This document shows positions 1 to 64,000 of a stretch of 64,000 nucleotides of DNA, piece after piece. The notes beneath the pieces were generated by a model. The model saw only the letters and a program-made list of their open reading frames with translations, made no database searches and was not told the origin of the DNA. The DNA is from Oceanispirochaeta sp. (GTDB lineage: Bacteria; Spirochaetota; Spirochaetia; DSM-2461). How positions within the stretch are numbered: the first letter of the stretch is position 1; each line of letters begins with the position of its first letter. A program made the position numbers and the translations under genes. The stretch spans positions 32,001 through 96,000 of the forward strand of contig CAXXXD010000004.1 of NCBI GenBank assembly GCA_963663385.2. Direction: 5' to 3'.

Positions 1-1338
1 CCGGGCGTTCATGGCGATGTCGGGATTTCCGGGATTCAGCGATCCCGGACTGTTCAGCTTTACAGGTCCGTAACGCCAGTTCCCCCGGGGAGTGTATCCC
101 CGAAGAAACAGATTGCCCCGTCCCTCCTTATCAGCCTCCTCTTCCCAGAGAACAACGAAATTCCCATTGGCGTCACAAGCAATTACGGGAGCACCCCTGG
201 AGGGTCCCATCCCTTCGTTCACCTGGAAATCCATAAAAGGGTGGTCAAAAACAGTTCTGCGATTTTCCTTCCTGTCAGCCAGGTCTTCCACATACATGGT
301 CGCCACTTCCTCGAAAGGGGGTTCGATAGCACGGAAGCCGAATATACTCTTCTTTGCTTTGGAATCCTCTGGGATGACGCAGATATCTTCTATATCGATT
401 CGTCCTTCATTAATGTTAAAGTTCAGGCTCCGGAGCCAGCCGTTGCCCAGTTGTCTGCCCCATTTTGTACGGATACTCTGAAAATCCGTCAGAAGAATAT
501 GGATGAGGTTCCCGTTATTGGTATCTTCCATCAGCTTGTACCGGCTGCCCGAACGGTGTCCGCACAGAAGGAGGAATATATTGCTGTGCTGCTTCAGAAA
601 CTCATTATCAAAGGCTTCTCCCTCCACTCCCGTCATATTGTACTTTTCCCCCCAGCTTCTTCCCCTGTCGGTGGTGTACTCTCCTTCTGGATCAATATAG
701 CTATGGGTGACAACGATGACTTTTCTGTCCGGATTGGCTTCCAGGACTCCATTGGCCCAGTCCAGCACGGATTTCCGGGGAAGGAACTCCAGACTGAGGA
801 CCAGAAATTTCAGATCTCCCTCTTCAAAGGTCATATAGTTATTAATATTCTCCGGGCTGTAGGAACCGCCGTACCAGGGCCTGCCCTCAAAGCGGAAAGC
901 TCCGAAGTATTCGCCGTAATCCGTATTCCGGGCATACACATTCTTTTTGTAATTTTTGTAATACCCCTCTCTGGAATAGTAGTCGTGATTCCCCGTGGTG
1001 GTGCTGTAGGGGATATTGTGATCATCCAGTATCTGGTGTGCCTTATGGGCAACCTCCCATTCCAGCCCCGGCTCTTCCTGCCCGTTATGTTCGGTTATAT
1101 CCCCCAGGTGGATGACGAATTTAATATTCCTTTCGTCTCTGTTATCCGCAATCCACCGGGTCTGCCTTTCATACAGATTGTACTTCACGGCTCCCTGTTC
1201 CGTATATTTCTGTGTATCCGGAAGGAGGATGACGGAAAAGCTCCCGGAAGGTTCAAGCCCCCGGTTTGCGATTGTATCATCCGCAAAAAGAGTCATGGAA
1301 TAGATGAAACTGATCAGCAGCAGGGCATATCTATACAT
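1..1338 (-). CDS. Secreted calcineurin-like metallophosphoesterase with C-terminal extension (3' end runs off the window)
   Basis: Not in the ORF track because it has no stop in the window. Manual minus-strand translation from ATG 1338 (GAGG upstream) gives MYRYALLLISFIYSMTLFA signal peptide, then LLPDTQ, HLGDI, GNHD, VVTH and LCGH metallophosphoesterase motifs; open to base 1. Confidence 0.85.
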   Translation of the reverse strand, partial: MYRYALLLISFIYSMTLFADDTIANRGLEPSGSFSVILLPDTQKYTEQGAVKYNLYERQTRWIADNRDERNIKFVIHLGDITEHNGQEEPGLEWEVAHKAHQILDDHNIPYSTTTGNHDYYSREGYYKNYKKNVYARNTDYGEYFGAFRFEGRPWYGGSYSPENINNYMTFEEGDLKFLVLSLEFLPRKSVLDWANGVLEANPDRKVIVVTHSYIDPEGEYTTDRGRSWGEKYNMTGVEGEAFDNEFLKQHSNIFLLLCGHRSGSRYKLMEDTNNGNLIHILLTDFQSIRTKWGRQLGNGWLRSLNFNINEGRIDIEDICVIPEDSKAKKSIFGFRAIEPPFEEVATMYVEDLADRKENRRTVFDHPFMDFQVNEGMGPSRGAPVIACDANGNFVVLWEEEADKEGRGNLFLRGYTPRGNWRYGPVKLNSPGSLNPGNPDIAMNAR

Positions 1339-1619
1339 AACGGCCTCGTGATATGTGTCTGTTTTTATTATAATATGAAATTGGAAAGCTTATGCAATGA
1401 ATCTAATCTGATCACTTCTATGACAGGTTCAATCATAAAGTTCGCCTTGATACTGCAGATCCGGTTTATACACCTCTACATCCTATAAATGATTGTCTGC
1501 CAGTAGTTGATTAAGACCCCAGAATCCCGTAGCATAGTCCCACATCTCATCTTTTCCTGTTTCTATATCAAACAGGTTTCCGCGAACGGCTGCGGATATC
1601 GAAACAGGAGGAATCTTCT

Positions 1620-2306
1620 ATGAAATCCAAAAGACTCTTTCCCCAGGAGCTTGCCTATCTGCTGGGTATTGTGATGCTGGCGCTAAGTGCCTCGTTAATG
1701 GCCCGGGCGAATCTAGGCGTCTCTATGGTGATTGCTCCGGCTTATCTTATCTATCTTAAATTGTCGGTACTCTATCCGTCTTTTACATTCGGTATGGCCG
1801 AATACGGACTGCAGGGAATCCTGTTGATCGCTATGGTTCTGTTTCTGAGACAATTCAGGATCAGCTACCTCTTTTCGTTTATCACCGCAGTATTCTACGG
1901 ACTGGTTCTCGATTTCTGGATGATAGGCGTAGAGCACTTTGACCATGTCCATGGCCTGCCTCCTCTGCTCTACTTTGTATCAGGTCTATTTCTGGGGGCC
2001 TTTGGTGTTTCCCTGCTGTTTAAAACCTACATATCTCCGGAGGTTTACGAACTCTTTGTAATGGAAGTTTCATCTCGCTTCGGGATCGGGATCAGCCGCT
2101 TTAAAACCGGTTATGACATTACCAGCTGTCTACTGGCGATAGCCCTGTCGTTCCTGTTTTACGGATTTCCACACTTCGAGGGCGTCAAATGGGGGACTGT
2201 AGTCTGCGCCGTTGTTAACGGCCCGCTGATCGGTCTATTCAGCAAATGGATGGAGAACCGCCTGAATTTCATTAGGGTGCTGGAGAGAAAGAAGGTTGCC
2301 GGATAG
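1620..2306 (+). CDS. YczE/YyaS (DUF6198-like) membrane protein
   Basis: Hydrophobic 228 aa with ANLGVS..APAY, TFGMAEY and GVKWGT patterns; AGGAGG RBS. Confidence 0.75.
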   Translation: MKSKRLFPQELAYLLGIVMLALSASLMARANLGVSMVIAPAYLIYLKLSVLYPSFTFGMAEYGLQGILLIAMVLFLRQFRISYLFSFITAVFYGLVLDFWMIGVEHFDHVHGLPPLLYFVSGLFLGAFGVSLLFKTYISPEVYELFVMEVSSRFGIGISRFKTGYDITSCLLAIALSFLFYGFPHFEGVKWGTVVCAVVNGPLIGLFSKWMENRLNFIRVLERKKVAG

Positions 2307-2599
2307 GTGTAGAATGATTCATTAAGGTAATCAGTACTATTTCGGGCTGTTTCCTGATCATTTTCTGAAAAGGCTCTGTTAATACAGAGTTTCCACTAAC
2401 CTATCGGTCTCTCGCCAATGACTGGGATCCTGTCAAGCATTATCAATGCTGAGAGTGTTGTGATAGACAAAGGTCGGTTAATCAAAAGCAGTTTTGAATA
2501 ATTCGTTTGTGCGGGAAAAAAATAAACAGAAGATTAAATTCTACAAAAAAAAGCAAAGAAAAGCATATATATTTCAGATTGGACTTAATAAACTAATGA

Positions 2600-2795
2600 A
2601 ATATCAGGCGTCCTATAGGACTTAATAGGGAACCGGGTGAGAATCCCGGACACCCCCAGGTACTGTAAGAGAAGAGGGTAGCGATACGGATTGAAAGTGC
2701 AACACTTTCTGATATATCCGGCCACTGCGGCTGTTTACCGGCTGCGGGAAGGCTTTGTTTAACCGTTTAATTCTTGAGTCAGGAGACCTGCCTGA
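2600..2795 (+). promoter_or_regulatory. Cobalamin (B12) riboswitch
   Basis: Conserved blocks in order: AATAGGGAA-CCGGGTGAGAATCCCGG, ACTGTAA, GCCACTG...GGGAAGGC, and B12 box GAGTCAGGAGACCTGCCTGA; located in the 5' leader of an ABC operon. Confidence 0.93.
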
Positions 2796-2921
2796 AAAAC
2801 CGTTCATAGAACGGGGTCAATAATCACGATCTTCTGGGTTGGAGAGGGTGTACCCGTATTAAACAAAAGAATATTCCGGAATTATTCCCACCAGAAAGAT
2901 CTCCGTTTTGAGGGAGAAAAA

Positions 2922-4277
2922 ATGAAAAAGCTGTCTATCGTTCTAATCAGTCTCTTACTGATCACAGGTATGCTGTTCGCCGGGGGAACCCGGGAACAGT
3001 CCGCTTCCGGCAATGCTTCACCAGCTGTGCAGGAGCAACAAAAAGATTTAGCAACAATAAGTGCGGACAACGCCAGACTCGTTGTCTACGGCAACGCAAA
3101 CAATGATGATTTAATTAATACGCATGATGTTGATATCATTGGTGATATAGCATCAGGAAAAGCTTCCTGGGATAAAACCGCCAATCCGTTTGCAGATGCA
3201 AACGCCGATGGAAAAGTCGATTCGAGTGATGTAGATCTGGTTGAAAAAATAGTAAACAAAGAAAAATGCACAGTGTATTACAGAGACTTTCAGGATGAAG
3301 CAGTTGCTGTAAATTATCCAATTACCGGGACTGTAGGAACAATGTATTATCAGCAGGCTCAGCTCTCCATTCTGCTCGGTCTATGGGACAAAGACGTTAT
3401 TGCCTGTGGGGTTCGAAACCTGAATGATACAATTGCCCCCGGATTCGAACAGAAGATATCTTTCGGGCAGGGCTATAATGTTGATCCGGAACTGGTGGTG
3501 GAATCAGGGGTCGACACGCTTATCTGTTATACTCAGACTGATACGACCGCACCAGATATTAAAAAACTGGTAAGGGCTACCGGTTTGGATCTTAATGTCC
3601 TCTGCATCAACCATGAATCACTTCTTGAATGTGTCGTCACATACGGGTTCCTGTTCGACAGAGAGAATATTTCGCTAAAGTATGCTGAATATGCGGACAA
3701 CTCTGCCAGTATTATAGATGAAAGTCTGAAGAATGTTTCCCGTGAAGAACAGCCGTCGGTAGCCACTGTCATGCTTTATGGTAAAGCGACAACAGATAAA
3801 ATACGTGTCCTGGGGTATAATCCTATGGGCAATACAAACAATCTGCCGAAGCTTGTCCATTCAATACCTAATAACAATTGGATCAGGGCGGATCTGGAAA
3901 ACCCTGCCTATGGAACATACGTTACCTCAGAGTGGTTTATTGAAAATGATCCCGATTATATACTCCTGGCGGTATCCGGGATTGGCACTACGCCTGAAAT
4001 GACGGAATCTGAGGTTTACGACGTGCTTTACACCAAGTGCAGGGAAGTCTTCGAAGAAACCAGCGCCTTTAAAAACGGTCAAATCATCGCGGCAACCCAT
4101 GCGTCGCTGAACGGTTACTCCGGCCCTTTACAGTCGTTGAAGCTGCTCTCATTCGTTTATGATGAAATAGATAAAGCTTACGCCGATGAGGTCTATAATG
4201 CCTGGTATGATGATTATGCAATGTACTCCATAGACGACTACAGCCTTGAAAGAATCTTTTACGTTAATCCGCAGTAG
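2922..4277 (+). CDS. ABC substrate-binding protein (iron-chelate/corrinoid class) with N-terminal dockerin-like Ca-binding repeats
   Basis: Signal peptide; GNANNDDLINTHDVDII and ADANADGKVDSSDVDLV repeats; EWFIENDPDYI class III SBP motif; sits upstream of a FecCD permease. Confidence 0.8.
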   Translation: MKKLSIVLISLLLITGMLFAGGTREQSASGNASPAVQEQQKDLATISADNARLVVYGNANNDDLINTHDVDIIGDIASGKASWDKTANPFADANADGKVDSSDVDLVEKIVNKEKCTVYYRDFQDEAVAVNYPITGTVGTMYYQQAQLSILLGLWDKDVIACGVRNLNDTIAPGFEQKISFGQGYNVDPELVVESGVDTLICYTQTDTTAPDIKKLVRATGLDLNVLCINHESLLECVVTYGFLFDRENISLKYAEYADNSASIIDESLKNVSREEQPSVATVMLYGKATTDKIRVLGYNPMGNTNNLPKLVHSIPNNNWIRADLENPAYGTYVTSEWFIENDPDYILLAVSGIGTTPEMTESEVYDVLYTKCREVFEETSAFKNGQIIAATHASLNGYSGPLQSLKLLSFVYDEIDKAYADEVYNAWYDDYAMYSIDDYSLERIFYVNPQ

Positions 4278-4290
4278 TCACGGAAAAGAC

Positions 4291-5424
4291 ATGAAACAGG
4301 AAACTGATCGACTTATAGGGGATGTTGTAAGAAAATCCGTTCAGAGCTGGATTACCGGTATTGATGCTGAAGATCCTGAAAAAAAAGCTGTCTCCGAATA
4401 TAGGAGATATGCCGCCAGAAAATGGATTTTTCTGGCAGTTTGCCTTGTTGCTCTGATAGTCATGTGCGGAGTCGCACTGACTATCGGGCAGTATAGTATC
4501 GGATTTAAGGAATCCTATAGAATCCTTTTGCAGCATATATCAGGTGATATAGAGGATAAGCTGAAGGATTACGTTATATGGGACTTGAGGTTGCCGAAAA
4601 TAGTCGTCGGGATTATTGCCGGAGCGGGGCTCTCAATAAGCGGAGTTACGATGCAGAGTATATTGAAGAATCCGCTGGCCGATCCCTATACAACAGGTGT
4701 ATCATCCGGTGCAGGTTTCGGAGCCACACTATCCATTGTTATGGGGGCTAATGTGGTAGCCAATGAATACGCGCTTGTCCTGAACGCCTTCATTTTCGCA
4801 TTGATTCCGACTATAGTAATCCTTCTTGTTTCAAAAATAAAAAACTCCTCACCGACAACCATGATTATGGCGGGGATTGCAATCATGTTCATCTTCAACG
4901 CTCTCACAACGATAATAAAACTCTGGGGGGATCCTAACGCTCTTGGAGCCATCCTTGAGTGGCAGATTGGATCCATTGGAGGAATTGAATGGAAAAACAT
5001 CCCTGTAATGCTGGCAGTTGTCATAACGGGCTATTTGATCATTCATCTGATTTCACGAAAACTGAATATTCTGGCAACTGGAGAGGATAATGCGAAGGCC
5101 CTGGGGGTAGAAGTTGAACGTCTCAGAATTACAGGCATGATCCTGGTAGCGCTGGTTGCTGCCTCGATTGTCTGCTTTACAGGGCTTATCGGTTTTGTCG
5201 GCCTGGTTTCTCCCCATATTGTCAGGATTGCTATTGGAGCGGACAATCGGTACCTGGTCCCGGGCTCTGCGCTGTTCGGAGCCACTCTGCTTATCGGAGC
5301 TGATATAGTTGGAAAAACACTTGTGTCCCCGGCCGTACTGCCCGTGGGGGTCGTTACAGCCTTCCTGGGAGGTCCTCTGTTTTTCTGGTTGATTATAAGA
5401 AAGAGATCCGAGCTGTGGGGATAG
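4291..5424 (+). CDS. FecCD/BtuC-family ABC permease
   Basis: LRLPK, MQSILKNPLADPYTTGVSSGA, A.ALGV, GLIGFVGLVSPH and LPVG motifs. Start moved from 4246 to ATG 4291, after the SBP stop. Confidence 0.92.
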   Translation: MKQETDRLIGDVVRKSVQSWITGIDAEDPEKKAVSEYRRYAARKWIFLAVCLVALIVMCGVALTIGQYSIGFKESYRILLQHISGDIEDKLKDYVIWDLRLPKIVVGIIAGAGLSISGVTMQSILKNPLADPYTTGVSSGAGFGATLSIVMGANVVANEYALVLNAFIFALIPTIVILLVSKIKNSSPTTMIMAGIAIMFIFNALTTIIKLWGDPNALGAILEWQIGSIGGIEWKNIPVMLAVVITGYLIIHLISRKLNILATGEDNAKALGVEVERLRITGMILVALVAASIVCFTGLIGFVGLVSPHIVRIAIGADNRYLVPGSALFGATLLIGADIVGKTLVSPAVLPVGVVTAFLGGPLFFWLIIRKRSELWG

Positions 5425-5428
5425 CGAA

Positions 5429-6208
5429 GTGGTCATAGAAATAAACAAATTGTCTTTCAATTACTCTCAGGATGTGCAGGTCTTGCATGAAATAAGCCTG
5501 AACCTTGAAAGTCCCGGATTGGTTTGTATTGTGGGACCCAACGGGGTGGGAAAATCTACTCTTATCAAATGCATAAACGGATTGCTCAAGCCCGGTGAAG
5601 GGAGTGTAAGGATAGACGGAAAGGATGCGCAGAGATACAAAAAGAAGGAATTATCGATGAAGATCGGCTACGTTCCGCCTGAAACAAAGGACTTGTTTTC
5701 ATTGCCTGTAATTGATGCAATCATGCTGGGCCGGCACAATCTCCAGGGGTGGAGAAATACGGATAAGGATATTGAAAAGGTCTACGGAATCATGAGGCTG
5801 CTCAATATTGAGGACCTTGCCATGAGATCGTTCAACCGATTGTCGTCCGGTCAGCACCAGAGAGTCGCTTTGGCAAGAGGTCTTGCCCAGGAAACAGAAG
5901 TGCTGCTGCTGGATGAACCTACAGCCAATCTGGATGTCAAACACCAGATCTATGTTACAGAAATGTTGAGAGCTATTTCAAAAGAAAAACGAATGCTGGT
6001 CGTAATGATCAGTCACGATTTGAACACAGCCGCCAAATATTCCGACAATATTGTCGTAATGACCGCCCCGGGCCGGATCCATTCTTTCGGCGCACCCGGA
6101 ACGGTAATAACCCGGGAAACAGTCCGTGACGTGTACGGAATCGATTGTGAAGTAAGCAAAAGGAAGGGCGTTCCCCATGTCGTACCCGGTTCGGTCATTT
6201 CCATTTGA
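5429..6208 (+). CDS. FecE/BtuD-family ABC ATP-binding protein
   Basis: Walker A GPNGVGKST, signature LSSGQ, Walker B LLLDEPT, ISHDLN. Confidence 0.93.
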   Translation: MVIEINKLSFNYSQDVQVLHEISLNLESPGLVCIVGPNGVGKSTLIKCINGLLKPGEGSVRIDGKDAQRYKKKELSMKIGYVPPETKDLFSLPVIDAIMLGRHNLQGWRNTDKDIEKVYGIMRLLNIEDLAMRSFNRLSSGQHQRVALARGLAQETEVLLLDEPTANLDVKHQIYVTEMLRAISKEKRMLVVMISHDLNTAAKYSDNIVVMTAPGRIHSFGAPGTVITRETVRDVYGIDCEVSKRKGVPHVVPGSVISI

Positions 6209-6301
6209 AAAAAAAGTGATCACCATAGTGCTTCACTCTCCTGCTGCCGCTAATATCGGTCAGGAAACTGAATCTAAACTTAAAGGAATCTGAAACCCAA
6301 T

Positions 6302-7057
6302 ATGAGAAAGATAGCAATATACGGCAAAGGCGGAATCGGTAAATCGACTGTCTGCTCGAACCTTTCGGCAGCTTTTGCGCTGCAGGGATTAACGGTTATG
6401 CAGATCGGCTGCGATCCCAAGGCGGACTCTACTTTGCATCTTACCGACGGAAAGCCCCCGATTCCAGTCATTGAGTATCTCAGGAAAAATACCGTATGCA
6501 ACCATATCGGTGAGATAACGAAAATCGGGTTTAATGATGTAATCTGTATTGAATCAGGAGGGCCTCCTCCGGGTATCGGCTGCGCGGGTCGAGGTATACT
6601 GTCCACATTCGAAGTAATTGAGGATCTGGGCGCTTTTGAAACATACAAGCCCGATATTGTAATGTTTGATGTCCTGGGCGATGTTGTTTGCGGTGGATTT
6701 ACCACCCCGATCAGGGATGGTTGGGCTGAAGAAGTTTATATCGTAACATCTGGCGAGAAGATGTCGCTCTTTGCCGCTAAAAACATAGCAAAAGCTCTTG
6801 ATTCCCTTTCCGGCAGGGGCTATGCCCGGCTTGCCGGAGTTATCGGTAACTGCAGGGGAATCCCCGGCGAAAAGGAGATCATTAAGGATTTTGCCCGTAC
6901 GACAAGGTCTGAAGTTACGGGAATTATTCCGCGCGATAACGAGATCTCATTCTGGGAATCGCAGGACAAGACTGTGCTTGAAGGGAATAGGGATTCTGAA
7001 ATATCCAGGGCCTTTATAGATCTTGCCGGTGCAATCTCGAGAGTAAGAGTAGAATGA
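6302..7057 (+). CDS. NifH/BchL/CfbC-like Fe protein (group IV nitrogenase-like reductase component)
   Basis: [36 protein letters not shown] and [11 protein letters not shown]; both [4Fe-4S] Cys ligands present. Confidence 0.95.
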
Positions 7058-8376
7058 AGAGAGAACCATTTGGAATCCCCATAAGCGATCTTTGCGGAAC
7101 AGCAACCCACTGGAGACGCAAGATTATGCCTGACGACGCTCTGCACTTCATGCCTCCTCACGGCGGAGGTTGGGGAATTGTCAGGACCGCGTTGGAGCTT
7201 CCTGATTCCGTTGTGCTTATGGCTGCGCCGTCGGTCTGTGCGAGGAGCACGGGGCTCCGCGAGCTCTATCTTGAATACAGGGACCGGTTCTTTTTTCTCG
7301 ACATCAGTGACCGCAATTTTGCAGACGGAAGTTTTGAAAAACTGATTCTCCAAGCCGTCGATGAAATTATGGAATACCTTAACAACAGCCCTGCGGTCTT
7401 TATGTTCTGTCAAACCTGTATAGACGATGTGATAGGTTCGGATTATGAACATCTGCAGAGAAGGGTTGAAGCAAAATATCGAATCAGGACTGCATCAATT
7501 CACCTGAAGCCGACAACTGCAGAAGGTAAAAGGCCTTCGGGGCTGCTGACTCAGCGTTCTATATTCAATATGATCAGGACGGTAAAATTGAGAGATAAGG
7601 GGATTAATCTGCTCGGTTCCGTGCTGCCTGTGTCATCTGAAAGTGAGTTCCACGACATTGTCCAGGCGGCGGGAATTGGTCCGCTCCGTCATCTGACAGC
7701 CTGTGACTCTATGGAAGATTTTGATATGATGAGCGCCTCATCCTGGAATATTCTGATGAGGCCGTCTGCCCGACTGGTCGTCAATGATATGAGGAAAAAA
7801 TACGGAACACCCCATGTCAATCTTACGGGTGCATTCAGTATAAAAAACGTCGATGCTAACTACCGGCTGCTGGAAGATTTCTTCGGTAGGAATCTTAACA
7901 CAGAAGGTTACAGAGATGAATGTGTTGACTTCATCTCCGGCAATACTCCGGAGTTCAGGGGCATGACGGCAGCGGTAGGATCAAGCGTTTACACGGGAAC
8001 ATTCGAACTGGCACGTGCTCTCGTTGAATACGGATTCGATGTAAAATACATATTTGCTAATATTATAATAGATTTCGACTCTGAGCATTTGCAGTGGCTT
8101 AAGGATAATGCTCCGGGGATTATGCTGTATCCGAGCTCACACACAAGCATGTCTCAATTTCACAGCCTTGGCCAAAAAGTCGATATTGCATTCGGGTTCG
8201 AGGCTGGATATTTTTGCGGCGAAGCGCCGACTGTACCGATGCTGCCGTATTATACTGATTTCGGTTATCAAGGCATCAGGGCTTTGATTAACGAAATTAA
8301 AGAGGTGATTAATAACCCCCGTCCTCATATGGAATCCATGTATGAATCATTTTATAGGCGAGGTAAAAATATATGA
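7054..8376 (+). CDS. Nitrogenase component 1-like subunit (NifD/BchN/CfbD superfamily)
   Basis: PPHGGGWG...VCAR...[11 protein letters not shown]-terminal pattern, [17 protein letters not shown] and FGYQGI; ATGA overlap with the NifH-like gene. Confidence 0.85.
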
Positions 8377-9518
8377 GAGGTTTAAATAAGAAACTCCCTC
8401 CCTTTTCTTCGGATATTGCGGGAGCATGCGCCTCTCTTTTCGGTATGGGGGGTGTGGTGGTCGTACACGAACCGGCATGCTGTACAAGCTGCTACACGTC
8501 CTATGACGAACCAAGGTATTACGGCAGCTCAAGTCCGCTATACAGCTCTGAACTGAGGGAAATCCATCTGTCCACCGGAGACGACGAAACAATCCTTAGA
8601 AGGATTGAGGCGGCGGTTAAAATAATCGACTGCCGCTTCATTGCAATCATAGGCAGTCCGATTCCGATGTTTGCCGGAACCGACTACAACGCCCTTGCAC
8701 GGGAGACGGAAAAAAGGACAGGCATTCCTTCCATCGCAGTGGAAACAGGAGGATTCGACCGATACGATAAAGGGGCTTCCAAGGCATTATTACAATTAGC
8801 CCGGAAATTTATTCCGCCTGTGGCAAAGCGTGAATTGGACGATGTAAAAACCGGGGAAATTCGCAAAATTAATATAATCGGAGCTGTGGCGATGGACGGC
8901 ATCAGGATCAGAGGTACAGGAGGGTTGGCTGAATATTATACTCATAAAGGAATCGAAATAAATTCAGTATTTACCGACGGATCTTCAGTGGTCGAGGTTT
9001 TAAAAGCCGGAGCCGCAGATCAGAATGTTGTTATTTCCGTTTCTGGGCTCAGTACTGCCGAATATCTGAAAAACAGCTTCGGAATTCCCTACACTTGTGG
9101 AATCCCGATATATCCACCGGGGTCTTACGAACCTGCGAACGGTTTAAAAATCGGAAAGGGTCTGATCATCGGAGACCAGATAATTTCCAACTCAATTCGC
9201 AACTGCCTCTGCAGAGACTTCGGGATTCCTGATATCCGGGTTGCCTCTTTCTTTTCCATGAATGAACGCATTATGCAACCGGGAGATTGCCGTCTTGATG
9301 GAGAAATCGATCTTGAGAAAATGCTCGCGGATGTTGATTTTGATTTCCTGATTGGAGATCCGGCATTCCTTCGATTTATAGAAGATTATCCTGAAAAACG
9401 TTTTATTTCCCTTCCTCATACTCCGGTTTCAGGGTTTTCCCCCCTTCGAGAGGATCCTGTTCTCGTAGGAGAAGCCGGATTCAGGTTCTTTGAGAGCAGA
9501 CTTGCTGAATGGGGATAA
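8373..9518 (+). CDS. Second nitrogenase component 1-like subunit
   Basis: SDIAGACASL, HEPACCTSCY..YDEPR, SPIPMFAGTD, TGIP.IAVETGGF..Y and INIIG; ATGA overlap with the upstream gene. Confidence 0.85.
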   Translation: MRGLNKKLPPFSSDIAGACASLFGMGGVVVVHEPACCTSCYTSYDEPRYYGSSSPLYSSELREIHLSTGDDETILRRIEAAVKIIDCRFIAIIGSPIPMFAGTDYNALARETEKRTGIPSIAVETGGFDRYDKGASKALLQLARKFIPPVAKRELDDVKTGEIRKINIIGAVAMDGIRIRGTGGLAEYYTHKGIEINSVFTDGSSVVEVLKAGAADQNVVISVSGLSTAEYLKNSFGIPYTCGIPIYPPGSYEPANGLKIGKGLIIGDQIISNSIRNCLCRDFGIPDIRVASFFSMNERIMQPGDCRLDGEIDLEKMLADVDFDFLIGDPAFLRFIEDYPEKRFISLPHTPVSGFSPLREDPVLVGEAGFRFFESRLAEWG

Positions 9519-9589
9519 GCGGTGTAATAAATTGGGGTGATTGTAATTGCCAGTGGGAACTGTCATTCTTAGGTATAATATCCCTCTCC

Positions 9590-10351
9590 TCAGTTATAAA
9601 ACCCTTCTGTCTTCAACCATTTCAGATAATGCTGAATCTTCAGATCCCAGTATTCCCATGTATGTTCGTATCCCGCATCCTCTTCATAGGTGAATGAAGC
9701 TGACAGATGACCCAGGTAATTATTAAATGATATATTGGAATCATATAAAAAATCTTTCGTTCCGCAGCATTGATACAAAGCGGGCAGTTTCCGGCCTTTT
9801 TCCATATTCTGCTTTAAAAGCCATTTCAGATCATTTTCCGTATCTGTGATAACAGGATTTTCGCCGAAAATGGCTTTCCAGTCCCTGTCATCTACCGCCT
9901 GTTCTAGACCGGAAGGCAGATCAAGGGCCCCTGAAAAGCTCCCTGCCGAACAATATCTCTCCGGATACGAAAAAGCCAGCTTAAAGGCTCCATACCCTCC
10001 CATGGATAGCCCCGCAATGGAATTCTCTTCCCGTTTAGTGGATAAGGGAAAATAGCTTTGTGCAATATCCGGAAGTTCTTCACTGATAAAAGTCCAGTAG
10101 GGCATGCCGTAAACCATATCAGTATAAAAACTCTTATTTCCATCGGGCATAACTACGGCAATTCCCGTATCTGATACATACCGCTCGATGGCAGTATTCC
10201 GGTGCCAGGAGGTATTGTCTCCATTGTACCCGTGGAGGAGCCAAAGGGTTTTATACTTTTCCCGCCTGTTTGCTGTGGGGGGGAGGATAACTGTCATAGA
10301 GGTTTCTATCTGTAATGACTCAGAAAAAAAATCGCAGTTGATTAATGCCAC
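9590..10351 (-). CDS. Alpha/beta-hydrolase esterase (tributyrin esterase / carbohydrate esterase-like)
   Basis: LWLLHG, nucleophile GLSMGG, CGTKDFL and HTWEYWD. Confidence 0.9.
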   Translation of the reverse strand: MALINCDFFSESLQIETSMTVILPPTANRREKYKTLWLLHGYNGDNTSWHRNTAIERYVSDTGIAVVMPDGNKSFYTDMVYGMPYWTFISEELPDIAQSYFPLSTKREENSIAGLSMGGYGAFKLAFSYPERYCSAGSFSGALDLPSGLEQAVDDRDWKAIFGENPVITDTENDLKWLLKQNMEKGRKLPALYQCCGTKDFLYDSNISFNNYLGHLSASFTYEEDAGYEHTWEYWDLKIQHYLKWLKTEGFYN

Positions 10352-10436
10352 AATCTCTCCTTAATTTTTTTCAAATACAATTCTTACCGGATTCTCCATC
10401 CCCTGATGGTACTGTACAACAGGGGACAGAATCGAC

Positions 10437-11270
10437 TTAACCTTTTACAGCCCCCGCCGTCAGGCCTTTAATGAACTGTTTGGACATCAGCAGATAGAGG
10501 ACCATTACAGGAACAGCTGATAGAGTCAGGACCGCCAGGATTTTGGACCAGTCGGTCTGATACTGGCCGAATAACCGGGTTACTCCCAGTATCAGGGTTT
10601 TCTGGGACTCTTCATTAATGAATATAAGAGGAAACCATAGATCGTTCCAGATCGGGACAAGGTTGAATATGGCAACACTGCCCAGAGCCGGCCGCATAAC
10701 CGGCAGTATGATGGAACGGTAGATGCGCATGTGCCCCGCCCCGTCCATCAGGGCCGCTTCTGATAATTCATCTGGTATCTCCCGGATAAACTCGGTCAGA
10801 ACAAAGGTGGCTATGGGCATCCCCATAGCGATGTATACGGGGAAAAGGCTGGCTGTGGAGTTAAGCAGTCCCAGATTCTTGATGATCTGCAGCAGATTGA
10901 TACTGCCGATACGGATGGGAACCATCATTCCTGCAATAAAAAACAGATAGATCCCCCGTGATATTTTTGAGTGCCAGTTGGCTATTGCATAGGCAGCCAG
11001 AGATCCGATAAACAATATTATAAAGATGGACCCTATTGTTACAATCGTACTGTTCTTGAAGTAGATAAAGAAATCACTGTCATTAAGAACAGAAATATAA
11101 CTCTTGAAGTTCCATTGAGGGGGAAGCCCGAAGGGATCCTTGTAAATATCCAGTTTTTTCTTGAATGAGTTGATGATCATGGTCCAGATCGGGAATATAA
11201 CCATTCCGGTCCATATCAAGAGTATTGTATGGTGAATCATATGCCTTTTCGGCTGTTTTTTTACTATCAT
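10437..11270 (-). CDS. Carbohydrate ABC permease (MalG-like)
   Basis: EAA loop IPDELSEAALMDGA, WND, FIKGLTAGAVKG. Confidence 0.93.
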   Translation of the reverse strand: MIVKKQPKRHMIHHTILLIWTGMVIFPIWTMIINSFKKKLDIYKDPFGLPPQWNFKSYISVLNDSDFFIYFKNSTIVTIGSIFIILFIGSLAAYAIANWHSKISRGIYLFFIAGMMVPIRIGSINLLQIIKNLGLLNSTASLFPVYIAMGMPIATFVLTEFIREIPDELSEAALMDGAGHMRIYRSIILPVMRPALGSVAIFNLVPIWNDLWFPLIFINEESQKTLILGVTRLFGQYQTDWSKILAVLTLSAVPVMVLYLLMSKQFIKGLTAGAVKG

Positions 11271-11282
11271 GTCAGTCTCCTG

Positions 11283-12221
11283 TCAGTCCACCCGGTTTCG
11301 AGTCAGTTTTAAAATGAATCCCACACCGAGGGCCAGAATGAGGAAGGTCAGAGTTGCTACGGCGGCTCCCAGGCCTCTATCGGGAATCCCTACAGGATGC
11401 TGTCCGGCAATCCCGACCCGGTAGAAGAATGTTCCCATAATATCTGTGGAAAATTGAGGAGAACCATTTACATTGGCCATTGAAAAGACCACATCGAAGG
11501 CATTGAAGTTGTTGACAAAGGTCAGTATTGAGACAATTCCGATAATAGGCATAAGAAGGGGCACCTTTATATTCCAGAATACCTGCCAGCCCGAGGCGCC
11601 GGCAATCTGTGCCGCTTCATAGTAATCTTCCGGAATATTCTGAAGACCGGCCATGAACATCATTGTGGGCATGCCCACCCATTGCCAGCTGGAAACCAGT
11701 GAGATTATCGGCAGAGCCATAGCAGGATCGCCCAACCAGGCTATATTATGATTGGCAAAGCCTATATTTTTCAGAATCAGGTTGATTGCTCCCCATTGGG
11801 GATTCAGTATCAGTTTCCACAGGTATCCTGTTACCAGGATCGAAAGGGTTGCCGGAACGAAAATAATGGTCCGGTAGAAGGAGGCTGCTTTGAGCCGGGG
11901 AGATGTCAACAGGTTGGCAAATAGAATCCCCAGGATGTTCTGCACCAGCATATGGATGGCAAAGAATATCCAGGTGTGTCCAAAGGCTCCCCAGTAACGG
12001 GCGGCCATTTCTTTATTTGCAAAGAGCCTTATATAGTTGTCAAAACCGACAAAGCGATCAAGGTCATAAGCTGAACCGGTAAAGAAACTCAGTCTCATGG
12101 AATTAAACAGGGGAAAGGCCATGAAGACAATGTAAATGAGCAGTGCCGGCAGTATATAAAGGAACCAGATAATTGATCGTTTCATTTCCTTGCGGTTATT
12201 TAAATCTGTTCTGTTTTTCAT
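11283..12221 (-). CDS. Carbohydrate ABC permease (MalF-like)
   Basis: FVGFDNY, AGLQNIPEDYYEAAQIAGAS. Confidence 0.93.
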   Translation of the reverse strand: MKNRTDLNNRKEMKRSIIWFLYILPALLIYIVFMAFPLFNSMRLSFFTGSAYDLDRFVGFDNYIRLFANKEMAARYWGAFGHTWIFFAIHMLVQNILGILFANLLTSPRLKAASFYRTIIFVPATLSILVTGYLWKLILNPQWGAINLILKNIGFANHNIAWLGDPAMALPIISLVSSWQWVGMPTMMFMAGLQNIPEDYYEAAQIAGASGWQVFWNIKVPLLMPIIGIVSILTFVNNFNAFDVVFSMANVNGSPQFSTDIMGTFFYRVGIAGQHPVGIPDRGLGAAVATLTFLILALGVGFILKLTRNRVD

Positions 12222-12240
12222 TTTTTCTCTCTAGGGGATT

Positions 12241-12349
12241 CCGGGCGGCAGCCCGGTGTATAAAGTCCTGAAACGAAGGATTCTCCGTTTCAGGGCAGAT
12301 AACCAGCCGGGAATCATAACTCCGACCGGTCATTAAGAGGAGGCTCTTA
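12241..12349. other. Cluster of intergenic stem-loops between the SBP and permease genes
   Basis: CCGGGC-n4-GCCCGG (12241-12256), CCTGAAACG-n10-CGTTTCAGG (12267-12294), an imperfect stem at 12302-12330, and TAAGAG-n4-CTCTTA (12334-12349). Confidence 0.6.
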
Positions 12350-13633
12350 TTAATCCTGTGCAGGTGCGTACCACTGAGCAAGACCATTCTTGAGATCGTC
12401 AGCCGCCTGTCGGGGTGTTATGTTTCCGGAGATGACATTGATGGAGCCGTTCATAACCAGATCATATCCACTGGGAGACCCGGCCAGCAGTTTGGGCCAT
12501 ACCCAACGGACATCTGTTTCCCGGTCATTTTTGAGGGCCAGAAAGGAGTTCGCATGGGCATTCTCAATTGTAACGGAGTTCTCGGACATGGGAAACATTC
12601 CGCTAGGCAGGACATTTGCCAGAATCTGAGCCCCTTCCTTGCTTCCAAGCCAGGTTAGAAAAGTTTTAACCTGTTCCGGATATTTTGTTGCGGGATTCAT
12701 TCCAACACCGGCATCGGGATGAAAACAGATGTAGTTTTCTGTATTGGCGGCAGGAGCCGGGGGAGCCATGACATCCCATTCAAAATCTACATCATTAAAG
12801 GTTCCCAGAGACCAGGATCCATCAAAGTACATGGCCGCCTGACCGGTGGCAAACAGAGCATTGCTGTCGTTATAGGTAAGCGCTTCAAATCCCTGAGGCA
12901 TATAGGGTGCCAGTGACTGCATAGCGGTAAAAAGTTCTACAACATGTTCATCGTTGTACTGTCTCTCTCCCGTATCATAGGCTAAGCGGCCCTCCCGTCC
13001 ACCAAGAAAATTGGGAGCGATACTCATAAGTACCACTTCGGCAATATCCCATTCATCTCCCAGAGCATTGGCTACGGGAATAATTCCGGCCTTTTTAATG
13101 ACTTCACAAACGTTCAGAAAATTTTCCCAGGTTTCGGGAACAGAGATTCCCAAGTCATAGAATATGTCTTTGTTGTAATAAATACCGTGTGAGACAGCAA
13201 TGAAAGGTACTGCGAATGACTGACCGTTTTCATTGGTCCAGGGAGCTCTACTTCCATCCGAATAGTTGGTTTTTAATCCCTCCAGGTCGCTTAGGTCAGC
13301 AAAATAGCCATCTTTGAAAAGCTGCTGCCCTGTTGTATAGGATCGGGCGTACATAAGATCGGGGCCTGTCCCGCTTTCCAGCTGAAGACGGAGAGTCGCA
13401 TTGTAATCCGGGGGATTCGTAGGCTGGAATTTAATAGTAATTTCCGGATGGGATTTATTGAACATTTTCAGCAGGGTGTTTATCTGCTCCACGTCATCGG
13501 TTCTCCAGGAACCCATAATCAGTTCAACTTTTTCAACTTCAGTTTCGGCCGTTTCCTGAGTTCCTTCTGCGAACAGGGGAATGAAAGCTGTCAGAACAAG
13601 AAGAATCAAAGATAAGAAAGTACTTTGTTTCAT
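12350..13633 (-). CDS. Carbohydrate ABC substrate-binding protein (SBP_bac_1)
   Basis: Start at ATG 13633 after AAGGAG; signal peptide; GIYYNKDIF and FATGQAAMYFDGSW. Confidence 0.9.
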   Translation of the reverse strand: MKQSTFLSLILLVLTAFIPLFAEGTQETAETEVEKVELIMGSWRTDDVEQINTLLKMFNKSHPEITIKFQPTNPPDYNATLRLQLESGTGPDLMYARSYTTGQQLFKDGYFADLSDLEGLKTNYSDGSRAPWTNENGQSFAVPFIAVSHGIYYNKDIFYDLGISVPETWENFLNVCEVIKKAGIIPVANALGDEWDIAEVVLMSIAPNFLGGREGRLAYDTGERQYNDEHVVELFTAMQSLAPYMPQGFEALTYNDSNALFATGQAAMYFDGSWSLGTFNDVDFEWDVMAPPAPAANTENYICFHPDAGVGMNPATKYPEQVKTFLTWLGSKEGAQILANVLPSGMFPMSENSVTIENAHANSFLALKNDRETDVRWVWPKLLAGSPSGYDLVMNGSINVISGNITPRQAADDLKNGLAQWYAPAQD

Positions 13634-13744
13634 AAAATAACTCCTTTTGTAGAATACTGTTGAAATGATATTTCCCAATTTCGGATCCGGCTAGTTACAA
13701 ATGTAATCGGTTCTGTACTTTCTATGTCCTTATTCTTTAAAATA

Positions 13745-14437
13745 TTAATGAAAAAAGTATGAAGCAAGGGTCCGGGCCTTCCGTATGGCTGAAAGCCGGT
13801 CTACCACATCCATTTTGGAGTAGATACTACTCATGTAGTTTCGGGTTGTCTGGTCTCCCAGATGAACTTCCCGGGCAATCTCCTTATTGGTCATTCCCTG
13901 GATCAGATATTTCAGTATGGCCTTTTCCCGGGGACTGAGGGATATATACCAATCCGGTATCTCTTCTTTTTCAGAAGACTGCGGAGCTGAGGGATTCGCT
14001 GCGGCTGCTGTTTCTGACTGAGAAGAATCGTCCACCAGAGATAAAGCAATATCCGGCGATATGAGTACCGCACCGGAGTGAACCGCCCGGAGCGCATTGA
14101 TCAGCATCAGAGGATCTATATTCTTCAGCATATATCCGGCAGCACCACAGTGGAGGGCCGCTTTGACAAATTCATCATCTTCAAAAGTTGTCAGCATTAT
14201 GATATGAATTTCCGGCTGCTCTTTCCGGATGATCCGGGCGGCGGCCACACCGTCCATCTCGGGCATTCGTACATCCATCAGGATCAGATCGGGTTTCAAT
14301 TCAGCCGCTTTTTCTACGGCCTCTCTGCCATCATGGGCTGTTCCTATAACCTGAATATCATCTGCCTGGTTTTCCAGTACTATTTTCAGGCTTTCGAGAA
14401 AAAGGATCTGGTCATCGACCAGCATCGTTCTTATCAT
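13745..14437 (-). CDS. NarL/LuxR-family response regulator
   Basis: REC domain (LVDD, LMDVRMP, LLKN-like) plus LSPREK..GMTNKEIA HTH. Confidence 0.93.
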   Translation of the reverse strand: MIRTMLVDDQILFLESLKIVLENQADDIQVIGTAHDGREAVEKAAELKPDLILMDVRMPEMDGVAAARIIRKEQPEIHIIMLTTFEDDEFVKAALHCGAAGYMLKNIDPLMLINALRAVHSGAVLISPDIALSLVDDSSQSETAAAANPSAPQSSEKEEIPDWYISLSPREKAILKYLIQGMTNKEIAREVHLGDQTTRNYMSSIYSKMDVVDRLSAIRKARTLASYFFH

Positions 14438-15690
14438 TCATCACTCTCCTTTTTTACGGAAGGGATAATCTTTTTCTGTACAGGAAGCCAGGCAGTCAGG
14501 GTGAACCCTCCCGGATGCCCTTCTGCCCGAATATCCCCTCCCAGGCCGGCAAAGCGTTCTTTCATTCCCCTGATTCCCAACCCTTCTTTAATAGTGCCCC
14601 CTCCGATACCGTTGTCCCAGACGGAAACCTGAATACTGTCAGACTCTTTCCAGAATATGATTTTAATCTCCGTTGCCTTGCCATGGCGGAAGGCATTGGT
14701 CATTCCCTCCTGAATAAACCGATACAGAACATCATCCAGACGGTCGCCCAATGTATTGGGGATATTTGCCAGTTCCAGAATAACTCTTACACCTGTGATT
14801 TTTTCAAATGTTCTTACCAGCTTGACGATCAGATTCATTCCCCTGTCCTTTGAATCTTCCGACCCATGCAACTGTCGCAGGGCGGTCCGTGCCTCCTCCA
14901 TCCCTTCATTCAGTTGTTTCTGTGCCTGATGGAGGAGTGTGTCCAGCTGAGGATTGTGCCAATCCTTGAGACTCATGACAGCCTGAATAATCATGAGTTG
15001 ATTGGTCAGGGTGTAACCGATGATGTCATGCAGCTCCCTGGCAATCCTTTTCCTCTCCTGTTCTACTGATTCACGCTCCACAGTAATCGCATAACTCTGA
15101 AAATCCAGATTTACACGATTCAATTCCCTGAGAGCTCCGTCAAGGCGTTTCACTTGGTGGATCCTTTCCCAGTGTTCCTGTAAAAGTTTTTTTATGGTAC
15201 TGCTCAAAAGGATTATTACCAGACCGAAAAAGATCAGGTAGATCCTCCCGCTTGTATCCATTCTGATTGTCGAATCATCCCAGATCAGGACCTGACCATG
15301 AGCCAGTGTGACCAGGAATAAACAGAATAGGGAACCTGGAATCCCCATCGGCAGAGGACAATATGCAATTATATCCAGGAAAAGAGCTGTAATAAGGATG
15401 GATACAACTCCAAGATTATCGTTTAAGGGATAGCTGATGATCAGGAGGGCAATAAACTTCAATCCCAGAAATAGAGCCCGATAGGGGGAGCCCTTCTGAT
15501 ACAGGAGAGTCAGGGATAGAACGCTTGTAAAAATCAACAGAGCGTAAAACTGTCGGTGCCAGTGCTCTGGTACCGACAGAGTCTCTATCTGGATCCGATA
15601 AAGAAAAAAGGCGGCGGTATGGCATAGGAGGTCAATGAACAGTATGTAGATACTCAAACGTTTTTGATTCTCGAAAACTTGGCTGACCAC
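14434..15690 (-). CDS. Membrane sensor histidine kinase (HisKA_3)
   Basis: Multiple N-terminal TM segments; ERKRIARELHD, QEGMTNAFRHG, DNGIG and GLGI. Confidence 0.92.
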   Translation of the reverse strand: MVSQVFENQKRLSIYILFIDLLCHTAAFFLYRIQIETLSVPEHWHRQFYALLIFTSVLSLTLLYQKGSPYRALFLGLKFIALLIISYPLNDNLGVVSILITALFLDIIAYCPLPMGIPGSLFCLFLVTLAHGQVLIWDDSTIRMDTSGRIYLIFFGLVIILLSSTIKKLLQEHWERIHQVKRLDGALRELNRVNLDFQSYAITVERESVEQERKRIARELHDIIGYTLTNQLMIIQAVMSLKDWHNPQLDTLLHQAQKQLNEGMEEARTALRQLHGSEDSKDRGMNLIVKLVRTFEKITGVRVILELANIPNTLGDRLDDVLYRFIQEGMTNAFRHGKATEIKIIFWKESDSIQVSVWDNGIGGGTIKEGLGIRGMKERFAGLGGDIRAEGHPGGFTLTAWLPVQKKIIPSVKKESDE

Positions 15691-15942
15691 GCAGGGGGCT
15701 CCTTATCAGGCTACATCTTCATAAGAAAATGGAGGCCTGTCAATCATTTTTGTCTGAAGAGGATTTTCCCTCGAAACCGTAAAAATATAAAATTCCAATC
15801 CAATCACTCTCAGAGGATATGCTATCTCTTACACCTACCCATGAAAAGAATACAAAAAAAGGTGTTTTGTTTATTGGTTTACAGGCCCCCTTCAATTATC
15901 CTGTTTACAACTGATAGCGGAAACTTCCGGCTCTAGGAGGAT

Positions 15943-17028
15943 ATGATGGAAAGCGTATCTAATGTCTATTACCAGAGGATTGATGCTCACACATCAACCG
16001 AAGAGATTCAGATTATCACCAGGAACCTGTTGAATACACTGATCGAAAAGGAGAAGGTCGAACTCGAGCAAACCATCCCGTTGAAGGTCCATTTCGGAGA
16101 GAGCGGGAATGTCACTTTTCTGAAATCGGAAAACTACCGGGGAGTGATCGATTTTCTTAAAGAAAAGGAGATAGACAGTTCCTATATCGAGACGAGTGTT
16201 CTTTATGGCGGAACGCGTTTTAAAAAGGAGCTTCATGAACAGACGGCAAAGAAACACGGCTTTACGGAGCTTCCCATCATTTTTGCCGACGGGGATCACG
16301 GAGAGAACTTTGCCGAGGTGGAGATCAATAAGAAACATTTTAAAACGTTCAAGGTGGGGAAGGCTTTCCTCGATTACAAACAGCTGATTGTTCTGGCTCA
16401 TTTCAAGGGGCACCGGATGGCGGGATTCGGCGGAGCGATGAAACAGCTCTCAATGGGATGTGCCGCCAAGGGCGGTAAAATGGCTATGCATATGGGAGAG
16501 AAACCCCATATTATCAGCCGGAAGTGCAAACAGTGCAATCTCTGTAAGTCCCGGTGTAACGAAGACGCCCTCCATATCGGAGAAATAAAAGAGGGGAGAG
16601 GATCAACGAAGCGGTCATGGATAGATAAAGACAAATGCGTCGGCTGCGGAGCCTGTGTGGCGATCTGTCCTCACGGGGCCGTCTCTATTATCTCTCTGAA
16701 AAGCGTGATGAAGTTTTTGGGTATCGGGAATCCCTTTCTCGAAAAAGTGGTCGAGGGAGCCTTCGCCGCACAGAAGGGCAAAAAGAATATTTATATTAAC
16801 TTTGCGATGAATATTACGCCGGGATGTGACTGTGAGGGGAAAAAGATGAAAATTCTGATGGATGATTTCGGCATCTTTATTTCGACAGATCCCGTGGCTA
16901 TTGACCGGGCCTGTTACGATATGACCAAAGAGCGGGGCCGGACATTCAAGGGATTTAAACAGTTTGCCTACGCGGAAAAGATCGGACTGGGATCAACTGA
17001 ATACAGGCTGATTGAGATAGGGGCTTAA
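15943..17028 (+). CDS. DUF362 domain protein with 4Fe-4S ferredoxin insert
   Basis: LKVHFGE, HFKGH..AGFGGAMKQLSMGCA, CKQCNLC, CVGCGACVAICP, CDC and STDPVAID. Confidence 0.88.
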   Translation: MMESVSNVYYQRIDAHTSTEEIQIITRNLLNTLIEKEKVELEQTIPLKVHFGESGNVTFLKSENYRGVIDFLKEKEIDSSYIETSVLYGGTRFKKELHEQTAKKHGFTELPIIFADGDHGENFAEVEINKKHFKTFKVGKAFLDYKQLIVLAHFKGHRMAGFGGAMKQLSMGCAAKGGKMAMHMGEKPHIISRKCKQCNLCKSRCNEDALHIGEIKEGRGSTKRSWIDKDKCVGCGACVAICPHGAVSIISLKSVMKFLGIGNPFLEKVVEGAFAAQKGKKNIYINFAMNITPGCDCEGKKMKILMDDFGIFISTDPVAIDRACYDMTKERGRTFKGFKQFAYAEKIGLGSTEYRLIEIGA

Positions 17029-17034
17029 TCCGGT

Positions 17035-17952
17035 ATGAGTGATATTCTCCGAATAGGTACGATTTCTCAGGTTCATGAGGCATTACAGCTGCCCAAACCG
17101 AATCATCCCCAGGTGTCGGTTTTTCTCCATGACGATATTATCAGGAGAGAGGAATATCGCAATATCCCGATTATTCTGGACCTTTATCAGATCACCTTTA
17201 AGATGTGCTCCGAGGGCGCGATTCAATACGGGAGAAATTCCTACGACTTCCAGGAAGGGACATTGATATTTACCCGCCCGGGTCAGGTGCTATCCTTCCG
17301 GGATGTGAGAGAGGATGACGGGCATGGAGGAGGATGGACTCTATTATTTCATCCCGACCTGATCCGAAAGTCCGATCTCGGCTGTAATATCGAACGTTAT
17401 CGATTCTTTTCCTATGATGTGAATGAAGCACTCCATCTCTCCGATGGCGAAAAAAAGACTCTTCTCGATATAATCGATAAGATCATCGATGAGTACAAAG
17501 CCAATCTCGATCGTCACAGTCAGAAGCTTATCATCTCAAATATAGAGCTCCTTCTCGACTATTGCATACGGTTCTACGATCGTCAGTTTTATACCCGTAC
17601 AAATCTCAATTCCGATCTTGTTTCCAGGTTTGAACGGTGGCTTTCCGAATACATGGAGAGAGAGGATCTCAAAGAATACGGACTCCCTTCGGTCAGCATT
17701 TGTGCTGAGCACTTCAATCTCTCCCCCAATTATCTGAGTGATCTGTTGAAAAAGGAAACAGGGAAAACGACACAGGAGCATATTCACTACTATATTATTG
17801 AGCGGGCCAAAACAATTCTTCTGAATTCTCAATTGTCAGTAGGAGAAATTGCCTACGAATTGGGGTTTGAATACCCGCAGTATTTCAGCAAACTCTTCAA
17901 ATCGAAAACCGGGTTTGCTCCGGGAGCTTTCAGGGATTTCAATGAAGAATAA
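17035..17952 (+). CDS. AraC-family transcriptional regulator
   Basis: YGRNSYDFQEG sensor region; C-terminal LSPNYLSDLLKKETG..EIAYELGFEYPQYFSKLFK HTH. Confidence 0.93.
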   Translation: MSDILRIGTISQVHEALQLPKPNHPQVSVFLHDDIIRREEYRNIPIILDLYQITFKMCSEGAIQYGRNSYDFQEGTLIFTRPGQVLSFRDVREDDGHGGGWTLLFHPDLIRKSDLGCNIERYRFFSYDVNEALHLSDGEKKTLLDIIDKIIDEYKANLDRHSQKLIISNIELLLDYCIRFYDRQFYTRTNLNSDLVSRFERWLSEYMEREDLKEYGLPSVSICAEHFNLSPNYLSDLLKKETGKTTQEHIHYYIIERAKTILLNSQLSVGEIAYELGFEYPQYFSKLFKSKTGFAPGAFRDFNEE

Positions 17953-18417
17953 TCTGGTTGCTTTCCCATCAGGCCGAACTTTGTTTATCATACTTCAAAT
18001 GATATTCATACTGAATTATTGCACACTCGCCATCTGAGGATCTCTATCCCTCATAGACTGTTCGATTCTTACAAGACTCAACATTGATAATGCTCGTAAT
18101 GTTACAGAGGATTTATTAACTGATAACAGTGAGATCGGTTTAGTTTTCTAAGTATATCCTACCTGGGAATACATTACGAATCACCGAGGATATGGAAGTA
18201 ACCCCTAAACTGAAAATAAGGAGACCTATGGCAATCAGGGAATAGCCATGAGCTGCTCCCTTAATACCGCTAAAATAGCTAAAAGGATCTTTAAATCCTT
18301 CCCACATAGCCCAGATCCCAAGGGAAAAAAGAGAAAGAGAGCAATTGCTACTCTACTGGCGATAGCAGACGCCTTCAGCCTTAATAGGTTTTTCGTTTTT
18401 TCCTTACTCTGACTAAT

Positions 18418-18672
18418 AAAGAAATCGGAGATACATACACCTGCACTTATGGCTGCCCCGTCAAAAAGGATGGAGAGGGGATTTGTTCTAAAGTAATGAT
18501 GATAATGTTTCCAATCATGGAGGCAGTAAGAAGCGGCGGAGATTTGGAAAACATCGGTGGGAATTGCAAATATTGCAAGGATGTCGTAAGTCCGGACGGA
18601 TGCGTTATGTTTAGGATGACTGCAAATAAACTTGGTAATGAGAATTTCTTTAAGAAGAGTTTTTCTAATTAG
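18418..18672 (+). pseudogene. 5'-truncated fragment of a small Cys-rich TIGR04076-like protein
   Basis: Manual translation KEIGDTYTCTYGCPVKKDGEGICSKVMMIMFPIMEAVRSGGDLENIGG...SPDGCVMFRMTA...*; in-frame TAG at 18385 and no start covering the N-terminal part. Confidence 0.6.
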
Positions 18673-18765
18673 TCTCTATCGTTTTATATTCCCTTGAAAT
18701 AAACAGACGATTAGTTATGGAGCGGGTTTTTTCTGTATAGAATCATGAAAGGAGTACAGGATTCG

Positions 18766-20814
18766 TCAATGTGCAGCAGGAAGGTCTATGAAAAAAGTCG
18801 TACCCTCTCCAGGCTTTGTTTTCAGATCAATTCTCCCTCTGTGTTGTTCTATGATGTTTTTTACCATCATCAATCCCAGACCGGAACCCTGATCGTGCTT
18901 CTTTGTTGTAAAAAAAGGTTTAAATAAGTTGTCCTGATGCTCCGGAGCGATTCCGATCCCCGTATCAGCGACAGAAATCCTCCAGAAATCACCGGAATCG
19001 GTTTTATTTTTATTTACTGCGATTGTCAAAATGCCGCCGGATTCCCCCCCGGATCTCATGATTGTCATGGCGTGTGACGCGTTTATACAGAGATTCAGGA
19101 GCACCTGTTCCAGCTGAGTCGCATTGCCTTTGACGAGCAGCGGTGATTCAGGGAGGATTTCCCTTATTTTAATTGATCGGTTGAATGAGTTCCGGCAAAT
19201 ATTCAGCACTTCTTCCACGACATCTGTGAGATCGACGGTTTCAATGGAAAACTGTGTATTTCGGGAAAATGACAGCAGCTGGCGAATCAGTTCATTGATT
19301 CTTTTAAGGGTTTGTTCCATGATTTCGAGGTTTTCTTCCAGCTCGGCAGTTGGGATTATACGTTCCTTTTTAATCTTTAACTTTAAGAGTGAAACGACGG
19401 AAGCAATCCCGCCAATCAAATTGTTAAAATCATGAGCCAGTCCACTCGACAAGGCTCCGATAATCTCCATCTTTTGTGCCTGCCTTAACATCTGCTCCTT
19501 TTCCTCAATTTCTGTTATATCTCTTATGATTGATTCGATACACGGCTCACCGTTGTAATCTATTATCGCAAAAGAACTTATAGTCTTCAGCTCGTGAAAC
19601 TGAGCATCCCGGAAATTAACGGGAAGATTTTTTATCTCACCTTTTTTATTCAATTCTCTTAAAAGAAGGCTTCTGTCTTCTTCCGGATTGACATATAAAT
19701 CTCTTGTATTGATGCTCCTGGCAGAATCAGCTGAAAATTTGAAAAGTTTATTGAATTCTTCATTATAAGACAGGAGATCGCCGTTCATCCTGGAAATACA
19801 GATCCCTTCCGGTGCCAACCTGAAAAGTGTCTGATGATTCTTACGGCTTTTCCTCAAATCCCTTTCTGTTTTTTTCCTGACCTGAATATTCCAATACAGA
19901 TAGAATATCACTATAAGCTGAAGTAATATGAACAGGAAAACTATTATAATTTGCTTTTTATTGACAATAAATGTCTGGCGATTCTCCTGCAGAACAATTA
20001 GCTCCCAGGATGGATCAAGAAAAGACTCTCTATGAATCCTCATCGGTGTATCGAGAAATTTAATGCTTTTTCGGTCAAAGAAAACGGGCATGGGTTCGAG
20101 ATTGCTGTCTCCGAACTGTCTGCTTTCCCTTATCGTGTTGATTTCATCTTCTTTTTTGGGATAACAGAAGTGAAAAAGATAGTCCGGGTAATTTGTTGCA
20201 ATAACAACTTTGTTGGGAGACAGAAGAAAAACAGGATCTTTATAGCTTTTGATAAGTTCATCAATTTTTTCCAGTCCGATTTTCACAATAATTATCCCGA
20301 TTATTTCTCCGGAAAGGTCTTTTTTTACAGGATTGCTGAAGTAGAGTCCTCTTTCATCTGTTGTTACCCCCAAAGCAGGATAGACGGTTGATTCTCCTCT
20401 GAGAGCTGACTGGATATAAGGACGGAAGCTGTAATTGTTTCCGGTCAGTGTTTTCCCGCCATCAAAGGGGGTGCAGGCTGTAACGGTGCCGTCTTTATCG
20501 GTTATATAGACCAAAGAAGAATCAAAAAGTCTTCTGACCGTATCGAGGGTGTTGAGGATCTCTTCATTGTCACATTCTGCAGTCCCCGAGAGCAATCGGG
20601 TGACGCTTGGCGATCCGGTCAGAGATTCAATTCCTGACTGCATGGATGTAAATACGGCATTTTTCAGTTGTCGGGTTATATCAAAGTCATTTTTATAATC
20701 CGGTTCTGATCTGGTCGTCAGTACCTGCAGGAGGATAGCAAGTGATGCAAGGGAGAATAAAACAACCAATACAGTCAATAGCAGTTTGTAATTCACAGAA
20801 CCAGTACTTTTCAT
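18766..20814 (-). CDS. Sensor histidine kinase, Cache + PAS + HisKA + HATPase (orphan)
   Basis: TM-Cache (GNNYSFRPY, GLYFS)-TM, PAS, AHDFNNL, LNLCINA, DTGIGI, FFTTK and GSGLGL. Confidence 0.9.
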   Translation of the reverse strand: MKSTGSVNYKLLLTVLVVLFSLASLAILLQVLTTRSEPDYKNDFDITRQLKNAVFTSMQSGIESLTGSPSVTRLLSGTAECDNEEILNTLDTVRRLFDSSLVYITDKDGTVTACTPFDGGKTLTGNNYSFRPYIQSALRGESTVYPALGVTTDERGLYFSNPVKKDLSGEIIGIIIVKIGLEKIDELIKSYKDPVFLLSPNKVVIATNYPDYLFHFCYPKKEDEINTIRESRQFGDSNLEPMPVFFDRKSIKFLDTPMRIHRESFLDPSWELIVLQENRQTFIVNKKQIIIVFLFILLQLIVIFYLYWNIQVRKKTERDLRKSRKNHQTLFRLAPEGICISRMNGDLLSYNEEFNKLFKFSADSARSINTRDLYVNPEEDRSLLLRELNKKGEIKNLPVNFRDAQFHELKTISSFAIIDYNGEPCIESIIRDITEIEEKEQMLRQAQKMEIIGALSSGLAHDFNNLIGGIASVVSLLKLKIKKERIIPTAELEENLEIMEQTLKRINELIRQLLSFSRNTQFSIETVDLTDVVEEVLNICRNSFNRSIKIREILPESPLLVKGNATQLEQVLLNLCINASHAMTIMRSGGESGGILTIAVNKNKTDSGDFWRISVADTGIGIAPEHQDNLFKPFFTTKKHDQGSGLGLMMVKNIIEQHRGRIDLKTKPGEGTTFFIDLPAAH

Positions 20815-21062
20815 AGATACTTAATTATAATACAAAACCCATAGGGATGAAAATTTACCCTGGTTTGAACGGTAGGGTTAGTTGTCTGTCCAATAGAAAC
20901 ATCGAACCGAAAATTAATGAACAGCAGATTCCGACTCTGCCCGGATACCGAAGGCAGGCGAAGCCTTAAGCCAGCTTCGGGGCGACCGGCCTGTGAACCT
21001 TTTAAACACGGTTGCGAAATACTGACTGGAGGAGAATCCCAGGGTGAAAGCAACATCGGTAA

Positions 21063-21735
21063 CGCTCTGTCCGGCAGGGAGAGTTTCATAAGGTCGGAAC
21101 CTACGTTGATGAGTGGGGCTGCCGTTTTGAAAATATACATGAGGGGATCATCGGAGAGGTGAAGGAGCCTCTGATCCGTGAGTGGGAGGATCTGGACAAA
21201 CTCAGGCCTCCCCGGGAGCTTCTGACATTCGACAGGGAGAAGGTTAACGCCTTTTGCCGATCCACCGACCGGTTTGTAATTGCCGCCGGACTGGCCCGTC
21301 CCTTCGAGCGGATGCAGTGGCTTCGGACAACGGAACAGCTCTTTATGGATCTGGCTCTGGCGCCGGATGAGGGATATCATTCATTCCTTCTATATGGAGG
21401 AGATAGCGCTCTGGTGTGATACAGAGGTGGATGAGGTCTGGTTTATGGACGACTGGGGTTCGCAGAACTCCCTTCTGATCTCCCCGGATATGTGGCGTGA
21501 GTTTTTTGCACCCTGCTACCGGGACTACATCAATCTGGCTCACTCCAGGGGGGAACTGGACCGGCAGCATCTGCTGCCTGAGGGAACACCCGAACAGATC
21601 GATGAGGCCGCCAGGCTTTTGAAAGAGTCCTTCTACAGAGACGGCGGATTCATCGTTCAGTGTGAGTTCGGTCCCGCCGCCCGGCCGGATAACATCCTCC
21701 GCTATTTTGCCGGGTTCTGCGTACAGCGCGGTTAA
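21063..21735 (+). pseudogene. Degraded URO-D/MtaA-like protein (frameshift plus internal deletion)
   Basis: GTYVDEWGCRFENIHEGIIGEVKEPL..RPFERMQWLR in one frame, then FMDDWGSQNSLLISP..ELDRQHLLP.GTP in another; the H-S-x-G metal-ligand segment is missing between AHSRG and ELDRQ; no N-terminus. Confidence 0.75.
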
Positions 21736-21975
21736 GGCTTCTCTGTTCCGCTCCCGGAGAGGATAGAAGAACTGTAAGCCTGAAACGGACAAATCAGAGC
21801 ATAAAATGACAGGATATTATTTTCTCTACGCCCTAGAATGACTCCGGAAATGAAGTAAGGAGTGAATAGATGGAAACGAGAAAAGTCCGGTATCTGAATT
21901 TTGAAGGAAATCGTCCCGCTGGATGTGTCGGGTCCAGTCTGAAAGGGGGATCGGTTCGGTGCTTTTACTGGAATC

Positions 21976-23013
21976 TCAATCCCCTGTGAATTCATTGACC
22001 GATTGCCTTTCGATTATTTCGCCCTGAATGTGGACTTTCCGGCAAGTCGCGGGATCTTTGATCCTTTCCAGCAATAGGTCGGCAGCGCTCTGTCCCGCTT
22101 CTTCGATTTTTATTTCAAGAGTCGAAAGGGGAGGATCGGCCAGTTCCGAAAAGAGGGAGTTGTTTCGTCCGATGATTGAGATATCTCCCGGCACCGTCAA
22201 CCCCCTGGCTTTAACAGCAGCCAGAGCGCTTGAAGCCATAAGATCGGACAGGGCGCATATGGCTGAAATATCCCGATGAACTTCAAGAAATCTGCTGACT
22301 TTCAAATGGGTATCTGTATGCGAATAATTGCCGTATAGGATTAATTGGTTGTTAAACGGAATTCCCCACAGTTTCAGGATCCTTCTGTATTCTTTCAATA
22401 TCAACTGCATATGTACACTGTTGGATCGTCCGAGAATAAGGAGAATCTTTCTATGTCCCTCTTCCAGAAGGTATTCCAGCCCTTTCAGGGTGACCAGATC
22501 ATCGATTATTACCTGGTTAACATTATTCGGAACACCGGGGATGTTTAACGTGACAAAAGGTTTGCCCGTATTCTCAAGTTCCCGGATATTCCATAGAATA
22601 TGTTCCATTGTACAGAAACCCGTGCTGAATAGAATGTACCCGTCACAGCCGGCGGTGTTCTGCAGCTGCTCCTTTACATTGTCTTCGGAAGAACTGGCTG
22701 AGGACGGGAAAAAAAGCAGACTGTAGCCTTTAAGGGCCAGATGACTCTGTATCCCCGACAGTAAAGTATTCGTGTATCCGTTCTGGAATAGGGGTATATT
22801 GGAAGGGATAAGAATTCCGATTACTTTTGATTCGCTTTTCGATAAACTTTTGGCAAAAAAGTTTTTTCTATAATTCAGATCCTTTACAGCAATATCAATT
22901 TTTTTCTTCATTGCTGAACTGACCCGCTTTGTATCCGGGTTATTGAGATAAATGGATACGGAGGCAGAAGAAGTCCCCACTCTCTCTGCTATTTCCTTAA
23001 GACTTGATCCCAT
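21976..23013 (-). CDS. LacI-family transcriptional regulator
   Basis: SLKEIAERVGTSSASVS HTH, LNY..N..A..L hinge, VPGDISIIG and PPLST. Confidence 0.93.
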   Translation of the reverse strand: MGSSLKEIAERVGTSSASVSIYLNNPDTKRVSSAMKKKIDIAVKDLNYRKNFFAKSLSKSESKVIGILIPSNIPLFQNGYTNTLLSGIQSHLALKGYSLLFFPSSASSSEDNVKEQLQNTAGCDGYILFSTGFCTMEHILWNIRELENTGKPFVTLNIPGVPNNVNQVIIDDLVTLKGLEYLLEEGHRKILLILGRSNSVHMQLILKEYRRILKLWGIPFNNQLILYGNYSHTDTHLKVSRFLEVHRDISAICALSDLMASSALAAVKARGLTVPGDISIIGRNNSLFSELADPPLSTLEIKIEEAGQSAADLLLERIKDPATCRKVHIQGEIIERQSVNEFTGD

Positions 23014-23023
23014 AATGCTCCTA

Positions 23024-23035
23024 TTAACCGTTTAA
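23024..23035. promoter_or_regulatory. Putative LacI-type operator (autoregulatory)
   Basis: TTAACCGTTTAA, a near-palindrome with central CG just upstream of the LacI-family gene. Confidence 0.5.
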
Positions 23036-23159
23036 CATATTGTATTTAACACAAAGGAATTTACCTGTCAAGTTTCAGATAGGATGATCCTCCGGGGTTA
23101 CAGATTAGTCAGGATATCAAAGGTCTAAACCTTTTTCAATCCAATTTTAATTATAATCA

Positions 23160-23212
23160 TTGACAACAGAGCTTATACAATTATACTATCCTAAATTAGA
23201 TTAAGCGCTTAA
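23160..23212 (+). promoter_or_regulatory. Sigma70 promoter plus LacI-type operator
   Basis: TTGACA (23160)-16 bp-TATACT (23182), followed by the perfect palindrome TTAAGCGCTTAA (23201-23212). Confidence 0.7.
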
Positions 23213-23271
23213 CCTGGCTGAAATCTGAAATCAAATTAACGGATTATATTTAGTTTGGAAGAGGAGAAGAT

Positions 23272-24273
23272 ATGAAAAAGGTTATAATTTCGCTATTACT
23301 GGCATTTCTGTTTCTACCTGTATACGCAAGCGGCTCACAGGAAAAAACTGATGAACCCAGAGTCTTGGTCGTATCCACATGGGATTATGACATCGAAGCT
23401 TTGCAGGAGTTTCTATTTACTCCTTTTGAAGAAGCGAACAATGTTAAAATAGAACTGGATCTGGGGCGGGACGGAGACAGATACACAAAACTGGCTAATG
23501 AGATTGATATTACAGAAATCGATGTGTTTCTAGCCACCCAGGCGACAGCCCAGAAAGGGATCAAAGACGGCCTTTTTGAAAAAATGAACAAATCGGAACT
23601 GGAAAATTTCGGAAACCTTTACGAATTGGCGAAAAACCCGAATGGGGCGGATTACGGTATGTTTTATACGGTTAACAGATTAAGAGTCGCCGGCAATTCA
23701 GATAGCATTCCGGGTACCTGGGATGAAATCTTTGCAGACAGCAGCAGTAAAGTCGCCATCCCCCATATGACTTCAACTTTCGGACCGATGGTTCTGTATG
23801 GAGCCGGGGATGTTTCGGGCAGCGCTTCGGCGAACATGGCTAAAATTGAAAACTGGGTTGCCAACGGAAATGTTGACGCCTATGTAAGCACTTTCAGCGC
23901 CAGAAAAGCCGTTATCAACGGAGAATACGATTACGCCCTGATGGCGGATTTCGGCTATACTCCCGATCTGAAATGGGGCGACCTGGATAAAGTATTATTG
24001 AACGGTAATACCGTAAACATTGTTAAGGGCACCGAAAACAAAGATCTGGCAATGAAATTTATCGATTTCCTGCTTTCAGAAGCAGTACAGAAAGAGTCTC
24101 TGGACCGGGGAATTGATTCTCCTGTTAATATGAACGTTGCCTTTGAAGCAGATCAGGAAGATTCCAAGACGAATCTCGCGTCCTTCCCGAATGCGGTCAT
24201 TACCGATATTGATCTGGTAAATGAGAACAGAGCAGCCTGGGTAGCCAAGTGGAATGAGTTGTTCACCGAGTAA
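23272..24273 (+). CDS. PotD-like ABC substrate-binding protein
   Basis: Signal peptide; PFEEANNVKI, NIVKG...DLAMKFIDFLLSEAVQ and W..KWNE. Confidence 0.85.
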   Translation: MKKVIISLLLAFLFLPVYASGSQEKTDEPRVLVVSTWDYDIEALQEFLFTPFEEANNVKIELDLGRDGDRYTKLANEIDITEIDVFLATQATAQKGIKDGLFEKMNKSELENFGNLYELAKNPNGADYGMFYTVNRLRVAGNSDSIPGTWDEIFADSSSKVAIPHMTSTFGPMVLYGAGDVSGSASANMAKIENWVANGNVDAYVSTFSARKAVINGEYDYALMADFGYTPDLKWGDLDKVLLNGNTVNIVKGTENKDLAMKFIDFLLSEAVQKESLDRGIDSPVNMNVAFEADQEDSKTNLASFPNAVITDIDLVNENRAAWVAKWNELFTE

Positions 24274-25598
24274 TGAAAACTTTAATCAGGAATATTACTG
24301 TCATTACAATGAACGATACTCTTGAAATCCTGGAAAATGCGAATGTCTTGATTAAAAATGATGAGATTTCCCGCATTTACCAGGGGAAGGGATCTGAGGA
24401 ATATGATTCGATAATTGACGGTACCGGGAAGCTTCTGCTTCCCGGTTTTATAAATACCCATACCCATGTGCCCATGACCGTCTTCAGGGGGCTTGGCGAT
24501 GATATGAAGGATCGTCTCACCAGGCTCCTTTTTCCCCTGGAAAATAGATGCCTGAATGGCGATATCGTGTACGGATCTTCTCTGCTGAGTCTTTCGGAGA
24601 TGCTTCTCAGCGGCACCACATGTTATGCGGATATGTACACATTCATCAATTCCACGGCGAGAGCCTCCGGGGAACTGGGAATAAGGTCCTATATCGGACA
24701 GGGGATTACAGACGAGAGATCGGGCGAGCAGATAGACAGCGACCATGGTTTTGAGCTTTTCGGTAAATTTATGGATGAGCACAAGGATAACCCTCTGATA
24801 AACGGGGCTCTGGCTCCCCATTCGGTCTATATGACATCGGCGCCTTTATTGAAGAAATGCCGGGAGCTCTCAGATAAATATGAAGTCCCTTTTTTAATTC
24901 ACCTGGCCGAACAGGTGTGGGAAGCGGATCCCTATTTAGAGAAACACGGTTCGGTGGTTAAATATCTGCGGAATATTGATGTGCTCAGTAATCGTTTTAT
25001 CGGCGCCCACGGGAACCTGGTGGACATAGAGGATATGGAGATTCTCGCCAGGTACGGAGCGTCCATAGCCCATTGTCCTGCGGGGAACAGCAAAAGCGGC
25101 AGAACCATTGCTCCAATTTACGATTACCTGCAAAAAGGGGTAAATGTCAGTATCGCAACGGATGGTCCGATGAGCGGTAATCACATGGATATGATGAGCG
25201 TTATGAATTTCACCCCGAAGATGCAGAAAGTGAAATATCTGAACAGAAGCATATGCCCTGCAAAAGAGATTGTAAAAATGGCAACCATATACGGGGCGAA
25301 AGCATTGAATATCGATCATCTGGTGGGCAGTGTCGAAGTCGGGAAAAAAGCCGACCTGATTATTATAAACCCCAATACGATCAATATGCTGCCTCTCTAT
25401 GATTATTACGCTGCCATTGTCTATTCCATGCTCCCGAATAACATTGAACATGTGCTTGTGAACGGGAAATCTGTTGTAAGAGATTCTAAACTGGTAAATG
25501 TTAGAGAGAGCGAAGTGATCGGGAAGTTTATGGGTGCTTATGACATAGTCAAAGCGGAGAGTCTGGAACTGATGGAAAAGGTTGTAGAGTGTGAATAG
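24273..25598 (+). CDS. Metal-dependent amidohydrolase (MtaD/AtzA/guanine deaminase-like)
   Basis: PGFINTHTH, APH, HLAE, AHCP, ATDG and GSVEVGKKADLI. Confidence 0.9.
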   Translation: MKTLIRNITVITMNDTLEILENANVLIKNDEISRIYQGKGSEEYDSIIDGTGKLLLPGFINTHTHVPMTVFRGLGDDMKDRLTRLLFPLENRCLNGDIVYGSSLLSLSEMLLSGTTCYADMYTFINSTARASGELGIRSYIGQGITDERSGEQIDSDHGFELFGKFMDEHKDNPLINGALAPHSVYMTSAPLLKKCRELSDKYEVPFLIHLAEQVWEADPYLEKHGSVVKYLRNIDVLSNRFIGAHGNLVDIEDMEILARYGASIAHCPAGNSKSGRTIAPIYDYLQKGVNVSIATDGPMSGNHMDMMSVMNFTPKMQKVKYLNRSICPAKEIVKMATIYGAKALNIDHLVGSVEVGKKADLIIINPNTINMLPLYDYYAAIVYSMLPNNIEHVLVNGKSVVRDSKLVNVRESEVIGKFMGAYDIVKAESLELMEKVVECE

Positions 25599-26421
25599 GG
25601 AAAAAGCGATCATATTTTTACCAAGCTTATGTCTTATTGCGATACTGGTTTTTATTCCATTGATAATGCTGGCCAGTAAATCATTATCTGTTGGCGACTC
25701 CATAGGCATTGCCAATTACCTGGAACTCTTCAGAGATTCGACTTTTCATAAAGCCCTGAAAAACACCTTCTCCATCTCGTTTTTTGTAGTAGCGGCCACC
25801 CTGCTTTTAGGGTTGCCTACTGCCTACTTTATTTCCAGAACAAGCGGCAGATTGAAGAATGTTTTTTTACTATTAACCCTGTTCCCTCTTTTGACTAATG
25901 CCGTAGTCAGAAGTATTTCCTGGATGATCATATTGGGATATGACGGGATCCTGAGTCGGTTATTGAATAATCTGGGGCTGTTGATTGAACCGGTCAGTTT
26001 TATGTATTCCAAATTTGCCGTTATAGTCGGGTCGACTTATATATTTCTGCCGTTGATGATTGTTTCATTAATCGGTGTAATGGATAACATCCCGGAAGAG
26101 GTGGAAGATGCATCAATCAGCCTGGGGGCGTCGCGGTTCAAAACCTTCTTCACCATTATAATCCCGAACTCTATAAGCGGGATTATCGTTGGGCTGGTTC
26201 TGGTCTTTACAGCGACATTAACCGCCTATACAACTCCGAATATTCTTGGAGGTACGCGAACTGTTGTGCTTGCGACATTGGTTCAGCAATACGGAACGAC
26301 CCTGGGGCGATGGGAACTGGTTTCATCAATTTCTATTTTTCTGTTTGTCTTAACTGTTGTTGTCATCACTCTGATTAATAAAAGTGCCGAAGCGGTGGAG
26401 GGACGCAGTGAAAAAAAGTAA
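25591..26421 (+). CDS. PotB-like ABC permease
   Basis: PLLTNAVVR, LPLMI, EDASISLGAS and TP.ILGG. Confidence 0.9.
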   Translation: MNREKAIIFLPSLCLIAILVFIPLIMLASKSLSVGDSIGIANYLELFRDSTFHKALKNTFSISFFVVAATLLLGLPTAYFISRTSGRLKNVFLLLTLFPLLTNAVVRSISWMIILGYDGILSRLLNNLGLLIEPVSFMYSKFAVIVGSTYIFLPLMIVSLIGVMDNIPEEVEDASISLGASRFKTFFTIIIPNSISGIIVGLVLVFTATLTAYTTPNILGGTRTVVLATLVQQYGTTLGRWELVSSISIFLFVLTVVVITLINKSAEAVEGRSEKK

Positions 26422-27202
26422 AATCCTGACAATTTTTGTCTGTCTGGTCTTCTTTTATCTGATTTATCCGCTGTTTATTACAGTTGTCGCCTCTTTTAAC
26501 AGCAAGGATATATTGACCTTTCCCATAGAGGGGTTTTCGTTGAAATGGTATAAAAGCGCCTTCAGCAGCAGTTATATTTCCGGGTTTGCCATCAGTTTCA
26601 AAGTGGGAATTCTCGCGACTCTGATATCTCTTGTTTTCGGAGTTCCCGTTGCTTACGGTCTGGCTAAATATAAGGATAAATTTACCACCCTGATTAAGAA
26701 TATATTCTTTTCTCCTGTATTGATTCCGGGAATCGTTCTGAGCTATTCCCTGTTTTTATGCTGGGTCTTTATTGCAAAAGAGTACGATATGAAACTTCCG
26801 AAGCTGCTGGTGCTTATGTTGGCCCATATTATAATTCTGTTTCCCTACACAATCCGGGTTGTAGGCGGCGCTTTCGATAAGTTTGACTTTGTTATAGAAG
26901 ATGCTGCAACAAGCCTGGGGGCATCGAAGAAAGATTTCATTTTGCACATTCTGCTGCCCAGTATTACGCCGGCAATTGTATCCGCATCGGTGCTTTCGTT
27001 TATTACTTCTTTCAACAATATTCCCATTTCCATTTTTCTGTATGGAAGAGGTGCAACGCCGCTTCCTATTATTATGATGCAGGATGTTGAAAAATACGGA
27101 AATCCTTCTGTCGCAGCGGTATCGGTTGTTCTTTTATTCGTAACAATCGGTATCACATTTTTAATAGAAAAGACTTTGGGTCTGAACAATTACGGTAGGT
27201 AG
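26408..27202 (+). CDS. PotC-like ABC permease
   Basis: FPIEGFSLKWY and IEDAATSLGAS; GTG start at 26408. Confidence 0.88.
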   Translation: MKKSKILTIFVCLVFFYLIYPLFITVVASFNSKDILTFPIEGFSLKWYKSAFSSSYISGFAISFKVGILATLISLVFGVPVAYGLAKYKDKFTTLIKNIFFSPVLIPGIVLSYSLFLCWVFIAKEYDMKLPKLLVLMLAHIIILFPYTIRVVGGAFDKFDFVIEDAATSLGASKKDFILHILLPSITPAIVSASVLSFITSFNNIPISIFLYGRGATPLPIIMMQDVEKYGNPSVAAVSVVLLFVTIGITFLIEKTLGLNNYGR

Positions 27203-27209
27203 AATAAAC

Positions 27210-28238
27210 ATGTCACGGTTACAACTTAACGACTTGAAAGTCTCTTATGACGGAAAAGTGAATATTCTGGAAGATTATAATTTAGAGATAGAAAACGGAA
27301 CGCTGGTGTCCATACTGGGGCCTTCGGGCTGCGGAAAAACAACAACGCTTAAAGCAGTGGCGGGATTTCTGAATGCCAGGGAAGGAGAAATCCTCATTGA
27401 CGGGGAAGATTATTCCAAAGTCCCGATTAATAAACGGAATTTTGGCATTGTATTTCAATCCTATGCTCTGTTTCCCAATATGACCGTATATGAGAATGTA
27501 GCTTACGGGTTGAAACTGAGGAAAATTCCCGCAGAACAAAGGCAAAAGCAGGTTCTGGATATATTGGAAACGGTGGGGCTGACGGCTCTGAAAGACAGAA
27601 AACCTGAAAATTTAAGCGGTGGACAGAGGCAGCGAGTCGCTCTTGCCAGAGCGCTGGTTATCTCTCCGAAACTGCTTCTTTTAGATGAACCTCTCTCCAA
27701 TCTCGATGCGAAATTGAGATTAGAGATGAGATCGCAGATTAAAAAGATGCAGCAGAAGTATAAAATCACAACGGTACTGATTACGCATGATCAGGAGGAG
27801 TGCTTTTCCATATCCGACAAAGTTGCCATTATGAACAACGGAAAAATCGAGCAGTACGATTCACCTGAAAATATCTACAGCAATCCCAGTTCCATTTTTG
27901 TTGCAGACTTTGTCGGTTTTAAGAATCTTCTGGATGTCACCAAAGTCGGCAAGGGGTTGTATAAGCTGAGCAACGGCAGGGAGATCAAGGCCAGGGATGT
28001 GGATAACGCAAAAAAGATTGCCATCAGACCCCGGAATATTGCCGTTGAGCAAAAGGGTGATTCTCTGCTTGAGGGGCGTATTAAAGTCAGAACGTACCTG
28101 GGAGACAGCTATCAATATGAAGTCGACTCGGAATTGGGAGATATTGTCGTAACCGCTAACGAAAATATTGCTCTTAATCCGGGAGATACGATTAAGCTGA
28201 ATTTCCCCGAGAGCGAAATCTGTGTTTTTGCTGATTAG
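27210..28238 (+). CDS. PotA-like ABC ATP-binding protein
   Basis: GPSGCGKTT, FQSYALFP, LSGGQRQR, LLDEP and C-terminal TOBE-like region. Confidence 0.93.
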   Translation: MSRLQLNDLKVSYDGKVNILEDYNLEIENGTLVSILGPSGCGKTTTLKAVAGFLNAREGEILIDGEDYSKVPINKRNFGIVFQSYALFPNMTVYENVAYGLKLRKIPAEQRQKQVLDILETVGLTALKDRKPENLSGGQRQRVALARALVISPKLLLLDEPLSNLDAKLRLEMRSQIKKMQQKYKITTVLITHDQEECFSISDKVAIMNNGKIEQYDSPENIYSNPSSIFVADFVGFKNLLDVTKVGKGLYKLSNGREIKARDVDNAKKIAIRPRNIAVEQKGDSLLEGRIKVRTYLGDSYQYEVDSELGDIVVTANENIALNPGDTIKLNFPESEICVFAD

Positions 28239-28339
28239 GGTTAAAAAATGCTTGGAGCTTTCTATGGGAAACTTTCTGTAGAATAGTGCTTCAGGACCGG
28301 ACTGACAGACGATCCGGTCGTATCCCTCTTCCAGCAGTT

Positions 28340-28645
28340 CCATGGCCTCGGGTGATTACCGCATTGGCAGGCGGCTTTCCGGTCCCCAAAGAGAATATCC
28401 GCGTGGTGGGCAGTATTGAGGCTATCAACCGCAGTGTCATTGAGAACAAGGGCGCAGCAGTGATCTCCCGTCTGGCTATCGAATCGGAGTTGAAGTACAA
28501 CCTTATCCGGCAGGAGGAATTCGCCGAACATCTGGATCTGAACCGTAAAATCTTTTCCATTATCAGAAGGAACACTCCTCTTTCAATGGCCGACGAGATC
28601 TTTCTGGATTTTACACGGGATTCTCTGAAAATGAGCTCATGGTAA
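28340..28645 (+). pseudogene. C-terminal remnant of a LysR-type substrate-binding domain
   Basis: GSIEAINRSV..N.GAAVISRLAIESEL...L.LNR......R.....S.....FL pattern; no HTH. Confidence 0.55.
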
Positions 28646-28895
28646 AAAATGGGAAAGAACTCTTCCCCCGGCTCTTTCCGTGCGTTGGATAACGGGGATT
28701 TTATTCCCCATCCTGCATCGAATTGAGTAAAAATATCTCGTTTTCCGCCTGGCGGATTTTCTGCAATGGAACGGAAAAATAAAAAAAGCAGATATACTCT
28801 CCCCTTTCATACAAGGATAAAGTTTTTAATTGTAGAGAAATAGTGAGATAGGGCTATACTTTTTTATCCGATAGGGAATAAATCTCTTTAAAAGA

Positions 28896-28911
28896 TGGCA
28901 CAGGCTTTGCA
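28896..28911 (+). promoter_or_regulatory. Sigma54 (-24/-12) promoter
   Basis: TGGCACAGGCTTTGCA matches TGGCAC-N5-TTGCA, with GG at 28897-98 and GC at 28909-10; 30 bp upstream of the operon start, and the operon encodes a GAFTGA activator. Confidence 0.85.
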
Positions 28912-28941
28912 ATAGTATCCGGAAAACAAGGAGGACGTTTT

Positions 28942-29904
28942 ATGAAACGACTTGCAATTTTATTTTCAGTTATTTTTCTTTTAGCTTCTCTTCTGCCCCT
29001 CAGCGCTGCGGGACAGAGCGATGGCGGCAGTGATCAGAAAACTCTGGCGGTCTGCTTGCCGGGAAGTGTTGAGTTCTTTTCCGTTCAGAAAAAAGGAATG
29101 GATAAAGCGGCGGCCGAATTCGGTCTGAAACTGATCTATTCGGATGCAGAATGGGATGCCGCCAAACAGCTCAGTCAGGTTGAAAACTTTGTCGCAAGAC
29201 GTGTAGACGCTGTACTGCTCTGTGCCGCTGATAACCAGGCTCTTCTTCCGGCTGTAAAGCTTTGTAATGAGGCCTCTATCCCCCTCTTTACCTTTACCAA
29301 TACCCTGGGGGCCGATCCCAATGGTCAGGTGGACGGAATTGAAACCTTTATCGGAATCAATGAAATCTCTCTGGGACATATGATGGGAGAAATGGCCGAA
29401 GTTCTTCTGGGTGAGAACGAAGCCAATATCGTACTGATCGAAGGAAACCCCGGTACGGCTCCTCAGAGGATGAGAACAGAGGGCTTTATGGAATATGTGA
29501 ATAAACACAGCAACTGGAATATCGTATATCAGCAGGCCATCCCCGGCTGGACCAAGGAAGGGGCTCTCTCCGCTGTCGAAGCCGTACTTCAGTCCGGAGA
29601 GAAAATCGATCTGATCAGCTGTCAGTGGTACAACGGCGCTGCCGCCGCGGCCATGGCTCTCGAAGAATCCGGAAACTCGGATGATGTATACATTACAGGT
29701 CTCGAATTCTCAAAGGAACTGATCCCCCTGATTCAGAACGGTAAAGTGGATATGACCTCCAACTACTCCATCGAGGGGTCCGGTTACACCGTTATTGAGA
29801 CGGCAAACAGGTACTTCAGCGGTGAAAAGATTCCATCCTTTATTCCTCTGGATGCCTATATCGTAGATGGAAAAAATGTTGATTCGGTAACACCCGAACT
29901 GTAG
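28942..29904 (+). CDS. RbsB-like sugar ABC substrate-binding protein
   Basis: Signal peptide; EFF...KGM..AA, DA.WDAAKQ.SQVENF and IEGNPG....RTEGF. Confidence 0.9.
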   Translation: MKRLAILFSVIFLLASLLPLSAAGQSDGGSDQKTLAVCLPGSVEFFSVQKKGMDKAAAEFGLKLIYSDAEWDAAKQLSQVENFVARRVDAVLLCAADNQALLPAVKLCNEASIPLFTFTNTLGADPNGQVDGIETFIGINEISLGHMMGEMAEVLLGENEANIVLIEGNPGTAPQRMRTEGFMEYVNKHSNWNIVYQQAIPGWTKEGALSAVEAVLQSGEKIDLISCQWYNGAAAAAMALEESGNSDDVYITGLEFSKELIPLIQNGKVDMTSNYSIEGSGYTVIETANRYFSGEKIPSFIPLDAYIVDGKNVDSVTPEL

Positions 29905-29934
29905 GAATAATGGAATCCTGAGGATTATAACTAT

Positions 29935-29955
29935 CGGGGCTGCTGAGCAGCCCCG
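29935..29955 (+). other. GC-rich stem-loop after the SBP gene (mRNA stabiliser or attenuator)
   Basis: CGGGGCTGC-tga-GCAGCCCCG, with no U-tract. Confidence 0.55.
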
Positions 29956-29973
29956 GATAAGGATGGAGACGCT

Positions 29974-31170
29974 ATGACTTGGGGAACTCAGCTCTTTCTG
30001 AGCGCTGATGAAAAAAAGAGGTACAGCCTCGAAGATCTTGAAACAGAATTGAAAAGGGTCGTCCACAGGCCGGGAATAAACCGCCTTATGTTCTGGAACA
30101 CCCGGGATGATGAATATACCGAGGCGGTGCTGCGGATCTGCAGGGAGAGTTCGACAGAGTGCTGGCTCTGGTTTCCCGTGCTGGCGGACTCTCTCGTCTC
30201 TTCGGAAAATGCGCGGCCTTCGGTTAATCACAGGGGCGGGAGCGGCCTCTGCTCCCCCGGTGCCATGACGCTGGAAGGCGATGGAGAAGAGGAGTTCTCC
30301 TTCCTATGCCCCTCAGACAGAGCCTTTGAAGAACAGACCGAGGCGCATCTGGCCGAACTGCTGGACAGGTATGATTTTGACGGTGTCTTTCTGGATCGGA
30401 TCCGCTTCCCGTCATTTGCAAACGGCCTGCCCCTTCTGTACTCCTGTGTCTGTCCCGAGTGCTGCCGCAGGATGAATATCGACAGGGAGCAGATTACCCG
30501 TGAGTTCGAATCTCTGAAGGGCGATGCGTTTCTTTCTCTGTTCTGCGGGATCGGCGATGCGGCGGAAGTGCGGAAGAACTACAGGCATATTCAAAAATTC
30601 ATTGAAGAAAGAATGAAGCTTATTACGGATAAAGTGGAAAGACTGAACAGGATTATCCGCAGCAGAGACAGGGCTATGGCCCTGGATCTTTTCACGCCCG
30701 GACTCGCCCGGGCTGTGGGGCAGGACTACTCCGCCCTGAGCCGTTTAGCCGACTGGGTAAAGACCATGACATACGCCATGGCCTGGGGACCCGCCGGAAT
30801 ACCGCTCGAACTGGACTGTCTCTATAGAGGCATACGCGAAACTTTCCCCGATCTGGGGGAGGACGATATTACCAATGCATTGGGATACATGATGGGCTGC
30901 GATCTGAAGCCCTATTGGGAGAACAGAAGCAGCGAAGGCTTTCCGTCTTCTCTGGCTTATTCCGAATGGAAACGAACGGAAGCATTTTCTGAGAACTGCC
31001 GCTTTCTTCCGGGGATAGAGCTTGTTCACAGCGAGCTCTTCAAAACCAAAGTTCCTGAATCAAGGGCTGCGGAAGCAGTTGAACTCTTCGGGGAAAAGAC
31101 CGAAATCATCGCCTGCTGGAACTGTCTGGAAATTCCCGATAGATATTTCACAATGCTGGATAGAGGATGA
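29974..31170 (+). CDS. Uncharacterised glycoside-hydrolase-like TIM-barrel protein
   Basis: FLCPS...YDFDGVFLDRIRFP, C.C..C and GQDY..L patterns reminiscent of GH42/GHL10-like folds; located inside a sugar ABC operon. Confidence 0.55.
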   Translation: MTWGTQLFLSADEKKRYSLEDLETELKRVVHRPGINRLMFWNTRDDEYTEAVLRICRESSTECWLWFPVLADSLVSSENARPSVNHRGGSGLCSPGAMTLEGDGEEEFSFLCPSDRAFEEQTEAHLAELLDRYDFDGVFLDRIRFPSFANGLPLLYSCVCPECCRRMNIDREQITREFESLKGDAFLSLFCGIGDAAEVRKNYRHIQKFIEERMKLITDKVERLNRIIRSRDRAMALDLFTPGLARAVGQDYSALSRLADWVKTMTYAMAWGPAGIPLELDCLYRGIRETFPDLGEDDITNALGYMMGCDLKPYWENRSSEGFPSSLAYSEWKRTEAFSENCRFLPGIELVHSELFKTKVPESRAAEAVELFGEKTEIIACWNCLEIPDRYFTMLDRG

Positions 31171-32669
31171 TAATAATGCCGGAAAAATTACTCTCTCTGG
31201 ATAACATAAATAAAAAATTTTCTGGCGTGAGCGTTCTGCAGAATATCTGCTGGGATGTTCACAAAGGGAAGGTACACGCTCTTCTGGGAGAAAACGGCGC
31301 CGGGAAATCTACCCTGATTAAGATAATTTCCGGCGTCTATTCGCTGACATCGGGAAAGGTCAGCCTTGAAGGGGATGCCATTCATTTCAGTTCTCCCCAG
31401 GACGCTGTAAAAGCCGGAATCAATGTGATCTATCAGGAAACGAGTCTGGTGCCCACCCTGACTGTGCTTGAAAATGTGTTTCTGGGGATCGAACCGATTC
31501 AGAACGGTCTGATTGACGAGAAGGACATGGAGCTCCGCTACACTTCCCTGGTGGAAAAAGTCGGAGTGGATATAGACAGGACCCGGAAGGTTTCAAGTCT
31601 GGGAGTGGCCGAGAAGAAAATCGTCGAGATCATGAAAGCTCTTGCCAGAGAAAGCCGCCTGATCATTATGGATGAACCTACGGACTCTCTGTCGGCTAAG
31701 GAAGTGGACCTGCTTTTCAATGTCATCAGGGATCTGAAGAGCAGGGGAATCACCCTGATCTATATTACCCATTTCCTGGATGAAGTCTTTCGTATCTCCG
31801 ACAGGATCACCATACTGAAGGATGGTCTGCTGGTCTGTGACAGGCCGGCTGAAGAGATGACGGTTGAATCCATCGTGTCCCATATGGTCGGCGACATTCT
31901 GGAACTCGACGGGACGGCCGAACTGAGTCCGGAAGCCTATGCCGCTCCCCGTCTTGAAGTTCGGAATCTAAGGGCCGATGATATCGTGAAGCCCAGCAGT
32001 TTCAAGCTCTATCCCGGTGAGGTCCTGGGTATAACAGGCGTTGTGGGAGCCGGAAAATCCGAGCTGGGGCATGCTCTTTTCGGTGCCGTCAAAAGGGCGG
32101 GAGGCGAGATCCTGCTGGACGGGAAGCCCCGCCGTATCAGATCGCCCCGGGACGCCGTATCCGCCGGCATAGGGATGACCACCGAAGACAGGAAGGAAAC
32201 AGGGCTTCTGCTGGACGATTCGATCAGGCGCAACCTGTCCCTGGCATCTCTGAAGAGGATCTTGAAAAACGGTATCATCCACTCCGGAAACGAGCTGGAG
32301 CTTTCGGAAAGAAGCTGCAGGAATCTTGAAGTGAAGTCTACCGGACCGGAACAGCATCTGCGGTTTCTGAGCGGCGGGAATCAGCAGAAAATCGTTATAG
32401 GAAAGTGGCTCGCAGCGGATCCGGATGTGCTGATAATGGATGAACCGACCCGGGGGATCGATATCGGTGCCAAACAGGCCGTCTACAGGGTTATCAGAGA
32501 GCTGGCGTCCAAGGGGAAATCGGTCATCTTCCTGTCCTCCGAGCTGCCCGAAGTCCACGCCCTCTGCCACAGGATCCTTGTGATGGGACGGGGATACATT
32601 CAGAGGGAGTTTTGTCCCGAAGATTCAATAGAATCCATAATGAAAGCCATGCTGGAAGGAGATGCATAA
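31167..32669 (+). CDS. RbsA/MglA-like double-domain sugar ABC ATPase
   Basis: GENGAGKST, DEPT, EDRK..G, LSGGNQQK, DEPTRGIDIGAK and SSELPE. Confidence 0.95.
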   Translation: MIIMPEKLLSLDNINKKFSGVSVLQNICWDVHKGKVHALLGENGAGKSTLIKIISGVYSLTSGKVSLEGDAIHFSSPQDAVKAGINVIYQETSLVPTLTVLENVFLGIEPIQNGLIDEKDMELRYTSLVEKVGVDIDRTRKVSSLGVAEKKIVEIMKALARESRLIIMDEPTDSLSAKEVDLLFNVIRDLKSRGITLIYITHFLDEVFRISDRITILKDGLLVCDRPAEEMTVESIVSHMVGDILELDGTAELSPEAYAAPRLEVRNLRADDIVKPSSFKLYPGEVLGITGVVGAGKSELGHALFGAVKRAGGEILLDGKPRRIRSPRDAVSAGIGMTTEDRKETGLLLDDSIRRNLSLASLKRILKNGIIHSGNELELSERSCRNLEVKSTGPEQHLRFLSGGNQQKIVIGKWLAADPDVLIMDEPTRGIDIGAKQAVYRVIRELASKGKSVIFLSSELPEVHALCHRILVMGRGYIQREFCPEDSIESIMKAMLEGDA

Positions 32670-32672
32670 GCC

Positions 32673-33632
32673 ATGAACTCGGTAAATATATTAAATCAGA
32701 AAAATCTGACCCAGATAACACAGAAATACGGAATCATGATTCTGTTTTCTATACTCAGTATTATAATTTCTATCGTCACACCAAACTTTCTGAACAGCCA
32801 GAATATTATCAATATTCTGAGACAGAGCTCCATTATCGGAGTGATGGCCATAGGAACAACCTTTGTTATTATCGGCGGAGGATTCGATATTTCGGTGGGG
32901 AGTGTGCTGGCTCTGTCTGCAGCCATGGCGCTCGGGCTGCAGGCGCATATGCACTGGGTCCTTGCCATGACTGTCGTTCTCCTTGCGGGAGCCGCCATTG
33001 GATTCTGTAACGGATTCCTTGCCGCCAAAATAGGGATAGTTCCGATCATCGCCACTTTGGGAACCCAAACCTTTGTCCGGGGGCTGACCTATATGTACAC
33101 AGGAGGATATCCCGTTACCGGAGACTCTGCGGGATTCCAGTTTATCGGCTCCGGGTATATCGGCGTTATCCCTTTCCCGATCATACTGCTTCTGACCATG
33201 GTTTTTCTCTGGCAGTTTGTATTGAGTAAAACTCCTCTCGGACGTTACAGCTGTGCTATCGGCGGGAATAAGGAGGCTACAAGGCTCTCGGGAGTCAATG
33301 TGGACTTCTATCAGATCATGACCTTTGTGATCGGCGGCGGTATGGCTTCCATGGCCGGCATTGTCTATGCAGCCCGTCTGAGTTCCGCCACTCCCCTGGC
33401 GGGACAGGGGTATGACCTTGACGCGATCGCTTCAACGGTTATCGGCGGCACCAGTGTTTCGGGAGGACAGGGCAGTATCGTAGGAACCCTGATCGGGGTT
33501 CTTCTGATGACGATTCTGAATAATATGTTCAACCTTATGGGAGTACAGGTGTATGTGCAGTACCTTGTCAAAGGAATGATTATCCTCCTGGTTGTGGGGA
33601 TCGACTCCTATTCCAAAAAGCAGAAAAACTGA
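32673..33632 (+). CDS. RbsC-like sugar ABC permease
   Basis: GGFDISVG, IATLG, AIGGNKEATRLSGV and IASTVIGGTSVSGG.G. Confidence 0.94.
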   Translation: MNSVNILNQKNLTQITQKYGIMILFSILSIIISIVTPNFLNSQNIINILRQSSIIGVMAIGTTFVIIGGGFDISVGSVLALSAAMALGLQAHMHWVLAMTVVLLAGAAIGFCNGFLAAKIGIVPIIATLGTQTFVRGLTYMYTGGYPVTGDSAGFQFIGSGYIGVIPFPIILLLTMVFLWQFVLSKTPLGRYSCAIGGNKEATRLSGVNVDFYQIMTFVIGGGMASMAGIVYAARLSSATPLAGQGYDLDAIASTVIGGTSVSGGQGSIVGTLIGVLLMTILNNMFNLMGVQVYVQYLVKGMIILLVVGIDSYSKKQKN

Positions 33633-33689
33633 AAACCCATTATAAACTTGGTGGTGACTTAAGTATGAGAACAGGATTATAATGCCGGT

Positions 33690-35045
33690 ATGACAGACAG
33701 GAAGAGCAGTGAAAACAGGATGAACCGTGTGCTTATCGTCGATGATGAGCTTGAGTACTGTCTGTCCATGAAGGATCTTTTCGAGGAGTCCGGCTATTTC
33801 TGTTCTCATTCTACTGAGCCCGAATCCGTTATCGGGCTGCTGACGTCAGGGGATATCGATATTATTCTCCTGGATCTGAAGATGCCGGGAATCAGCGGCA
33901 TCGATCTTCTTAAGAGAATCCGGATCTATGATTCCCGGATTCCGGTTATTATCGTCTCCGGACATATCGATATAGAAACGACGGTGCAGGCTATGCAGAT
34001 AGGAGCCATGAATGTCCTGAAGAAGCCTGTGCGTTTCAGCAGAATGCTCAAAGAGATATCTGGAATCCTCAATACCGGCGAAAGGCCGGCTGTTTCCAAT
34101 GGGAATCCCGTACCCGGTTCACCGATCATCTGCAGCCATAAGGGGATGCTTGAAATAATCAGTTCCCTGAAAAAAGTAGCCGAAACGAATGCTCCTGTAC
34201 TGATAACAGGTGAAAGCGGAACCGGGAAGGAGCTGATAGCCGATGAGATACACCGGCTGAGCAGGCGTTCCGACAAAAACTTTGTAAAGCTCAATTGCGC
34301 CTCCCTCCCGGAGCCGCTGCTTGAAAGCGAACTTTTCGGTCACAGGAAGGGTGCCTTTACCGGGGCAGACAAGGACAGACCGGGACGTTTCAACCTGGCT
34401 CACGGAGGCAGTATGTTTCTGGATGAGATGGGAGATATGAGCCTGATGATTCAGGCCAAACTGCTCCGGGTCCTTCAGGACCGACAGATCACAGCCCTTG
34501 GAGAAGACGAGGCAAAATCCGTTGATGTAAGGATAATAGCGGCAACGAACAAGGATCTTCATGCCATGATGAAGGCCGGGAGTTTCCGGGAGGACCTGTA
34601 CTACAGGCTGTCGGTCGTCCACTTTGAACTCCCGCCTCTTAGGGAGAGAAAAGAGGACATTCTCCTTCTGGCCGAAGCCTTCAGGGAGGAAGCCTGCCGC
34701 GAGTACGGAAGAGGGATCATCGGATTTGAAGCGGAGGTGGAGGATCTTCTCCGCTCCCATATGTGGCCGGGGAATATCAGGGAACTGAAAAACTGCATTC
34801 AGCGCTCCGTTATCTTCTGTGAAAATGAGCGGATCGCGAAAGGGGACCTTCCCTCTCAGTACCAGGATATCCAGAGCTTGAACTGGTCTGATGAATATGA
34901 ACTGGCCATTGACAATATCAACAGGGAACTTATAGAGGAAGCCCTCCGTAAGAGCCGGGGCAGGAAGTCAAGGGCGGCGGAACTTCTGAATATAGACCGT
35001 AAAACCCTCTATAACAAGATGAAGAAACTGAACATAGGGGAATAG
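33690..35045 (+). CDS. NtrC-family sigma54-dependent response regulator
   Basis: REC domain (IVDDE, LDLKMP), GESGTGKE, ESELFGH.KGAFTGA, FREDLYYRL, WPGNIREL and Fis HTH. Confidence 0.95.
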   Translation: MTDRKSSENRMNRVLIVDDELEYCLSMKDLFEESGYFCSHSTEPESVIGLLTSGDIDIILLDLKMPGISGIDLLKRIRIYDSRIPVIIVSGHIDIETTVQAMQIGAMNVLKKPVRFSRMLKEISGILNTGERPAVSNGNPVPGSPIICSHKGMLEIISSLKKVAETNAPVLITGESGTGKELIADEIHRLSRRSDKNFVKLNCASLPEPLLESELFGHRKGAFTGADKDRPGRFNLAHGGSMFLDEMGDMSLMIQAKLLRVLQDRQITALGEDEAKSVDVRIIAATNKDLHAMMKAGSFREDLYYRLSVVHFELPPLRERKEDILLLAEAFREEACREYGRGIIGFEAEVEDLLRSHMWPGNIRELKNCIQRSVIFCENERIAKGDLPSQYQDIQSLNWSDEYELAIDNINRELIEEALRKSRGRKSRAAELLNIDRKTLYNKMKKLNIGE

Positions 35046-35053
35046 GCCGGGGT

Positions 35054-36862
35054 ATGGACGAAGTTCTTCAGATGAATGATATTCATCATTCCTATGGGGT
35101 GACAAAGGCGCTGAACGGAGTTGATTTCAAGCTCCGCAGGGGGGAATTCCATGCTCTGGCAGGAGATCACAGAGCCGGAAAATCCACTCTGATCAAGCTG
35201 CTCTGCGGTGCCATCCGCTGCCGCCAGGGGGAGATCGTGCTCCCTTCCGGTATCTACTCCTCCCTGACACCGCGCAGGGCCAACCGGGAGGGGATAGGCG
35301 TTGTTTTTCAGGAGGAGTCTCTGGTTCCCTCCATGAATGCCGTTGATAATCTCTTCTCCGGACATTACAGGCTCTTTCCGGGCGGAACGATCCGCTATAA
35401 GCAGCATGCGGAAGAACTTAGACGTTTCTGCTCCTCCATGGATCTGGACCTGGATCTTAACAGAGCTGTTTCCCAGATCGATAAGGTTCATCAGCATCTG
35501 ATTGAATTTATAAGGGCAATCTATTTTAATCCCTCGATTCTGATTCTGGATGAGATCTCCATTCGGTTTAACCCCAGAGAGATGGACCTTATCTACAGAC
35601 AGGTTCTGAAGATGAAAAAGGAAGGTCTCGGGATCATCTATATCTCCCATGATATGGATGAGGTTATGGAATTCGCGGACAGGGTGACCATTCTCAAGGA
35701 CGGGCAGTGCAGAAAGACCGAGAGCATCGGGAATCTTAACAAGATGCAGCTCTACTATATGACCTACTCCCGGGAACTCTCCAGAAAAGAACTCCGACAG
35801 GCAAATCTTGAACTTTACAAATTCAAAAAATACAACGAAGCCGTCATCCGTAATATCCCGGTGGGCGCTGTCATCCTGGATAAGGACCGGAAAATCTATC
35901 AGGTAAACGAAAAAGCCTCTTCCCTGCTGCGCTTCAAGGGGGAAAATGAGGTTGATCTCGAAAGAGTCCTGAGAGATCTGCGACCCGATGACGCAGATGA
36001 AATCAGACAGGCCATCAAAGAGGAGAGAAGGCTTCATCTTGTGAGTGTTGCCTATGGTGAGGACAGTTTCTATGACCTGCTCTGTACCCCATTCAGCGGA
36101 GATGACGGAGAAGCCGGCGGGACAATCATACTGATTGATGACAGAACGGAAGCGCTGAAGCTTCGCGATTACATGAGGCGGACAGAGCAGATTTCATCCA
36201 TCGCCGAGTTGGCGGCCGGCGTTGCTCATGAGATCAATAATCCCCTGAATATAATTCTGAATTATATGGATCTGCTTTCCATGGCCATTCAGGACGAACC
36301 GTCTGTGGGCAGGCTGAAAAAGATTGAAAGGGAGATACAGAGGATTACCGAAATCACAGGAAGTCTCCTCTCCTTTTCCAGGGTCAAAGATACGGAAATG
36401 ACGGAGTGTGACTTGAAGCAGGCTCTTGAAGAGGCTCTTCTTCTTCTGAAATACCGTATTGAGTCAAGAGAGGTCAAACTTCTTCTCGACCTGCCGGAAG
36501 ATCCTGTCATGATTTATGGAAACATGAATAAGCTGGAGCAGGTCTTCATCAATCTTATTATGAACAGCCTGGATGTCCTGCCCCCTATGGGGGAGATAAG
36601 GGTCCATATCGACAGCAGTGAGGATACCGTGAGGGCGACTTTTTCGGACAACGGCCCCGGTATTGATGAAACCATTGTCGACGATATTTTCAATCCCTTC
36701 TTCACGACCAAGCTGGCGGATAAGAATTCCGGCCTGGGGCTTTCCGTATCGCTTCATATCATGTCCGAGCACAGGGGAACGATCGAATATTTGCGGGGAA
36801 ACGGTTTGACCACCTTCCTGCTGAGTTTTTCAAATACGGTCGGCCCGGGTGTAGTCGAATGA
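35054..36862 (+). CDS. Fusion protein: ABC ATPase (NBD) domain + PAS + histidine kinase
   Basis: About aa 1-235: GDHRAGKST, VVFQE, ILILDE, IYISH and ADRVTILKDG. Then PAS (VIRNIPVGAVILD), H-box AHEINNPL, QVFINL..N, DNGPGI, FFTTK and SGLGL. No TM segment. Confidence 0.9.
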   Translation: MDEVLQMNDIHHSYGVTKALNGVDFKLRRGEFHALAGDHRAGKSTLIKLLCGAIRCRQGEIVLPSGIYSSLTPRRANREGIGVVFQEESLVPSMNAVDNLFSGHYRLFPGGTIRYKQHAEELRRFCSSMDLDLDLNRAVSQIDKVHQHLIEFIRAIYFNPSILILDEISIRFNPREMDLIYRQVLKMKKEGLGIIYISHDMDEVMEFADRVTILKDGQCRKTESIGNLNKMQLYYMTYSRELSRKELRQANLELYKFKKYNEAVIRNIPVGAVILDKDRKIYQVNEKASSLLRFKGENEVDLERVLRDLRPDDADEIRQAIKEERRLHLVSVAYGEDSFYDLLCTPFSGDDGEAGGTIILIDDRTEALKLRDYMRRTEQISSIAELAAGVAHEINNPLNIILNYMDLLSMAIQDEPSVGRLKKIEREIQRITEITGSLLSFSRVKDTEMTECDLKQALEEALLLLKYRIESREVKLLLDLPEDPVMIYGNMNKLEQVFINLIMNSLDVLPPMGEIRVHIDSSEDTVRATFSDNGPGIDETIVDDIFNPFFTTKLADKNSGLGLSVSLHIMSEHRGTIEYLRGNGLTTFLLSFSNTVGPGVVE

Positions 36863-36995
36863 TTTAAATTCTGAAGATCCGGGGATAACCGGTACTTTAT
36901 CCGGTTGTTTTCAATCGGCCGAAGACTACCCGGCTCCTGTCAGGGGCGTGATATCTTGTTTGAATCTAATGTAAAATACGATATAATACGTTCCT

Positions 36996-37826
36996 GTGAG
37001 AACCAGTAACAGTTTATTATCAGCTTCCCTGCAGGAAAGACAGAAAGAACTGTCGTGTATCTTTTCTGTTGTCCGGATCCTTGTGATACCTGCCATCTCG
37101 ATTAATGCGGCGTTAGAGAAAATAGCGGAAGCTGTCCCTCAGGGTTTTACGTCTCCTGAAAAAACTCAAATTCAAATAAAATATAAGAGTTTCAATATTA
37201 CGTATGGCGCTTCCGGTAAAGTCATTGATTCTATTGAGGAGCCCTTAAAAGATGAAGCTGGAGAGGCTGGTTCCATTTGGGTCGGTATAGTGGAGCAGCA
37301 GAATAATAACACCTCCAGCCTCCTGCAGGAGGAGAAAGAGCTTCTTAAAGGATTAGCAGTTGTCTCCTCAGCAGTTATTGCCCGTATTGAAATGGAGAAT
37401 TCTCTCGCTGAAGCATTCAGCGAGCTGAAGCAGAAAAATTCAGCTTTAAGAGAAATACTGTTCCAGGTCGAGTCAGAAAAAAGAAGGCACTATGATGTAT
37501 TGTGTCATTTTGTGGAAAACCGGATTTTCCCTCTACTGGATGAGAAAGTTACCGATTCCAGGCAGATGCACATAATGAAAGAGATGGAGGAGGAACTGCT
37601 GTTTTCTCAACCAAACAAAGATCTCATCGATCAACTATCTCTCCTTTCTCCCCGGGAGTACCAGATCTGCAGCTATATAAAAGCGGGAATGACCAATAAA
37701 GAAATCGGAGAACTATTGAAGTTGTCATCTTCCACAGTAGAAAAACATCGTCATAGTATTAGAAAAAAGCTGAACCTGACAAATCGGAATATAAATCTGT
37801 CTATTTATTTGCGGAACCTCAAGTAA
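36996..37826 (+). CDS. LuxR-HTH transcriptional regulator with GAF-like N-terminus
   Basis: LQERQKELSC...EEKELL N-terminal region; LSPREYQIC..IKAGMTNKEI..LL.LS..TVEKHR..IRKKL. Confidence 0.82.
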   Translation: MRTSNSLLSASLQERQKELSCIFSVVRILVIPAISINAALEKIAEAVPQGFTSPEKTQIQIKYKSFNITYGASGKVIDSIEEPLKDEAGEAGSIWVGIVEQQNNNTSSLLQEEKELLKGLAVVSSAVIARIEMENSLAEAFSELKQKNSALREILFQVESEKRRHYDVLCHFVENRIFPLLDEKVTDSRQMHIMKEMEEELLFSQPNKDLIDQLSLLSPREYQICSYIKAGMTNKEIGELLKLSSSTVEKHRHSIRKKLNLTNRNINLSIYLRNLK

Positions 37827-37965
37827 ACCTCTTCCGGAATATAGAACGGTTTTAAAATTCATCAAGAATTGAGTATAAACTGAGTTCTCACTAGGTAGTT
37901 TATAACCATAACATACCCACTTTTTCAATATTGCCCGGGTCTGCCCTTAATCATAGAATGTACGT

Positions 37966-38382
37966 ATGAAAATTATTAATCGTATATTGAATTCCCATGA
38001 TATAGATAGGATCAGCGGATTTCTTAAACTGGCCACTATGGGTGGAAAAGAAAAGTTCAGAACACTCTGTGAATTGAAAAAGGATCTGGAGACAGCTGCA
38101 ATCCTTGAACCGGAGGATATGCCCCCGAATGTTGTAACTATGAACAGCGAGGTTCGTATTGAAGGGGTAACTTCTGACGGGTCTACCGTTGTAAAACTGG
38201 TATTTCCGCAGGAAGTCAGTTCCAAAGAGGGGAATATTTCCCTCCTGGCTCCCCTGGGCGCCGCATTACTGGGGCGTCAAAGAGGAGATCTTATCTCGTA
38301 CTCGGCCCCGGGGGGAGAAATAAAAGTTAAAATAGACGCTATTATATTTCAACCGGAATCAAATGGAGATTTTATTTCCTGA
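37966..38382 (+). CDS. rnk: Regulator of nucleoside diphosphate kinase (GreA/GreB family)
   Basis: MPPNVVTMNS, LVFP, ISLLAPLGAALLG and FQPE. Confidence 0.85.
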   Translation: MKIINRILNSHDIDRISGFLKLATMGGKEKFRTLCELKKDLETAAILEPEDMPPNVVTMNSEVRIEGVTSDGSTVVKLVFPQEVSSKEGNISLLAPLGAALLGRQRGDLISYSAPGGEIKVKIDAIIFQPESNGDFIS

Positions 38383-38409
38383 GTTTTTTATGAATAAAAA
38401 GGGTTAATA

Positions 38410-38733
38410 ATGGGTCTCTTTAGTATTTTGGAAAATGAACCCTATCATTTATAAGCTGTTGCTGTTTTAATTTTTATAGCTCGTGCTGTTGATGTAGCTC
38501 TGGCAACTCTCCGTATATTATTTGCTTCAAGGGGATATCAGAAGCTTTCTGCGCTTGTTGGATTTATCGAAAGCCTTCTCTGGCTGTTCTCATTAATTCC
38601 CAGAAGCCATTTCGCATCAGTTAGAATCCTGTTGGATGGATTTGATTCTTCCATTGTCTATACTGCCGAGGGTGTTCGTTTAATTAAGGGAGCCGGTAAA
38701 AGATGGAAAATGGATCCGCAGCTGAATTATTGA
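38410..38733 (+). pseudogene. DUF2179/UPF0316 membrane protein pseudogene
   Basis: In-frame TAA at 38452; LIFIARAVDVALATLRILFASRG...VGFIESLLWL joined directly to the C-terminal-like FSLIPR...YTAEGVR, with the middle missing. Confidence 0.7.
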
Positions 38734-39042
38734 AACCGTTTAAAAAACATATTTAATACTCTGAATACGTCCCGGGCTATCAGAGGGTTGAAGCGTCCGG
38801 TCCTGCTATGATGATCTGCCCGTATATTCATATCCCACAGACTCCTGGACAAATTTCCTGTCATTTTTTATTGTAAGGAACCCTTCTTACCAGATATAAG
38901 AAGAAAAAGAGCACTTTTCTTATGGTGATGTTTAAAAACCTTGAATTCCCCGATAAGCGGGATAAAATTATAAGTGGTGAGGGGAATAATTAAAAATATG
39001 TGGACCTGCTGCAACCAGGCAGCCACAAAAGGAGTGTATCCG

Positions 39043-39525
39043 ATGAAAAAATGGATAACGATTTTATTGATAACTATGCTTGCCATGCCTCTGTTTGCAT
39101 CAAACGGTGATACTTTGAATATCGGGGGAGTTGTTCCTCTCCAGTTGGACCTGACCGTAGACCCGGTCCCTTACAGTCCTGACGATCTGACACTTGTGGC
39201 CGGTGTGACAACTGCTGTAACAGCACTGGGGATAGCCGATATTGGTATTGCAACAAACAATACTGCCGGCTGGGAATTGTGGGTCATGTCTGCAAATGCA
39301 GGCTCCCTTCTGAATGATGACGGCGATAACGTAGACTATACTCTGACCTATGACGGGTCGGGCGGAGTTACTGCTGCTGTTCCTATAGTTGCCGGAACAA
39401 AGCTCGGCGAAGCCGGAACCGACGTTGATGAATCTGCTCTTTTATCCATCAACTACAGTCAGGAACCCGATTACCCCGCCGGTTACTACACCGATCAGCT
39501 GACTATTATTCTGAGAGCTAAATAG
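39043..39525 (+). CDS. Putative major pilin of a chaperone-usher pilus (SCPU/Csu-like)
   Basis: AAGGAG RBS, signal peptide, beta-rich 160 aa, NN.AG.EL...S.N, DYTLTY, and C-terminal PAGYYTDQLTI strand; first gene before chaperone and usher. Confidence 0.7.
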   Translation: MKKWITILLITMLAMPLFASNGDTLNIGGVVPLQLDLTVDPVPYSPDDLTLVAGVTTAVTALGIADIGIATNNTAGWELWVMSANAGSLLNDDGDNVDYTLTYDGSGGVTAAVPIVAGTKLGEAGTDVDESALLSINYSQEPDYPAGYYTDQLTIILRAK

Positions 39526-39526
39526 A

Positions 39527-40429
39527 GTGTCATCCCTAAATAGGAATCTCGCCGCCTTTGCCCTTCTTTTGCTGTTGTTTCAGGGGGGATTGGCGGCTTT
39601 TACATTTTCTCCCATTTCTCAGGAATTTACTGAGGAAGGGAAAAAAAGCAGTCATGTCTTTACAATTTCCAATGATTCTGTTTCTGAAAGAATCGCAGTA
39701 AAGGTGTCTGTTTTTGAAAGATTTATGGATGAAGAGGGGAACGAAACCCTTGAATCCTGTCCCGGCGATTTTCTTATCTATCCTGTCCAGAGTATACTGA
39801 ATCCGGGTGATTCCCGCTCTGTTCGTATCAAATGGCAGGGCGGACAGGTTGGCAAAAGGGAAAAGGCTTACAGGTTGATAGCTGAACAGCTTCCCGTGGA
39901 TTTCCGGGAAGAGCAACCCCGGGACGATGGGGCCGGTATCCGTTTCACCTTTCGTTATGAAGGCAGCCTTTATGTTCTTTCTCCTGAAGCGGAAGCGGAT
40001 ATTCAACTGGTATCCATAAGCGAGATTCCTGCTGAAACAGCTGTAATAATGATTCCCAATGAAGCGGCTATCAAAGCGTATGAAGAAGCTCTGAAGAGCG
40101 TTTCTGAAGAGGACGCGGAATCAGAGGAGACTCCTGTTCTCAAACGTCCCCCGGAAATGATTGAGAAAATTATTGAAGTAGAACCGCCCCGTTTGAAACT
40201 GTTGTTTGAAAACAGTGGAACCCGCCACGCGATCCTGGGAGAATTGACCATACAGCTGGAAAGCCTTTACAGGGATTTTAAGCCTGTAATACTGAACCCG
40301 GAAGATCTGGCCGGTGTTAACGGAGAGAATATCCTGGCGGGCAGTAAGCGGTCTTTTCTGATTCCCGAACCTTCAGAGGTGAAAGGACGGGATATACGCT
40401 GGAGTTTCACCTATAAACCGGTGTACTAA
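39527..40429 (+). CDS. PapD-like periplasmic pilus chaperone
   Basis: FTFSP, F.I.N, FLIYPVQSILNPGDSRSVRIKW, EKAYRLIAEQLP, ENSGTRH and NILAG.KR. Confidence 0.82.
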   Translation: MSSLNRNLAAFALLLLLFQGGLAAFTFSPISQEFTEEGKKSSHVFTISNDSVSERIAVKVSVFERFMDEEGNETLESCPGDFLIYPVQSILNPGDSRSVRIKWQGGQVGKREKAYRLIAEQLPVDFREEQPRDDGAGIRFTFRYEGSLYVLSPEAEADIQLVSISEIPAETAVIMIPNEAAIKAYEEALKSVSEEDAESEETPVLKRPPEMIEKIIEVEPPRLKLLFENSGTRHAILGELTIQLESLYRDFKPVILNPEDLAGVNGENILAGSKRSFLIPEPSEVKGRDIRWSFTYKPVY

Positions 40430-40456
40430 GGTCTTTTCCTGCCGAAAATTAAAGTA

Positions 40457-42808
40457 ATGGTCCGTAATTCCTGGATATTATTTATCTTTTTTTTGATCTC
40501 TCTGTCTCTTTGGGCTCAGGAAGAGATTCTGCTTCCGGTGCCTCTCTATTTAGACGGGGTTTATTCCGGAGAGATCGATCTTAAAATAAACGGTGAAGTT
40601 CTTGTCCAGGCCCGACCCCTCTTTAAACGCCTGGCTCCTCTGCTGGATCAGGAGAAGCTGGAACACAGTCTCAACAGGTGGAGACAGGTGGAATGGACTC
40701 CCTGGGAAAATCTGAATGATTCTCTTATTTCGGTTGAGTACGATGAAGCAAGGCTTATTTTTCTTGTAGAAATACCACCGGAATCCAGAAAACCGGGAAC
40801 TTATTCCCTTGTTAGAGAGGAAATTGAGCCTCCGGGCAACCTGATCAAGCCGGCTCAGCTTTCGGGCGTTGTGAATATGGAGGGATGGAGCCGGGTTTAC
40901 TATGATCCTTATCTATTAAATTATGAAATTGGTCCGGAGCTGGGCATCAATTATTCCGGTTATACCCTGGAGGCCAAAGGGGGCATTCAGTCTGAGGGCG
41001 ACCAATATTTCCTGGATTATGGAAGAGTCGTGAAGGACTTTCTTCCTCTGTCACTCAGAGCGGAAGCGGGAAATCTGACTTATGATGCAGACGGCTTTGG
41101 TCAGACCAATATGGTAGGAATCTCCCTTTATCGGAAAACTTCACTGGATATGAATTATCTGGCAGTGCCGGAACTGGGACAAACCATCTTCTTTCCCGAA
41201 CCGGCAGAGATAGAATTTCGGGTTAATGGTAAGACTGTAAGAAGAAAGCGTGTCCCTGCTGGAGTGTGGACCTTCAGGAACTTCCCCCTGAACCAAGGGC
41301 CGAATGATGTAGAGATTGTCTGGACCGACAGTTCGGGTGAGCATCGGGAGTCCTTTTTTCAAATATACGACAGCAACCTTTTAAAGAAAGGTGAAACGGA
41401 TTGGGGGATTTCGGCAGGGACAGACAGTTGGTATACCTTGAATCCTACTTTCCTTGGGCATATCAATCGGGGACTGACTCCTGTTTTCAGCGTCGGAATC
41501 AGCAGCTATTATGATTACTTTGAAAACGAGATAGCTTTGGAAATGCCTTTTGGGTTTGCTTCACCTTACGGGAATTTTCGGCTTGTCCCTTCGGCGGATA
41601 TGATCGTGGATGAAGGATATGGATCAGGAATTGTCCTGAATCACTCTTTCTCAGAAAGCAGGGCAGGTCATCTTCGTCAGAGTTTTGGCAGTTCCTGGGG
41701 ATTCCAATGGGACTCTTATGCAGCAGAAACTCAGACATACTCCTCCCGGGTTTATTATAATTACTCACCTTTGAAAGATCTTTCTCTAACTCCGGCTGTT
41801 AACTGGCAGTATGAAGCTCTCGAAAGCTTACATACGGCTGATTTTTCTGTGCGTGTCCGAAAAAGCGGGGGTGACGGCAGTACTCTATCCATACAGATCG
41901 GGATGGAATATGTTGAGGAGAAGTGGTCACCCAAAGCGATATTGACCTATTCCATCTCATTTCCCGAGTATCAACAGAGTTTTTACACTCAGGGTGATCT
42001 GAGCGGAGAAAAGATGACCCTATCCTGGAACAGGTATAGCGAAACAGATAAACAGAAGGACTACAATCTGTCGGCATCTGCCATAATTCCCGCTGATAGA
42101 GGGGACAGATTGACCGGTTCCATGAGCGGCGGATATGTTCATCCCCGGTTTAATGCAAGTCTGTCCCAGGGATTCAACGGTTTCCTGGCGGAAGAAAATT
42201 TTGAAAATACCACAACTTTGTCAGCTGGTACGGCTCTTGTTTTTGCCGACGGGGTTCTGGGTTGGTCCAGTCCGGTTAAAAGTGAGTTCGTACTCATAGA
42301 ATCCCGGATTGGTCCTTTAGCAGTGAATCCTACCTCCATGGGAGCCAAACTTGAAATGGATGGAGAAACACCTGAGATCATCAGTACCATTTCTCCCTAC
42401 CGTTATACAACACTCAGACTTGTTCCGGAGGAAATGCCTATCGGCGCTGATATAAACGATTATACAGTAAGCATTTTCCCAACTTTCCGATCAGGAACCC
42501 TGATCCGGGTGGAAGAGAAAATCTATATGTATGCCGGTGGCGTTCTATATGATGAGAATGATCGTCCCATGGATCTGATTCTGGGCAAGATTTATCCTCT
42601 CTCTGACTCCTGGATGGGGGATGAAGAGTCTGAATGGCCCCGTGAGTTCTTTACAGATGAAACAGGATATTTTGAATGCTACGGCCTTGTCCCCGGTAAA
42701 TATCGCTTGACTCAGACGGACAGGGAGTTAACCTATATAATAGAAGTAGTAGCAAATGACAGCGGTTATGAGGATCTGGGGGAGGTAAAACCTGAAAGTC
42801 GGAATTAG
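40457..42808 (+). CDS. Outer-membrane usher-like protein
   Basis: Signal peptide; plug-like VNG......PAG...F..FPL..G.NDVEI..TD..G; SNLLKKG; amphipathic beta strands; C-terminal FFTDETG.FE..GL.PGKY. Confidence 0.78.
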   Translation: MVRNSWILFIFFLISLSLWAQEEILLPVPLYLDGVYSGEIDLKINGEVLVQARPLFKRLAPLLDQEKLEHSLNRWRQVEWTPWENLNDSLISVEYDEARLIFLVEIPPESRKPGTYSLVREEIEPPGNLIKPAQLSGVVNMEGWSRVYYDPYLLNYEIGPELGINYSGYTLEAKGGIQSEGDQYFLDYGRVVKDFLPLSLRAEAGNLTYDADGFGQTNMVGISLYRKTSLDMNYLAVPELGQTIFFPEPAEIEFRVNGKTVRRKRVPAGVWTFRNFPLNQGPNDVEIVWTDSSGEHRESFFQIYDSNLLKKGETDWGISAGTDSWYTLNPTFLGHINRGLTPVFSVGISSYYDYFENEIALEMPFGFASPYGNFRLVPSADMIVDEGYGSGIVLNHSFSESRAGHLRQSFGSSWGFQWDSYAAETQTYSSRVYYNYSPLKDLSLTPAVNWQYEALESLHTADFSVRVRKSGGDGSTLSIQIGMEYVEEKWSPKAILTYSISFPEYQQSFYTQGDLSGEKMTLSWNRYSETDKQKDYNLSASAIIPADRGDRLTGSMSGGYVHPRFNASLSQGFNGFLAEENFENTTTLSAGTALVFADGVLGWSSPVKSEFVLIESRIGPLAVNPTSMGAKLEMDGETPEIISTISPYRYTTLRLVPEEMPIGADINDYTVSIFPTFRSGTLIRVEEKIYMYAGGVLYDENDRPMDLILGKIYPLSDSWMGDEESEWPREFFTDETGYFECYGLVPGKYRLTQTDRELTYIIEVVANDSGYEDLGEVKPESRN

Positions 42809-43730
42809 TATTTTAATAAGTCTTTTTTTTATCTTTCCTCTGACTGCTCAGGAGACTTTCGGTTTTTACGCCCCGCCCGGAGGTATCTATCTGAATGCTT
42901 CTTTTGAAAGAGAAGAAACAGTTATTGTTTCTGTCACAGTAGAGCATGAAGGAACGGGCATTCCGTCCTGGTTTATATCTGCTTCGGCAGGAGGTTCAGC
43001 CTCCTATACCGCAAGAGAGATGGATCAGGGAAGTTATACCGTGGAATACCAGATCTATAAAAATGCTCCGCCCGCGACGGCCGTTCTAAAAGCTCCTCCG
43101 GAAACTCTGGGAATTGACAATGTTATTTCCACAGGCGATTTTTCTACTGATGCCGCCGCGGTTGAAAGGATATCCTATGACCTTTATTTTTTTATTGATT
43201 CGGGTCAGTTTACAGCTTCCGGAGAGTACCTTGATACGATAACGATCTCTCTTTACGAGGGGGACTACGGAGACAGCGGGACCCATGTCCTGGCGGATTC
43301 CTTTGATGTGGGCGTGACTGGCCGGATGGCTGAGCTGATTGATCTTTATGCCGATAAAGAATCGGACAACCGGTCTCTGGATCTGACCAGTGACTTAACG
43401 GATAAGAGAATCGCCTATGTTAATGAACGGAGTAACTGCGCCCTGGGATACGAAGTAACGATCCGCAGCAGCAATATGGCTGCAGACGCTTCGGCTACGG
43501 CGCCCTTTATGGAACAGGATGCCGGGGCAGACAGGCTGGACTACTCTCTGGAATATGACAGTGTTCCCGTTTCCGGCTGGGTTGATGGAACCGCTTTGAT
43601 CACAGATTCTTCGGGAATCACCTCGCCGGAATGGCTCACCAAGGAACTGACCCTGTCTTATACGGGCGACACGACACTGGCCCATGGAGAGTATGAAGAT
43701 ATCCTGACTCTGATTATTACAGCAAAGTAG
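42792..43730 (+). CDS. Two-domain minor pilin/tip subunit, CTG start
   Basis: The frame of ORF 43020 is open back to CTG 42792, which follows GGAGGT; in-frame TAA at 42786. This adds the signal peptide (M)KVGISILISLFFIFPLTA-QE. Two pilin C-strands: SGEYLDTITI and HGEYEDILTL. Confidence 0.75.
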   Translation: MKVGISILISLFFIFPLTAQETFGFYAPPGGIYLNASFEREETVIVSVTVEHEGTGIPSWFISASAGGSASYTAREMDQGSYTVEYQIYKNAPPATAVLKAPPETLGIDNVISTGDFSTDAAAVERISYDLYFFIDSGQFTASGEYLDTITISLYEGDYGDSGTHVLADSFDVGVTGRMAELIDLYADKESDNRSLDLTSDLTDKRIAYVNERSNCALGYEVTIRSSNMAADASATAPFMEQDAGADRLDYSLEYDSVPVSGWVDGTALITDSSGITSPEWLTKELTLSYTGDTTLAHGEYEDILTLIITAK

Positions 43731-43850
43731 GGCCTGCTGATTTTTAAGGAAGGAAGCCCGTTCTTTCTTTTCTGCTGTGATGAAACGAAAAAGAAATTAT
43801 TTATAAAACCGCAGCCGGATAAACTATAATTGAATCAGATGAGGTGATTT

Positions 43851-45326
43851 ATGGGTATTATACGTGTTCATCGGTATCCCAATCGTTTCTATCCGAACCC
43901 GAAAAGGGTTATCGCAAGGTTTTTTATAGCCGGTGGAAATGAAAGAAGTCTTCTTCTGATTCAGAAAATCCTGAAGCTCAGTGAAGATGAAGCTGCTGTC
44001 AAGCTCCAGACTGTTCTTGATAACTATGCCAACAGGCATCGGAACATTACCGATGTCTTTCAGCGCCATTTTTCCAATATTGTCCATTTTCTTGATGATT
44101 TGGGGATCGATCCGGAAAGCCTGAGCTATAAAAGGAAAATGCTGATAGGAGCATATTTTACCCATGAATACTCCATTGAATCGGCTGCCTTCTTTAACCC
44201 GTCAGTGATTGAATCTCCCAATCAGGATCATTTGGAAGACGGAGAAAAGAGGATTATTGTCAGCTTTCGGGCAACGGGGGAAGGTCATGTGTCTTCCATC
44301 GTATTCAGAAGCGGTATCATTGACCGCAATCATAACCTGCATTTCAAACCGGTCAATAATCTTGTAGAAATGCCCGAGGTGGTAAAGCGAACAGAATACA
44401 ATAAAAAGCTGTATCTGCAGAAACTTGATGAAATGAATATCCATAAAGATATCGTTGATCAGATTATGGCGCCCCTGAATGACTACTTCACCTACGGGGA
44501 TCTTCAAAGAAGCATTCGTAGTACGGTTGATAATAATACAACTCTGTCAGTTTCCAAAAAAAATGTAATCAATTCTCTGGTCTGGCTGGCGGATTCCCAT
44601 TATGAGATCCAGTTTTCCGATGATACCACTATATCCGAGAGAGTTATCTTCCCCGTTTCCGGTTCTGAAAGCAACGGGATCGAGGATGCCCGGTTCGTTC
44701 GTTTTACGGATGATGACGGGAGCGTTATCTATTACGCTCCTTTTACCGCATATAATGGGTTTACCATTCTGCCCAAGCTACTGGAAACAACGGATTTTTA
44801 TCATTTCACCACAAGGCCTCTCCATGGGAAAGGGGTTCAGAACAAGGGGCTGGCTCTGTTTCCACGGAAGATCCGGGGGCGCTATGTCATGGTGTCCCGT
44901 ATTGACGGATTCTGCAATTATATAATGTATTCAGATGATCTGCTTACCTGGAATGAGTCTGTAAAGATTCAGGAACCCGAGTACCCCTGGGAGCTGGTGC
45001 AGATCGGTAACTGCGGTTCTCCCATTGAAACCGAGAAAGGCTGGCTCCTGGTGACACACGCAGTCGGGCCAATGCGGGAGTACTGTCTGGGGATCTCTCT
45101 TCTGGATCCTGAACATCCGGAAAAAGTTATTGGAAAAGTAGAAGAGCCTATACTGATTCCCAATGATGAAGAGAGGGAGGGGTATGTTCCGAACGTTATA
45201 TACTCCTGCGGATCACTGCTTCTGGGTAATACGCTGATCATTCCCTACGGCATGTCCGACTCCGGATCAGCCTTTGCCTATTTGAAGCTGAATGAGATTC
45301 TGGAAAAACTTAAGGTAATAACATAA
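43851..45326 (+). CDS. GH130-family glycosidase/phosphorylase (long form)
   Basis: FFNPS, RATGEGHVSS, GIEDARFV, NKGLALFPRKI, IGNCGSP and GYVPNVIYSCG. Confidence 0.88.
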   Translation: MGIIRVHRYPNRFYPNPKRVIARFFIAGGNERSLLLIQKILKLSEDEAAVKLQTVLDNYANRHRNITDVFQRHFSNIVHFLDDLGIDPESLSYKRKMLIGAYFTHEYSIESAAFFNPSVIESPNQDHLEDGEKRIIVSFRATGEGHVSSIVFRSGIIDRNHNLHFKPVNNLVEMPEVVKRTEYNKKLYLQKLDEMNIHKDIVDQIMAPLNDYFTYGDLQRSIRSTVDNNTTLSVSKKNVINSLVWLADSHYEIQFSDDTTISERVIFPVSGSESNGIEDARFVRFTDDDGSVIYYAPFTAYNGFTILPKLLETTDFYHFTTRPLHGKGVQNKGLALFPRKIRGRYVMVSRIDGFCNYIMYSDDLLTWNESVKIQEPEYPWELVQIGNCGSPIETEKGWLLVTHAVGPMREYCLGISLLDPEHPEKVIGKVEEPILIPNDEEREGYVPNVIYSCGSLLLGNTLIIPYGMSDSGSAFAYLKLNEILEKLKVIT

Positions 45327-45374
45327 GTATTTTAGTCCTTTTGATAATTCTCCCCTGCCTAAGGAGGTGTACAC

Positions 45375-46553
45375 ATGAAGATTGCCTGTATCGGGAACTA
45401 TCCTCCCCGGGAGTGCGGTATTGCCACATTTTCCTCCAACTTTGCCAATGCGATCCTTGACTCCGATGGATGGGCTTCGGATGAATCAAACGATATGTAT
45501 ATAATTGCCATGAGTGATCCGGGCAGGCAATATGATTATCCGGATATAGTTGTTCAATCAATTCAGCAGAACGAACTGCGGGATTACCAGAAAGCAGCCG
45601 ACTATATTAATTCCTGTAATACAGACGTTTGTTTTCTTCAGCATGAGTTCGGTATATACGGCGGAAACAGAGGAGTTTATATTCTATCCCTGCTCCACCA
45701 GCTGAAGGTGCCCTTTATCCCTATTTTCCATACAGTGCTGAAAAAGCCTTCAGAAATTGAGCGGAATATCATTATGGAAATCAGCAGGAGAGCGGCCGGA
45801 ATTGTTGTTATGAACAGGCTGGCAATAGGGATCCTGAATTCCGTATACAGGATACCGGAGGAAAAAATAGCGGTTATTCCCCACGGTGTTCCTGCTTTTG
45901 ACTTTAGCCGGAATCAGTTCTATAAAAAATATTTTCATCTGGAAGGCCGTAAAATCCTGATGACTTTCGGCCTTATAAGCAGAAATAAAAGCCTCGAAAC
46001 GGTTATTAATGCATTGCCCGAGGTGGTCGGGAAACATCCCGATCTGCTGTATCTGATCGTAGGGAAAACCCATCCTGCTGTTCTTCAGTCTTCAGGAGAA
46101 GAATACAGGGAGTACCTTAAGTCTCTAATTGAAAAAAACAGACTTGATGATAATGTTGTTTTTATTAACCGATTTTTGAATACCGATGAACTCCTCGGTT
46201 ATCTGAGCGCGACGGATCTCTATGTGACTCCGTATCTGAATGAAGCGCAGATTACAAGCGGGACCCTGTCCTATGCCATAGGAGCCGGGGCTGCGGTCAT
46301 TTCAACTCCGTATCTGCATGCAAAAGAGCTGATGTCGGAAGGCCGGGGCATGCTGTTCGACTTTAATGACAGTGCGGGACTGTCAGATATCCTGACGGAT
46401 CTTCTTGACCATCCCGACAAGCTCAGGACTCTGAGGAAAAACGCCTTTGAATTCGGGAAAAAAACATCATGGCCTCAAGTGGGAAAGCAATATCTGGATC
46501 TCTCTGCAACAGTTGTAAAGAGTTCTGTCCGGACCGATATCTCTGTTATGTAG
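45375..46553 (+). CDS. GT4-family glycosyltransferase
   Basis: PPRECGIATF, QHEFGIYGG, IPHG, TFGLIS.NK and PY.NEAQITSGTL. Confidence 0.9.
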   Translation: MKIACIGNYPPRECGIATFSSNFANAILDSDGWASDESNDMYIIAMSDPGRQYDYPDIVVQSIQQNELRDYQKAADYINSCNTDVCFLQHEFGIYGGNRGVYILSLLHQLKVPFIPIFHTVLKKPSEIERNIIMEISRRAAGIVVMNRLAIGILNSVYRIPEEKIAVIPHGVPAFDFSRNQFYKKYFHLEGRKILMTFGLISRNKSLETVINALPEVVGKHPDLLYLIVGKTHPAVLQSSGEEYREYLKSLIEKNRLDDNVVFINRFLNTDELLGYLSATDLYVTPYLNEAQITSGTLSYAIGAGAAVISTPYLHAKELMSEGRGMLFDFNDSAGLSDILTDLLDHPDKLRTLRKNAFEFGKKTSWPQVGKQYLDLSATVVKSSVRTDISVM

Positions 46554-46722
46554 CTAATCATTTCCCGGGAATATCCATCAGCAAGAGCCTTGTAAGAGTT
46601 GATAATCCAGGAAAAGCAGCTAATATAAATTACTGCGGTATGGCTGGGCTTATGAAAAGAAGATTCATCATTATTACAATGTCTCTTTTAACGGGCTGCC
46701 TTCCCAGGGAAGAAGATCTCTA

Positions 46723-47781
46723 TTATGCTCCGGGAACCCTGGACACCCTGTAAAAGGCTTCGATGGTCTCAAGGGGAACCGCTGATTCCCATGCCTGGCT
46801 GGGATAAAGAATGTACCCTCCGTTCCGGCCGAGGATATCCCGGTAGCGCTCTACTTCCCGGATGACCTCTTCTATGGTGCCGAAGGGCAGCAGGTGCTGT
46901 GTATCGATCCCGCCCACGAAACAGATCCTGTTCCCGTAGGCTGCCAGGGTTTCCGGTTCCATACCCTCAACCGGCTGGAGCGGTTCCAGCGCATCGACGC
47001 CGCATTTGATCAGTTCGGGGATAATCGGTGCCACGGCTCCGCAGGAGTGCTGCTGAAAAAAGGCCCCGTAGCTGTGGGCCAGGTCTACCAGGGCTTTAGT
47101 ATGTTCCCGGAAGTACTCCTGCCACATATCCATGCTGAACAGCAGGGAGAGCTGGGTTCCGTAATCGTCATGGGTCCGCAGAATATCGATGGCCCCGCCT
47201 CCCGCTTCGAAAATGCGGGTGTAGTGCTCCATCTCAAAGGCATGCATACGGTCGAACAGAGCTTTGCAGAAGTCCGGATTCAGAGCCATGTCCATATAGA
47301 GCTTTTCTTCGGAACGCAGTGTTGTTGCGGTCTGGAAGGGGCCCCAATGCCCGAAGATCAGCGCTTTGTCCCTGTTTGCGGCGGCTTTCTCCGCAACAGT
47401 AGAGTAATCAAAGATTTCTGCGGGATCCGGCCAGTTGAAGCGTTCCACATCTCTGTAGGAATCGGCATCGTCCAGAGGATGATGGATGATATGTTCGTTA
47501 TACTCTATGCCGTTCCAGCGAAACTCATTTATTTCGCCAAACAGACCTGTTGTGGTATAATCTCTTCCTTCTTCAGAATAAGAAGACGGGAATGAACAGA
47601 TGGGGGACGGGTCGACGTTCCGGATATCCACAGCCAGATAGTCTAAAAGTTCATTTCTGTTCCGGACCCCGACTCTGGCTTGCATTTTTTTCCAGACCCA
47701 GCCTGTCGCTTCAAAGTGGGCGGGTAAGCGGTCGGGCTGCTGTCCCGCCATGGCGGCTCTCACTCGTTCCTTGGATGTCAT
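46723..47781 (-). CDS. Uroporphyrinogen decarboxylase / MtaA-CmuA-like protein
   Basis: MTSKERV, PDRLP, DDYGTQ, HSCG, GVDALEPLQ, GGIDTQHLLP.GT and GGYIL.PS. Confidence 0.88.
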   Translation of the reverse strand: MTSKERVRAAMAGQQPDRLPAHFEATGWVWKKMQARVGVRNRNELLDYLAVDIRNVDPSPICSFPSSYSEEGRDYTTTGLFGEINEFRWNGIEYNEHIIHHPLDDADSYRDVERFNWPDPAEIFDYSTVAEKAAANRDKALIFGHWGPFQTATTLRSEEKLYMDMALNPDFCKALFDRMHAFEMEHYTRIFEAGGGAIDILRTHDDYGTQLSLLFSMDMWQEYFREHTKALVDLAHSYGAFFQQHSCGAVAPIIPELIKCGVDALEPLQPVEGMEPETLAAYGNRICFVGGIDTQHLLPFGTIEEVIREVERYRDILGRNGGYILYPSQAWESAVPLETIEAFYRVSRVPGA

Positions 47782-47867
47782 CTTTTCAATCTCCTGTGTA
47801 AACAGTTTAGGGCGGAATCGGGAGGATGGAAATTGTATAGAATCTTCATTAGTAGTAATATTTCAAT

Positions 47868-48662
47868 ATGGCAATTCCCGAAGTCACTCTCAATCTGGAT
47901 AGGAAACCGGAAATCAGCTATCTCCGCCGGAACTCTCTTCCCCCGGATTCGGAATTCCGGTACAGGATGAACGGAGTATGGGGTATGCACCTGTATGAGG
48001 GAAGCTGCCGGCTGCAGATCGGGAGACGTCATCGTCAGATATCTCCGGGAGAAATTTCCTTTACCCCGGCGGATCAGCCGTCTCTCTACCGGACCGGGAG
48101 AACCCTGAACTATTCCTGTGTGCATATCAGAACAACCGGGGACCGGGAACCCCACCGCTTTCCCCTGTTTCTCTCAGCAGGAGCTCAGACGGATGAAATC
48201 CGGGACAGTATGGATCGGGCCATCGGTCTGTTTCTCCCTCACCCGGCCAGAGCAGTTTTGAAAATATGGGATATCCTCTGGATGATATACGAGGCTCTGC
48301 CCTATTGGGACAGACGGGATGACGGATTCTGCGGAGCCGTAGAGAAGGCCGAGTCCTATATGGCCGCCTCCCTTCGGACAATCAGCTATCCCCGGCAGGT
48401 GGCCGATCATCTCGGATTGAGCCTCAATCATCTGAACCGTCTTTTTCATATGGAAAAAGATATGACAGTCGGGCAGTTTCTCCTGCAGATGAAGATGGCC
48501 CAGGTGCGAAACCAGCTGGAGAGGACGGACAAGCCTGTTAAACTGATTGCGTATGAGGTCGGGATATCGGATTTGCAGTATTTCAATAAACTCTGCCACA
48601 GGTACCTCGGCAGTTCACCGAGGAGCTTCAAGGGGACCGTAACCGGCAGTCAGGGAAGATGA
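47868..48662 (+). CDS. AraC-family transcriptional regulator
   Basis: Cupin N-terminus; LSLNHLNRLF...VKLIAYEVG..DLQYFNK...G.SPR. Confidence 0.9.
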   Translation: MAIPEVTLNLDRKPEISYLRRNSLPPDSEFRYRMNGVWGMHLYEGSCRLQIGRRHRQISPGEISFTPADQPSLYRTGRTLNYSCVHIRTTGDREPHRFPLFLSAGAQTDEIRDSMDRAIGLFLPHPARAVLKIWDILWMIYEALPYWDRRDDGFCGAVEKAESYMAASLRTISYPRQVADHLGLSLNHLNRLFHMEKDMTVGQFLLQMKMAQVRNQLERTDKPVKLIAYEVGISDLQYFNKLCHRYLGSSPRSFKGTVTGSQGR

Positions 48663-48820
48663 TCTCTCGAGGGGAAACCCGCTTTTCCCTTTGCTGGCCC
48701 AATGCTGGAATTGTACATATATAAGCCGGATATATCCATATATTTATCATGTAAAGCCTGTAATATACATACTATAGTAAATCTGGTGAAACGCCGGATT
48801 GTATAAACCAGGAGGGTATT

Positions 48821-50401
48821 ATGAAGCAGGAAGCCAAGGTGAAAATATGGAAAAAACGCAAATTCGGTATGTTCATCCACTACGGACTTTATTCGATTCC
48901 AGGGGGTGTCTGGAAGGGTGAGCCGGTGACTCACGGTTACAGTGAGCAGATTTACTCCCACGGGCCCGTTGATCCTTCGGAGTATGAGGCTCTGACAAAG
49001 GAGTTTACAGCTTCGGAATTCAATCCCGGTGAAATTGTAGCCCTCGCGAAAGAAGCGGGGATGACCTATATCGTCATAGGTACCAAGCATCATGACGGGT
49101 TCTGCCTGTTCAGGACAGATACAACAGACTACAACAGCTGTAAGGCTGCGGCAGGACGGGATCTGATCGGGGAACTGGCTGCCGCGTGCCGGGAGGCGGA
49201 GCTCGGATTCGGACTGTATTTCTCCTGGATTGACTGGAACCATCCTTCAGCCCTCCCTGTATCCGATCATAATTCCGATGCGATCCCTGAAGCGCATATG
49301 GAGCTCAACAGACGGCAGGTTACGGAACTTTGTTCGAATTACGGTCCTATCTGTGAAATCTGGTTCGATATGGGAGCTCCTTCTGAAGAACAGAGCCGGG
49401 AAATGGCGTCGCTGGTGCGTCGTCTTCAGCCCGGGGCCATGATCAACGGAAGAATCTGGAACGGTCAGGAGGACTTTCTTGTTATGGGAGACAATGAAAT
49501 CCCTTCTTTCGGAATGAACTGCCCCTGGCAGACTCCCGCTTCCATCTATCACGAGACCTGGGGGTACAGAAGCTGGCAGATCCGGGATGATCTGGAGGGG
49601 AAGATCCGGGAGCAGATTCGAAATCTTGCCAGAATCAGCGCCAGGGGGGGGAATTTCCTGCTCAACATCGGACCGAAAGGGGACGGATCGATCGTTTCCT
49701 TTGAAGCGGATGTCCTAAAGGGAATCGGGCGATGGATCGGGGTACACAGGGACGCTGTTTTTTCGGTGGAACCCAGTCCCTGGGATATCTTTTCCTGGGG
49801 AGAGTGTACCCGCAGGGAGAAGACCCTGTTCGCTTTTCTGTTTTCCCCCCCCGCTGACAGGAAGATCCTTCTTCCCTGTCTGGAAACCTGTCCTGTCCGG
49901 ATAACCCTTATGGGCTACGGAGATCTTGTCGAATGGCAGCTGGATAAGGAGGGCCTTGTTATGTATCTCCCTGCTGGCGCCGGTGACGGGCCTCTTGATG
50001 TTGTGAAACTGGAATTCCCGAAAGAACCGGTTATCCGGAACGCTGCGGTTCCCCTGCCCGACAGGGGACTTCTTCCTCCGGGGCGACAAAGCCGCTCGTA
50101 TTACGGAAAGGAGTACTACTCCTACCGCTCTTTCATCAGCAGCGAGAATCTGCGGCTGGAAAACCGGAAGGACGGCGACGTCGAGTTCTATTGGGAGCTT
50201 CAGGAGCCGGCGGCGGAGGATCTGGAGCTGTCCCTGGACTGCGGCGGGCAGGTCGGGTTGTTCTCGATCTCCGCCGGAGAAACCACAGGGCCGGCTTTCC
50301 TCATCAGCGACTGGACAGCGGACGAAGAGAGGGATACGGTTCTGTCTATCCGTAAAGGATCAGGCATCCCGGAAGGTCTCCGGCTTGGAGTTCGCCGATA
50401 A
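48821..50401 (+). CDS. Alpha-L-fucosidase (GH29)
   Basis: FGMFIHYGLYS, TKHHDGFCLF, EIWFDMG (nucleophile Asp), TWGY and FLLNIGPKGDG. Confidence 0.92.
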   Translation: MKQEAKVKIWKKRKFGMFIHYGLYSIPGGVWKGEPVTHGYSEQIYSHGPVDPSEYEALTKEFTASEFNPGEIVALAKEAGMTYIVIGTKHHDGFCLFRTDTTDYNSCKAAAGRDLIGELAAACREAELGFGLYFSWIDWNHPSALPVSDHNSDAIPEAHMELNRRQVTELCSNYGPICEIWFDMGAPSEEQSREMASLVRRLQPGAMINGRIWNGQEDFLVMGDNEIPSFGMNCPWQTPASIYHETWGYRSWQIRDDLEGKIREQIRNLARISARGGNFLLNIGPKGDGSIVSFEADVLKGIGRWIGVHRDAVFSVEPSPWDIFSWGECTRREKTLFAFLFSPPADRKILLPCLETCPVRITLMGYGDLVEWQLDKEGLVMYLPAGAGDGPLDVVKLEFPKEPVIRNAAVPLPDRGLLPPGRQSRSYYGKEYYSYRSFISSENLRLENRKDGDVEFYWELQEPAAEDLELSLDCGGQVGLFSISAGETTGPAFLISDWTADEERDTVLSIRKGSGIPEGLRLGVRR

Positions 50402-50617
50402 TACCCGTGTACAGGGGGCCTCTTCCATATCAGAGAGGCCTCCTGTAGGTGTTTGTAACAAGTCATTCCCGTCTAGAGTCAGTTTTATAGAGGCGGCGTA
50501 TCTTTTTTTTAATATTTGACCTTTTTTAAAAAAACGCCCTCTCCAGTTTCTGTCAGTCGACCGGGTCTTAAAAAATGACTGTAGCGGGAAGCCCGGATCA
50601 GCCTGTTAAATATAACC

Positions 50618-51541
50618 ATGATTAAACCTATTAAGTTACAGTATCAGCTGAAACAGGCCGGAAGCCACTGGCAGCTTTATCTGATCTTCCTGTTGCCTTT
50701 CGTGTATTTTGTTCTGTTTAAGTATGTTCCCATGTATGGTCTGGTCCTGGCTTTTAAGAAGTACAGAGTGTCCAAAGGAATTCTGGGGAGCCCCTGGGTC
50801 GGACTGGACCATTTTGTACGGTTCATCCAATCACCTACAAGCCTGCAGGTGATGTATAACACCTTCATCCTGAGCCTGTATACGATTGCCGCGTCCTTTC
50901 CTCTGTCTGTTATTCTGGCGGTCGCACTGAACGAGACCAGAAATAAAACCTGGAAAAAGTCCGTTCAAATGGTTACCTACGCCCCGTATTTTATTTCAAC
51001 AGTCGTTATGGTCGCCATTCTGTTTCAGCTTCTGGATCCCCGGATCGGTATCATTAACCGCTTTCTGGAACTGACGGGGCTGGAGACAGTCAATTTTATG
51101 GGGGAAGCCACCTGGTTCCGTCACATCTACGTCTGGTCCGGAGTCTGGCAGACCACAGGGTACAATGCCATTATCTACCTGGCCGCTCTGACTTCCATCA
51201 GTCCGGAACTGTATGAAGCGGCGATTGTCGACGGGGCGAATAAAGTTCAGAAAATCCGGCATATCGATATACCCGGGATTACCCCCACCATCGTTATCAT
51301 GCTGATCCTCAATATGGGGTATGTTATGAGCGTAGGATTCGAAAAATCCTATCTGATGCAGAATCCTCTGAACCTGGAAACTGCTGAAATCATGTCCACT
51401 TATGTGTACCGGGTGGGACTCCTCAATACGGATTACAGTTTTTCCACTGCGATCGGTCTGATCAATTCCCTTATCAATCTGATTCTTATTCTGGGATTCA
51501 ATTCAATCGCCCGGAAAATGGGAGACACCAGCTTATGGTAA
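50618..51541 (+). CDS. Oligosaccharide ABC permease (LplB-like)
   Basis: KY.PMYG, SPWVGLDHF and ELYEAAIVDGA. Confidence 0.93.
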   Translation: MIKPIKLQYQLKQAGSHWQLYLIFLLPFVYFVLFKYVPMYGLVLAFKKYRVSKGILGSPWVGLDHFVRFIQSPTSLQVMYNTFILSLYTIAASFPLSVILAVALNETRNKTWKKSVQMVTYAPYFISTVVMVAILFQLLDPRIGIINRFLELTGLETVNFMGEATWFRHIYVWSGVWQTTGYNAIIYLAALTSISPELYEAAIVDGANKVQKIRHIDIPGITPTIVIMLILNMGYVMSVGFEKSYLMQNPLNLETAEIMSTYVYRVGLLNTDYSFSTAIGLINSLINLILILGFNSIARKMGDTSLW

Positions 51542-52431
51542 AACTGAAAAAAAAGCAGCTGAAAGCCGACCGGACATTCGATTTTGTCAATAATCTGTTT
51601 CTGGGATTCTGTTTCCTGGTTGTGGCGTATCCTCTGATCTATATCATCAGTGCCTCCTTCAGCAATGCCCAGGCTGTTATTTCCCGGAAGGTTTGGCTGT
51701 GGCCTGTTGATTTTGACCTTGAGGCCTACAGGGCCATCTTCAAGAATAAGCAGATTGGAGCAGGATATTTGAACTCCTTTTTCTATGTGGTCCTCGGGAC
51801 TTCCCTGAGTGTGTTCCTCACTATCCTTGCGGCCTATCCTCTTTCGAGAAAGGAGTTTATAGGACGGAATGTTTTCATGGGGTTCATTCTTTTCACCATG
51901 CTCTTCTCCGGCGGTCTTATTCCCCTGTATCTGCTGGTTAAAAATCTGGGACTCCGGGATACACGCTGGGCCATGGTGCTGCCCAATGCCATAGGAGTCT
52001 GGAACGTCATTGTCGCCAGGACTTTCCTCCAGAATACCATCGGTGACGAGCTTTATGACGCCGCTCAGATCGACGGGTGCAATGACCTGCGGTTTCTGTT
52101 TCAGATGGTCTTTCCCCTGTCGGGTTCCATCATTGCCGTTATGACTCTGTTCTATGCCGTGTGGATCTGGAATTCCTACTTCGATGCCCTGATCTATCTG
52201 GATTCCCAGAAACTCTTTCCCCTCCAGATCGTTCTCAGGAATATCCTGATTATGAATCAGGTGGATATTTCCATGATGAACGATATAGAGGCTTTGGCAC
52301 GGAAGCAGGGAATGGCGGAAATCATCAAATATGCGCTGATTGTGGTGGCGAGTATTCCGCTTTTAACTATCTATCCTTTTGTTCAGAAGTACTTCATAAA
52401 AGGTGTGATGGTGGGATCGGTAAAAGGCTGA
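51535..52431 (+). CDS. Oligosaccharide ABC permease (LplC-like)
   Basis: AAYPLSR, FSGGLIP, DAAQIDG and YPFVQKYF.KG..GSVKG. Confidence 0.93.
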   Translation: MVKLKKKQLKADRTFDFVNNLFLGFCFLVVAYPLIYIISASFSNAQAVISRKVWLWPVDFDLEAYRAIFKNKQIGAGYLNSFFYVVLGTSLSVFLTILAAYPLSRKEFIGRNVFMGFILFTMLFSGGLIPLYLLVKNLGLRDTRWAMVLPNAIGVWNVIVARTFLQNTIGDELYDAAQIDGCNDLRFLFQMVFPLSGSIIAVMTLFYAVWIWNSYFDALIYLDSQKLFPLQIVLRNILIMNQVDISMMNDIEALARKQGMAEIIKYALIVVASIPLLTIYPFVQKYFIKGVMVGSVKG

Positions 52432-52486
52432 TTGGACTCCTATGGAGTATCAGAATAAAAGGGGGATTTCCCCAAGGAGTGTAAAT

Positions 52487-54157
52487 ATGAAAAGGATTTT
52501 ATTCGGAGTTCTGCTGCTGGCCTGCGCAATCGCGGCCTATGCGGGGGGACAGCAGGAGACTGTGACCGCTGAAGTGGCTTACACGGAACCGGGAGTCTTC
52601 CCTATTACAGAGACGCCGGTCGAGCTGACTTTCATGGTCTCCCAGGCCACCTGTGTGGAAGATTACAACAGTAATGAATTCTCAGGCTACATGGAAGAGA
52701 TGACCAATGTGAAGATCAACTGGTCCATGGTTCCCGAACAGTCGCGGAAAGAAAAACTCAGTCTTGTTCTGGCCAGCGGGGACTATCCCGATGTTTTCTT
52801 CGGTTTTGATATGTCCGTAGACCAGGAAACGACCTACGGTATGGAGGAAGGGCTGCTGCTGCCTCTGAACAGTTATATTGATTCGGTTATGCCTAATCTG
52901 CAGAAAGTTTTTAAGGATAACCCCGAATACAGGGGCCTGATCACCAGCACCGACGGCAATATCTACTCTCTGCCCCAGCTGCAGGAGTGCTACCACTGCG
53001 GGAATTCACAGAAAATGTGGATCTATTATCCTTTTGTCGAAGCATTGGGTCTGGATATCCCCGAAACTACAGAAGAGTTCTATGACTTTCTTGTTGCTCT
53101 GAGAGATAACGACCCCAACGGCAACGGCAAAGCCGACGAAATCCCTCTGGCAGGATCTATCCGGGGCTGGAGAGATCAGGTGGAGATGTTTCTGATCAAC
53201 TCATTCCTGTATTGCGATCTGGATACCAATATCGAGGCTGATGCGGAGCAGAATGTCGGTTTCTTTCTGGATAAAGGCCGGATCGATACCAGCCTCAACA
53301 AGGATGCCTACCGGGATGCTCTGCGTTATCTGCATCGCCTGTATGAGGAAGGGCTGCTGTACGAAGGTTCCTTTTCTCAGGATAGTGCACAGCTGACTCA
53401 GCTTGTGGAAAGTTCAGAGGAGCCCACAATCGGATTCGCCGCAGGCGGATGGAGAGGTATGTTTTCTTCCTACGATAGCGAACGGTTCCGGAATTTCCGG
53501 GCGATTGCTCCTCTGGAGGGACCAAAGGGCGAGCGGAATGCGGTAAACTATCTTCAGTCTCCTGCAATCGGTAACTTTGTTGTCTCTTCGTCAACGAAAC
53601 ATCCTGAAGCGGCTCTCCGCTGGGCGGATTATCTCTACTCGACCGAAGGGACTCTCCAGCTGCGCCATGGATTCGAGGGGCAGGCCTGGCGATGGGCAGA
53701 CAAGGGCGAGCTGGGTCTGGACGGTAATCCCGCAATCTGGGACACCCTTATCCCCTGGAACGACAAGGATCCCCAGAATGTCACCTATAAGGGAGGCGGT
53801 GTTTTTGCAGAAAATAATGCGTTCCGTCTGGGCAAGGCCGTGAAGGGCGGTGTGGATTATTACAGCGGCGATAACGTCGAAAAACTTCTGTATGATGCCA
53901 CTCTGAATCTCTACAAGCCCTATGCCGACAACTCAAAGGAAATCCCCACCCTGAGGTATACGGCGGAAGAGCAGGCTGATTATGCAACCATGAAGTCCGA
54001 ATACGCAAAATTTGTCCGTCAGGCTTCGGTCAAGTTTATTGTCGGCGTTATGGATATCGAGGCTGACTGGGATCAGTACCTGAAAGATCTGGAAAAGCTG
54101 GGACTCAGCGATCTGATTGTTCTCAGGCAGACTGCCTACGATCGTCAGTTTAAATAA
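52487..54157 (+). CDS. Oligosaccharide ABC substrate-binding protein (LplA-like)
   Basis: Start at ATG 52487 after AAGGAG; AYAGGQQE; LASGDYPD, DGNIYSLP and DPNGNGKADEIP. Confidence 0.9.
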   Translation: MKRILFGVLLLACAIAAYAGGQQETVTAEVAYTEPGVFPITETPVELTFMVSQATCVEDYNSNEFSGYMEEMTNVKINWSMVPEQSRKEKLSLVLASGDYPDVFFGFDMSVDQETTYGMEEGLLLPLNSYIDSVMPNLQKVFKDNPEYRGLITSTDGNIYSLPQLQECYHCGNSQKMWIYYPFVEALGLDIPETTEEFYDFLVALRDNDPNGNGKADEIPLAGSIRGWRDQVEMFLINSFLYCDLDTNIEADAEQNVGFFLDKGRIDTSLNKDAYRDALRYLHRLYEEGLLYEGSFSQDSAQLTQLVESSEEPTIGFAAGGWRGMFSSYDSERFRNFRAIAPLEGPKGERNAVNYLQSPAIGNFVVSSSTKHPEAALRWADYLYSTEGTLQLRHGFEGQAWRWADKGELGLDGNPAIWDTLIPWNDKDPQNVTYKGGGVFAENNAFRLGKAVKGGVDYYSGDNVEKLLYDATLNLYKPYADNSKEIPTLRYTAEEQADYATMKSEYAKFVRQASVKFIVGVMDIEADWDQYLKDLEKLGLSDLIVLRQTAYDRQFK

Positions 54158-54165
54158 AACTGACT

Positions 54166-54205
54166 GAAGGTTGGGCCATCTGTAAATACCGGATGGCCCT
54201 CCTTC
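54166..54205 (+). terminator. Stem-loop after the SBP gene
   Basis: GAAGG-tt-GGGCCATC...GATGGCCC-t-CCTTC inverted repeat; weak U-tract. Confidence 0.5.
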
Positions 54206-54232
54206 TGGTAATATGCTAAAATTACCGGATTT

Positions 54233-56461
54233 ATGCTGTTGAAAAGAACAACGTTCAAACACTCCAGGAACCTCCTGATCGGTTACCTTCTGCTGCTCTC
54301 ATTTTCTTTCCTGATCATATTCTTTGTTCAGAGGCATACCTATGGCGTTCTGGAAGAAAACATACGGGAGCGAAACCGGAACGCACTGGAACAGACGGGG
54401 TATCTTCTCGATCAGTATATGATCGAGGTGAAGCGTCAGTCGCTTCTGCTGATGGCGGATCCCCTGATTGACGATTTTCTGAACCTTCCGTCTCTGAAAA
54501 GAGGGGATCCGGACATTCAGACGGTTATCGACGCCTCCTCTCTGCTGAATTCCTATAAGGCGCTGAACCCTTTTATCAGTGAAGTGTATATCTATTCAGG
54601 AACCAGCAGCTATCTGCTCTCTTCCTCCAATGCCTACCTCTATCCGGAGAAAGTGTATGAAAAAGCTGTCGCCTTCGAGGGATATTCCTACAGACAGTGG
54701 CTGCACAGCATACTGAAGGAGAAACACAATAACGAATATATTCCGGCTCTTCATGCCCGGGTTAACGGTGTCTCCCTGTCAGTGATCCCCTATCTGCGCT
54801 CCCTCCCTCTGGATTACCCGTTTATCAACTCGGGAAAGATGATCCTTTTGCTCAACGAAGGCATGATCCGTACCATTCTGGAGGATCTGGCCATTGGACC
54901 ACAGGGGAGGGTATTTCTTGCGGATTACAGCGGGCAGATTCTGACCAGCGCCGGCAATCCGTCTCTTCCGGAGATCTCCCTCCTCCCCAATCTGGTAGAA
55001 GGGAAAGAGGAGGTTTCTTTTCCGGACGGTGAAGAGTATCTGTTCTTTTCATCCCGTACCGCTCAATCGGGCTGGATTCTCACCTACCTCCTGCCGCGTA
55101 AGGCGTTAAAGGATCACATCAGCCTGTTGTGGACTATATACGGTTTTATCTCGTTAATCATACTGTTCTGTACCGCCGGTTATTCCCTGTTTATTATCCT
55201 GACGGATATGAACCACTGGAAAGATATTCAGAACCTTATGGGAGGCTCCGGCAGTTATGAGGAGCTGAGGGATAAGCTTCACCAAATGAGCAACCGGGTA
55301 AACCGGGTGCTGCAGGAGGACGGTTCCGGATCATCGGATCTGGAGAGAATCTTTCTTTACCGCCTGTTCTCCGGAAACTTTATCGACAGAGAAGACCCGG
55401 TACGGATGGCCCGGAGCCTTCAGATTCCTCTGGGAGAGGGACCCTTTCAGGTTTTCTCCGTGGAACTGCGGGGACAGGATGAAATACAGATCAATGAAGA
55501 GACTGTAACGGATATGCGCTTTGCCCGTATATTCTTTCGCAAAACTCTGAATGATATTCTGGATTCCCGCTATATGATTCTTCTGGAGGACAGTCACAGT
55601 TCTTCGATTCTGGCCTGGGACTGTCCGGAAAAACTGAAGATCCTGGCAGATCGCCTGTATCTCCTGCTGGCCGGTTCTCTGCCTATGGATGTCTATTGCG
55701 GTACGGGAGATTCCCGAAGTGATCTTTTTGACGTCAGTGCTTCCTATCGTGAAAGCCGGGCCTCTCTGGACGCCCAGATCAACCAGGGCGAGCCGGGAAT
55801 CCGGAAATATTCGGAACTGTCGGAACAGGACCACTCCTACTTTTATCCCATCGATGCGGAAAACCAGCTGATCAATCTTACCCTGAATGGCGATGCCGCC
55901 CAGGCTCTGCGGATGATGGACTCCCTTCTGGCCCAGAATCTTAGAGACCGATCTCTGGATGTTGAAGCCAGAAAAGCGTTTTTTCATGCTATGGCGGGAA
56001 CTCTGAACCGCATTAAAAACCGGCTTTCCGATAATCCGGAAATTCTGGCTCTTTCGTTGAAGAGCGCTGCGGATGAAGGAGAGGTCCGACGGGTGTTCTC
56101 CGAATTCTGCCGGATTATCGGAGAATTGCGAACGAATCGGAACGAACAGCTTAAATCAGCACTCATCCGTTATCTGGATGAGCATTATCCGGACCCTGAT
56201 CTGACCCTTTTTACAATTGCCCGGGAGTTCGGCTACCGGGAAAGTCAGCTTTACTATTTTTTCAATAACAACTTCCGTATCAGCTTTGCCCAGTACCTGG
56301 AAAGGCTCAGGCTGGATGCGGCTGTCCGTTTACTGCAGGAAAATCGTTCGTATTCCATCAATGAAATTGCTCTGAAGGCGGGGTATGCCAATACACAGAC
56401 CTTCAGGAGGGCATTCAAGAAACGTATGGGAACAACCCCTTCGGATTACAGGGAAAAGTGA
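54233..56461 (+). CDS. Membrane-anchored AraC regulator with extracytoplasmic Cache-like domain (YesS-like)
   Basis: Two TM segments flanking a sensor domain; C-terminal EIALKAGYANTQTFRRAFKK.MGTTP HTH. Confidence 0.85.
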   Translation: MLLKRTTFKHSRNLLIGYLLLLSFSFLIIFFVQRHTYGVLEENIRERNRNALEQTGYLLDQYMIEVKRQSLLLMADPLIDDFLNLPSLKRGDPDIQTVIDASSLLNSYKALNPFISEVYIYSGTSSYLLSSSNAYLYPEKVYEKAVAFEGYSYRQWLHSILKEKHNNEYIPALHARVNGVSLSVIPYLRSLPLDYPFINSGKMILLLNEGMIRTILEDLAIGPQGRVFLADYSGQILTSAGNPSLPEISLLPNLVEGKEEVSFPDGEEYLFFSSRTAQSGWILTYLLPRKALKDHISLLWTIYGFISLIILFCTAGYSLFIILTDMNHWKDIQNLMGGSGSYEELRDKLHQMSNRVNRVLQEDGSGSSDLERIFLYRLFSGNFIDREDPVRMARSLQIPLGEGPFQVFSVELRGQDEIQINEETVTDMRFARIFFRKTLNDILDSRYMILLEDSHSSSILAWDCPEKLKILADRLYLLLAGSLPMDVYCGTGDSRSDLFDVSASYRESRASLDAQINQGEPGIRKYSELSEQDHSYFYPIDAENQLINLTLNGDAAQALRMMDSLLAQNLRDRSLDVEARKAFFHAMAGTLNRIKNRLSDNPEILALSLKSAADEGEVRRVFSEFCRIIGELRTNRNEQLKSALIRYLDEHYPDPDLTLFTIAREFGYRESQLYYFFNNNFRISFAQYLERLRLDAAVRLLQENRSYSINEIALKAGYANTQTFRRAFKKRMGTTPSDYREK

Positions 56462-56495
56462 AGACGCTTCAGGGTGGCATTATAGGGGACGGGTA

Positions 56496-57383
56496 TCAGT
56501 CTTTGCACTGCTGAAGGATCCGGCAGCTGTTGCGGTAGTCCCGGGGACTGACTCCGGACCATTTCCTGTATAGATTTGAAAAATGTACGGGGGATGTGAA
56601 GCCCAGACTCCAGGCGATATCCTTAACGGGCCTGGCTGTGGTTTTCAAAAGATCCCCGGCCTTCTCGAGTTTGATCTGAATCATGTACTGATGGGGCCCC
56701 ACCCCCATCTCTTTTTTAAATACCCTGCTCAGGTGTTCCCGGGAGACATGGACGGCTTCCGCCAGTTCGCTGACGGATAAAACATAATCTTCCCGGGAAC
56801 CGATAAAACGCAGGGTCTCTTCCAGCAAAGCTTTATCGCTTGTAGACGGTTCCGCCTGTTCCCTGCTCCTGATCAGCTGGTACAGGAGTTCCGAAGCCAA
56901 ACCTGCATTTTCCACAGAAGAAAGAGTCCGCCGCCGCGCCTCGCCGCTCCGGTAGCTTCTCAATCTGGCAATGACACCGGTTGTCCGGGGTATTCTGAAC
57001 ACATATCCGAACCGGCGGTTTATCTCACGCGCCATTTCGCAGGATGCCTCCGATTTGAGGTTGCACCAAAGAACTCTCTGGGTATTTTCTATACCCGCCG
57101 GCTGGTAGTAGCAGTAGTTCCGGTCATCGGAAGGGATAAGGAAGCCCATGCCGGGAAGAAGTTCATGGCTCTCCGTTCCCGTTTCAAAAATGCCTTTCCC
57201 CTCCAGGGTATACTGGAAGATGACGGGGGAGTCTTCACAGGAAGTCTGAAAGCGCCGGGCGTTCCAGCGGTAAAGGCTGCTGTGAATCGTGCTTTCGCAG
57301 ACATTCAGAAGTCGAGGCAGCGTTTCCAGAGGCATCAGGGTGTCGAAATACATTTCCCAATGATTGGTTACTATATCACACAT
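56496..57383 (-). CDS. AraC-family transcriptional regulator
   Basis: FQYTLEGKG cupin; VSREHLSRVFKKEMG...KDIAWSLGF.SPVHFS. Confidence 0.9.
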   Translation of the reverse strand: MCDIVTNHWEMYFDTLMPLETLPRLLNVCESTIHSSLYRWNARRFQTSCEDSPVIFQYTLEGKGIFETGTESHELLPGMGFLIPSDDRNYCYYQPAGIENTQRVLWCNLKSEASCEMAREINRRFGYVFRIPRTTGVIARLRSYRSGEARRRTLSSVENAGLASELLYQLIRSREQAEPSTSDKALLEETLRFIGSREDYVLSVSELAEAVHVSREHLSRVFKKEMGVGPHQYMIQIKLEKAGDLLKTTARPVKDIAWSLGFTSPVHFSNLYRKWSGVSPRDYRNSCRILQQCKD

Positions 57384-57487
57384 AGTAAATAAATATCATA
57401 AATTGGGGACTGGTTTCAATGATGAGGTAGTGGAATAATATACAGAGTAGTGTTTAAGCTGTATTTTCTGAACAATGAGAGGGAATC

Positions 57488-58747
57488 ATGAGTATCACAA
57501 ATAATGATGTTATCTATTTACGGGAGCTGGCAAAAAAATATCTGGAGTATGCCGGAGACAAGGTTATGGAGGAGAGAACCGGGCTCTGGTACGCCCATAA
57601 CCGTTTGGAAGGGAAAAGGCCTCTGGTTGTCATGGAGAACTGCACGTTCAATGCGGAGATGCTTCCTCCGCTTCGTTGTTCCGGTAAAGAGGCCAGGATC
57701 ATCGAAGAGGTTCTGGTTGAAGCTATAACGAATTATGAATTGATCGGTGACGACAAGGTAATATCCCCCTGTTTCCCTCTGGTAAGACCCATAGAACATA
57801 TTCCCTTCGGCGGGGTGTTACAGCGTATTTTCTCAGAAGACGACCGGGGCCGTGAGCTGGGTTATGCCGATATCCCGGTCATAACGGATCTCGTTGAGGA
57901 TGTGGAAACCCTGAAACCCTCCCGCTATTCTACGGACCAGTCAGCCTTTGAAGAGTTGAAACGGATCGTCGAGGACTGTCTTGAGGGAATTCTGCCGGTG
58001 GTTGTAAAAAACCACTCCCTGCACTGGCACATTATGCCCAGCAAATATCTGGTGGATCTGATGGGGATGGAGAGGATGATGTTTGCCATGATCGACTATC
58101 CCGAAGAGCTGCACCGGCTTTTGAATTTCATCAAGGAGGATATTCTCGCTTATCTCCGGTGGCAGGAATCCGAAGATCTTCTGACCCTGAACAACGGGAA
58201 TGATTATGCCGGTTCCGGAAGTTACGGGTTTTCTGATCAGCTGCCCCGGCGGTCCCTCTCTCCGGAGAGCTCCGTGGAAACCGGAGATCTGTGGGGGAAT
58301 ATGAATTCCCAGGAATCGGTAGGAATCTCCCCGGAAATGTACGGTGAGTTCTTTTTCCCCGTCTACCGGGAACTGGCCCGGGAGTTCGGTTATATCTATT
58401 ACGGCTGCTGTGAAGCGGTGGACGACGTGTGGGAGGCGTATCTCAGCCGCATTCCCAATCTGAAAAAGGTCTCCGTGTCACCCTGGAGCGATGTCTGGAA
58501 GATGGGAGAGTTTCTGAGGGGGGGAACGACGATCTTCTCCCGAAAACCCAGTCCCAATTTTATCGGGGTGGGCCGTGATCTGGATGAGGAAGCCTTCAGG
58601 GCCCATATTTCCGAGTCCCTGCTGGCGGCGAAAGGAACCACCATGGAGATTATCTTCAGGGATATCTATACCCTTGAGGGAAACCGGTCCAAGCCGGGCC
58701 GGGCGGTGGAGATTGTACGGGAATTGATTGATTCCCTTTGGTCCTAG
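57488..58747 (+). CDS. Uncharacterised URO-D-fold-like protein
   Basis: LRELAKKY, QE..GISPEM..EF, YYGCCE, KVSVSPW and SRKPSP. Confidence 0.65.
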   Translation: MSITNNDVIYLRELAKKYLEYAGDKVMEERTGLWYAHNRLEGKRPLVVMENCTFNAEMLPPLRCSGKEARIIEEVLVEAITNYELIGDDKVISPCFPLVRPIEHIPFGGVLQRIFSEDDRGRELGYADIPVITDLVEDVETLKPSRYSTDQSAFEELKRIVEDCLEGILPVVVKNHSLHWHIMPSKYLVDLMGMERMMFAMIDYPEELHRLLNFIKEDILAYLRWQESEDLLTLNNGNDYAGSGSYGFSDQLPRRSLSPESSVETGDLWGNMNSQESVGISPEMYGEFFFPVYRELAREFGYIYYGCCEAVDDVWEAYLSRIPNLKKVSVSPWSDVWKMGEFLRGGTTIFSRKPSPNFIGVGRDLDEEAFRAHISESLLAAKGTTMEIIFRDIYTLEGNRSKPGRAVEIVRELIDSLWS

Positions 58748-58879
58748 CCCTGGTTCGGAGTAGTAAAGAATAAACAACTGAGGACAATAGCCTTGAGTAT
58801 GTTCAAGGCTGGGTAAGGAAGAGACTATCGTTTACTGTACAGATTTAAAAGTACTTGATTACACACAAGTTCTTCTCTT

Positions 58880-59249
58880 TCATCTCAATGCATTATATGA
58901 ATCTGCCGGTGCGGTGATCCTTGCGGAAAGCGGAATCTCGGAACCGGAGAAACCGTTGGGGTATCCGGAACCGTTAAATTTTTCCTGATGACAATGAGCT
59001 ATTTCCGCGGCCATTTCCATTAAAGGACGATCCTTCAGGAAACCTAAGGTAGTATGAGGTTTCTTTATCCCGCGCTTCGGTGAGGTCCGCTATCGCCATA
59101 ATTGTCTGAAATCGAATCTCTTTTTCCTTCAGGTACCGGCTGGATATATCTATGGGGTATCCAATAATTGATGTTATTTCACCAGCCTCGTTATTAGCTG
59201 TTTTTACATACAGATGAACCCTGAGAATTTCACCGGACTTTATTCTGTT
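58880..59249 (-). pseudogene. PAS/PAC-HD-GYP phosphodiesterase remnant
   Basis: Minus strand reads ...GEITSIIGYPIDIS...MAIADLTEARDKET, then after a frame change AEIAHCHQEKFNGSGYPNGFSGSEIPLSARITAPADSYNALR*; the HD-motif segment is absent. Confidence 0.75.
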
Positions 59250-59398
59250 TTGTAACTATCCAGAGTAAAATGGAGTCTATAACTATTCTGAAAAATGATA
59301 GATTAAAACATTACTTCTATGATAATAATTATTATTGATAAAATGCAGTTTGCACAAACAGGATTTATCTGACACACTTAAGGATAAAGGACGGTCAT

Positions 59399-61171
59399 AT
59401 GAGATTTATGCTGAGATTTAAGTTTCTGATGAATACCCTGCTGACTATCGCCATGCTTATTACACTTACCTTCTTTGCTTATACGGGATTATCAAAATCC
59501 CTGATAGTCTTCCTGGGGGTGATTTTCAGTCTGGTATCTATAATTGTTAGCGCCGTATTATTGAAAACATTCTCAGGTGTTTTTAAAAAAACAAATCAGG
59601 CAATAATTGACTTTGGTAAATCCGGAAGCAATATGACCAGTCATCTTGAAATAAACAGTAATAACGAACTGGGTGACATCACCGGTAGTTTTAACATCTT
59701 TATCGATAACCTCAGAGAGGTTCTTATCAACCTTTTCGACCTGATACACCGTAACCATCAGCTTGGAAATCATTTAGGCAACTCGTCCAAGGAGACAGCC
59801 GAATCGGTCAATGGAATTATCAGACGGGTTCAGAGCATGGAAGTAAGCGGAAAACAGTTAAATGAATCCATACTTCAATCCTCTTCAGCAATGGAAGAAA
59901 TCATGCGATCCATCGAAAGCCTCAATAATCAGGTGGAGCAGCAGTTTCAGGCTATCGAACAGTCCAGTTCCTCTACGGAGCAGATCATGGCATCGATTAC
60001 GAATGTCGCAAAGATCAGTGAAAATCGTCTTTCCTCCATGAATACTCTGGTGGAGCTGATTAATAACGGCGGAGAAAAGGTAGAAGAGACCAGCCGGATT
60101 ATTCAGGAGATTCAAAAGAATGCGGATGAGATGATGAGCATGATCGATATCATCAATAATATTTCCAGTCAAACGAACCTCCTGGCAATGAATGCCTCTA
60201 TAGAAGCCGCTCATGCCGGTGAGGCAGGGAAAGGATTTGCAGTAGTCGCTGATGAAATCAGGAAACTGGCGGAAGATACGGGTGAAAATGCGAGCCGGAT
60301 AGCCGACAGCCTGAACTCAACCACAAAAAAAATCAATGAAGCAAACGCCTCAGGTGCGGAAAGTGAAAAGGCTCTTATCGTAATCAATAGAGAAGTTAAT
60401 CTTTTCAGCGATGCCTTAGAAGATGTTTCCTACTCCATGGGAGAACTTTCCCAGGCAAGCAATGAAATTCTCCAGTCTATCGAGATTCTGAAAAATACCA
60501 GCAGCGTAGTGCTCACCGCATCGGAAGAGATGAAAATGGGAGCGAAGGAATCCATGGAATCTATTCTGCAGATAAAAGATGTTTCCGCTCGGAATCTGAC
60601 CGATATGAACCGTGTAATGGAGCGGACAGAGGAACTGAATACCCTATCTCTGCAGGTATCTGCTTTCAGTAATCAGAATCGTTACAACAACTCTCTTCTT
60701 ATCAGTGAAATAGAAAAATTCGAACTGGGTAGGGATGGGGCGGAGAACAGGGAGCTGGTAATGGGTATCGACTGGTCAGATGTTCTATCCGTAGGCATAA
60801 CTGATATGGACAGTGAACATAAAGAGCTCTTTAACCGGATCAATGCCCTTCTCAGTTCTCTTCTGGGAAGGGATAAGAACTATGATGTGGGAAAGCTGGT
60901 CGGTTTTATTAATGAATACATTGATTATCACTTCCGGGATGAGGAGAAGATGCTGGAATCCTGGAATTATCCGGAACTGGAACAGCACAAGAAGCTCCAT
61001 GCTATCTATGAGGAGTATTTTGCACATATCGAAAAAGAACTGACTGCCGGAAATTTTGATGCGCTTCTGTTGATGGAGATTCAGGAAAAGGTGGTTAACT
61101 GGCTGCTGAATCACATCGCAAAGGTGGATAAAAAATATGGAGAATATATCGCAAAACAAAAGAAAATATAG
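59399..61171 (+). CDS. Methyl-accepting chemotaxis protein with C-terminal hemerythrin domain
   Basis: Two adjacent TMs, [38 protein letters not shown]; hemerythrin W..G...D.EH, HF.DEE, H...H and NHI...D. Confidence 0.93.
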
Positions 61172-61222
61172 CTCATAGCAGCAGGCTCAATCCAAAATAA
61201 TACTGATACAAAGGATTATAAA

Positions 61223-62896
61223 ATGAAATTCACTAAGCCGTCTCTCCATGTATTACTCACAGCCTTCTATGTCTGTTGTCTGATTCCTCTGGCATTCCTT
61301 TTCATCGGAAACAGCATCATCAGGATTCTGGTGCCTGTACTTGTCACCGTCCATGCCGTGACCAGTATTATAAGTTTCAGAGGACTTCAGAAAATCATCC
61401 ATTCCTTCAATGATGTCGTTCATAGTCGTTTGAGCAGAGACAGGACAAAAGCCTCCGACAGCGTTGAAGCCTTATCGGACCATATGAACGCCTGCCATCT
61501 ATCGAGAAGAAAAACCAATGCCATTCTTAAAAAGAACAAAGAGCATTCTTCTGAATTCACAAAAGAGCTCAAGGATTCGGTTTATCTGACAACAACCATC
61601 AATGGCAGCGTACAGAGTATTAAGGGTAAAATAACCAATCTGAATGATTCTCTGCTCAATTCCTCTTCCGCTATTGAAGAGATCGCCCAGACCATCAACT
61701 CCTTTTCGTCCCAGATTGAAGAACAATCCGCGTCGGTCATCCAGACCTCTTCAGCCATAGAGCAGATGGATGCCTCTATCCGTAATGTCAGTGATATTAC
61801 CAGCCGGGAAAACCAGACGGCCATGGACTTGCTGCAGCTGGCCGAAAAAAGCCAGCAGGGTATGGAAGAGATGAACAGGATAATCGAAACGGTGAATAAC
61901 AACATTGATGCGGTGCAGGAAATCATCACCGTGATAGAGAATATCGCATCTCAAACCAACCTGCTGTCAATGAATGCGGCGATTGAGGCAGCCCATGCGG
62001 GTGAAGCGGGCAAAGGTTTTGCCGTAGTCGCGGAGGAGATCAGAAAGCTGGCGGAATCAACGGCGGAAAACTCTACCCTCATATCCCATACTTTGAAAAA
62101 AATTGTGGATAACGTCCGGAAAGTAAAAACCGCCGGGGCTGAGAGTCTGAATGATTTCAATCAGATTCGAACCGAGACAGAACACCTGACTGATGCCTTT
62201 GTCTCCATCAAGAGTGCAACATCTGAGCTCAATGTGGGAAGCCGGGAAATAGTCAAGGCCACCCAGATTCTAAACGACATTTCCCTGCATATAAAAAACG
62301 GTTCCAGTGAAATCGGAGACAGCACCAGGGATATTCAGGATTCGATTACCACAATTGTAGAAGCCAGCAATGAGACGGAATCGGAAATCAGCAGAATCAC
62401 GGATGTCTCAAAAAGTATGAATATGATGTTTATGAATATATCCAATATATTCCTTGATTATGAAATATACCTGGATAAAATAGAGGAATTTCAGAATTTC
62501 GAATTTGGAAAAGCCAGTAATTTATCCGTTGTAAAGGTTATTATTCAGCACCTGCTCTGGCTTATCAAAGCCAGGGCTATTATTGACGGAACCCTGAAGG
62601 TCTCTGCCTCGGAAATTACCGATCACCACTCCTGCGAACTGGGGCAGTGGATCGACAAGAGTGCTCCCGACAGGATTAAGAAACTGCCCTACTTCAGCAC
62701 TATGACGGATAACCATGAAAAACTGCATTCCCTGGTGAAAACCATTACTGAAACAGTCCGGAGCAGTACGTTTGAAGAAACCGAAGAAAAATATAAAGAT
62801 CTGCTGAAACTGTCGGAACAGGTTATAGATGATCTGAACAGAATACAGATGGAATTGGACGGTAGTGTTCCAAAGACATCTGTCCCGGTAGGCTGA
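61223..62896 (+). CDS. Methyl-accepting chemotaxis protein with C-terminal CZB domain
   Basis: Two adjacent TMs; MCP hairpin; QHLLW...[10 protein letters not shown]...NHEKLH zinc-binding motif. Confidence 0.9.
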
Positions 62897-63111
62897 CAGG
62901 TCCCGTGAAAGCGTCTCTTGAGGTTCCAGGGTAATCCTGCAGTCCGGGGGGGATTGGGCAAACACCAAAACACCACTTTTCACTGTCTCCCCCTCTTAAA
63001 GTTCCTGAATATCCGGGAGCTTGTCTGTAGAGGGGGCCTTTCTTGTGGCCAAGTGTGCCGTCTATCAAGGCAGGATCTTATATTTTTCTAATATACAAGA
63101 TTAGGAATATT

Positions 63112-64000
63112 TTAAGTTGTATTATTCTCTTTCCTCCTGTTTTCTAGAGCTGATTTCAGACGTAATACCAGTTCTTCCAGAACAGAAGTAGGGCAAGCCA
63201 GATTTATTCTTTCAAAACAGCTCCCTTCTGAGCCAAAGATGTACCCCTCGCTAAAGAACGCAGATACCTTTGTTTTCATGAAACTTTCCAGTTCTTCCTG
63301 TGACATCTGCAATCCACGGCAATCCCACCATTGCAGATAGGTTCCTTCCATGTTAAATACCGATATTTCTGGAATATTTATAGATAAATAATTCTCTAGG
63401 AATGCTTTATTTTTGTTGATCAGATCTATAAACTCATCAAGCCATGAGATACAGGATGTATAGACAATCTCTGTTGCTGCAAATGCAATTGGGTTATGTA
63501 CGGCAATGGAATTTCGTTTCATAGCGTTATTGAAATCTTCTCGTAATTTACTGTTTTTGATAATGATGTTGGATATTTGCATTCCTGCCAGGTTAAAAGT
63601 TTTACTTGGTGACGTGCAAGTAATACAGTTCTCTGCGATTCTATCTGACATTGATGCAAATACATGATGCTCATGTCCAGGCAGAATAATATCAAAATGA
63701 ATTTCATCAGACACAATCAGTACGTTATTATCCAAACATATCTCTGCTACCTGCAATAATTCAGATTTTGTCCAAACACGGCCTACAGGATTGTGAGGAC
63801 TGCAAAAAATCAACATTTTATTCTTTGAGTCAGATGCCTTAAGTTTAAGGTCGTCAAAATCAATCTTGTAGCTTTTGTCAGACTCAATCAAGGAACTTTT
63901 TACAATTGTTCTGTCATTACGACTGATTGAATCATAAAAGGGGTGATAGACAGGAGTAAGCAGAATTACACCGTCACCAGGTTCGGTATAGGCCTGCACC
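63112..64000 (-). CDS. MalY/PatB-family PLP enzyme (cystathionine beta-lyase-like), 5' end outside the window
   Basis: TPVY.PF, CSPHNPVGRVW, SDEIH, SPSKTFNLAG, EGTYL.W and RINLACP. Confidence 0.92.
   Translation of the reverse strand, partial: VQAYTEPGDGVILLTPVYHPFYDSISRNDRTIVKSSLIESDKSYKIDFDDLKLKASDSKNKMLIFCSPHNPVGRVWTKSELLQVAEICLDNNVLIVSDEIHFDIILPGHEHHVFASMSDRIAENCITCTSPSKTFNLAGMQISNIIIKNSKLREDFNNAMKRNSIAVHNPIAFAATEIVYTSCISWLDEFIDLINKNKAFLENYLSINIPEISVFNMEGTYLQWWDCRGLQMSQEELESFMKTKVSAFFSEGYIFGSEGSCFERINLACPTSVLEELVLRLKSALENRRKENNTT

Follow-up and report, generated by a model that had tools for sequence, protein, structure and literature searches.

The locus described here lies in a 64,000-nucleotide stretch of a contig from Oceanispirochaeta sp. 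(hereafter the window), in which the genes of a CUT2-type sugar importer are followed by those of a two-component system whose histidine kinase begins with the nucleotide-binding domain (NBD) of an ABC transporter. The features that concern this analysis, numbered from the first letter of the window, are as follows.

28694..28709, strand not applicable: palindrome GGGGA-N6-TCCCC, approximately 190 bp upstream of the sigma-54 box
28896..28910, + strand: sigma-54 promoter box (-24/-12), 46 bp ahead of the start of the binding-protein gene
28942..29904, + strand: RbsB-like sugar-binding protein (Peripla_BP_4, E 6e-50)
29974..31170, + strand: 398-aa protein, possibly a GHL10-like glycoside hydrolase
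31167..32669, + strand: tandem-NBD transport ATPase of the RbsA/AraG type, with an intact Walker A in NBD1 and LSGGNQ in NBD2
32673..33632, + strand: RbsC-like CUT2 permease (BPD_transp_2, E 5e-45)
33228-33299, + strand: permease residues 186-209, the docking segment for the kinase NBD predicted by a complex model
33654..33683, + strand: weak sigma-70-like promoter (10 of 12) before the regulator
33690..35045, + strand: NtrC/AtoC-type response regulator, with a receiver, a sigma-54 AAA+ domain carrying GAFTGA, and a Fis-type HTH
35054..36862, + strand: soluble fusion kinase NBD-linker-PAS-HisKA-HATPase, 602 aa in a single open frame
35060..35767, + strand: its ABC NBD input domain, residues 3-238
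35771..36154, + strand: helical linker (residues 240-261, low model confidence) and PAS domain (262-367)
36203..36820, + strand: kinase core, HisKA and HATPase_c, with the His392 codon at 36227-36229 (AHEINNP) and N, G1, F and G2 boxes

A preliminary description of this DNA had read the kinase gene as one uninterrupted 602-residue frame encoding an NBD, a PAS domain and an intact kinase with no transmembrane helix, and all of these points were borne out. Pfam places ABC_tran at residues 20-167 (E 3e-18), PAS at approximately 262-367, HisKA at 384-444 and HATPase_c at 492-589, the last two both above cut-off, and the sequence hallmarks of a class I histidine kinase are present; among family kinases, AHE-x-x-NP is found in 111 of 128 and DxGxG in all 128. 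Hydropathy over a 19-residue window peaks at 1.18, and the protein therefore lacks a membrane helix. In an AlphaFold2 model (mean pLDDT 81, pTM 0.44) the NBD, PAS and kinase core are all folded and the linker at 240-261 is of low confidence; the structural matches of this model are separate ABC ATPases and separate PAS kinases, with no solved chain covering both NBD and kinase among the matches listed. The possibility of misassembly near position 35760, raised in the same description, was addressed with contigs from four runs: in three of them single contigs cover 33600-37000 with 0, 0 and 56 differences (the two runs with zero differences may be the source sample itself), and a contig of the fourth crosses the NBD-kinase junction with 55 differences. 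Furthermore, a protein search that returned the best 120 matches yielded at least 119 further sequences that carry ABC_tran, HisKA and HATPase_c and extend over at least 95% of the query, at 38-87% identity, and this genome itself holds five full-length copies, so that the fusion is not peculiar to one assembly. Together, the junction-spanning contigs, the relatives and the copies in the same genome rule out misassembly or a chance fusion, and the NBD-PAS-HisKA-HATPase fusion is confirmed as real.

Family members, which databases label either AtoS or ABC ATPase, are common among related organisms: of 401 genomes sampled from the class, 91 give a match with an E value of 1e-120 or lower, in a count made by hand with three candidates scored per genome. 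The members listed point to a family that belongs to Spirochaetota. A spirochaete profile applied to samples of five other phyla at E 1e-100 gave matches in 0/301, 0/17, 0/201, 0/201 and 0/251 genomes, a result that concerns close members only, 4-6 candidates having been scored per genome (77 in the 17-genome sample). At looser cut-offs none of the matches listed from other phyla spanned both NBD and kinase, and the NBD-only matches checked in Chloroflexota were tandem ATPases in four cases out of four. In the ESM Atlas, two clusters of ABC_tran-HisKA proteins of 826-852 aa have Actinomycetota as their commonest phylum, and GAF_2 occurs in 99% of the members of one of them; these proteins possibly represent an independent fusion, and a search for longer proteins did not recover the GAF-containing form. 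A further Atlas cluster holds ABC_tran-HisKA proteins of 515 aa, apparently too short for a PAS domain. An alignment-based genome scan with kinase-core patterns, covering one of 64 parts, gave 2 useful loci out of 80. Two interrupted members were also seen, one broken by a stop codon (L146:9060-10865) and one split between NBD and kinase (L286:8986-10800).

The other four copies in this genome are placed as follows.

C4:706175, C2:933986, C1:133917 and C1:182770 (G000): four paralogous fusion kinases (L081-L084), each with its own sigma-54 activator and importer

The association with importers was assessed in 120 regions around approximately 140 long matches, chosen for contig room, together with the five loci of this genome and with the stop-broken L146 excluded. 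A sigma-54 activator lies directly upstream of 120 of the 125 intact fusion genes, and a CUT2 permease lies within 6 kb of 111 of the 125, or of 81 of the 83 for which 6 kb is present on both sides, counts that include related, non-independent genomes. The synteny with CUT2 operons that had been proposed as a check is thus present; in control counts from this genome, a CUT2 permease lies near 6 of the 63 other kinases and near 10.8% of sites taken at random. When metagenome loci were sought with the NBD alone, 67 of the 79 found proved to be full-length fusions, the rest being cut by contig ends with one split, and all eight of those with room have a CUT2 permease. The linkage spans many families and importer subtypes, including single-NBD and two-permease types, and the full ATPase is retained in every complete operon.

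Several loci depart from this common plan. The L084 kinase is paired with an importer that has two permeases and a binding protein of another type, and the importers linked to the kinases of L131, L136, L137, L139 and L151 have a single-NBD ATPase whose LSGGQ is intact. At L152, L154, L156, L224, L225 and L291 the importer cluster contains extra pairs of binding protein and permease with no ATPase of their own, which could be dedicated sensing modules or modules that share an ATPase. At L215:9035-13641 the kinase is accompanied by a truncated regulator of 219 aa, and then come a permease and a binding protein. No tandem ATPase gene was found there within 20 kb, a sigma-54 box is likewise absent, and a racemase of the LarA family is encoded next to the set; the locus is possibly decaying or a sensor-only set.

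The output of the system can be approached through its promoters. The box at 28896..28910 is the only zero-mismatch sigma-54 site in the window. Among family loci, the leading gene of the importer has a box of this kind in front of it at 85 of 110 genomic loci and at 18 of 34 metagenomic ones, as compared to 0 and 1, respectively, on the opposite strand. This genome encodes sigma-54, and the box is found before none of its 35 other importer binding-protein genes versus four of the five beside fusion kinases. Since the box precedes the importer, the general biology of bacterial enhancer-binding proteins makes the importer operon the likely target of the kinase-activator pair. The preliminary description had overlooked both this promoter and the size of the family, including its five copies in the genome. 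Autoregulation of the two-component genes through sigma-54 was rejected, as a box stands before 0/121 and 0/57 regulator genes. The palindrome at 28694-28709 is kept in both of the related loci that could be aligned (L148 and L158), where its flanks diverge, and on this sequence evidence is a candidate enhancer for the activator, whose Asp62 is at the acceptor position. The sigma-70-like site at 33654..33683, one of 16 such sites found against 8.4 +/- 3.4 expected by chance, would at best weakly suggest that the regulator is expressed independently of sigma-54. As for the 398-aa protein, it has no Pfam or NCBIfam match, and its Atlas look-alike is named GHL10 (score 0.98) in a cluster with no Pfam family in common; the gene occupies the same place in L148 and L158 and may relate to the sensed sugar, which is offered as a lead only.

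The NBD of the kinase was previously aligned with that of the operon ATPase, and all five motif pairs then quoted are present in the alignment, in which 66 of 216 positions are identical to NBD1 (31%, E 8e-36). Identity to the second NBD of the same ATPase is 25%, and to another ATPase of this genome 39%. The best NCBIfam matches for residues 1-250 are the first NBDs of CUT2 tandem ATPases (RbsA, NupO, AraG, XylG and YtfR), and by sequence the domain is NBD1-like, resembling the first NBD of RbsA-type ATPases. In a quick tree with 65 NBD1, 10 NBD2 and 5 single-NBD sequences, the 30 kinase NBDs sampled all fall in one group (SH-aLRT 94); because they group apart from the transport NBDs, there was probably one old fusion that was later paired with many importers. 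A recent duplication of the neighboring ATPase is ruled out by this grouping and by the closer match to another ATPase.

The fusion NBD keeps the four catalytic motifs, namely Walker A (GDHRAGKS, with its Lys), Q86, D166-E167 and H199; the LSGGQ signature is absent, the P-loop is altered and the D-loop consensus is lost, so that the signature and D-loop features of a transport ATPase dimer are lacking. In the family at large, all four (Walker A Lys, Q-loop, Walker B Asp-Glu and H-loop His) are retained in 77 of 105 kinases, with the Q-loop Gln in 119, the Walker B pair in 116 and the H-loop His in 87 of 124, a tally from which a Walker A filter removed four of 128 sequences (L160, L188, L244 and L245), making the Lys count partly circular. 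Position 39 is His in 116 of the 124 kinases and Asn in all 105 transport NBD1s; of 147 kinase NBDs, 1 contains a string resembling the signature; and the D-loop Pro, present in 99% of transport NBD1s, is found in 0% of kinases, where the D-loop Pro-Thr and the MVGR linker motif are replaced. An ABC ATP site requires the signature of the partner NBD, and its P-loop faces the partner's D-loop. Kinase NBDs lack the signature, and a kinase homodimer would therefore hold two ATP-binding half-sites with no signature. In the neighboring ATPases, NBD1 carries GENGAGKS in 102 of 105 cases and NBD2 carries LSGGNQ in 105 of 105, which matches the layout with one degenerate and one active site given for RbsA and NupO in the excerpts of PMC11466899 and PMC13739795.

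The preliminary description had further proposed that the NBD docks on the cognate permease, and had suggested modeling the kinase with the protein encoded at 32673-33632. A complex of two permeases and one NBD (not an NBD dimer) scored 0.64, against 0.00 for the best of three controls, none of which contained a non-cognate NBD. Of the solved complexes, 116 of 157 attain the mark used for this score, as do 2 of 215 mismatched pairs, counts that hold roughly here; at least 93% of contacts recur between runs, and partner pLDDT is at least 80. The predicted interface joins NBD residues 51-53, 72-77, 83, 89-94, 98-105, 107 and 111-115 with permease residues 186-209, and several of these positions had stood out in a sequence comparison before the model existed. 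A search of the PDB by sequence found no CUT2 permease; since other ABC complexes are present there, the pass may reflect a likeness to solved ABC transporters that any NBD with this groove may share.

The groove itself was scored against a profile of transport NBD1s. The fusion kinase reaches 2.05 in the groove and 0.52 elsewhere, its own subfamily (43) 1.41 and 1.00, and held-out ATPases 1.83 and 2.19. In a second subfamily (46 rows) the groove has diverged (-0.38), although most members lie beside importers, and three of the five paralogues in this genome show features of this second group, which may either have evolved together with its permeases or have a different way of working; the four sequences dropped from the motif tally are included in this scoring. 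As for covariation, the 25 predicted contact pairs gave a mean z of 0.81 (p 0.005) over 105 kinase-permease pairs with an effective n of 43, compared to 0.28 and 0.35 for the ATPase domains. In 27 rows outside the model input, which are kin of the other rows, z was 0.63 (p 0.008, effective n 16), with shuffled values of at most 0.39. The interface block taken as a whole showed no covariation (p 0.77), and mutual information across the whole interface and top-ranked pairs were uninformative. In the groove, kinases are also closer to the NBD1 of their own neighbor than they are at other positions (p 0.04-0.05, n 94), a test whose NBD2 version was null (p 0.32); these paired tests left out loci with importers on both sides. 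Finally, a comparison of distances gave 0.28 for kinase NBD against permease and 0.14-0.17 for PAS, DHp and CA, in a test whose positive control (DHp-receiver) failed and in which the kinase NBD did not beat the AAA domain of the activator. Linkage, the complex model, groove retention and weak covariation thus all lend computational support to the predicted docking. Of the earlier wording, that the NBD binds in place of, or alongside, the transport ATPase, the first half fits the sequence better than the second.

The reading that we favor, with a probability of roughly 0.55, is that a dimer of the kinase replaces the ATPase on the permease, relays the arrival of sugar-loaded binding protein, and switches on the importer operon. 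According to this proposal, the NBD groove would grip the coupling segment predicted at permease residues 186-209, and two kinase NBDs would occupy the two identical coupling segments of a permease homodimer. The sensing complex would consist of binding protein, permease dimer and kinase dimer, and would coexist with the transporting complex. Each kinase NBD would still bind ATP, and the pair would hydrolyze it poorly or not at all because neither copy has an LSGGQ, such that the assembly would report conformation and would not pump. The pairing of kinase with kinase is favored by His39 and the missing D-loop proline on one side and, on the other, by the GENGAGKS of transport NBD1 opposite an invariant LSGGNQ; the retention of Walker B and the H-loop exceeds what a dead enzyme needs and counts against this proposal. 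Movement would pass through the C-terminal helices and linker to the PAS domain and on to His392, from which phosphate would be transferred to Asp62 of the activator, which would then bind the palindrome at 28694 and open the promoter at 28896.

Two related loci bear on the strongest of the alternatives.

L244:12306-17791 and L245:2079-7545: fusion kinases in which Walker A is of the Asn type and the groove is eroded, no adjacent importer

In both, a sigma-54 box precedes an operon of two Zn-dehydrogenases, a glycyl-radical enzyme and a probable activase, and the nearest listed permease is approximately 11-13 kb away; the family can therefore do without an adjacent permease. Their groove scores are very low (-1.5 and -1.6) and the 70-80 helix is missing, which, in the absence of an adjacent importer, fits the link between groove and permease. 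The same loci, which seem to control catabolic genes, can also be cited in favor of a free cytoplasmic sensor, whose NBD would bind a small ligand (giving a reading of the ATP/ADP ratio or, in the remodeled P-loop, of the imported sugar or sugar phosphate) and for which the importer would merely be a target. Such a sensor would also account for the family-specific Walker A His and for the subfamily with a diverged groove, and a regulator is expected beside its target anyway. It agrees poorly with a groove that this protein keeps far better than the rest of its NBD and with contact pairs that covary with the permease; moreover, with each of the five paralogues at a different importer, five specificities are required, and a single nucleotide signal would not supply them. 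We consider it unlikely, with about one chance in five.

A kinase dimer seated on the permease must also be weighed against a mixed arrangement, in which the kinase NBD pairs with NBD2 of the ATPase (or with a single-NBD subunit) within a functioning transporter. The LSGGNQ of the partner would complete a true catalytic site, and the kinase would sense transport turnover. The four catalytic residues, retained in most kinases as in catalytic NBD1, the five loci whose single-NBD ATPases could exchange a subunit, and the full ATPase kept by every complete operon speak for this arrangement. NBD1 of a tandem ATPase is nonetheless tethered to NBD2 and would need to be displaced, the partner-facing P-loop and D-loop residues that are fixed in NBD1 are changed in kinases, and partial correlations of the kinase NBD, from the distance test whose positive control failed, are -0.08 with NBD1 and 0.07 with NBD2 versus 0.16 with the permease; this arrangement is somewhat less probable still than the free sensor. 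That the NBD only tethers the kinase to the permease, for localization or sequestration, while the PAS domain senses the sugar or a metabolite, would suit the presence of a PAS domain and all of the docking evidence, which fits a passive tether equally well, yet appears improbable given that PAS is the least conserved part with few invariant columns, that the 515-aa Atlas proteins are apparently too short for one, and that ATP-site residues needless for a tether are retained.

If the kinase does take the seat of the ATPase, a broader and more tentative generalization, to which we give somewhat less than even odds, is that spirochaete sugar ABC importers exist in two forms that share binding protein and permease, a pump with the tandem ATPase and a receptor form in which a kinase dimer substitutes for the motor, turns the conformational stroke of the permease into phosphorylation, and carries out no transport. 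Were this true, an ABC importer would amount to a receptor across the membrane whose output module can be exchanged, which would be a new kind, and the fusions of Actinomycetota type would be parallel inventions.

Known systems resemble the fusion kinase in part. Like it, the Bce modules of Bacillus subtilis (BceAB-BceS/BceR) employ a histidine kinase that senses through an ABC transporter and induces the transporter genes, according to excerpts of PMC10314905 and PMC6978683; BceS differs in being a separate membrane kinase that contacts BceB through membrane helices in a peptide-resistance transporter, as described in part of PMC10314905. The fusion kinase, in turn, is soluble, has an NBD of its own with a predicted seat in place of the ATPase, and goes with a binding-protein-dependent importer and sigma-54; its kinase is not membrane-embedded, and its permease is of the BPD_transp_2 family with a binding protein, and not of the BceB type. 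PhoR, the kinase associated with the Pst importer, has membrane anchors. In the PstSCAB-PhoU-PhoR/PhoB system of E. coli, an ABC importer likewise controls a PAS-containing kinase that regulates the importer, and the link is indirect, through the adaptor PhoU, in the account excerpted from PMC6978683, whereas the fusion kinase carries the transporter-like part itself; no adaptor gene was noticed in the loci inspected. CbrA and CrbS (SLC5-STAC-kinase) also unite a transporter part and a histidine kinase in one chain; what is fused there is a secondary carrier's membrane domain, as stated in portions of PMC11109136 and PMC5715377. In the fusion kinase that part is a soluble ABC motor domain, the membrane part being a separate gene, and Pfam matches neither an SLC5 membrane domain nor STAC. 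The first NBDs of the CUT2 tandem ATPases named above are alike as the source of the domain, with intact Walker A/B and a degenerate signature; the fusion NBD differs from them in having no second NBD, a Walker A His and a replaced D-loop and MVGR motif, and in being followed by PAS and kinase. The kinases of LuxPQ and TorT-TorS contact a periplasmic binding protein with a periplasmic domain of their own. In them, as in the fusion system, the binding protein likely gives ligand specificity; the fusion kinase has no periplasmic domain, and the permease would act as the relay. The fusion works like the Bce, Pst-PhoR and CbrA/CrbS systems yet falls outside the definition of each.

To our knowledge, transporter-coupled sensing is known only via separate kinases, adaptors or fused membrane carriers, and an ABC motor domain as kinase input would be new wiring. 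No description of this fusion was found by title and abstract opening in a literature search that covered subscription journals thinly and had supplements outside its range. The label of ABC 'transceptor' applied in the preliminary description is not retained: in the strict definition excerpted from PMC11109136, a membrane transporter fold serves as receptor and soluble bridging domains are excluded, and the transporter-derived part of the kinase is soluble; the permease could act as the receptor within the complex. Input through an ABC motor would explain how sugar outside the cell could be perceived by a kinase that is cytoplasmic and lacks a sensor domain, and would provide a phosphorylation read-out of conformation for CUT2 permeases, a class for which no permease structure was found in the PDB. 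As kinase-permease pairs differ among paralogues, they form a natural set for studying the specificity of coupling helices and for sugar biosensors.

Other genes of the window were noted in passing. Upstream of the importer, 28286-28645 resembles the end of a LysR substrate-binding domain (E 8.5e-5, below cut-off) and is likely a gene remnant. The kinase is directly followed by a LuxR-type regulator with an unannotated N-terminal region (36996-37826), downstream of which lie a protein with a GreA/GreB C-terminal domain (37966-38382) and, in this spirochaete, a chaperone-usher-like cluster (38974-43730) with a PapD_N-like chaperone, an usher and an SCPU-domain protein. The interval 43851-46553 encodes a GH130 phosphorylase-domain protein and then a glycosyltransferase-like gene, the latter identified from a reading of the sequence alone.
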